NCBI GenBank assembly: GCA_010202845.1
Contig: CP047921.1
Location: 90,001-122,000 of the forward strand
Length of the DNA: 32,000 nucleotides
Reading direction: 5' to 3'
DNA from: Candidatus Saccharibacteria bacterium oral taxon 488
GTDB lineage: Bacteria > Patescibacteriota > Saccharimonadia > Saccharimonadales > Saccharimonadaceae
Every line of letters begins with the position of its first letter. The stretch's first letter is position 1. A program made the translations under genes and the position numbers. The notes under the pieces were generated by a model that had not been told where the DNA came from, did not search any database, and saw nothing but the letters and a program-made list of their open reading frames with translations. Below, piece after piece: positions 1 through 32,000 of this stretch.

Positions 1-1587
1 GTTGATCCCGTCACACCAAAAGATAGAAGGACGTCACCGCTGAGCAGTCTGCGCGGTAGCGTGGCGCGGGATAAGGCAGCTGAGGAGCAAGCAGCACTAG
101 TGGCGGCACACGACCCGAACTGGCAGGCGCCGAGCCTTGATCTGCTAGAGAAAAAGCAAAGTCCAGCTGACGCTGGTGATATTCGGCAGAATGCGCAGAT
201 TATTCATGATACCCTGGCAGAGTTCAATATTGATGTGGAGATGGAAGACGCAAATATTGGGCCGAAAGTGACGCAGTATACCTTGCGACCGCCGAGTGGT
301 GTGAAGTTGACACGCATCACGGCGCTGGAGACGAATATTGCTTTGAATTTGGCGGCGCAGAGCTTGCGGATTGAAGCGCCAATTCCTGGGCAAAAAGCCG
401 TTGGTATTGAGGTGCCAAATCGCCGAGCGGCTGATGTGCGGCTGTATGGCGTTCTGGATTCTAAACAATGGAAGAATGCTCGTGAACCATTGAGCTTCGC
501 TATCGGTAAAGATATTTCTGGTGAAGCAGTGGTCGGTGAACTGAATAAAATGCCACATATGTTGATCGCTGGACAGACTGGTTCTGGTAAGTCGGTAATG
601 ATTAACACCTTGCTGACGAGTTTGCTATATCGCAACAGTCCAAGCGATATGAAGTTGATTTTGGTTGACCCGAAGCAGGTGGAAATGGCACCGTACGAAG
701 ACATCCCACATTTGCTGACCCCGGTGATTACTGAGCCAGAAAAGACTATTTCGGCCTTGAAATGGGCGGTCAATGAGATGGAGCGGCGCTATAAATTACT
801 GGCGGCCGAGAAGATTCGCGATATTAAAGGGTATAATCAACGGCTAGCTACGCGAGCTAAAAAAATCCCGGTAGCGGACGCCGATGGCAACATTCAACAG
901 CACGAAGACGGAGCGATGCCGTACATCGTTATCGTAATTGACGAGCTAGCCGATTTGATGATGGTGGCGGCACGCGACGTTGAGGCGCTGATCGTTCGCT
1001 TGGCGCAGAAAGCGCGGGCGGTGGGTATCCACCTGGTCTTGGCAACGCAGCGGCCGAGCGTTGACGTGATTACTGGTTTGATCAAGGCGAACGTGCCGGC
1101 GCGTATCGGCTTTACCGTGGCGTCGCAGGTTGACTCGCGGACCATTCTTGATCAAATTGGGGCTGAGAAGCTGCTTGGTCAGGGTGATATGCTGCTGTAT
1201 ACGCCGAGTATGAGCAAGCCAAAGCGCATTCAAGGTGCGTGGGTGACCGATGATGAGGTCAATAAAATTACTGACCATTTGCGGATGCAGTCAGCACCGC
1301 AGTACAATGATGAGGTGGTGGCGCAGCCGGTACAATTAAATGGCAAGGGCGGCCTGGCGGTTGATTTTGGCGGTGGCGGTGAAGACGAAGCATTTATGGA
1401 CGCGGTGCGAGTAGTGATTGAGGGCGGCAAGGCCTCTACCAGCTATCTGCAACGGCGGCTACGGATTGGCTACGGCAAGGCAGCGCGACTGATTGAAGAG
1501 ATGGAAGAGCGTGGCATTGTCGGCCCAGCGAACGGCTCAAAAGCTCGTGATGTTTTGGTCTCAAGTGTCGATGAGCTAGGGCAATAG
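1..1587 (+). CDS. ftsK: DNA translocase FtsK/SpoIIIE, motor and gamma domains (5'-truncated by window edge)
   Basis: Frame 1 is open from base 1, with no stop before the GTG at 61, so the gene begins upstream of the window. Walker A GQTGSGKS, Walker B IVIVIDELADLM, and a C-terminal winged-helix gamma domain (YLQRRLRIGYGKAARLIEEMEERGIVGP). Confidence 0.92.
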   Translation, partial: VDPVTPKDRRTSPLSSLRGSVARDKAAEEQAALVAAHDPNWQAPSLDLLEKKQSPADAGDIRQNAQIIHDTLAEFNIDVEMEDANIGPKVTQYTLRPPSGVKLTRITALETNIALNLAAQSLRIEAPIPGQKAVGIEVPNRRAADVRLYGVLDSKQWKNAREPLSFAIGKDISGEAVVGELNKMPHMLIAGQTGSGKSVMINTLLTSLLYRNSPSDMKLILVDPKQVEMAPYEDIPHLLTPVITEPEKTISALKWAVNEMERRYKLLAAEKIRDIKGYNQRLATRAKKIPVADADGNIQQHEDGAMPYIVIVIDELADLMMVAARDVEALIVRLAQKARAVGIHLVLATQRPSVDVITGLIKANVPARIGFTVASQVDSRTILDQIGAEKLLGQGDMLLYTPSMSKPKRIQGAWVTDDEVNKITDHLRMQSAPQYNDEVVAQPVQLNGKGGLAVDFGGGGEDEAFMDAVRVVIEGGKASTSYLQRRLRIGYGKAARLIEEMEERGIVGPANGSKARDVLVSSVDELGQ

Positions 1588-1592
1588 CTAGC

Positions 1593-1620
1593 TTGACATA
1601 ATTATTTTATAGGTTATAAT
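1593..1620 (+). promoter_or_regulatory. sigma70-type promoter (TTGACA-16 nt-TATAAT)
   Basis: Perfect -35 TTGACA at 1593-1598 and perfect -10 TATAAT at 1615-1620, in the gap after the ftsK stop. Confidence 0.55.
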
Positions 1621-1662
1621 ACGCTAAGTGAGAAGTTGATTTGTATGTGGAAGGATGGCTAC

Positions 1663-2568
1663 ATGGCGCACATAAGTTGTAGAAATAATGGAGAATTATC
1701 TCCTGATAGTAAAGGCGACAAGTTAAGGAAGCTTCTTGTGCTGGGGGTTGCTGCAGTCACGTTAGCCGTATCGGGTATACTTGGGTATAGTCTTGGCCGG
1801 TCACACGATGTTCCGCCCGCACCATCAGTAGAAAATACCGATGGTGGAATATCCAAAGAGTCCAATGATAGTTCGAGAGTGGAAGAAATTACACTTACGC
1901 TACCAGACACCGAAGGCCGTCGAGAGGCAGAGGTCTTTTTAAAGGATCCCAATATAGTCCAGTCTGCGCGCGATGTTGCTGGACGAGTGCTTACTGCTGC
2001 AGGGAAGTCGGTTGATAGTAATGCTGCTCGACTCGTTCGCCAAGATTATTATGATGATCACAATAGGCCTAAACAGCAGTCAATAACAATTACAGATGAT
2101 AAGGGACACGTGGTATCGGTTGATGTTGCTCAAGGCGACAAAAGGTTTGGTGGAAGTGAGATCGCAGTAGAAGTTACCACTGATATAATTGAGGTCGGCG
2201 CAAAGAGTAGACAGACGGATCGGATAACGTGGCGGTTGGATTTTTTGTCTCCAGAACCTGTGGCACATCAGCATATCGAATCTCCAGAAGCACTACTACC
2301 GGCTCTAGAAGGCGTGTTACCGACGAAAGTGGAATGGTCGCACAGACAGACTGCTGATGGTTGGTCGGAGACTAAGGAAATTACAATCGTTTCACCAAAG
2401 TCTGTCTCGCCATCGAGACCAGATTATGAAAGCATAGCGGCGGTACCGGCTAAGGGAGAGATTAATGGTCGGGCCGTGGAGAGTGCTAAGGTATATGATG
2501 CGGCAAAAAGCCTATTTGATCGGCTCGCGACCGATGGTGATATATCCGATATCTTGCCCTCTCAGTAA
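1663..2568 (+). CDS. hypothetical membrane-anchored protein
   Basis: ORF 1636-2568. ATG 1663 is preferred because GGAAGGA (1649-1655) lies 7 nt upstream. One N-terminal TM helix (LLVLGVAAVTLAVSGILGY). No family recognised. Confidence 0.6.
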   Translation: MAHISCRNNGELSPDSKGDKLRKLLVLGVAAVTLAVSGILGYSLGRSHDVPPAPSVENTDGGISKESNDSSRVEEITLTLPDTEGRREAEVFLKDPNIVQSARDVAGRVLTAAGKSVDSNAARLVRQDYYDDHNRPKQQSITITDDKGHVVSVDVAQGDKRFGGSEIAVEVTTDIIEVGAKSRQTDRITWRLDFLSPEPVAHQHIESPEALLPALEGVLPTKVEWSHRQTADGWSETKEITIVSPKSVSPSRPDYESIAAVPAKGEINGRAVESAKVYDAAKSLFDRLATDGDISDILPSQ

Positions 2569-2569
2569 A

Positions 2570-3379
2570 CTAACGTGCCGCCAGATATTCACCAAGTAGT
2601 GTTATTTTGTGGCCAGTTGAGGTAATTTTATTAATGGCGCGATGTAATGACGGGCCGGCAGCGTCAACGGTCATAAAGAATTTATAGTTCCACGGCTGGC
2701 CGACGATGGGCTGGGACTGGAGGCTGGTGAGGTTAATGGACTGATCGGCGAATGTGCGGAGTATCTCGAGCAGGCTACCTGGTTGATGGGTGGTGGTGAC
2801 AACAAGGGTTGCTCGATCGGCATCAGTCACTGTGGCGTTTGGGTCAAGGATAAGGAAGCGAGTGATATTATCTTGACCGTCTTGGATGTGTCGCTTGAGA
2901 ATTGGCATATTATACAGTTGGGCAGCGGTTTCACCGGCGATGGCTGCCAGGTGTGGTGAACCCTGTTGCTTGATGAATTCGACAGCGCCAGCGGTATCAA
3001 AATGTTCAATTTGTGCGGCTTGTGGCAGGTGTTTTTGGAGAAATTGGCAGCACTGCGACAGAGCGACAGGATGTGAATAGACAGCGGTAATGTCTTCAAG
3101 TGTTGTGCCTGGATTGGTGATAAGGGTTTGTTGAATGGTAAGCGTCACTTCACCGACGATAGGAGCACTACAAGATTCGATGTGACGGTAGGTTTCGTTG
3201 ATGGTGCCGTAAATAGTATTTTCTACCGCCACGACAATGGCGTCAGCCTGGCCACGAGCATAGGTTTGAAAGACATCGCCAAAGGTCACGCACGGAACAA
3301 TGGTAGCCTCGGGTCCGTACCATTGTTTTGCTGCTTGTTCATGAAATGATCCAGCTTGTCCTTGAATGGCGATACGCAT
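2570..3379 (-). CDS. pheA: prephenate dehydratase (PDT domain plus C-terminal ACT-like domain)
   Basis: N-terminus MRIAIQGQAGSFHEQAA and TRF motif (NITRFLIL). The C-terminal regulatory region has the usual ESRP motif diverged to LQSQP. At 269 aa it matches monofunctional PDTs. Confidence 0.82.
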   Translation of the reverse strand: MRIAIQGQAGSFHEQAAKQWYGPEATIVPCVTFGDVFQTYARGQADAIVVAVENTIYGTINETYRHIESCSAPIVGEVTLTIQQTLITNPGTTLEDITAVYSHPVALSQCCQFLQKHLPQAAQIEHFDTAGAVEFIKQQGSPHLAAIAGETAAQLYNMPILKRHIQDGQDNITRFLILDPNATVTDADRATLVVTTTHQPGSLLEILRTFADQSINLTSLQSQPIVGQPWNYKFFMTVDAAGPSLHRAINKITSTGHKITLLGEYLAAR

Positions 3380-3416
3380 GAACTCTATTGTAGCATGGTC
3401 TGGCGGGGTGTATCAC

Positions 3417-3445
3417 TGGACTTTTGCATCAGATTACCGTATAAT
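3417..3445 (+). promoter_or_regulatory. candidate promoter of rpsF-ssb-rpsR (TGGACT-17 nt-TATAAT)
   Basis: Perfect -10 TATAAT at 3440-3445. The -35 at 3417-3422 matches TTGACA at 4 of 6 positions. Confidence 0.4.
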
Positions 3446-3515
3446 ACGAGAGAATAATAACCTAAGGTTATGTGCGATAACATAACCATCCGTAATGGAT
3501 TCCAAAGGAGGAAAC

Positions 3516-3875
3516 ATGAACGAATACGAACTGACCGTTCTTATTCATCCAGATTTGGAAGCAAATTTGGACGCGGCGCTGGACAAGGTTCGAGCGTTGA
3601 TCAAAGACAATGGTGGTGAAATCACCAAAGAAGACAACTGGGGCAAGAAAAAACTAGCCTATGCGATTCGCCGTGAAGACTTTGCGGTGTATGTTTACTT
3701 TGAGGTGAAGTTGCCAAGCAGTGCACCGCTCAAGATATCAAATGTTCTGAATATCACCGACGAGGTACTTCGTTATTTGTTGGTTAAGACCGACGAGAAG
3801 ACACGCCAGGCGCTTGCTGAGCAGAAAGAGCGCGAAGCTAAGGTTGCTACCGAGGCGGCTGATAAAGAAGCCTAA
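3516..3875 (+). CDS. rpsF: 30S ribosomal protein S6
   Basis: MNEYELTVLIHPDLE... is a typical S6 N-terminus. ATG 3516 is preceded by AAAGGAGG. The S6-SSB-S18 gene order is conserved. Confidence 0.93.
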   Translation: MNEYELTVLIHPDLEANLDAALDKVRALIKDNGGEITKEDNWGKKKLAYAIRREDFAVYVYFEVKLPSSAPLKISNVLNITDEVLRYLLVKTDEKTRQALAEQKEREAKVATEAADKEA

Positions 3876-3912
3876 TATTCGACGCGATACATAATAAAAA
3901 AGGAGGGTCATC

Positions 3913-4341
3913 ATGGCACGAAGTATCAACCAAGTTATTTTACTGGGACGGTTAACGCGCGATCCAGAGCAGCGGACAACGCCATCAGGTCGGACAGTTG
4001 TTAGCTTTAGTATCGCGGTTGATCGTGCCGGACAGGATGATCAAGCTGATTTTTTCGACGTTACCGCGTGGGAAAAATTGGGCGAACTGGTGATGCAGTA
4101 CCTGTCAAAAGGCCGCCGCGTGTTGGTGCAGGGTCGGTTGCGACAGGACAGCTGGGATGATAAAGAAACCGGCAAGCGCCGCTCGCGTATTGAAGTGACG
4201 GCGACCGACGTAACATTCCTTGACGCCCCGAGCGGTGATAGCGCGAATACAACCGCATCACGTAATACTAATACCAAGCAGGCTGAGACCGTAGCGGATA
4301 TTGATGATAAACCGATCGATCTTAGCGAGATACCGTTCTAA
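3913..4341 (+). CDS. ssb: single-stranded DNA-binding protein
   Basis: OB-fold N-terminus ([15 protein letters not shown]) and acidic C-terminal tip [23 protein letters not shown] lies upstream. Confidence 0.93.
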
Positions 4342-4352
4342 AGGAGAACAAA

Positions 4353-4556
4353 ATGGCAAAACGATTAAAGAAAGATACCCCAACGGTTTTTGACTATAAG
4401 GATGTCAAAACATTAATGCGCTATGTTAATGCGTATGGTCAAATTGAGCCGATAGCGAAGACGGGTCTCAGTGTCAAGCAGCAGCGTAGCTTGGCAGTGG
4501 CGATCAAGCGTGCTCGGCACTTAGCACTGCTGCCGTTTGTGTCGCAAGGGCAATAA
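4353..4556 (+). CDS. rpsR: 30S ribosomal protein S18
   Basis: [14 protein letters not shown]...[21 protein letters not shown] is a typical S18 sequence. SD AAGGAG lies upstream. Confidence 0.93.
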
Positions 4557-4614
4557 GTATACGTTGAGAGAACTCTCTAATCCCAAACGTATTTATAGAT
4601 AGGAGAGAAAGTCG

Positions 4615-4647
4615 AGTGGTCTGTGCAGGGGTAAGGCACAGGCCACT
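4615..4647 (+). terminator. 12-bp stem-loop downstream of rpsR (possible terminator or RNA-stability hairpin)
   Basis: agtggtctgtgc (4615-4626) pairs with gcacaggccact (4636-4647) with one G-U pair and a 9-nt loop. No U-tract follows directly; a T-rich run (cgtttttattttt) lies at about 4671-4685. Confidence 0.3.
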
Positions 4648-4829
4648 GTTGCTTGTGGGCTGCTGTACAGTGCGTTTTTATTTTTGATGCAGGATAGTAT
4701 TATAATGCCAAGCCCACTGTGGGATGTTTGAGTAAAAAATATGTTCAGCCGACAAGAAATACTCTGCCGTCCGAAAGAATGTTAGAATTAGGTACGGTAG
4801 CTTAATAGTTATAGGAAAGGAAAAACAAT

Positions 4830-5390
4830 ATGTATCAGCCGACAGATCTTAAAAAGGGTACGGTTTGTCAGATTGACGGTAAGCCATATCGCGTTATTGA
4901 ATATGGACAGAAGGTTATGGGGCGTGGAGGCTCTATTGTGAACGTTAAATTGAAAAACTTGCTGGACGGAAGTGTCATCCCGAAAACCTTTAAGGGTCAA
5001 GACAAAATTGAGCCAGCTGAGGTGACTAGCAAGACTGTTCAATATTTATATCATGACGGAGATATGTTCTGCTTCATGGATCCAGAAAGTTTTGAACAAT
5101 TTGAACTGTCTAACGATGTGGTAGATGAGGCAAAAAATTATTTGAAAGAAGGTTGTGAGCTGAATCTCCAGGTGTTTGACGGGCGAGTGATTAATGTTGA
5201 ATTACCAAAAAATCTTTATCTCGAAGTTACGTATACCGAAGATGTCGTGAAGGGCGATACAACTTCAAGCGTACTTAAGGGTGCAACGCTTGAGACGGGC
5301 CTTGTTATTAAGGTACCAGCATTCATTAAACAGGGCGATATTGTCAGTGTTGACACAGCGACGGGTGAATATCGAGAGCGCAAAAAATAA
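4830..5390 (+). CDS. efp: translation elongation factor P
   Basis: 186 aa. The KPYRVIEY...VKLKNLL loop region and C-terminal OB domains are typical of EF-P. The tip residue is Arg32 (MGRGG). Confidence 0.93.
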   Translation: MYQPTDLKKGTVCQIDGKPYRVIEYGQKVMGRGGSIVNVKLKNLLDGSVIPKTFKGQDKIEPAEVTSKTVQYLYHDGDMFCFMDPESFEQFELSNDVVDEAKNYLKEGCELNLQVFDGRVINVELPKNLYLEVTYTEDVVKGDTTSSVLKGATLETGLVIKVPAFIKQGDIVSVDTATGEYRERKK

Positions 5391-5411
5391 CAAAAGGGCC
5401 TTCTTGCCGGA

Positions 5412-5447
5412 AGCGTCGCCCAGGGTGTTCGGGCGACGCTTTTTGTT
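5412..5447 (+). terminator. rho-independent terminator of efp
   Basis: Perfect 10-bp GC-rich stem, agcgtcgccc (5412-5421) with gggcgacgct (5431-5440), and a 9-nt loop, followed by ttttgttgtt. Confidence 0.8.
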
Positions 5448-5634
5448 GTTATGAATACATCAAATAACGATAAAGAATAGAACGAGATTTTAGGTATTGA
5501 TGCTAAAAATACAACGTAATGTATGTATAGCTGGTAGGGTGTTTTTGGTGATACATACGACAGTTGTTTTCATGAAAAATATGGGCCTATTTGCGATAAT
5601 GGTGAGAGTCTTCTTAGCCACTACAGGGGTAAAT

Positions 5635-5755
5635 ATAACTATTGATGTATAAATTACACTGATGCGTAGTATACAACGTTGTATTTTAGTTAACGTAGAA
5701 TTAACGATAGCGAAGATCGGCCCATAGGTAAAAAAGAGAATAACTATTGATGTAT
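5635..5755. repeat. pair of perfect 16-nt direct repeats (ATAACTATTGATGTAT) 105 bp apart in a non-coding tract
   Basis: Copies at 5635-5650 and 5740-5755, with a partial third copy (TATTGATG) at 5495-5502. The second copy lies inside a 10-bp inverted repeat (5705-5714 / 5769-5778). Confidence 0.8.
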
Positions 5756-5795
5756 TTATAACAGCAGTTTCGCTATCGCAGTAGGTCGTTAGTTG

Positions 5796-5824
5796 TTGAG
5801 AAAAATATGTATTCAGGCTACAAT
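5796..5824 (+). promoter_or_regulatory. candidate promoter of tlyA (TTGAGA-17 nt-TACAAT)
   Basis: -35 at 5796-5801 and -10 at 5819-5824. The ATG at 5835 is only 10 nt after the -10. Confidence 0.4.
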
Positions 5825-5834
5825 GAGAAGTGAC

Positions 5835-6605
5835 ATGAAGCAGCGATTAGATAAAATGATACTAGAACGCGGGTTGGTTGAATCGCGTTCAGAAGCAGAG
5901 AACTGGATAGGCTTAGGGCAAGTCATGGTCAATGGTAGGGTGGCGACGCGTCCCGGATGTTTCGTTAATGAGACAGCAGACATTACATTGCTGACTCGTG
6001 AGCGGTACGTTTCGCGTGCAGGCCTCAAGCTAGCGGGCGTGGCGGATAGTTTTCGGTTGGACTTTCAGGGGAGAACAGTGCTGGACATAGGGTCGAGTAC
6101 TGGTGGATTTACTGATTTTGCGCTGCGTCATGGCGCCCGACGTGTGTATGCTGTTGATGTGGGCACGAATCAGTTGCACCATCGACTGCGTGACGATCGG
6201 CGCATAATATTACACGAAAAGACAGACGTTCGTGACTTTGAGCTTGATTGTCCACCAGACATTATCGTGGGAGACGTGTCATTTATTAGTCTGCGCGACA
6301 TTCTACCACACGTTGCAAAACGGCTGATGGGCAGTGCGACGGTGCTTGTAGCGATGGTAAAACCGCAGTTCGAGGCAGGGCGTCATTTGGTACAAAAGGG
6401 TGTTGTAAAAAATGCTGCTATACGACGAAAGATCCTGACCGATTTTGAGCAATGGGCAAAACAGTATTTTGTAGTTCTTGATAAAAAGGATAGCACCGTC
6501 GCTGGTAGTAAGGGTAACGTTGAGCGCTTTTATAAGTTACAACTAAAAAATAACAGAGGTAATAACTGTAGTAAAAAGGGCATCGTTGTACTTAAATCAA
6601 CGTAG
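5835..6605 (+). CDS. tlyA: TlyA-family rRNA 2'-O-ribose methyltransferase (S4 domain plus FtsJ-like MTase)
   Basis: MKQRLDKMILERGLVESRSEAENWI...VNG is an S4-like domain. LDIGSSTGGFTD is a SAM-binding motif. The start is chosen at the Met that aligns with family N-termini. Confidence 0.85.
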   Translation: MKQRLDKMILERGLVESRSEAENWIGLGQVMVNGRVATRPGCFVNETADITLLTRERYVSRAGLKLAGVADSFRLDFQGRTVLDIGSSTGGFTDFALRHGARRVYAVDVGTNQLHHRLRDDRRIILHEKTDVRDFELDCPPDIIVGDVSFISLRDILPHVAKRLMGSATVLVAMVKPQFEAGRHLVQKGVVKNAAIRRKILTDFEQWAKQYFVVLDKKDSTVAGSKGNVERFYKLQLKNNRGNNCSKKGIVVLKST

Positions 6606-6622
6606 TATAATATACAATAATG

Positions 6623-7702
6623 TTAGACATTGAACCGAAATTCGACAACATCGTTAGGCTGCATGATGTAATTTTTACCTTCAGTACGTATTTTACCCGC
6701 TTCACGGGCCTTAGCTTCTGAACCTGCGGCAACAAGGTCGTGGTAGCTAATGACTTGCGCGGCGATGAATCCGCGCTCAAAGTCTGAGTGGATGACGCCA
6801 GCAGCCTGTGGCGCCGTCCAGCCTTTATGTATTGTCCATGCCCTGACTTCCTTCTGACCTGCCGTGAGATAGCTTTGTAGACCAAGTGTGTCGTACGCGG
6901 CATGGATAAGCTGCGACAATCCGGTTTCGGAAGCCCCGTAGCTATCAAGTAGCTCCAAGGCGTCATTATTTGATAATTCTCTGAGCTCTTCTTCAAGCTT
7001 GGCACAAATAAATAATACTCGGGCTGGCGCGACGAGTTTGGCAAGCTTTTCCTGCAGGGCATGGTCGCCGAGTCCCGCCTCGTCGACATTAAATGTATAA
7101 ATAATTGGCTTGGCAGTGAGTAAATGAAGATCATTAATTATCTCATATTTGATATTTTCTATGGATGCTATCGGCATACCTGAATTAAGTGACGTCAGGA
7201 GCGTTTCAAGGTATGTAGCCACCTGTCGTGCCTCCGGCTTGGCTTTGGCTTCTTTCTGGAGACGAGGTAGACGATGTTCTATGGTTTGGATGTCGGCAAG
7301 GATAAGTTCGGTATTGATGATGTCAATGTCGGCCTGAGGGTTAATCGGAGTATTGTCGTGTCGTAATATATCTGAGTTTTCAAAGGCGCGAACGATGTGG
7401 ATAATGGCGTCGCATTCACGAATATTGTGCAAGAATTTATTGCCGAGCCCTTCTCCTTTTGAGGCGCCAGCTACCAATCCAGCGATGTCGACGAACGTTA
7501 CGGTCGCGGGGATAATTTTTTGCGTATCATACAGTTTTGCGAGTACGTCGAGCCGCTCATCGGGAACCGGTACGATGCCAGTATTCGGTTCAATGGTGGC
7601 AAAGGGGTAATTAGCCGCTAGAATATTATTGTTAGTAAGTGCATTAAATATGGTCGACTTACCGACATTTGGCAGGCCGACGATTCCGATTGATAGACTC
7701 AT
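6623..7702 (-). CDS. ychF: ribosome-binding ATPase YchF (Obg-like GTPase family)
   Basis: G1 motif GIVGLPNVGKST, a coiled-coil insertion and a C-terminal TGS-like domain (IHSDFERGFI...AEV). 359 aa. Confidence 0.95.
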   Translation of the reverse strand: MSLSIGIVGLPNVGKSTIFNALTNNNILAANYPFATIEPNTGIVPVPDERLDVLAKLYDTQKIIPATVTFVDIAGLVAGASKGEGLGNKFLHNIRECDAIIHIVRAFENSDILRHDNTPINPQADIDIINTELILADIQTIEHRLPRLQKEAKAKPEARQVATYLETLLTSLNSGMPIASIENIKYEIINDLHLLTAKPIIYTFNVDEAGLGDHALQEKLAKLVAPARVLFICAKLEEELRELSNNDALELLDSYGASETGLSQLIHAAYDTLGLQSYLTAGQKEVRAWTIHKGWTAPQAAGVIHSDFERGFIAAQVISYHDLVAAGSEAKAREAGKIRTEGKNYIMQPNDVVEFRFNV

Positions 7703-7730
7703 ATCGTGTATTATAACAAATTACACAAAC

Positions 7731-7759
7731 TTGCCTCAGTATATAATATGTATTAGAAT
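7731..7759 (+). promoter_or_regulatory. candidate promoter (TTGCCT-17 nt-TAGAAT), 7 nt from the ATG
   Basis: -35 at 7731-7736 and -10 at 7754-7759. The ATG at 7767 follows after 7 nt with no SD, which implies a leaderless transcript. Confidence 0.5.
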
Positions 7760-7766
7760 AAGCAGT

Positions 7767-8261
7767 ATGAATAAGGTTATTGTCTCGCGAATATTTATGA
7801 TAGTGGGTATCGTGTTGAGTGTCGGTGCGATAGTCGCCATTATCATGATGGTGATGGGGCGATTGCATGTTGGACTAAAAGAGCCGAGTCAAGATATCGC
7901 GCCAACCGCCAAGATGATATGTGACGAGGATATGATAAAAGAATATCGGTCAATTATCGCTGCGCCAAATGGGTATGGTCCGATAGCGCTTGAGGGGTTA
8001 GTGAAGAAGATCTCAGAACGTGGCGGCCCGGGTGACGATACGGTGTGTCACTATATTATGCTTCACGATGCATCGCTACGGAATGATCGCCAGCGGATTG
8101 ATCAGATTCATCAAGGGTTGATCAACTCGATGAAGATGCGTCAGGCGGTCGAGCCGTTTTATCGACTGGGTATTAATCAGGATACGGTAAAAGCACTGGT
8201 CGAGATCGGTAAGGCTGATGCGGGTGCGGGGAATAAGGATGGTACACCGGGTCAGGGTTAG
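7767..8261 (+). CDS. hypothetical small membrane protein (164 aa), first gene of the unknown trio
   Basis: The ORF track opens at 7629 but overlaps ychF and the promoter. ATG 7767 gives MNKVIVSRIFMIVGIVLSVGAIVAIIMMVMG, an N-terminal TM helix, followed by a soluble alpha-rich domain. No family recognised. Confidence 0.6.
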   Translation: MNKVIVSRIFMIVGIVLSVGAIVAIIMMVMGRLHVGLKEPSQDIAPTAKMICDEDMIKEYRSIIAAPNGYGPIALEGLVKKISERGGPGDDTVCHYIMLHDASLRNDRQRIDQIHQGLINSMKMRQAVEPFYRLGINQDTVKALVEIGKADAGAGNKDGTPGQG

Positions 8262-9897
8262 GGTCGGACTACGGCTCGTTATTGGCTATATGCTGGCACT
8301 TGTGGTTGTCGCATCGACGTTGGCGATTATTGGTGCGGATAGAGCAGAGGCGGTAGACTGTAGCGGTTTGAGCGGTCGACGACGTTTGATGTGTATTAAT
8401 GCACGCAATGATGGTGAACGGTTTGCGGTGCAATATATCTGTAAGGGCGGTGGAACGCGGTGCGGTGCGATGTGGATGTCGTCGCCTGGGACGTCGTATA
8501 CGAATGATGTTATTAACACCGTTAGCTGGAATGCGACGTCATTATCACTTGACTTGAGGGGGTCGGTGAACGGCAACGGTCAGTCACGAGCACGGGTGTG
8601 GGCGACAAATGTAACGGTTAGTCAGAATGGTCGGACATTACTGTCTGGCGGTACGCTTGATCGGGGGACGCATCCATCAGGCGCGTACCACTGGGTTGAT
8701 GGCGGTAGCAGCATTCGAGTAAATGGAATTGACATATCTGGTGTAGTTGCGCCAGGAAGTTCCGGCCGTATCATTTTGCAGGTGCGGCGCTGTTTCTATA
8801 GTAGTCCAGGCGGTAGCGGTGCTTGTGCGACACAAGATGTCGAGGTGTGGATTAAGCGTGAGCAGGCGCCAAACCAATGGACTGTTGAAGGGCAATCGCG
8901 AGTGTCAATCAATGGTGGCAGTTTAGTGCAAAACGCGACTGCTGCACCAGGACAGCGCGTACGATTTTTTCATTACCTGCGGAATAATTCTTCGTACACG
9001 ATTCCTCCCTATACCCTAAAGCGCATAGGAATTAATCAGGATATTAATGGTACGACAACGCATCATGCGTGGGCGTCGCCGTATACGCGTAGTGCTAGCC
9101 CGTGGAATACATTTTATGAGCCAAGCGATGTTAAGCCATATAATAATGTCTTTGGGGCTGAGGGGATCGTGACGCAGGATGATGTCGGTAAAACAGTATG
9201 TCAAAAGATTTTATGGCTGCCGGGTGCGTGGAATACTGATGGCTGGGGGGTTTCATCAAATGCCTGTGCATCGGTGCCGTATGATTATGAATTGCGACCG
9301 GAGGTGCAGGCACCAGATTATATTAATGAAGGAACGATTGAGGTGAGTGGCGTGACCGCGCGAATTAATCATACAGGATCGACACGGTCAAATCGGGCAA
9401 ATTATGCTGTAGTGCGGTTTGTGTTAAGGGGTGGTGGAAATTATACCGTGCCGGGCGGTGAGGGAGTTGTTGTGCCGTATGATAGACGTTCGCCGGGTAA
9501 TTTAGTGAGCGATTGGGATTGTTATATCGCCAAGAACACGATTAAAAATAGTCGACCGGGTTTGCAGGTGGCAGATTGTACATCAAATAATTTGGCACGT
9601 AATGGTGCGGGAACAATTATCCAGCGAGGTGGGCTGGAAATTCCGCTTGGCAAGGATAACTTGAGTGGAGTGACGATGACGACTGGTGACCAGTTGTGCT
9701 ATATGACTATTGTAAGTACATACAACCAACATGTGAATACCAGTACGTTTCGCTATGCGGTAGATTGTGCAAAGGTTGCCGGACGGCCAAAAGTTCAGTT
9801 TTGGGGGGCGGATGTGCGAGTTGGTGTCGGGATAGACGGCAGTGCGGGTAATAATAATGCGGAAGTCAGGACATCACTGACGAGGGTGAGGCGATAG
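8218..9897 (+). CDS. hypothetical secreted protein (559 aa), Cys-containing and beta-rich
   Basis: Arg-rich n-region, a hydrophobic core (LVIGYMLALVVVASTLAIIG) and ADRAEA-VDC resemble a signal peptide. There are many Cys residues plus G/N/T/S-rich segments. The start is ambiguous (8218 or 8239). It overlaps the upstream gene. Confidence 0.7.
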   Translation: MRVRGIRMVHRVRVRVGLRLVIGYMLALVVVASTLAIIGADRAEAVDCSGLSGRRRLMCINARNDGERFAVQYICKGGGTRCGAMWMSSPGTSYTNDVINTVSWNATSLSLDLRGSVNGNGQSRARVWATNVTVSQNGRTLLSGGTLDRGTHPSGAYHWVDGGSSIRVNGIDISGVVAPGSSGRIILQVRRCFYSSPGGSGACATQDVEVWIKREQAPNQWTVEGQSRVSINGGSLVQNATAAPGQRVRFFHYLRNNSSYTIPPYTLKRIGINQDINGTTTHHAWASPYTRSASPWNTFYEPSDVKPYNNVFGAEGIVTQDDVGKTVCQKILWLPGAWNTDGWGVSSNACASVPYDYELRPEVQAPDYINEGTIEVSGVTARINHTGSTRSNRANYAVVRFVLRGGGNYTVPGGEGVVVPYDRRSPGNLVSDWDCYIAKNTIKNSRPGLQVADCTSNNLARNGAGTIIQRGGLEIPLGKDNLSGVTMTTGDQLCYMTIVSTYNQHVNTSTFRYAVDCAKVAGRPKVQFWGADVRVGVGIDGSAGNNNAEVRTSLTRVRR

Positions 9898-11907
9898 ATG
9901 GCGCTGCAGTTAAAAACCCAAAGGTGGTGGATCGGAGTCGGTGCCGTTGGGCTAGTGGTATTCGGAAGCCTTGGAGTGTATATCTGGCGTCATTATATCA
10001 GCGTAACGGCACAAGTAGCACCTGACGTAACTCACGTCGAGAGGGCGGTGCTAGCAGCCAGCACGACAACGCCACCGGGCGGCAGTAGTTATGGCCCAGC
10101 CACGTCATATCACATGCCATGGGAGAAATATCCGGTTGGCGAGAGAGAGCAGATCGGCGGGACGCCAGAACGGATTAGCAATTGGCCAACGGCTGGGGAT
10201 GGTGGGTCTGACTGTCGTGTGAACATAAATGCCACAACAGTGGTCGATGGTGTTGGCGGGACATTTAATTATGGTGGGTTTACGATGATGCCATCACCGA
10301 TGTCTGGTAATCGGACAGTTGGTCAGGATAAGTGTAGCGGATCGGTGTCAACATGGACGGCACCGGACGGTGAAAATAGCACATCTTCGGCAACGCCAGC
10401 ACCGAGTTGGTTTGACGACGTGGTAGCGGCCAATAGCGGTGGTCTAGCGGGCGGAGCATATGTTAATCCACGAGCGTATGGTGGCTGGGCGACGGATGCT
10501 AATGCCACGACGAAAGTACCATTTGGTGTACCTGCCCAACGATCGGGCGCGGCTGGGGCGGCTGAGTTTGCCGAATGCGGCGGGGTTGCTAAGGAATCAG
10601 GAACATCTGCGTGGGCAACTGATGGAGCGTTTCGGCAGTCAATGTATGATCAAGGCGGCCAGTCGAAGCCGCTCTGGGGTGCGCGTTGTAAGGACGAGAC
10701 AAAGTTGAAAGAGACACTGACCCGGCGTCACAATGCGCCGCAAACTGATACCAATGGTGAGAATTACGTGAAGTCGTCTGGCGTAACGCTATTTCGGCAG
10801 AAATTCCGGCTGACGAGCCAGCAGCTCGAAGAGATTCGTCAGCTGGATTTGTTGAACGACGGACGATCAGGACTGTACTTACGTTTGGCGGTTGATGATT
10901 ATGCTGCGGTATACATTAATGGTAAGCCAGTCTTTACCAATCCGAAAGCGTCGTCTGGTGTCGAAATGAAGAGAATCATCGCGGATTATTTACGGGCTGG
11001 TGATAATGTGATTGCTCTAGAGGTGCAAGATGCGATTGCTCCAACTAGCCTCGCCAATGCTAATGCGGCTGCTCGGTGGCTGCTCGGTGTGTATGCGCCA
11101 AAGGGGTGGCAGCCAGTACCGGGGGAGCCGCGGCTGTACGGATCGTGGGCGGAATATGCCGTTAGTGCGCCTGGACAAATTATTTCTTCCTCGGGGGCAG
11201 GCTTGTCGTCTGCGCCGACAGGGCGAACGGGGGCGATTGAGGCACGGCAATATAATGATCTGACATTTCAAAACACTAACACCCCGTTTGGTAATTTTCG
11301 CGACAAGATGCCGACTGTACGCACACCTGATGCCTATTTTACGAACAAGGGAACTTTGTCTGGGGCGGTGTCTATGAGCGACGTGGCTAGTGGTGTGTAT
11401 CAGGCTGGCAACCTGACGATTACCGGTGGAGAAATTAAGCGTGGCCGGCAAATTGTTATCAAATCGGGCGGCGTGGTGACTATCAAGGGTGACGTAAAAC
11501 AGGAGGGCGGTAACTATTCGGCGGCTCGGGATCTGCCGCAGTTGATTATCAGTGCTCAGCACATTATTATTGAGCCAAATGCTACACAGGTTGATGCTTG
11601 GCTTATCGCTAGGAGCGGGGCAGTTAACACCTGCGATACCATAGTTCGCGATAGTCGTCAGTGGTTGTCGGGTCTGGACGCGAAAACGTGTGAAAAACAG
11701 CTGCGCATTAATGGTCCAATTATCGCGAAGCACCTCTTTTTGCGCCGTACATTTACGAAGGGTGGTGATACCTCTGGCAATAATCCGGGCGAGCCGGCGG
11801 AAATATTGAATTTGCGTGCCGATGCATATTTGTGGGGAAATGAGCGGTCGAAAGAATCGGGGGCTATCAAAACGATGCATCTAAAGGAATTACCGCCACG
11901 TTTTTAA
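9898..11907 (+). CDS. hypothetical N-terminally anchored surface protein (669 aa) with a galactose-binding-like jelly-roll segment
   Basis: The ATG directly abuts the upstream TAG (9895-9897), with GAGG 6 nt upstream. TM helix WWIGVGAVGLVVFGSLGVYIW. Residues ~290-400 (LFRQKFRLT...LYLRLAVDDYAAVYINGKPVF...AGDNVIALEVQD) resemble the sugar-binding jelly-roll of GH2 and rhamnosidase N-terminal domains. The C-terminal part has beta-helix-like repeats. Confidence 0.75.
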   Translation: MALQLKTQRWWIGVGAVGLVVFGSLGVYIWRHYISVTAQVAPDVTHVERAVLAASTTTPPGGSSYGPATSYHMPWEKYPVGEREQIGGTPERISNWPTAGDGGSDCRVNINATTVVDGVGGTFNYGGFTMMPSPMSGNRTVGQDKCSGSVSTWTAPDGENSTSSATPAPSWFDDVVAANSGGLAGGAYVNPRAYGGWATDANATTKVPFGVPAQRSGAAGAAEFAECGGVAKESGTSAWATDGAFRQSMYDQGGQSKPLWGARCKDETKLKETLTRRHNAPQTDTNGENYVKSSGVTLFRQKFRLTSQQLEEIRQLDLLNDGRSGLYLRLAVDDYAAVYINGKPVFTNPKASSGVEMKRIIADYLRAGDNVIALEVQDAIAPTSLANANAAARWLLGVYAPKGWQPVPGEPRLYGSWAEYAVSAPGQIISSSGAGLSSAPTGRTGAIEARQYNDLTFQNTNTPFGNFRDKMPTVRTPDAYFTNKGTLSGAVSMSDVASGVYQAGNLTITGGEIKRGRQIVIKSGGVVTIKGDVKQEGGNYSAARDLPQLIISAQHIIIEPNATQVDAWLIARSGAVNTCDTIVRDSRQWLSGLDAKTCEKQLRINGPIIAKHLFLRRTFTKGGDTSGNNPGEPAEILNLRADAYLWGNERSKESGAIKTMHLKELPPRF

Positions 11908-11911
11908 GGGT

Positions 11912-11939
11912 TTTACATTTTACTATGCTTATGTATAAT
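11912..11939 (+). promoter_or_regulatory. promoter of the type IV pilus operon (TTTACA-16 nt-TATAAT)
   Basis: -35 at 11912-11917 and perfect -10 at 11934-11939. The pilM ATG at 11948 is 8 nt after the -10 and has no SD. Confidence 0.6.
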
Positions 11940-11947
11940 AGAATAGT

Positions 11948-12994
11948 ATGAAAATAGCAAAAGGGCTGGGCGACTTTTTCGGATTAGACATCGGGACGAA
12001 TGCGGTGCGCGTGGTTCAGCTGGCGCGAACGAGTAACGGGTGGAATCTGCTGCACTATGGTTATGCGCCTGTCGACCCGAAGATTACAGGTAGTGATTCG
12101 CCAGAGGCGCAGCGTAAGCTTGGTGAAGTGATCATGACCGCTGTTGGACAGAGCGGTATCAAGACGCAAAATGTAGCGATTGGGTTACCGTCGAGCAAGA
12201 CCTTTACGGCAATTATTGATGTACCAAAAGTGTCAGACCAAGAGCTAAAGGCGACCATGAAATACCAGGTTGATCAGTACATTCCTATGGCGATTGAGGA
12301 CGCCAAGGTTGATTGGGCGCTGCTCGGCGACAGTTTGCGTGAGCAGGGTCAGTACGAAGTGTTATTGACGAGTGCGGCGATTAGCTATGTCGAGGAACGA
12401 CTCGAGTTCATTGAAGGGCTTGGCTTTAATGTGGTCGCTGAGGAACCGGATCCGATCGCGATGCTTCGGGCATTAGCGCCGACTGATGGAGCGACCGCAA
12501 AGTTAGTACTGGATATGGGCGAACATTCGACTGACTTGGCAGTCATTTATGGCGATATGCCGCGGCTAGTGCGCACGGTGCCGAGCGGACTGCAAGCGTT
12601 GGTGCGGGCGGCAGTGCAAAATCTCAACGTGCAGGATGATCAGGCTCGCCAGTTTATTATCAAGTTTGGCTTGGCACCTGACCGGCTCGAGGGGCAAGTT
12701 CTCAGGGCGATTGACGGCGTGCTGGATAATTTTGCAGCTGAGCTGACCAAATCAATCAAGTTCTTCCAGACGCGCTACCCGAGTATTTCCGTGTCAGGAA
12801 TTCTGCTGTCGGGCTTTGGCGCGGCAATACCGATGATGGATAATTATATTGCCAGCAAGACTGGTATACCAGCGACTACGGCTGATCCGTGGCAGCATGT
12901 CAGTCTTGGGCAGGCTGATCAGCAAAAATTAGCACCAATTGCCTCGGAGTTTGCGACGGTCGTTGGTTTAGCGCAGCGGAGGAATGGGTCGTGA
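11948..12994 (+). CDS. pilM: type IV pilus assembly protein PilM (actin-like ATPase fold)
   Basis: The N-terminal FGLDIGTNAVRVVQL motif, the 348-aa length and the position ahead of pilN/pilO. Confidence 0.88.
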   Translation: MKIAKGLGDFFGLDIGTNAVRVVQLARTSNGWNLLHYGYAPVDPKITGSDSPEAQRKLGEVIMTAVGQSGIKTQNVAIGLPSSKTFTAIIDVPKVSDQELKATMKYQVDQYIPMAIEDAKVDWALLGDSLREQGQYEVLLTSAAISYVEERLEFIEGLGFNVVAEEPDPIAMLRALAPTDGATAKLVLDMGEHSTDLAVIYGDMPRLVRTVPSGLQALVRAAVQNLNVQDDQARQFIIKFGLAPDRLEGQVLRAIDGVLDNFAAELTKSIKFFQTRYPSISVSGILLSGFGAAIPMMDNYIASKTGIPATTADPWQHVSLGQADQQKLAPIASEFATVVGLAQRRNGS

Positions 12995-13722
12995 TTGAGA
13001 TTAATTTGATTCCTGACGTCAAACGCGAGTTACTTCGAGCGAAAATGATGCGCAACGCCGTGACGGCGATGTCAATAACCGTTGGCATGATTGCGGTCGG
13101 AGTGGCGGTTGCGCTTGGCTTGATCTTTGGCGGCCAGATAGCCCTGGAGGCGCTCCATGATGGGACGATTAAGAGCAAGACACGTGAACTGACGTCGATT
13201 GAAGACCTTGATAAGCTAGTGACCATTCAGCATCAGCTGGCAACAATCAACAAATTATCAAGTGAGCGTCAGGCTGATTCGCGACTATTTGACGTGATGA
13301 CGGCGGTCAATCCGGTGGCGCCAAATAGTATTAAAATCGCAACACTAAAGCTCAAGCCAGAGTCGCGGACAATTACTATTGAGGGCTCAGCCGAAAACGG
13401 CTATATTGCACTGGAGATATTTAAAAAGACGATTACTAATACGACTGTGCAGACAACACAAAATGGGCAAGAGGTTAAACAACCGCTGGCTGAGAATCTG
13501 CAGGCGGGTGAGGCCAGCTTTGGTGAAGATGCCAACGGTAAGAAGGTGTTGCGCTTCTCGTTCACGTTTACCTATCCGGCAGAATTGTTCTCGAAAACGA
13601 GCGGCTCAGTGGTGATTGCGACGCCAAACGGTAAAGTTGATGTGACTGATTCGCGGCTGGGGGTGCCAGAGAGCCTATTTGCCAAGAAGCCAAAAGATGC
13701 TTCAAATAAGGAGAAAAACTAA
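12991..13722 (+). CDS. pilN: PilN-like pilus alignment protein
   Basis: GTG start overlaps the pilM stop (GTGA). Starts MIEINLIPDVKRE, the INLLP-type motif that binds PilM, then one TM helix. Confidence 0.75.
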   Translation: MIEINLIPDVKRELLRAKMMRNAVTAMSITVGMIAVGVAVALGLIFGGQIALEALHDGTIKSKTRELTSIEDLDKLVTIQHQLATINKLSSERQADSRLFDVMTAVNPVAPNSIKIATLKLKPESRTITIEGSAENGYIALEIFKKTITNTTVQTTQNGQEVKQPLAENLQAGEASFGEDANGKKVLRFSFTFTYPAELFSKTSGSVVIATPNGKVDVTDSRLGVPESLFAKKPKDASNKEKN

Positions 13723-14399
13723 TGCCTGAGAATAAAGATGTCGCTATTCGTAAACGCCAGCAGATTGATTCATCAAAGAAAACCATGTTTCTGTTCGTGG
13801 CGGGCGCGGCGTTTGTGAGTGGCGTGGCAATTGTGGTGTCGTTCTTCCTCGTGCGGCAGATTTTGTTTCATGGCGCAGTGGTGCTCGCGAAGCAAGACAC
13901 CATCAATACGCTGGAGAATAATAAAAAGGCGGCCGAGTCGCTCAAAGATAATGTGCGTTCACTAGAGGCGAATGAAGCACTTAACTCAGTGAAGTTAACG
14001 GATAGTAGTAGTCCATTGCAAACGATTCTTGATGCGCTGCCGGCTAGTGCGAATGCCGATGCGCTCGGTGCGTCTATTCAGAAGAAGTTCGTCAATGGCA
14101 TCGCCGGTCTGTCACTAGAAAGCATCTCGGTCCACTATACGGCGAATGAGTCGGGTGCGGAGCAAGAGGACGCTGGTGATGGTCGCTCGGCGGTGAGTTT
14201 CACCATGACAGTGAGCGGTACGTCGTCAAGCCTCAAGGAGCTGTTAACGCGCTTTGAAAAATCAATTCGGGTTATCAATATTACCGAGATTGAGATGCAG
14301 GCCAGCGAGGACGGCAAGATGACGATGGATATCTCTGGCAAGGCCTATTTTGAGCCGGCGCAAAAAGTTGGATTAGGAAAGAAGGTGATCAAGCCATGA
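13722..14399 (+). CDS. pilO: PilO-like pilus alignment protein
   Basis: TAATG overlap with pilN. One TM helix, a coiled-coil-like segment and a C-terminal alpha/beta domain. The assignment rests on architecture and position only. Confidence 0.55.
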   Translation: MPENKDVAIRKRQQIDSSKKTMFLFVAGAAFVSGVAIVVSFFLVRQILFHGAVVLAKQDTINTLENNKKAAESLKDNVRSLEANEALNSVKLTDSSSPLQTILDALPASANADALGASIQKKFVNGIAGLSLESISVHYTANESGAEQEDAGDGRSAVSFTMTVSGTSSSLKELLTRFEKSIRVINITEIEMQASEDGKMTMDISGKAYFEPAQKVGLGKKVIKP

Positions 14400-14626
14400 A
14401 GAAGAGCGATATAGCGATGATCGTGTTGATAGCCAGCCTTGGCGTTGTGGTGGCATATTTCGTTGCCAGCAGCATTCCATTCTTGCGCGTACCATCATCG
14501 GGTGTGGAAGTGCAGACGATATCAAAAATTAGCCCAGATATTGAGCAGCCAGATAAGGCAGTATTTAATCGTGATGCTATTAACCCAACGGTGGAAGCAA
14601 TTGTTGGCAAAGCGACTGGTAGTTAG
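14396..14626 (+). CDS. small single-pass membrane protein (76 aa) in the pilus operon
   Basis: ATGA overlap with the pilO-like gene. TM helix IAMIVLIASLGVVVAYFVA. It occupies the slot where diderms encode PilP/PilQ. Confidence 0.5.
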   Translation: MKKSDIAMIVLIASLGVVVAYFVASSIPFLRVPSSGVEVQTISKISPDIEQPDKAVFNRDAINPTVEAIVGKATGS

Positions 14627-14638
14627 CGCGGAGGTGAT

Positions 14639-16402
14639 ATGGCGCTACTGACGGATGATATGCAGGGAAAATTGATTGGCTTGCTGACGAGCGAGGGCTT
14701 GATCGAGCGGTCGGTTGTTAAGGAGGCGCAAAAACGCGCCAGCGAGTCGGGTAAGCCGCTACTGTCGCTGTTGACCGAGGAGCACCTTTTGGAGAATGAA
14801 TTATTGGTGCATGCGGTGGCGCAATTGTCTGGTGTGCCGTATGTTAATCTCGCAAGCAGCGTGATTGAGCAGCACATCTTGAACCTGCTGCCGGAGGATG
14901 TTGCCGAGCGATTTATGGCGGTACCACTGGCCGAGGTGCAGGGGCGCTTGGCGGTGGCGATGATTGATGCTAATAATGTCCAGGCGGTTGACTACCTAGC
15001 AAATCGTATCCAGCGACCGCTCAAGGTATTTATGGCCTCCGAAGAAAGTATCCGTCACGTCCTTGGTCAGTACAGAACAGACTTATCATCGGTCAATGAA
15101 GCAGCGGAGGACTCGCAGCGCGAAGCACTGGATGAGTCGTCGCAGAACATTGTGACAATCGTTCAAGATTCACCGATTTCGCGGGCGCTTAGTACGATCC
15201 TAGAGTATGCAGTAAAGAGCCATGCCTCGGACGTACACATTGAGCCATTAGAAAAGGCGTTGAAAATTCGCTGTCGTGTTGATGGCGTGTTGCGGGAAAT
15301 TATGCAGCTACCAAAAAGTATTGAGCCAGCGCTGGTCAGCCGCATTAAAATTCTGTCAAATCTCAAAATTGATGAGCATCGGATTCCGCAGGATGGCCAG
15401 TTTGCAGTCAATGTGGCTGGCAAGGATGTCGATCTGCGTATTGCGATTTCACCGGTGGTATGGGGAGAGCAGGTGGTGATTCGTCTGCTTGATAAGACAG
15501 GTAACTCGTTTGATCTGACTGATATGGGGTATGCTGGGCGCGCACTGAGAGCCATCCAAAAAGGCATCAAGCGGCCAAGCGGAATGATTTTGACGTCTGG
15601 GCCGACTGGTTCGGGTAAGTCAACTAGCTTGTATGCGCTGATCAAGGAAATCAAGGACGACTCGATCAATATTGTGACACTGGAGGATCCGGTGGAGTAC
15701 AAGATTGACGGCGTTAATCAGATCCAGGTGCATGCTGATGTTGGACTGACGTTTGCATCGGGCTTACGGTCAATTCTCCGGCAGGATCCCGACGTGGTGA
15801 TGGTCGGTGAAATCCGCGATACCGAGACAGCGAACTTGGCGGTGCAAGCGGCATTGACCGGACACTTAGTCTTCTCGACGCTGCATACCAATTCGGCGGC
15901 GGGTGTGCTGCCGCGGCTGTTGGATATGGGGATTGAACCGTTCTTGATTGCTAGTACCGTGAACACCATTATTGGTCAACGGCTGGTCAGGCGGGTGGCG
16001 CCAAAGTATGATTCATATCAATCGTCACCACTTGAAACGGAGACTATTCAGTCAACGGTTGGCCACCTCCTGCCAAAAACTCAGGCTGACATATCGACCG
16101 TTTCGCAGGATTTGGGCTACAAGGCCTTGCCATTATCTGGTCAAGCCGCTTATACTTTAGTCAGGGGCCGCGATATGCCGCAGACGCCGCAAGGTTACTC
16201 AGGACGATGTGGTTTGTACGAGGTGATGGACGTCACTGAGGAAGTTCAAAACCTGATTGTCAAGCGGGCGACGAGCGCCGAGATTCAGCGGCTTGCCATT
16301 CAGCAGGGCATGATAACGATGCGTCAAGACGGTTATCTCAAGGCGCTCAGTGGCGTGACAACATTAGAGGAAGTAAATCGGGTAGCAGCCGATACAGCAT
16401 AA
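14639..16402 (+). CDS. pilB: type IV pilus extension ATPase PilB (GspE family)
   Basis: SD GGAGGTG. N-terminal T2SSE_N-like domain, Walker A GPTGSGKST, Asp box, Walker B VVMVGEIRD and His box LVFSTLHTN. Confidence 0.93.
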   Translation: MALLTDDMQGKLIGLLTSEGLIERSVVKEAQKRASESGKPLLSLLTEEHLLENELLVHAVAQLSGVPYVNLASSVIEQHILNLLPEDVAERFMAVPLAEVQGRLAVAMIDANNVQAVDYLANRIQRPLKVFMASEESIRHVLGQYRTDLSSVNEAAEDSQREALDESSQNIVTIVQDSPISRALSTILEYAVKSHASDVHIEPLEKALKIRCRVDGVLREIMQLPKSIEPALVSRIKILSNLKIDEHRIPQDGQFAVNVAGKDVDLRIAISPVVWGEQVVIRLLDKTGNSFDLTDMGYAGRALRAIQKGIKRPSGMILTSGPTGSGKSTSLYALIKEIKDDSINIVTLEDPVEYKIDGVNQIQVHADVGLTFASGLRSILRQDPDVVMVGEIRDTETANLAVQAALTGHLVFSTLHTNSAAGVLPRLLDMGIEPFLIASTVNTIIGQRLVRRVAPKYDSYQSSPLETETIQSTVGHLLPKTQADISTVSQDLGYKALPLSGQAAYTLVRGRDMPQTPQGYSGRCGLYEVMDVTEEVQNLIVKRATSAEIQRLAIQQGMITMRQDGYLKALSGVTTLEEVNRVAADTA

Positions 16403-16420
16403 AAGAAAAGGGGGACGATT

Positions 16421-17491
16421 ATGAATAATCAAGAATTACGCATCGAAATTTTACTCGAAGAGGTGGTCAAGAAGCGAGCCTCAGACCTCCACATTCAAGT
16501 GGGCCTGCCACCGATGCTGCGCATTGACGGAACATTGGTCGCAGCAACGGGCACACAGCCGCTTGATGAGGCGACCGTGGAGCGGCTGGTATTTCAGATT
16601 CTTGATGAGGATCAGCGGCAAATTTTGCTCAAAGATAAGGAATTTGATTTTTCGTTTGCATTCGGTACACTGGGGCGATTCCGGGTGAATGCCTTTCATG
16701 AGAGGGGTAATTTGGCGGCGGCGCTGCGCTTAATTCCAAACGAGATCAAGACTGCGCAGGAGCTGGGCATGCCGCCGATTGTCAATACATTTGCTGATTT
16801 TCCACGCGGTTTGGTGCTGGTGACTGGGCCGACTGGCTCTGGCAAGTCGACAACTTTGGCGGCGCTGGTTGATAAGATCAACGCCGAAAAGTCGCAGCAC
16901 ATCATTACTATCGAAGACCCGATTGAGTTCACGCACAAGTCAAAAAAATCGGTGGTAGTGCAGCGCGAGGTTCATTATGACACCTATTCGTTCTCAGCGG
17001 CGCTGCGTTCTAGCCTGCGCCAAGACCCAGACGTGGTGCTGATCGGCGAGATGCGCGACCTCGAGACAATCTCGGCGGCGATTACCATTGCCGAGACCGG
17101 GCACTTGGTGTTTGCGACGCTACACACCAACTCGGCGGCACAGTCGATTGACCGTATGATTGACGTCTTTCCGCCGCATCAACAGCCGCAAATTCGTGCG
17201 CAGCTCAGCAATATTCTGATGGCAATTTGTTCGCAGCGGCTGGTGCCGTCTATCGGTGGCGGTCGGGTGGTGGCGGCCGAGATCATGATTGCTAATCCAG
17301 CGGTGCGTAATATTATTCGCGAGGGCAAGAGCCATCAGCTGGATGCTGTCATTCAGACGGGTGCTGATCAGGGTATGCAGACGATGGATCGAACGCTAGT
17401 GAATCTGGTACAGAACGGTACGATTACGTATGATAGTGCCCGTGAGTTTGCGGTTGATCTAGCGGAGTTTGAGCGGCTTATTCGAGGATAG
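16421..17491 (+). CDS. pilT: type IV pilus retraction ATPase PilT
   Basis: 356 aa. ASDLHI, GPTGSGKSTT, VVLIGEMRD, LVFATLHTNSAAQ, and AIRNLIREGK-like NIIREGKSHQ. Confidence 0.93.
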   Translation: MNNQELRIEILLEEVVKKRASDLHIQVGLPPMLRIDGTLVAATGTQPLDEATVERLVFQILDEDQRQILLKDKEFDFSFAFGTLGRFRVNAFHERGNLAAALRLIPNEIKTAQELGMPPIVNTFADFPRGLVLVTGPTGSGKSTTLAALVDKINAEKSQHIITIEDPIEFTHKSKKSVVVQREVHYDTYSFSAALRSSLRQDPDVVLIGEMRDLETISAAITIAETGHLVFATLHTNSAAQSIDRMIDVFPPHQQPQIRAQLSNILMAICSQRLVPSIGGGRVVAAEIMIANPAVRNIIREGKSHQLDAVIQTGADQGMQTMDRTLVNLVQNGTITYDSAREFAVDLAEFERLIRG

Positions 17492-17494
17492 TGC

Positions 17495-18706
17495 ATGAAA
17501 AAATATCATTATGAGGCCAGGGATTCAGCCACGCAAAAGATTACCAAGTCGGTTGTGCAGGCTGAGAGCGAGGTTGCCGCGGCGAAATTGCTGAGCGCTC
17601 AGGGCTTCGTGCCGCTGAAAATTGAGCTTCAAGATGAGCGTGAGGGCTTCTTTCAGCGATTGTCAAATAAAATATCGTCCAAGGACAAGATCGTCTTTAC
17701 GCGGCAGCTAGCGACGTTGATTGGTGCGGGGTTGCCGCTGGCGCAGAGCATGCATACCGTACTGGAGCAGACGCAAAACAAGCGGATGCAGAGTATCATT
17801 CAGGAGATAATTTCCGATATTGAGGGCGGTCGGCAACTGTCAAGTGCGTTCGAGAAGCATCCAGAAGTATTTGACAATGTATACGTGGCGTTGGTGGCGG
17901 CCGGTGAGGCGTCAGGAACCCTAGATGAAGCGCTCAAGCGCATCGCATCACAGCAGGAAAAAGACGCAGCAATGATTGGTAAAGTACGCGGTGCTATGGT
18001 CTATCCAGCAATTGTGCTGTTGGTAATTATCGCGGTGGTGGTGTTCATGCTCGTGATGGTAGTGCCGCAGGTCGAAGGACTGTATGGCAGCTTACACAAA
18101 GAGCTACCGTTCACAACGAAGGCCATGGTCAGCGTCGCTGGTTTTTTGGCGCAGTTTTGGTGGGCGTTGGTGATTTTACTTGGCATCGGTTTATATTTCT
18201 TTCAGCAGTATCTCAAAACCAAGGCTGGTATTCGTGCTAAAGATACGTTCAAGCTGAACATACCAGTGTTTGACGCCATGTTCCGCAAGCTGTACATGGC
18301 TCGCTTTACCCGCACCGGTCAAACACTTCTTAATAGCGGGGTGGCGATGCTGGACATGTTGCGCATCACTGCTCGGGCGGTCAATAATTCAGTTATCCGT
18401 CAAGGCATTGAGCATGCTAGCGAGAAGGTGAAGGGCGGCAAGGCGCTGTCGGTGTCCTTAAAAAATGAGGATTATATCTTGCCGATGGTGCCGCAGATGA
18501 TCAAGATCGGTGAACAGTCGGGTAAGATTGATGAGATGATGGGCAAGTGCGCGCAGATTTACGAAGATGAGCTAGATGAGGAGATCAAGGCGATCACGAC
18601 AACGATTGAACCAGTGCTGATGGTGGTCTTGGCGGTCGTGGCCGGCGTGATGGTGGGTGCGATAATCTTTCCAATTTATAATCTGGTCGGAGATATTAGC
18701 CTCTAG
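17495..18706 (+). CDS. pilC: type IV pilus platform protein PilC (GspF family)
   Basis: 403 aa with two GspF repeats (FTRQLATLIGAGLPL... and FTRTGQTLLNSGVAMLD...) and three TM segments. Confidence 0.92.
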   Translation: MKKYHYEARDSATQKITKSVVQAESEVAAAKLLSAQGFVPLKIELQDEREGFFQRLSNKISSKDKIVFTRQLATLIGAGLPLAQSMHTVLEQTQNKRMQSIIQEIISDIEGGRQLSSAFEKHPEVFDNVYVALVAAGEASGTLDEALKRIASQQEKDAAMIGKVRGAMVYPAIVLLVIIAVVVFMLVMVVPQVEGLYGSLHKELPFTTKAMVSVAGFLAQFWWALVILLGIGLYFFQQYLKTKAGIRAKDTFKLNIPVFDAMFRKLYMARFTRTGQTLLNSGVAMLDMLRITARAVNNSVIRQGIEHASEKVKGGKALSVSLKNEDYILPMVPQMIKIGEQSGKIDEMMGKCAQIYEDELDEEIKAITTTIEPVLMVVLAVVAGVMVGAIIFPIYNLVGDISL

Positions 18707-18771
18707 ACAATCCATAAGCAGTACGGTACAATAACGAAAGAAAGTTAAGTCACAGAAAGGTGGGCAACTTC

Positions 18772-19245
18772 ATGGCTCAGCAAAAAGCAAATCGAGGGTT
18801 TACAATTATTGAAGTCGTGTTGGTGCTGGCGATCGCCGGACTGATATTTTTGATGGTATTCTTGGCATGGCCGGCCTTGCAGCGCAGCCAGCGCGACACA
18901 CAACGACGCAGTGACGTGACTCGGTTCGTCTCGCAGGTGAATAGTTATGCAACAAATAACAAGGGAAGCATCCCGAAAACCGATACGGGATCGATCAATA
19001 GCTTCCTCGATTCGTATATGAAGCGTGGCAACGGTGAATTTAAGGACCCACAGACCGGCAACAATTACAGCGTTGTAACTGGTGTCGCTCAGCAGGGTTC
19101 GGCAACGACCGAGAAGATGGTCTATGCCACGAGCGCTCAATGTGATGGCGAAAATATTGTCGCCAAAAGTGGTTCGCCGCGCTCGTTCGCCGTCAAGGTG
19201 CAGCTAGAAGGAAGCGGTGCGTTTTGTAAAGACAATCAAAACTAA
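18772..19245 (+). CDS. pilA: type IV major pilin (prepilin)
   Basis: SD AAAGGTGGG lies 7 nt upstream of ATG 18772. Class III signal MAQQKANRG/FTIIEVVLVLAIAGL with Glu at +5, and a C-terminal Cys pair (C..C). A strong terminator follows, as expected for a highly expressed major subunit. Confidence 0.88.
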   Translation: MAQQKANRGFTIIEVVLVLAIAGLIFLMVFLAWPALQRSQRDTQRRSDVTRFVSQVNSYATNNKGSIPKTDTGSINSFLDSYMKRGNGEFKDPQTGNNYSVVTGVAQQGSATTEKMVYATSAQCDGENIVAKSGSPRSFAVKVQLEGSGAFCKDNQN

Positions 19246-19265
19246 GTCAGCAGTGATATGATTGA

Positions 19266-19296
19266 CAGCCTCCTACTATTAGGGGGCTGCTTTTTT
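19266..19296 (+). terminator. rho-independent terminator or attenuator after the major pilin gene
   Basis: cagcctcc (19266-19273) pairs with gggggctg (19282-19289) with one G-U pair, followed by cTTTTTTc. Confidence 0.7.
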
Positions 19297-19322
19297 CATG
19301 ATTTCTTGTTACCATTAACAGT

Positions 19323-20189
19323 ATGATGGTAGTGACAATACTGGTGGGTGTGGCAATTCTTGGCGCAGTGATGGGGAGCTTTATCGGTGCTCAGGTGTGG
19401 CGAGTCCGTGCTCGGCAGCTCGTTGAAGACAAGCAGGCCGGCGAACCGGTTGATACGCTGGAGCTACGCCGCCTGAAGCCGCTCCTCAAGCCTCTCAAGA
19501 AAGATCGATCGCAGTGTCTTTCTTGTGGGCACGAGCTACGCTGGTATGATTTGCTGCCGGTAGTGAGCTGGCTGGCTGCTAGAGGTCGCTGTCGGTATTG
19601 CCAGGCACCGATTGGCTGGATGGAACTGGGGCTCGAAGTGGCGATGGCCGGGCTGTTTACAGTGGTGACGTGGCATGGCATGATGACGTTTACGGCGCCA
19701 CTAGTAACAACGAAGGTCGCGATTATGCTGATGGGGCTATCATATCTAGCGTTCCTGTTCGTGTATGACAAGCGGTGGTTTTTGCTTCCGGACGTGGCGA
19801 ATTGGCCGTTCGTGATATTGGGAGCACTATTTGCTGGGATTCATGTGGCGACTGGTCAGCTACCGGGCGGAGTGCCTGGACTGATGGCAGCGGTCGTCAT
19901 TCTCAGTGGCGTGTACGCATTGCTCTACGTCGTGTCGAGTGGTCGCTGGATAGGATTTGGTGATGTCAAGCTGACGCTCGGTCTCGCGCTCTTTTTAATG
20001 GATTGGCGGCTAGCATTTCTCGCACTCTTTTTAGCAAATTTACTCGGCACGCTACTGGTACTGCCGGGGATGCTTCGGGGCACAGTGCAGCGTGGAGCGC
20101 GAATCCCATTCGGGCCGTTATTGATCGTCGGCTTTCTTATTTCGTGGTTTTTTGGTGCCAGGATCGTGGATTGGCTTATCGTGATTTGA
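19323..20189 (+). CDS. pilD: prepilin peptidase / N-methyltransferase PilD (peptidase A24)
   Basis: Cys motifs CLSCGHEL...CRYCQ in the N-terminal domain, catalytic Asp motifs (VYDKRWFLLPD and GFGDVKL), and a polytopic membrane topology. Confidence 0.92.
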   Translation: MMVVTILVGVAILGAVMGSFIGAQVWRVRARQLVEDKQAGEPVDTLELRRLKPLLKPLKKDRSQCLSCGHELRWYDLLPVVSWLAARGRCRYCQAPIGWMELGLEVAMAGLFTVVTWHGMMTFTAPLVTTKVAIMLMGLSYLAFLFVYDKRWFLLPDVANWPFVILGALFAGIHVATGQLPGGVPGLMAAVVILSGVYALLYVVSSGRWIGFGDVKLTLGLALFLMDWRLAFLALFLANLLGTLLVLPGMLRGTVQRGARIPFGPLLIVGFLISWFFGARIVDWLIVI

Positions 20190-20198
20190 TAGTGCTTA

Positions 20199-20207
20199 TG
20201 CTATAAT
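20199..20207 (+). promoter_or_regulatory. extended -10 promoter element (TGcTATAAT) ahead of the minor-pilin genes
   Basis: TG at 20199-20200 and TATAAT at 20202-20207. ATG 20217 follows after 9 nt with no SD. Confidence 0.45.
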
Positions 20208-20216
20208 AATGAACAT

Positions 20217-20954
20217 ATGAAGCGGTGGCAATCCGGGTTTACAATCGTTGAAGTGGTGTTGTTCTTGGCGATCACTGGCCTATTGACCGTTGGCTTGTTA
20301 GTTGGCGTGAGTGCTGCACTGCGCCAACAACAATATCATGACGCTGTTCAATCGTTCGCCGGTTTTATTCGTGATCAGTATAGCCGAGTGATTAGTATCG
20401 AGAATGATCGGGGCGATCGCGACACGTGTCCTGTTAAGGGTGCAACAAACGACGGAGCTCGGGGCCAGTCGAATTGCGTTGTCGTTGGTCGCTATGTCAA
20501 GTCGACGAATTCCGAGGCACGTTCATTTACCGCCTATCCGCTGTACGCCCTGAAGCGCTCGGGAGTGTGGACGTATAGTTACAGTGAGAGTGAGGCAAAT
20601 ACCTATACGGTTGGCTGGGGTGCGCAGGTACGCTCGCTCACGGCAACTAATACCATTGGTAGAGAACTGGCTCTATTAATATACCGCGATCCAGATAGCG
20701 GGCAGGTTATCGTACGCACGAATGACGCGCCGTATTCACCAGCTAATATTAATAATTTTATTCGCAATATGCAGCCGAATGGCGGTATGTATACGGCCGA
20801 TTTACAGCTGCGGCAGCGAGAGTTTTGTATCTATGATACTGGCTGGTCAGTTGGCCAGAGACTGTCAGTCTTTTTGGGAGCAAAGGCTGGCTCGAGCGAG
20901 GCAGTGACGGTCGGTCATGCGACAAAGGGGTGCGATAATGAAGCGACGGCATAG
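20217..20954 (+). CDS. minor pilin / pseudopilin (245 aa)
   Basis: Class III signal MKRWQSG/FTIVEVVLFLAITGL with Glu at +5. Confidence 0.8.
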   Translation: MKRWQSGFTIVEVVLFLAITGLLTVGLLVGVSAALRQQQYHDAVQSFAGFIRDQYSRVISIENDRGDRDTCPVKGATNDGARGQSNCVVVGRYVKSTNSEARSFTAYPLYALKRSGVWTYSYSESEANTYTVGWGAQVRSLTATNTIGRELALLIYRDPDSGQVIVRTNDAPYSPANINNFIRNMQPNGGMYTADLQLRQREFCIYDTGWSVGQRLSVFLGAKAGSSEAVTVGHATKGCDNEATA

Positions 20955-21498
20955 CGCGCGCGGCGACACGATCATTGAAGTGGTAATGGCGGTAGCAATG
21001 TTTAGCATGCTGGCGATCGGTATCATGGCACTCATGAACAGTGGTATTGCTATGGCGCAGCGATCATTAGAGTTGACGCTTGTGCGGCAACAGATTGATA
21101 GTCAAGCAGAAATGCTGCGCTACATTCACGACAAGTCGTCTCAGGCCGGCAGCTCATTTGCTACCCTCTGGGACGCGATGAAAGGTCGGACCATTGACCA
21201 CGCTAATTCGCTATTGAATGTTAATCGATGTCCAGAGGCAATGCCGAGTGGGGGATTTGCACTAGCGCCCAGCAAAAACACCTTTCAGTTGATTACTAAT
21301 AAGTATGAATTATCGCCGACATATGCCAAGATTTCAACTGCCCGAAATCCAATTTCTTTAGGTATTTCAATTCAGCTGGTGCGTGTTGAAGGCGGCCGCG
21401 CCTATGATGCGTATATTCAGGCCTGCTGGATGAGTGTGGGGACTGACCGGCCAATGACCACGGGGACGATTGTGAGGATGTATGACACAGCGGTATAG
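20938..21498 (+). CDS. minor pilin-like protein (186 aa) with an atypical +1 residue
   Basis: MKRRHSARG/DTIIEVVMAVAMFSML has a pilin-like hydrophobic helix with Glu at +5, but Asp rather than Phe/Met at +1. Overlaps the previous gene by 17 nt. Confidence 0.7.
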   Translation: MKRRHSARGDTIIEVVMAVAMFSMLAIGIMALMNSGIAMAQRSLELTLVRQQIDSQAEMLRYIHDKSSQAGSSFATLWDAMKGRTIDHANSLLNVNRCPEAMPSGGFALAPSKNTFQLITNKYELSPTYAKISTARNPISLGISIQLVRVEGGRAYDAYIQACWMSVGTDRPMTTGTIVRMYDTAV

Positions 21499-22216
21499 AC
21501 GATACGGGTTTACCTTGATTGAACTGATGCTGGCGATGGCATTTGTGTCGGTGTTGCTGCTGGCGATTGCTACGATAGCGATCCAGGCCGGCAAGCTGTA
21601 TAATCGAGGTCTCACGCTCAAAAGTATCAATCAGTCCGGCCGCGAAATTAGCGATAGCTTGCGGCGCGACTTTTTGCAGGCTAATGCCGGCAAGATAAGT
21701 GGTAATGCTAATTCGGCCGTTGTCATGGTGCAGGCGGGGGGTGCCGATCGGAGTGGCCGACTCTGTCTAGGTGACTATTCATATGTTTGGAATGTGCCAA
21801 AAGTTGTCTCTGGAGAAGTGAAGGCCGGTGCGGGTATTATTACCGAAGTTGGCGGGCCGCATTCTGGTCGTCCGATTAATTTTGCTCGAGTGATTGACCC
21901 AGATGGCATGCTGTGCCAAAAAAATGAAACAACGGGGGCGTATATGTCAACGGTCGCGACGGATAAAGTGACGCATCTTCTCAAGCCAGCCGGGTCGAAT
22001 GATGTGGTGCTGGCAATTCATCAAATGAAGGCAGCGCGAGTGGTGGGTGATAGCGGGGCAGACAGTCTGTATCGTTTGGAATTTGTCCTTGGAACCAGTC
22101 AGCTTGAGGCGGTCAATACAGCTAACGGTACCTGTAAGCCACCGGCGGATAACAGTGAGAATCTCGACTTTTGCGCAATAAATAGCTTTGAGATGATTGT
22201 GAGGACAAATGGATAA
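21482..22216 (+). CDS. minor pilin / pseudopilin (244 aa)
   Basis: Class III signal MTQRYRRYG/FTLIELMLAMAFVSVLL with Glu at +5. Overlaps the previous gene by 17 nt. Confidence 0.8.
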   Translation: MTQRYRRYGFTLIELMLAMAFVSVLLLAIATIAIQAGKLYNRGLTLKSINQSGREISDSLRRDFLQANAGKISGNANSAVVMVQAGGADRSGRLCLGDYSYVWNVPKVVSGEVKAGAGIITEVGGPHSGRPINFARVIDPDGMLCQKNETTGAYMSTVATDKVTHLLKPAGSNDVVLAIHQMKAARVVGDSGADSLYRLEFVLGTSQLEAVNTANGTCKPPADNSENLDFCAINSFEMIVRTNG

Positions 22217-23363
22217 AATAGCGAGAAATAATCAATTAGGCGCGGTGTCGTTATTTGCAGTGATTTTTGCGACACTGTTACTAACGGTTTTGATGCTCGG
22301 CTTCATGCGGCTCATAATGGTTGATCAGCGACAAGCCCTGAATAATGAGCTGTCACAAAGTGCGTACGATGCGGCCCTGTCCGGTGTTGAAGACGCCAAG
22401 CGAGTCGTGCGTGCCTGTCAAAAAGGAGATAACGGTGGCAAGGCCTGTGAGCAGTTACGATTGCCTAATGATTGCAAAGTAGTCGCACGTGCGGGCGTTG
22501 CCGGTAGTGTAGCCGCTAACGAGACACTGATTCAATCGCGTCGCTCAGGGGACGGTAAAGAGTTCAACCAAGCCTATACCTGTGTCAATATTACGATGGA
22601 TACGGAAGATTTCCTGGTTAGCATACCCGAAGGATCATCTCGTCTCGTACCACTGAAAGCCAAAGCTGAATTTAATAAAATTGTCCTCGAGTGGTTTACT
22701 AAAGAGGATGCGAATGGCAATGTGGCCGCTGGGCGAGTAAAAAATGCTGCCTCGGCGTCAACCTCGCTGCCAGCGTACAGTGACTGGGATGAGTCGCCGT
22801 CCCGTCCCGCACCCGCGCTACTACGCACTCAGATGATTTTTCCGGGTGATACATTCGACCTTGCTAGTCTCGATAGCTCTCGCGTTGCGACGATGTTCCT
22901 CTATCCACGGACGCTGAGTGTCCCCGGGCCGACGAACGGAGGTGTATCGGCAATTAATCTACCGCGAGCGGGCGGTGGTGGGCAATTTAACAATGCTCCG
23001 ACACCGGTGAGCTGTTCTCTAGATTTTGCGAACAGTGGCTATTCGTGCCGAGCCACAATTGATATATCGCCTGTTACGGCCGCCGCCAGCGTTAATTCAT
23101 TCTTGCGTTTGACGCCGCTATATCGCATGTCACACGTGCGAATTGCCCTATATAATGGTGCAGAACCGGTCAAGTTTGATGGTGTTCAGCCGGCGGTCGA
23201 TGCGACTGGTCGTGCCAGTAATGTGTTTCGACGGGTTGAGGCGCGTCTCCAGATAGGTGACGATTTCCCGTATCCTGAAAATGCTATTGACCTTGAGAAC
23301 AGCCTCTGTAAAGACTTTTCGGTGACCGAAGGCAGCGTAACGCCGGGTAACTGTCGGCCGTAG
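22209..23363 (+). CDS. PilX-like large minor pilin / pilus-tip component (384 aa)
   Basis: The N-terminus NNQLGAVSLFAVIFATLLLTVLMLGF lacks Glu at +5, as in PilX_N/GspK-type subunits. It is the last gene of the pilin block and overlaps the previous gene by 8 nt. Confidence 0.65.
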   Translation: MDKIARNNQLGAVSLFAVIFATLLLTVLMLGFMRLIMVDQRQALNNELSQSAYDAALSGVEDAKRVVRACQKGDNGGKACEQLRLPNDCKVVARAGVAGSVAANETLIQSRRSGDGKEFNQAYTCVNITMDTEDFLVSIPEGSSRLVPLKAKAEFNKIVLEWFTKEDANGNVAAGRVKNAASASTSLPAYSDWDESPSRPAPALLRTQMIFPGDTFDLASLDSSRVATMFLYPRTLSVPGPTNGGVSAINLPRAGGGGQFNNAPTPVSCSLDFANSGYSCRATIDISPVTAAASVNSFLRLTPLYRMSHVRIALYNGAEPVKFDGVQPAVDATGRASNVFRRVEARLQIGDDFPYPENAIDLENSLCKDFSVTEGSVTPGNCRP

Positions 23364-23375
23364 TGTCTTAGGGGT

Positions 23376-24296
23376 CTATCTCGTATCACTGTGAAAGCGT
23401 TCGTGGACGTCTTTGAGGTGCTGGTCGGTGACGTGTGTGTAAATCTGGGTCGTGGCGATATTGCTATGACCAAGCATCGATTGTACCGCCCGTAGGTCCG
23501 CTCCATTCATCAGAAGGTCGGTGGCAAAGCTATGACGCATAGTGTGCGGGCTAACGTGCTTGGTGATGCCAGCAAGTCGGGCATAGTGCGATACCATCCG
23601 CTGGATCGAGCGAGCACTCAGCCGACGATAATCGCCGGAAACTGACGGCTTTGCTAGGCGCCTGCTATAGCTGATGAATAGAGCCGGCAAGCTGTCACTT
23701 CGCGCATCAAGGTAGTTTTTGACGTGCTCGGCAGCGGACATTGAAACGAATACCGGCCGGTCTTTCTGGCCCTTGCCGCGCACCATAAACTCGCGTCGAG
23801 TGAGATTGATGTGGTCACGGTTCAAGTTAACAAGTTCCGACACGCGCAGTCCGCTCGAAAACAAAAGCTCAATGATTGCTCGGTCGCGAAGCCCCGGCTC
23901 ATTGTTCAGCGGGATCTGCTCAATGAGTCGCACCACCTCGTCGTAGTGAAGAAATGTGACTTGTTTGCGAACGGTTTTTGGTAGGGTAATCTTGTCGGCT
24001 GCCAGTGATGAGATATCCCGTTGTGATAAATACGTCAACAATCCACGTAGGGCGATCAAGTGATAGTTTTGTGTAATTAACAACAATTCTTCACCGGTGT
24101 TGCTATTTTTATAACGGTTTAACCAGAGGCGATACTTACGAATTGTCTCTGATGTTATTTTTGCAACATCAATATCACCAGCAAAATCAATGAAGCGTTC
24201 AAGGTATAATTTGTAGTTCTCAATGGTGCGAGGACTACGGCCACCCTCAACTTCTAGGTGCTCCAGGAAATCTGCTAATGCTTCGGAGAAATACAT
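23376..24296 (-). CDS. tyrosine recombinase, XerC/XerD family
   Basis: N-terminal SAM-like core-binding domain. Catalytic motifs GLRVSELVNL, HTMRHSFATDLL and LGHSNIATTQIYTHV. Confidence 0.9.
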   Translation of the reverse strand: MYFSEALADFLEHLEVEGGRSPRTIENYKLYLERFIDFAGDIDVAKITSETIRKYRLWLNRYKNSNTGEELLLITQNYHLIALRGLLTYLSQRDISSLAADKITLPKTVRKQVTFLHYDEVVRLIEQIPLNNEPGLRDRAIIELLFSSGLRVSELVNLNRDHINLTRREFMVRGKGQKDRPVFVSMSAAEHVKNYLDARSDSLPALFISYSRRLAKPSVSGDYRRLSARSIQRMVSHYARLAGITKHVSPHTMRHSFATDLLMNGADLRAVQSMLGHSNIATTQIYTHVTDQHLKDVHERFHSDTR

Positions 24297-24379
24297 AGTT
24301 TAATTTTAACAACATCTATACCGTTTATCAAATGAATACTTTTTGCTATGATGAAGAAAATAATACACGAAGGAGGCGT

Positions 24380-24907
24380 ATGGCTGAGTCAAAAAAGAAG
24401 AATATGTGTGGCATTGAGCGAACACTGATTGTGTTCAAGCCTGATGCAGTACAGCGGGGAATCGTCGGTGAAATCTTGCAGCGATTTGAGCGCGTTGGCC
24501 TCAAGATTATCGGTGTCAAGATGGTGGCCCCGGGTCGTGAGCATTACTTTGCGCACTACGAAACGATTGGCAAGATGGTAACGCGCCGTGGTGAAGAAAT
24601 CTTTGATATGACGCTCAATATGATGATGGATGGGCCGGTTATCGCTATGGTTCTTGAAGGGGTCGAAGCGGTCGCTGTGGTGCGTAAAATTGTCGGCCCA
24701 ACTGAACCGAAATCTGCCGACATGGGTACGATTCGTGGTGACTATTCACATGTTAGCTTTGGCTATGCTAACGAATGTCGGAAGGGCGTGCCAAACCTGA
24801 TCCATGCGTCGGGTGATCCTGACGAGGCAGAGCAGGAAGTCGCTCACTGGTTTAAGCCCGAAGAATTGATGGACTATGTTACATTAAACGAAAAGTTTAC
24901 TCGATAG
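24380..24907 (+). CDS. ndk: nucleoside diphosphate kinase
   Basis: AGGAGG lies 3 nt upstream of ATG 24380. ERTLIVFKPDAVQRG, and an active-site region NLIHASGD. Confidence 0.88.
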   Translation: MAESKKKNMCGIERTLIVFKPDAVQRGIVGEILQRFERVGLKIIGVKMVAPGREHYFAHYETIGKMVTRRGEEIFDMTLNMMMDGPVIAMVLEGVEAVAVVRKIVGPTEPKSADMGTIRGDYSHVSFGYANECRKGVPNLIHASGDPDEAEQEVAHWFKPEELMDYVTLNEKFTR

Positions 24908-24921
24908 CATTCTCGTCACTC

Positions 24922-24958
24922 AAAACTACCCGTGCTATAATTGACACGGGTAGTTTTT
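24922..24958 (+). terminator. rho-independent terminator of ndk
   Basis: 13-bp stem (24922-24934 with 24945-24957), core ctacccgtg/cacgggtag, a 10-nt loop and a T5 run. The loop contains TATAAT (24936-24941). Confidence 0.8.
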
Positions 24959-24964
24959 GTGTAT

Positions 24965-25041
24965 GCCTCGGTAGCTCAACTGGATAGAGCAGATCCGTCC
25001 TAAGGATAAGGTTGCAGGTTCGACTCCTGCCCGGGGTACCA
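24965..25041 (+). tRNA. tRNA-Arg (anticodon CCU), CCA encoded
   Basis: Folded by hand into a cloverleaf. Acceptor GCCTCGG/CCGGGGT (with G-U pairs), D arm GCTC/GAGC, anticodon loop GUCCUAA, T arm GCAGG-TTCGACT-CCTGC, then A-CCA. Confidence 0.9.
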
Positions 25042-25048
25042 AAGCATT

Positions 25049-25582
25049 ATGACAAAGAAAGTCAAATCAACCAAAGCATTTGATGGTCAGCGCGATGGCG
25101 AGGAGCTGTTGTTCGTGTTTCGTCGACATATTATTGCTATGCGCAAGGGTTTTTACTTACTGCTCGTTCCGATGACGATTGGCGCGCTACCATATCTTAT
25201 CTGGCAGGATAATCTCAATCTTTTATGGGTATTTCTTGGTAGCTTTGTTTTTGGACTCGTTCTGTTTGGTTATCATTTTTTGATGTGGTTTTATACGTAT
25301 TACATTGTGACAAATCAGCGACTTCGCCAGATAACGCAGCATGGTTTTTTTGGTAAGGATGTAATTGAACTTAAGCTAGCGAAAGTCCAGAATATCAGCT
25401 ACGTTGTGCCTGGTTTTACGGGCGAAATGTTCAAATTTGGTACAATAGTTATTCAGACGTTTGTTGGTGATCTTGTCATCAAAAACGTTGAACATCCAGA
25501 TAAGATTTATAATAAGCTGCAAGATGCGGTGGATCTCGCCGCTGAAAGGAGTGATCGTGCTAAAGAAAACAACGAAGGGTAA
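25049..25582 (+). CDS. membrane protein with bacterial PH-like (YdbS/YdbT-type) domain
   Basis: The GEELLFVFRRH motif, two TM helices and a beta-rich C-terminal domain. The ATG lies 7 nt after the tRNA-Arg CCA with no SD. Confidence 0.6.
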   Translation: MTKKVKSTKAFDGQRDGEELLFVFRRHIIAMRKGFYLLLVPMTIGALPYLIWQDNLNLLWVFLGSFVFGLVLFGYHFLMWFYTYYIVTNQRLRQITQHGFFGKDVIELKLAKVQNISYVVPGFTGEMFKFGTIVIQTFVGDLVIKNVEHPDKIYNKLQDAVDLAAERSDRAKENNEG

Positions 25583-26585
25583 AAAAAAGGACAAGCGTTC
25601 ACTGCCGTCACGGATTACCAATGACACGGTCGCGGAGCATCGCGAAAAAGTGCTGGCTGGGGGGCGTAAACACAAATATCCGATACAGTACTCCAAGCAT
25701 AAGCTAGTCTGGAACACGATTTTTATTAGCATAGCCGGGCTTGTGACAGTGATTGTTTTATTATATCTTCAGCTCTATGTTTGGAAGGACACAAGCGATT
25801 TAGCATATCGTATTACCAAAATTTTGCCGCTACCGGCCGGTTCAGTTGAAGGGGAATTTGTGCGCTATAGTGATTATTTACTATATAACCGCGGTAATAT
25901 GGCGGTGCTTAAGACTCAGGGTCAAGATCAAGCGGGTGATAAAGTTGCTTTTCAGCGGCAGCGGGCCATGAACCAAGCGGTGCAGGATGCATATGTGCGT
26001 AAGCTAGCGAGAGAAAGGGGTATATCAGTTGATGATCGAAAAGTTGATGAAGAGATGGACCGCCAGCAAAAGGATGCCGGCCTGTCAAAAGAAGCCTACC
26101 GTTCGGCAGTAAAAGATATGATTGGCTGGTCGCTTGATGAGGCGCGTGATGGTATCAGGGCATCGCTGCTGCGCTGGGAAGTATCGTTTGCTGTTGATGA
26201 AGCGGCGGCCAATCTTGTTAAGGAGGTCGAAGCGCAGCTCAAGGCCGGTAAATCGTTGACCGATGTCGCAGCGGCGTTAGGTGAACGAGTACAATTAATG
26301 CCGGAGACGGTTGTTCCGAAGACCAACAAGGATGGTGGCTTGACCGAGGCGGCGATTAGAACCGCAGATGGCACGATCTCTGGGGTTATTAAACCGCTCG
26401 GTGGTGATGGCTACTACTTTGTTCAGCCACGCTCGCGAGACGATAGTTCAGTCACTTATTCATATCTCAAGATTCCACTGACGACGTTCAAAACTAATTT
26501 TGATAAGTTGATCAATGGTAAAAAAGTCACTTACTATGTCCATCTTGACCAGCCGGCTGAACAAAAGTCAAGTGAGCAGAAATAG
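25557..26585 (+). CDS. hypothetical membrane-anchored protein (possible SurA-N/PpiD-like chaperone domain)
   Basis: The ORF is open from 25461. GTG 25557 is preferred because AGGAG lies 5 nt upstream. It has a Lys-rich N-terminus, one TM helix (IFISIAGLVTVIVLLYL) and an alpha-helical periplasmic-type domain. The family call is tentative. Confidence 0.55.
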   Translation: MLKKTTKGKKKDKRSLPSRITNDTVAEHREKVLAGGRKHKYPIQYSKHKLVWNTIFISIAGLVTVIVLLYLQLYVWKDTSDLAYRITKILPLPAGSVEGEFVRYSDYLLYNRGNMAVLKTQGQDQAGDKVAFQRQRAMNQAVQDAYVRKLARERGISVDDRKVDEEMDRQQKDAGLSKEAYRSAVKDMIGWSLDEARDGIRASLLRWEVSFAVDEAAANLVKEVEAQLKAGKSLTDVAAALGERVQLMPETVVPKTNKDGGLTEAAIRTADGTISGVIKPLGGDGYYFVQPRSRDDSSVTYSYLKIPLTTFKTNFDKLINGKKVTYYVHLDQPAEQKSSEQK

Positions 26586-26607
26586 CCTTCTGTTATCCAT
26601 TGTCATC

Positions 26608-26637
26608 TTTGCGAAAGCCTTGCCCATCTGCTATAAT
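26608..26637 (+). promoter_or_regulatory. candidate promoter of tRNA-Thr (TTTGCG-18 nt-TATAAT)
   Basis: Perfect -10 at 26632-26637, 14 nt before the mature tRNA 5' end. Confidence 0.4.
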
Positions 26638-26651
26638 CCTTGGGGAGGTAT

Positions 26652-26727
26652 GCCGCTGTAGCTCAGTTGGTAGAGCGGCGCTTTCGTAAAGCGTAGGTCA
26701 CCGGTTCGAATCCGGTCAGCGGCTCCA
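26652..26727 (+). tRNA. tRNA-Thr (anticodon CGU), discriminator U73, CCA encoded
   Basis: Hand-folded cloverleaf. Acceptor GCCGCTG/CAGCGGC, anticodon arm GCGCT-TTCGTAA-AGCGT, T arm ACCGG-TTCGAAT-CCGGT. Confidence 0.93.
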
Positions 26728-26734
26728 GAGTAGT

Positions 26735-27112
26735 ATGAAGAAGCATATCACAAGCACATTACGACAGATGATGAAAGATCGCTGGCTGTTTGGTCTCGTT
26801 GTTGCTAATGTCTTGCTGGCGTTAGTAATCATTATCTCCTTTGCTATTACTATTAAGCCCAAAGAAACTCAGGTCATTGTTCAGCACAGTGCGTTTAGTG
26901 TGACGGGGCTATACCGTGGTCACTGGTATTCGCTCTGGGCGTACGGCGTGCTGCAGCTTATGATTACGGTTGGGCACATTATGTTGAGTGCCAAGCTTGC
27001 TGCGGCCCAGCGTCGTGATTTAGCATTGGCGTTCCTTTGGTTCACAATTGCTATATCAGTTATGCTAGCACTGTTCGCCTACTCAATAATCGTAATTGCG
27101 TCGGTGGTGTAG
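26735..27112 (+). CDS. hypothetical polytopic membrane protein (125 aa)
   Basis: Three or four predicted TM helices. The ATG lies 7 nt after the tRNA-Thr CCA. The stop is 4 nt before the GT2 synthase start. Confidence 0.55.
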   Translation: MKKHITSTLRQMMKDRWLFGLVVANVLLALVIIISFAITIKPKETQVIVQHSAFSVTGLYRGHWYSLWAYGVLQLMITVGHIMLSAKLAAAQRRDLALAFLWFTIAISVMLALFAYSIIVIASVV

Positions 27113-27116
27113 GGTT

Positions 27117-28799
27117 ATGGATATAGAGATACCACTTGGTAAACGAAAGCCATTCTATCGATTCTTGGAGGTCCTGCCGGGTCTGTTGAGCTATGGCGCA
27201 GTTATTCTTCTTATCGTGTTGTCGATATTTAGCCCGCTGATCGCGTCGCTCTATCTGCTCATCATTATTCTGTCGATGATGGTGCGCGTTGTCGGTATCA
27301 CGTATCATATGGTTGCTGGCCGCGCCAAAATGGATAAAGCGAGTCTGATTGATTGGCATGCGCGTCTTGAGGATCTTGAAGATGCACAGGCGGTATATGC
27401 ACGTATTCGCGACCAACGACATAAGGAGGTTGGTTTTGCGCAGCATAAAGAAAACGTACGCCTCATCGCTTCCGCGCAGCCAGGGTTTTTCCCGAAGCCG
27501 TCAGAAATTTATAACGCGGTTATCATGCCCGCCTATAATGAGAGTATTGAGGTAATTGAACCAGCTATTCAATCGGTGATTGCCACTACGTACGACAAAA
27601 AACATATGATTATGGTGTTTGCGTATGAGGAGCGGGGCGGTAAGGATATTGACACAACTGCCAAGACACTACAAAAACGCTATGGCAAGTATTTTCACGC
27701 CTTTCACATTGTCAAGCATCCAAAAGACATTCCGAATGAGGTGATCGGCAAGGGTGGCAATATTACGCATGCCGGGCGCTGGCTGAGGGGGTGGATCAAG
27801 GAGCAGCATATTCCGTATAGTAACGTTATTGTTACGACGATGGATTGTGACAACAAGCCACATGAAACCTACTTTGACTACCTGACATACGAATATATCG
27901 TCCGCGAGGACCGTAAGCACTACTCGTATCAACCAGTGTGTCTATTCACTAGTAACATCTGGGACGTACCGGCGCCGATGCGTGTGGTCGCGACGGGTAA
28001 CTCATTTTGGAATATCATTAGCTCAATGCGCCCCCATTCGCTACGTAATTTTGCTTCACATGCTCAGCCGATGGATGCGCTCGTTGAGATGGACTTCTGG
28101 AGTGTTCGAACGATCGTCGAAGATGGTCACCAATATTGGCGCAGTTATTTCTATTTTGGTGGTAACTACGGGGTCGTGCCGCTCCATGTACCGATTTATC
28201 AAGACGCGGTATTGTCAGCCACGTATATGAAAACGCTCAAAGCGCAGTTTATTCAGCTTCGTCGCTGGGCGTATGGAGCATCTGATGTCGCGTATGTTGG
28301 CGAACGGGTCTTTACCAAGCAGCGTAATGTACCATTTTGGGCTGGCTTTTCGCGATTTGTCAGGTTGCTTGATGGACACGTGACGTTAGCCTGCGTTTCA
28401 ATTCTGATCGCTTTTGGTGGCTGGGTACCACTTATCATTAATGCCGAGGCCGCCCGTAGTGTCGCCGCGCATCAATTGCCTGATACGGTGAGCACGCTGC
28501 AGCAAATTGCGCTAATTGGTATGGCGATAGCGATTTTTAGTGCCTTCAAGCTTTTACCGTCACGTCCAATTCGCTACACGCGCCGCCGGAATATCTGGAT
28601 GCTCTTGCAGTGGGTGCTGATGCCAGTGACGGCCATTGTCTATAGCTCCGCCGCAGCATTCACTGCACAGACCCGTCTGTTAGTTGGGCGGTATCTTGAT
28701 AAGTTTGACGTCACCGAAAAAGCCACAGCGGCGATTAATGCTCGCCAGAAGGCGACTGCACGTAAACGGTCGAAGGCCTCCCGCGTCGCCGAGAAGTGA
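27117..28799 (+). CDS. membrane-embedded family-2 glycosyltransferase with processive-synthase signature
   Basis: N-terminal TM pair and GT2 motifs PAYNES, TTMDCDN (DxD) and VEDGHQYW (ED). QLRRWAYG is the Q(Q/R)xRW motif of cellulose/chitin/hyaluronan-type synthases. C-terminal TM helices follow. Confidence 0.8.
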   Translation: MDIEIPLGKRKPFYRFLEVLPGLLSYGAVILLIVLSIFSPLIASLYLLIIILSMMVRVVGITYHMVAGRAKMDKASLIDWHARLEDLEDAQAVYARIRDQRHKEVGFAQHKENVRLIASAQPGFFPKPSEIYNAVIMPAYNESIEVIEPAIQSVIATTYDKKHMIMVFAYEERGGKDIDTTAKTLQKRYGKYFHAFHIVKHPKDIPNEVIGKGGNITHAGRWLRGWIKEQHIPYSNVIVTTMDCDNKPHETYFDYLTYEYIVREDRKHYSYQPVCLFTSNIWDVPAPMRVVATGNSFWNIISSMRPHSLRNFASHAQPMDALVEMDFWSVRTIVEDGHQYWRSYFYFGGNYGVVPLHVPIYQDAVLSATYMKTLKAQFIQLRRWAYGASDVAYVGERVFTKQRNVPFWAGFSRFVRLLDGHVTLACVSILIAFGGWVPLIINAEAARSVAAHQLPDTVSTLQQIALIGMAIAIFSAFKLLPSRPIRYTRRRNIWMLLQWVLMPVTAIVYSSAAAFTAQTRLLVGRYLDKFDVTEKATAAINARQKATARKRSKASRVAEK

Positions 28800-29199
28800 T
28801 GAGTCGGTGCTGGGCAGCGTACTGGAGTGCTGCTACTGGGTCGTAACGTTGGAGAATCATGTGTGTTATTTGAGCGATGATTTGTGTAGATAGCGGCTTA
28901 CCTTGCTTGATAATCTGTTCCTGCGCAGTTTGTGCAAGGAAGTAGCTATCATGTGCTGCAGTATGCTTATTATGCTGAAAGCTACGGCTAATGCTTATGA
29001 TGAGCTTTCCTAAATTGAAAGGGGTGGTTGACCCGTCGTGTGTTAGCACCATGCGCCCGTCTAGCGTAGCCCGTTCGTATGTCGTAAAGACTGCGCCACA
29101 TTCTGGACAGGACCGTCGCCGCCAGACGCTGGGGTGTTTCGTGTGCTTGCGGGAGTTTTTGGTAGTAGTTTTATCGTGAAAACAATTTATACAAATCAT
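28735..29199 (-). CDS. nrdR: transcriptional repressor NrdR (zinc ribbon plus ATP-cone)
   Basis: MICINCFHDKTTTKNSR...RRRSCPECGAVFTTYE is the zinc-ribbon motif, followed by an ATP-cone-like domain. The 3' end overlaps the convergent GT2 gene by 65 nt. Confidence 0.88.
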   Translation of the reverse strand: MICINCFHDKTTTKNSRKHTKHPSVWRRRSCPECGAVFTTYERATLDGRMVLTHDGSTTPFNLGKLIISISRSFQHNKHTAAHDSYFLAQTAQEQIIKQGKPLSTQIIAQITHMILQRYDPVAALQYAAQHRLITSRRRGRPSTVYVQSPSGEH

Positions 29200-29200
29200 A

Positions 29201-29212
29201 TCAATATATTGA
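29201..29212. promoter_or_regulatory. perfect 12-bp palindrome TCAATATATTGA abutting the nrdR start codon
   Basis: Read directly from the sequence. Its central 10 nt, CAATATATTG, fit the core CwAtATaTwG of the NrdR-box consensus, but the outer arms do not match. Confidence 0.35.
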
Positions 29213-29263
29213 CATATCGCTATAAAAAATACTAGTGGAAAAGTATATGAAAATGTGTAAAAT

Positions 29264-29298
29264 AGAAAAAACTAAAAACCCTCCGTACTGCGAGGGTT
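29264..29298 (-). terminator. rho-independent terminator downstream of tRNA-Val (minus strand)
   Basis: On the minus strand, aaccctc/gagggtt forms a 7-bp stem (29277-29283 / 29292-29298) with an 8-nt loop, followed by TTTTTAGTTTTTT. Confidence 0.7.
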
Positions 29299-29309
29299 GT
29301 ATGCAATAA

Positions 29310-29386
29310 TGGTGGGCAATAGAGGATTCGAACCTCTCACCTCTTCAACGTCAATGAAGCGCTCTAGCCAAATGAGCTAATCGCCC
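29310..29386 (-). tRNA. tRNA-Val (anticodon GAC), CCA encoded
   Basis: The reverse complement folds as GGGCGAT-TA-GCTC-ATTTGGCTA-GAGC-G-CTTCA-TTGACGT-TGAAG-AGGTG-AGAGG-TTCGAAT-CCTCT-ATTGCCC-A-CCA. Confidence 0.92.
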
Positions 29387-29430
29387 GACTATCATCAATA
29401 ATAGCAGGAATTAGTGGTGAATGCAATTAC

Positions 29431-29705
29431 CTCTTGCGGAGAGTGTAGGGGTTGGCCGTCACGTCGTTTCTTGGTGTAGTATTACGAATCCGCTACCTAG
29501 TCTATGCGTCGTAAGGGTTGCCCGGAACTTTTAACTATGCTACGGTGAGAGTAGCGAAGACAGAGACTAACCACCTCTCGAGCAACGTGAAAGCGGTTGC
29601 GGCGCACGAAACCAGCCGGAGCAAGAGTCATCGCCAAGGTGGAACCTCCTGGCTCGTCCCCAGGACCGAGGCACGCACGCTATATGCGTTGGGCGTGCTT
29701 TTATA
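29431..29705 (+). promoter_or_regulatory. T-box-like leader (Thr, ACC specifier) with antiterminator/terminator switch upstream of thrS
   Basis: A GAGAG (29439-29443) / CTCTC (29575-29579) helix closes a loop carrying ACC-A (29570-29573), followed by GAGCA. T-box core AAGGUGGAACC has the 7-nt UGGAACC bulge (29640-29646). The A2 helix is tcctgg/ccagga (29647-29665). A terminator sits at 29671-29704 (gcacgcacgc ... gcgt-tgg-gcgtgc plus TTTTAT). Confidence 0.65.
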
Positions 29706-29725
29706 ATTACTTAAAAGGAGGTTTT

Positions 29726-31537
29726 ATGAGCGAAGATAAACTCTATGCAATGCGACACAGCTTGGCGCATATTATGGCGGCGGCTGTGCAGCGGGTATGG
29801 CCAGACGCCAAATTCGGAGTCGGTCCGGTCGTTGAGCATGGGTTTTACTACGATATTGATCTTGGTGAAACGAAGATCAGTGAGCAGCAGTTCAATAAAA
29901 TTGAAAAGGTAATGCGACGAATCATTGCCGAAAAGCAAGATTTTGTGTGCACAAAATGCCCAATTGATGAAGCAATTCAATGGGCCAAAGATAGCCATCA
30001 GCCGTATAAAGAAGAACTTCTTAATGATCTAAAACGTGCCGGGACAACGGTAGCAAAAGATCTGGACGCTGCAGAAATGGGTACAATTGCTGAAGGTGAT
30101 AGTGCGCTTGATGAAGTTTCGTTTTATACCAACGGATCATTTAAGGATTTGTGTCGTGGACCACATGTTGCAAATACCAGTGAGGTTGGCGCGTTTAAGC
30201 TGATGCGGATTGCGGGCGCCTATTGGCGTGGTAATGAAAAAAACCCCCAGGTGCAACGGCTGTACGGTGTGGCTTTTGCCACGCAGGAAGAGCTGGATGA
30301 ATATTTGGAGAAATTAGAGCTAGCCAAACAACGTGATCACCGAAAGCTAGGCAGAGAACTTGATCTATATACAACCTCACCGTTAGTGGGTGTAGGCCTG
30401 CCGTTATTTACACCTCGTGGAACTGTTCTGCGTGATATCGTGGCCCAATACTCAAACCAACTGCGTCAGAGGTTTGGTTTTGAAAAAGTCTGGACGCCGC
30501 ATATTACCAAAAAGGATCTGTATGAAACGTCGGGCCACTGGGCCAAATTTGGCGAAGAGCTGTTTTTGGTTAAAAGTCAGGAAACCAGTGATGAAATGGC
30601 GTTAAAGCCGATGAACTGCCCGCACCATACGCAGATTTTTGCTTCACAACCTCGTAGCTACCGCGATATGCCGGTGCGCTACTTGGAGACGACCACTGAT
30701 TATCGTGACGAGAAAACCGGTGAGCTTGGTGGTCTGAATCGCGTGCGCTCATTAACCCAGGACGATAGTCATGTTTTTTGTCGTCCAGATCAAATTGAGC
30801 AAGAGATCAATAATTTATTGTCTGCCGCCCAGGAACTGTACAATACTATTGATATGAAATTGCGAATTCGACTGAGTTATCGTGATGATTCTGATGCATA
30901 TTTGGGCGAACGTGAACTGTGGACTTCCGCACAAAATCAGTTGAAGTCAGCAGTTGAAAAAGTTGGTTTGGACTATTTTGAACAGGAAGGTGAGGCTGCC
31001 TTTTATGGTCCAAAGATTGACTTTATGGCGACTGACGCTATTGGCCGTGAGCACCAAGTTGCGACGGTGCAACTGGACTTCGTGCAGCCGCAACGGTTCG
31101 GCTTAGAGTATACCGAGAGTGATGGTAATTTTACAACACCTGTGATGATTCACTGTGCGCTGCTCGGGTCGATTGAACGATTCTTGAGTGTCTTCATTGA
31201 ACACACGGGTGGCTGGTTCCCGTTTTGGGCGGCACCGGAACAAGTACGTATTCTAACGATTAATGACACTGTCTCAAACTACGTTGATGAAATTACATCG
31301 ATTTTATCAGAGGTGACCTTAATGAAACCGATAAAATACAACGATGTAAGATTTACAATAGATAGTCGTAATGAATCCCTCGGGAAAAAGATTCGTGAGG
31401 CGACTGTTGTAAAAATACCAATACAGATTATTGTTGGGCCAAAGGATCAGATAGCACGTGTCGTAAGCATCAGGACGCATGCGGGTGAAGAGCAAATTCC
31501 GCTTGAACAGCTAGCTGAGTATGTACGGGGACTGTAA
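29726..31537 (+). CDS. thrS: threonyl-tRNA synthetase (short form without the N-terminal TGS domain)
   Basis: AAAGGAGG lies 4 nt upstream of ATG 29726. Editing-domain motifs RHSLAHIM and CRGPH, class II motifs (YRDEKTGELGGLNRVRSLTQDDSHVF), and a C-terminal anticodon-binding domain. The track ORF start at 29597 runs through the leader RNA. Confidence 0.93.
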   Translation: MSEDKLYAMRHSLAHIMAAAVQRVWPDAKFGVGPVVEHGFYYDIDLGETKISEQQFNKIEKVMRRIIAEKQDFVCTKCPIDEAIQWAKDSHQPYKEELLNDLKRAGTTVAKDLDAAEMGTIAEGDSALDEVSFYTNGSFKDLCRGPHVANTSEVGAFKLMRIAGAYWRGNEKNPQVQRLYGVAFATQEELDEYLEKLELAKQRDHRKLGRELDLYTTSPLVGVGLPLFTPRGTVLRDIVAQYSNQLRQRFGFEKVWTPHITKKDLYETSGHWAKFGEELFLVKSQETSDEMALKPMNCPHHTQIFASQPRSYRDMPVRYLETTTDYRDEKTGELGGLNRVRSLTQDDSHVFCRPDQIEQEINNLLSAAQELYNTIDMKLRIRLSYRDDSDAYLGERELWTSAQNQLKSAVEKVGLDYFEQEGEAAFYGPKIDFMATDAIGREHQVATVQLDFVQPQRFGLEYTESDGNFTTPVMIHCALLGSIERFLSVFIEHTGGWFPFWAAPEQVRILTINDTVSNYVDEITSILSEVTLMKPIKYNDVRFTIDSRNESLGKKIREATVVKIPIQIIVGPKDQIARVVSIRTHAGEEQIPLEQLAEYVRGL

Positions 31538-31541
31538 TCTT

Positions 31542-32000
31542 GTGCGTAGGCTAAGAATTGCAATTGATATCGACGATGTTCTAGCAGAAAATACAATCGG
31601 GTTTGTGGCGTTTAGCAATGAACGGTGGGGCACACGATTGAGTGTTGATGACTATAGCGAACATTGGTCAGAGATGTGGCATGTTGACAGCGAGGAGGCA
31701 GAACGGCGTGCTCATGTCTTTCACGACTCTGGTGCGATAAAGGGATATGCTCATATAGGGGGGGCGGAGGAGGCGCTTAGAAACATGTCGCAGGTGCATC
31801 ATCTCATGGTGGCTACTTCGCGTCGCTTGCAGGTGCAAAGCGATACACTGCTTTGGATCGAGGAGCATTTTCCAGGGATTTTCGCCAGTTCTGCGGTCTA
31901 CTTCTCTGGCCTATGGGATACAGTGCACGAGGGCTCTCATAAACTGACAAAAACAGAGTTAATCACGCAAATTAATGCCGATGTTTTAATTGATGATCAG
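31542..32000 (+). CDS. HAD-superfamily 5'(3')-deoxyribonucleotidase-like protein (3'-truncated by window edge)
   Basis: Not in the ORF track because no stop is reached. I translated it by hand from GTG 31542: VRRLRIAIDIDDVLAENT... has the DxDxV/T HAD motif I, and the frame stays open to 32000, ending ...ADVLIDDQ (motif IV). Confidence 0.7.
   Translation, partial: MRRLRIAIDIDDVLAENTIGFVAFSNERWGTRLSVDDYSEHWSEMWHVDSEEAERRAHVFHDSGAIKGYAHIGGAEEALRNMSQVHHLMVATSRRLQVQSDTLLWIEEHFPGIFASSAVYFSGLWDTVHEGSHKLTKTELITQINADVLIDDQ

Follow-up and report, generated by a model that had tools for sequence, protein, structure and literature searches.

We analysed a 32,000-nt window of the genome of Candidatus Saccharibacteria bacterium oral taxon 488 (GCA_010202845.1, contig CP047921.1, positions 90,001–122,000 of the forward strand), in which the gap between ychF and pilM is filled by three co-oriented, coupled ORFs, denoted here g1, g2 and g3 (Table 1). 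Each of the three encodes an N-terminal hydrophobic export or anchor segment, past which scanning detected no further hydrophobic segments. Cys residues are even in number in all three products (2, 12 and 6, respectively). Exact or near-exact copies of the trio genes are found in 230–312 database members and all three evolve under purifying selection (dN/dS 0.05–0.17), indicating that these are not chance ORFs. The ORF structure, export signals and translational coupling described in a first-pass annotation of this DNA were all recovered, as was its impression that the proteins belong to no recognizable family: searches against Pfam, NCBIfam, PHROGs and PDB sequences yielded no family match apart from a sub-threshold hit to a GH2 sugar-binding domain in g3. 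The order of the type IV pilus (T4P-1) genes that follow the trio recurs in relatives.

Table 1. Features of the ychF–pilM interval and its surroundings (positions in the window)
Feature	Position	Strand	Basis or remark
ychF	6623-7702	-	ORF list
Cassette promoter-like site, TTGCCT-17-TAGAAT	7731..7759	+	Promoter scan, 9/12
g1, 164-aa bitopic membrane protein	7767..8261	+	N-terminal TM helix, then extracytoplasmic helical domain
g2, front half of split large protein	8239..9897	+	552 aa from conserved ATG 8239; 559 aa from 8218 (longest ORF)
N-terminal Cys-rich region differing between lineages, g2 aa 46-218	8353..8871	+	Aligns poorly among family members
Beta-sandwich core conserved in the family, g2 aa 219-534	8872..9819	+	P0005 model, alignment columns
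Motif 1, KVQFWGADVR, end of g2 core	9790-9819	+	Conserved columns
Fission junction	9888..9900	+	GAGG SD 9888-9891, g2 stop TAG 9895-9897, g3 ATG 9898-9900, one reading frame
g3, back half of split large protein, 669 aa	9898..11907	+	ORF list; alignment to P0005
g3 aa 39-285, fast-evolving part of variable insert between motifs 1 and 2	10012..10752	+	Comparison with relatives
g3 aa about 295-380, beta-jelly-roll, GH2 N-terminal sugar-binding type	10780..11037	+	Pfam and Foldseek
g3 aa 414-470, motif-2 block YGSWAEYA...SSSGAGLS...LTFQN	11137..11307	+	Invariant columns
Beta-rich C-terminal domain, conserved, with final residues ...ELPPRF, g3 aa 485-669	11350..11904	+	Invariant residues; defines family
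Separate pilM-operon promoter, TTTACA-16-TATAAT	11912..11939	+	Scan, 11/12; 8 nt 5' of pilM ATG
pilM	11948-12994	+	Pfam PF11104, E 1.5e-37
T4P-1 genes pilM, pilN-like, pilO-like, 76-aa ORF, pilB, pilT, pilC, pilin	11948..19245	+	Pfam; context outside cassette

The promoter-like site previously placed ahead of g1 was found again by scanning, along with another match nearby (7720–7747), and its -10 box TAGAAT, together with the stretch aagcagtATG leading into g1, is kept in four relatives (L010, L005, L080 and L025). This box ends 7 nt 5' of the g1 ATG, so the g1 leader is very short or absent. The overlap between g1 and g2 exists as well, but the g2 start that is kept in relatives and picked by gene callers is the ATG at 8239, not the one at 8218 assumed earlier, giving an overlap of 23 rather than 44 nt. 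The description of the genes as fused to the front of the pilus locus does not apply to transcription: a strongly conserved promoter (TTTACA/TTGCAA-N16/17-tgTATAAT) precedes pilM in all 14 lineages compared, inside the 40–50 bp pre-pilM gap. Scanning of the g3–pilM interval detected no terminator-like site.

Nor do the three genes form a module of three proteins, as had been proposed, because g2 and g3 align to single ORFs in relatives; by this comparison, they are the two halves of one ancestral large gene that was split in this lineage. A single 1165-aa ORF located directly upstream of pilM (P0005) matches both, with g2 aa 219–534 aligning to its aa 300–620 (54% identity, E 1e-107) and g3 aa 286–669 to its aa 794–1165 (46% identity, E 8e-93), and in a multiple alignment of 9 single-chain homologues, g2 spans the front and g3 the back. 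The split was found in only 10 of 80 species-level loci (L010–L019, the taxon-488 group) and, among the metagenome contigs looked up, in the taxon-488 contigs L001–L004 and the sister lineage L005. The remaining loci contain one ORF of 737–1168 aa, with the exception of L039, where an in-frame stop lies elsewhere. The cut site falls where minimal members of the family have a linker of 18–31 aa and others carry an insert of 291–441 aa.

The direct abutment of the g2 stop codon with the g3 start, and the Shine-Dalgarno (SD) sequence inside the upstream gene, were correctly noted in the first-pass annotation, and this junction is invariant in 14 related genomes from independent assemblies, the complete genome CP128407.1 among them, with both ORFs intact in each. 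The shared frame and the single TAG between g2 and g3 could, in principle, reflect pseudogene decay, a misassembly or a single protein produced by read-through, but recurrence across so many assemblies, purifying selection on both ORFs (dN/dS about 0.05 for g2 and 0.08–0.09 for g3) and the equipment of g3 with a kept SD and its own export signal leave almost no credence for such scenarios. Furthermore, in the sister lineage the order is GAGG, TGA, one spacer base and ATG, which shifts g3 into a different frame. Judging from the intact ORFs, the selection acting on them, the kept SD and the different stop and frame in L005, both halves are functional. The export signal of g3 (aa 1–38; hydrophobic segment aa 10–30; possible cleavage between VTA and QVAP) has no equivalent in the unsplit P0005, which lacks a hydrophobic segment at the corresponding place.

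The domain organization of the large protein was derived from alignments and from structure models that are shallow (18–22 sequences, mean pLDDT 54 and 64). The g2 product starts with a Sec-type signal peptide (hydrophobic segment aa 12–43, followed by AEA and VD), and the P0005 region matching the subsequent Cys-rich portion (g2 aa 46–218) has a pLDDT below 50. The core is modeled with greater confidence (P0005 residues 300–608, pLDDT about 75–92), and Foldseek relates it to generic tandem Ig-like sandwiches, namely, those of the CfaB pilin tandem, integrin, complement MG and arrestin. In g3, aa 39–285 could not be matched significantly to the inserts that unsplit relatives carry. The putative jelly roll that follows (pLDDT 56–78) matches the galactose-binding-like Pfam domain Glyco_hydro_2_N, PF02837, over aa 295–376 with an E of 0.0086, below the family cut-off, and GH2 enzymes in Foldseek searches of the PDB (84–97 columns, rmsd mostly about 3 Å, E about 1e-3). 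The catalytic TIM barrel of GH2 enzymes is absent from g3, suggesting that this is a binding module rather than an enzyme. The motif-2 block shows the highest sequence conservation in the family, yet both models score it at a pLDDT under 50, whereas aa 485–615 of the C-terminal domain reach 84–96; for this domain, neither a structural match in the PDB or BFVD nor a sequence relative in the PDB was found.

The small partner g1 is hydrophobic over aa 1–37, contains two invariant Cys residues (C52 and C94) and evolves with a dN/dS of 0.13–0.17. In many lineages its homologues (150–220 aa) either adjoin the large gene or overlap it, by 0–23 nt, and they have invariant Cys pairs in the alignment; the Nanosynbacter versions of the cassette are without a small partner gene. 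With one N-terminal TM helix and a helical domain outside the membrane, the g1-type partners resemble the membrane-anchored extracytoplasmic chaperones YfgM (TPR_21, PF09976) and PpiD (SurA_N_3). However, the g1 of the window matches no TPR or SurA profile, and the link to TPR proteins consists of one profile-profile match of 51 columns between g1 and a TPR-like subclass (hhalign, 87% probability, E 4e-6). Some relatives match TPR_21/TPR weakly, and in the family member P0063, a TM segment and a SurA_N_3-like region are fused at the N-terminus. A chaperone role of g1 may be envisaged on these grounds.

The conserved unit is, accordingly, a two-gene cassette comprising a small membrane-anchored helical protein and a large secreted beta-rich protein, and it is best explained as a surface cassette specific to Saccharibacteria. 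The family encompasses 5523 clusters (at 50% identity) at E<=1e-3 and 2577 at E<=1e-30; these roughly 5,500 clusters are without annotation or a name. The neighbourhood with pilM-pilB-pilT, which the first-pass annotation had singled out for comparison, recurs widely: of 79 informative species-level genomes of Saccharibacteria (GTDB), 77 have a homologous large gene directly upstream of these genes, and of the 10 metagenomic homologues that were looked up, 8 are directly upstream of pilM, down to about 28–35% identity. In both sets, the gene is on the same strand as pilM, with a gap of 40–55 bp. Relatives carry diverse N-terminal modules (vWA, as in P0065, CARDB-like, DUF7507-like and Listeria-Bacteroides repeat), and in L095 the pair is tandemly duplicated. 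Pairs or singletons are also found outside pilus loci: L093, L091, L027 beside arginine-deiminase genes and a DsbA-like gene, and L079 after a sortase.

In the models and profile matches, the domain content of the large protein looks like that of an adhesin: it includes beta-sandwiches and a jelly roll of the GH2 sugar-binding type, and relatives add vWA or CARDB-like modules. The protein is probably a cell-surface adhesin. The core sandwiches match Gram-positive Ig-like adhesins (AgI/II-type, PDB 4tsh) and chaperone-usher tandems (CfaB, 3f84/3f85), but these matches are generic (TM-scores 0.1–0.3, about 10% identity), and the cassette has neither an LPXTG signal nor a donor-strand pilin organization. 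Adhesive modules also accompany the pili of other cells without an outer membrane, on modular minor pilins such as Streptococcus sanguinis PilB (vWA) and PilC (lectin) and Nanosynbacter lyticus TM7x PilX1 (jelly roll) and PilX2 (beta-propeller) (PMC8179133; PMC12206443), of which the latter two share phylum and T4P-1 locus with the cassette. In contrast to these minor pilins, which have an N-terminal pilin helix, g1–g3 have ordinary hydrophobic export signals, with no N_methyl motif detected by Pfam. Thus, the adhesin part of the earlier proposal agrees with the domain content. A functional tie to the pilus is plausible and is something we infer; the separate pilM promoter, the dispensability of the cassette for the pilus in at least Southlakia epibionticum and the paralogous pairs away from pilus genes count against it.

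It is possible, if somewhat unlikely, that the large protein is a free-standing envelope or surface adhesin or glycan-binding protein with a dedicated membrane chaperone or anchor, and that it sits beside pilM because gene order was inherited, with no mechanistic tie to the pilus. The cassette and pilM each have their own promoter, family members reside in unrelated contexts, and in S. epibionticum ML1, where the T4P1 genes are essential, ychF abuts pilM with no cassette gene between them, implying that the cassette is not needed for pilus assembly in that species. The surrounding genes S6-SSB-S18-EF-P-TlyA-YchF are equally syntenic in relatives, so that the position next to pilM could partly mirror the general conservation of gene order in small genomes. 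Against such independence, the place ahead of pilM is kept down to 28–35% identity and through fission, domain swaps and tandem duplication, and nothing resembling a terminator separates g3 from pilM.

A closer involvement with the pilus would be that of a tip or priming factor akin to PilY1/PilC (PF05567, Neisseria_PilC), whose C-terminal domain docks on the T4P-1 minor-pilin complex while variable modules at the tip bind the host bacterium. This sharper form of a pilus-serving role follows the logic of PilY1, a large non-pilin with a Sec-type signal, a variable N-terminus (vWA in some), a conserved C-terminus and a presumed role in surface or host binding that is encoded in a T4P gene cluster, and T4P-1, the pilus that drives twitching, is conserved across Saccharibacteria (PMC12206443). 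We nevertheless consider it improbable: similarity to PilY1/PilC is undetectable by sequence, profile or Pfam searches, and the cassette C-terminal domain has no structural counterpart in the PDB; the gene lies upstream of pilM instead of among the minor pilins; members occur outside pilus loci and one is missing from the ychF–pilM interval of S. epibionticum; the protein here consists of two polypeptides, usually with a small membrane protein partner; and in TM7x, PilX1 and PilX2 have been proposed as PilY1-like instead. Very doubtful is a structural T4P-1 component that steers the fibre across the wall or S-layer in a monoderm-like envelope, replacing a secretin or alignment subunit. Its location as the first gene ahead of pilMNO (compare pilQ, which closes pilMNOPQ in diderms), the conserved C-terminal domain and the phylum-wide linkage speak for such a component, but the highly variable length and domain content, the swappable N-terminal modules, the copies beyond pilus loci, the absence of the gene at an essential T4P1 locus and the lack of any secretin or PilP/PilQ-type match in Pfam and profile searches all speak against it.

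The best explanation, to which we assign about an even chance, is that the cassette encodes an exported split protein for host-surface recognition, serving the neighbouring T4P-1 as an accessory adhesin or glycan binder. The g1 product is a small membrane-anchored helical (TPR-like) protein, which would act as a membrane-tethered anchor or chaperone. The large protein, Sec-exported and disulfide-rich, is laid out as signal peptide, variable N-terminal module, conserved beta-sandwich core, KVQFWGxDVR, a variable insert that is optional and contains a sugar-binding jelly roll, YGSWAEYG..SGAGLS and a conserved C-terminal beta domain ending in ELPPR[F/Y]. In the oral-taxon-488 lineage, the large gene was cut at the beginning of the variable insert, and the downstream piece acquired a start codon, an SD lying within g2 and an N-terminal export signal that is new. 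The two pieces would now be exported separately in coupled amounts and might come together again on the outer side of the membrane. Docking to a conserved partner would fall to the conserved C-terminal domain, with the pilus or its minor pilins, the envelope and the g1-type membrane protein as candidates, while glycans of the host cell would be contacted by the insert and by the N-terminal modules, which are variable. Contact of these bacteria with their hosts, made via the neighbouring retractile T4P-1 pilus, may be aided by the cassette protein.

The gap between ychF and pilM is filled by three coupled ORFs (g1, g2 and g3), which the first-pass annotation, made from the sequence alone, had described as a module of three exported proteins at the front of a type IV pilus locus. 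Its statements on the sequence itself, namely the ORFs, the export segments, the cysteines, the TAG-ATG junction with its GAGG and the promoter site, were all borne out, with one adjustment: the g2 ORF is real, but in place of 559 aa from position 8218, the start kept in relatives and picked by gene callers is ATG 8239, giving 552 aa and a 23-nt overlap with g1. Some NCBI records begin g2 at a third codon, ATG 8290, where two related genomes have GTG. The g1 protein, identical to QHU93526.1, is hydrophobic at its N-terminus (aa 1-37) and has 2 cysteines; g2 has an Arg-rich n-region, a hydrophobic core, an AEA/VD site and 12 cysteines; and g3 has a single hydrophobic segment (aa 10-30) and 6 cysteines. 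The sequence clusters of g2 and g3 include oral taxon 488 proteins. The earlier statement that no family is recognisable also held, as Pfam, NCBIfam and PHROGs profiles gave no match to the core of g1-g3, except for a sub-threshold GH2 match in g3.

Features of the ychF-pilM gap and the adjoining genes, in window coordinates
Feature	Position	Strand	Remarks
S6-SSB-S18-EF-P-TlyA	before ychF		gene order
ychF	6623-7702	minus	
Cassette promoter-like site	7731-7759		ends 7 nt before the g1 ATG
g1	7767-8261	plus	
g2	8218/8239-9897	plus	
Motif 1	9790-9819		g2 aa 525-534, end of the beta-sandwich core
g2/g3 junction	9888-9900		GAGG (9888-9891), CGA, TAG (9895-9897), ATG (9898-9900)
g3	9898-11907	plus	
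pilM promoter-like element	11912-11939		TTTACA-16-TATAAT, 11/12
pilM	starts at 11948		then pilN/O-like genes, 76-aa ORF, pilB, pilT, pilC, pilin
76-aa ORF	14396-14626 (about)	plus	between the pilO-like gene and pilB; without family assignment
Pilin	18760-19245		matches PF07963, E 7.5e-6
Pilin-like genes	18760-23363		
Prepilin peptidase and additional pilin-like genes	3' of pilin		
Tyrosine recombinase	23376-24296	minus	Phage_integrase, E 3e-43; XerC/D-like; directly after the minor-pilin cluster
Nucleoside diphosphate kinase	next after the tyrosine recombinase		
374-aa protein	25461-26585	plus	weak similarity to SurA_N-type regions, as in PpiD or PrsA chaperones

Throughout the window (1-32000), GC skew is positive in all 1-kb bins and nearly every gene lies on the plus strand, consistent with a single replication arm in which genes are strongly co-oriented with replication. 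The 76-aa ORF is kept in every related locus (73-77 aa), and its counterpart in Southlakia epibionticum, SEML1_0107, is scored essential in a published Tn-seq table (PMC10633639).

What did not survive of the first-pass annotation was the number of genes: g2 and g3 are halves of one gene, and the unit is a two-gene cassette. Homologue searches with g2 and g3 returned 7-9 matches each, and those at lower identity were mostly single proteins of 672-1165 aa, present in one list or the other. In the alignment, these single-chain relatives have a g2-like front ending KVQFWGxDVR, followed directly or after an insert by a g3-like back that begins YGSWAEYG..SGAGLS and ends ELPPR[F/Y]. The clearest unsplit case is the homologue P0005, 1165 aa from one ORF immediately upstream of pilM, which aligns with g2 aa 219-534 over its residues 300-620 (54% identity, E 1e-107) and with g3 aa 286-669 over its residues 794-1165 (46% identity, E 8e-93). 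In the window, motif 1, (K)VQFWGxDVR, is found in g2, and motif 2, YGSWAEYG...SGAGLS...LTFxN, together with the conserved C-terminal domain ending ELPPR[FY], in g3 (aa 414-669, a stretch with invariant alignment columns), so that the two motifs, carried by one ORF and one polypeptide in relatives, sit on separate polypeptides here. Mutual paralogy of g2 and g3 is ruled out, as BLASTP shows no similarity between them.

A genome scan with the C-terminal alignment, covering one genome per GTDB species, yielded 324 loci encoding relatives, and on the best 80 of these, all from Saccharibacteria, we mapped ychF, g1, g2, g3, pilM, pilB and pilT and called the ORFs between ychF and pilM. Of the best 80 of 324, only 10 show the split, namely the taxon-488 group (L010-L019); the metagenome contigs looked up add to these the taxon-488 contigs L001-L004 and a sister lineage of about 60% identity (L005). 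The remaining lineages have one large ORF of 737-1168 aa, and thus, by parsimony, the split is derived, representing a lineage-specific fission of the large gene. In a separate case, a Nanosynbacter-type MAG (L039:3608-6544), an in-frame stop shortly past motif 2 divides a gene of about 978 aa into 737 + 237 aa; possible explanations are an independent break, a pseudogene and a sequencing error.

The ORFs are intact and the junction is identical in all 14 genomes of the taxon-488 group (14/14), which includes a complete genome (CP128407.1, 856 kb), and the sister lineage retains the Shine-Dalgarno sequence, followed by TGA and one spacer base, with g3 in another frame. Compared with three diverged group members, dN/dS is 0.05-0.06 for g2, 0.08-0.09 for g3 and 0.13-0.17 for g1, against 0.01-0.03 for pilM and about 0.05 for ychF. 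The junction kept in 14 genomes, the different stop and frame in the sister lineage and the low dN/dS together rule out read-through of the in-frame TAG as well as a pseudogene. The split halves are separately exported, translationally coupled and selectively maintained proteins.

The distance between the two motifs is 18-31 residues in minimal family members and 291-441 in others. In the window, g2 continues for 26 residues beyond motif 1 and g3 runs for 413 residues before reaching motif 2, which places the cut at the start of the variable insert; in the model of unsplit P0005, the region around the equivalent point is unstructured or unmodelled (pLDDT <50 from residue 609). P0005 has no hydrophobic segment at the position equivalent to the g3 export signal, so the N-terminal signal of g3 is new, as required of the downstream fragment of a secreted protein. 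Judged by its sequence, this signal (..ISVTA/QVAP, with AQVAP also in the homologues P0002 and P0003) is compatible with signal-peptidase cleavage, the alternative being an anchor. When HMMs of the g3 N-terminal region and of the inserts in unsplit relatives were compared, weak similarity appeared in the jelly-roll part only, and a scan of diversity within the group found no hypervariable patch, the variation lying mainly in the signal and TM regions.

The large-protein family is extensive. Searched with its profile, 1.84 billion cluster representatives yielded 5523 matching proteins at an E-value of 1e-3 or lower (about 5,500 clusters at 50% identity) and 2577 at 1e-30 or lower; most are 700-1300 aa long. 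None of the members checked, including 8 distant relatives, had a Pfam match on the conserved core, and no relatives were found in phage genomes or viral contigs. N-terminal accessory modules in relatives include vWA, CARDB-like, DUF7507-like and SurA_N_3-like domains, the last, in the homologue P0063 (aa 19-125), resembling the 374-aa window protein, following a TM helix and fused to the large-protein N-terminus. Three further homologues (P0007, P0008 and P0014) share another domain in their N-terminal 200 aa or so, with a conserved GxxFIxxTMxG and a Cys in CANP[ILV]G; this domain has no Pfam match, is absent from the window protein and might be enzymatic.

Sequence-profile searches of the PDB with the large-protein alignment (A5) and with the g1 family alignment returned nothing meaningful, and the large protein thus has no solved relative by sequence. 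Structure models are partial, having been built from 18-22 sequences. In the P0005 model (mean pLDDT 53.8), the stretch 300-608, which corresponds to g2 aa 219-534, forms confident beta-sandwiches and residues 980-1110 form a confident beta-rich C-terminal domain; Foldseek against the PDB found generic tandem Ig-like sandwiches, matching CfaB pilin fusions, integrin, complement MG domains, arrestins and an AgI/II adhesin. In the model of g3 aa 286-669 (mean pLDDT 63.7), aa 295-380 or thereabouts form a jelly roll that matches the GH2 N-terminal sugar-binding domain over 84-97 columns, mostly at an rmsd of about 3 A and E about 1e-3 (Foldseek), in agreement with the sub-threshold PF02837 match at aa 295-376 (E 0.0086, 16.5 bits against a cut-off of 28). 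The conserved C-terminal domain (g3 aa 485-615, pLDDT 84-96) had no Foldseek match in the PDB or BFVD. The most conserved sequence of all, the motif 2 block (g3 aa 414-470), was modelled with low confidence in both runs, which would fit a segment folding against a partner, or may merely reflect the shallow alignments. We infer that the large protein lies at the cell surface, outside the cytoplasm, and is built of several domains with disulfide bonds; in it, the variable N-terminal modules and the insert, with its probable carbohydrate-binding jelly roll, would face outward, and the invariant C-terminal domain would dock to something conserved.

The small gene, encoding 150-220 aa, lies 5' of the large gene in many lineages and overlaps or abuts it by 0-23 nt; the two form a phylum-wide, unannotated two-gene cassette. 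Most small proteins share the layout of g1, with a TM helix, ..CGxD..Y.., ..D.TC.. and two invariant cysteines; a second subclass lacks Cys and has weak TPR_21/TPR matches, and hhalign, comparing profile with profile, links the subclasses over 51 columns (87% probability, E 4e-6). In g1, the TM helix is present and there is no TPR match, with weak TPR_21 matches in 2 of 12 relatives. Nanosynbacter species, including the complete genome TM7-008, have one gene of 978-996 aa and no small partner. Tethered to the membrane, the small protein would serve as an anchor or a chaperone.

Conserved linkage to pilM-pilB-pilT in relatives had been proposed as a check, and it was found: of the 79 GTDB loci (from the best 80 of 324) whose flanking sequence was long enough, 77 have the large gene immediately upstream of pilM, as with g3 in the window, and the same arrangement is seen in 8 of the 10 metagenomic homologues looked up. 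The pilM-adjacent metagenomic forms include one bearing vWA, one with an N-terminal TM helix and a SurA_N_3-like region, and a tandem-pair locus (L095:1887-7262), where a local duplication of the cassette has placed two small-plus-large pairs in the ychF-pilM interval (156+732 aa and 169+720 aa). Other copies lie elsewhere: L093 has a small-plus-large pair in an unrelated context, L091 is a distant singleton, a 1247-aa paralogue (L027:4034-7777) lies beside arginine-deiminase-pathway genes and a DsbA-like thioredoxin gene, and a 1086-aa paralogue with a Listeria-Bacteroides repeat (L079:3807-7804) is 3' of a sortase and a 246-aa small ORF, the latter two away from pilus genes.

The large gene and pilM are 40-55 bp apart, and this gap contains a promoter-like element, TTTACA/TTGCAA-N16/17-tgTATAAT, in 14 of 14 lineages inspected, ending 8-12 nt before the pilM ATG. 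Relatives share the -10 box of the cassette promoter-like site, TAGAAT, as well as the sequence from there to the g1 ATG. Two such sites suggest that the cassette is transcribed from one promoter and the pilus operon from another, although read-through from the cassette into pilM is possible on the sequence, no terminator-like site having been found after g3. In both units, the -10 box ends 7-12 nt before the ATG and no Shine-Dalgarno is present (7731-7766 and 11912-11947), suggesting leaderless or very short-leader mRNAs; g3, unlike g1 and pilM, has a clear GAGG Shine-Dalgarno.

By analogy, the cassette would most resemble the PilY1/PilC non-pilin adhesins of type IV pili, or the modular adhesive pilins of monoderm type IV pili, but it belongs to neither. 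The C-terminal beta-propeller domain of PilY1/PilC (PF05567) had no Pfam match in g2, g3 or 8 relatives, and PilY1/PilC lie within a minor-pilin operon, whereas the cassette is upstream of pilM, separate from the pilin-like genes. The class III signal/N-terminal methylation motif of type IV pilins (PF07963) was not found in g1-g3, while the pilin of the window matched it. Neither Pfam nor NCBIfam detected a secretin (PilQ/GspD) C-terminal domain in the cassette. The LPXTG, hydrophobic segment and charged tail of LPXTG adhesins were not found at the C-termini of g2 (...TRVRR) and g3 (...ELPPRF), neither of which has a C-terminal hydrophobic segment, and the GH2 catalytic TIM-barrel domain had no match in Pfam, NCBIfam or Foldseek searches. 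The published inventory of type IV pilus genes in N. lyticus TM7x begins at pilM1 (TM7x_00415) and does not include the upstream gene (PMC12206443); our literature search found no mention of that gene, and the pilus and transcriptome supplements were without it.

The first-pass suggestion of an adhesin or host-recognition module working with the pilus is partly supported, with gene number and origin corrected. The idea that the cassette serves host-cell recognition together with the retractile T4P-1 pilus, the machinery encoded from pilM onward, fits its staying next to pilM while sequence and domains turned over extensively, the adhesin-type modules of the large protein and the biology of type IV pili in Saccharibacteria (PMC12206443, PMC9894109, PMC10633639). 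Other evidence pulls away from the pilus. In S. epibionticum ML1, ychF (SEML1_0103) ends at 103880 and pilM (SEML1_0104) starts 12 bp later, at 103892, with no cassette gene between them, and the T4P1 genes were scored essential (PMC10633639); the cassette is thus not required for that pilus. This absence, the separate promoter of pilM, the copies at other genome sites and the general conservation of gene order across the whole region argue against the cassette being a core component of the T4P-1 machine, and also make a pilus-independent surface function a serious rival to host recognition with the pilus. A more novel form of the host-recognition reading, in which the cassette is an unrecognised, phylum-widespread T4P-1 accessory, a host-specificity adhesin presented by or cooperating with the pilus and a PilY1 analogue on a new fold, we consider conceivable yet rather unlikely. 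If it is true, the fission in taxon 488 would show that the cassette protein can function as two separately exported pieces held together without a covalent bond.

Saccharibacteria live only attached to host bacteria, and the T4P-1 pilus is essential in the genetically tested strains. The split form of the cassette is a clean natural case of the fission of a secreted protein, in which the back half had to gain both an export signal and translational coupling. With about 5,500 clusters lacking a Pfam model, a position next to pilM and swappable adhesin-type modules, the family offers a testable candidate for host recognition or host range in these episymbiotic bacteria, as a probable pilus-locus-associated surface adhesin of an undescribed family, naturally split in the window.
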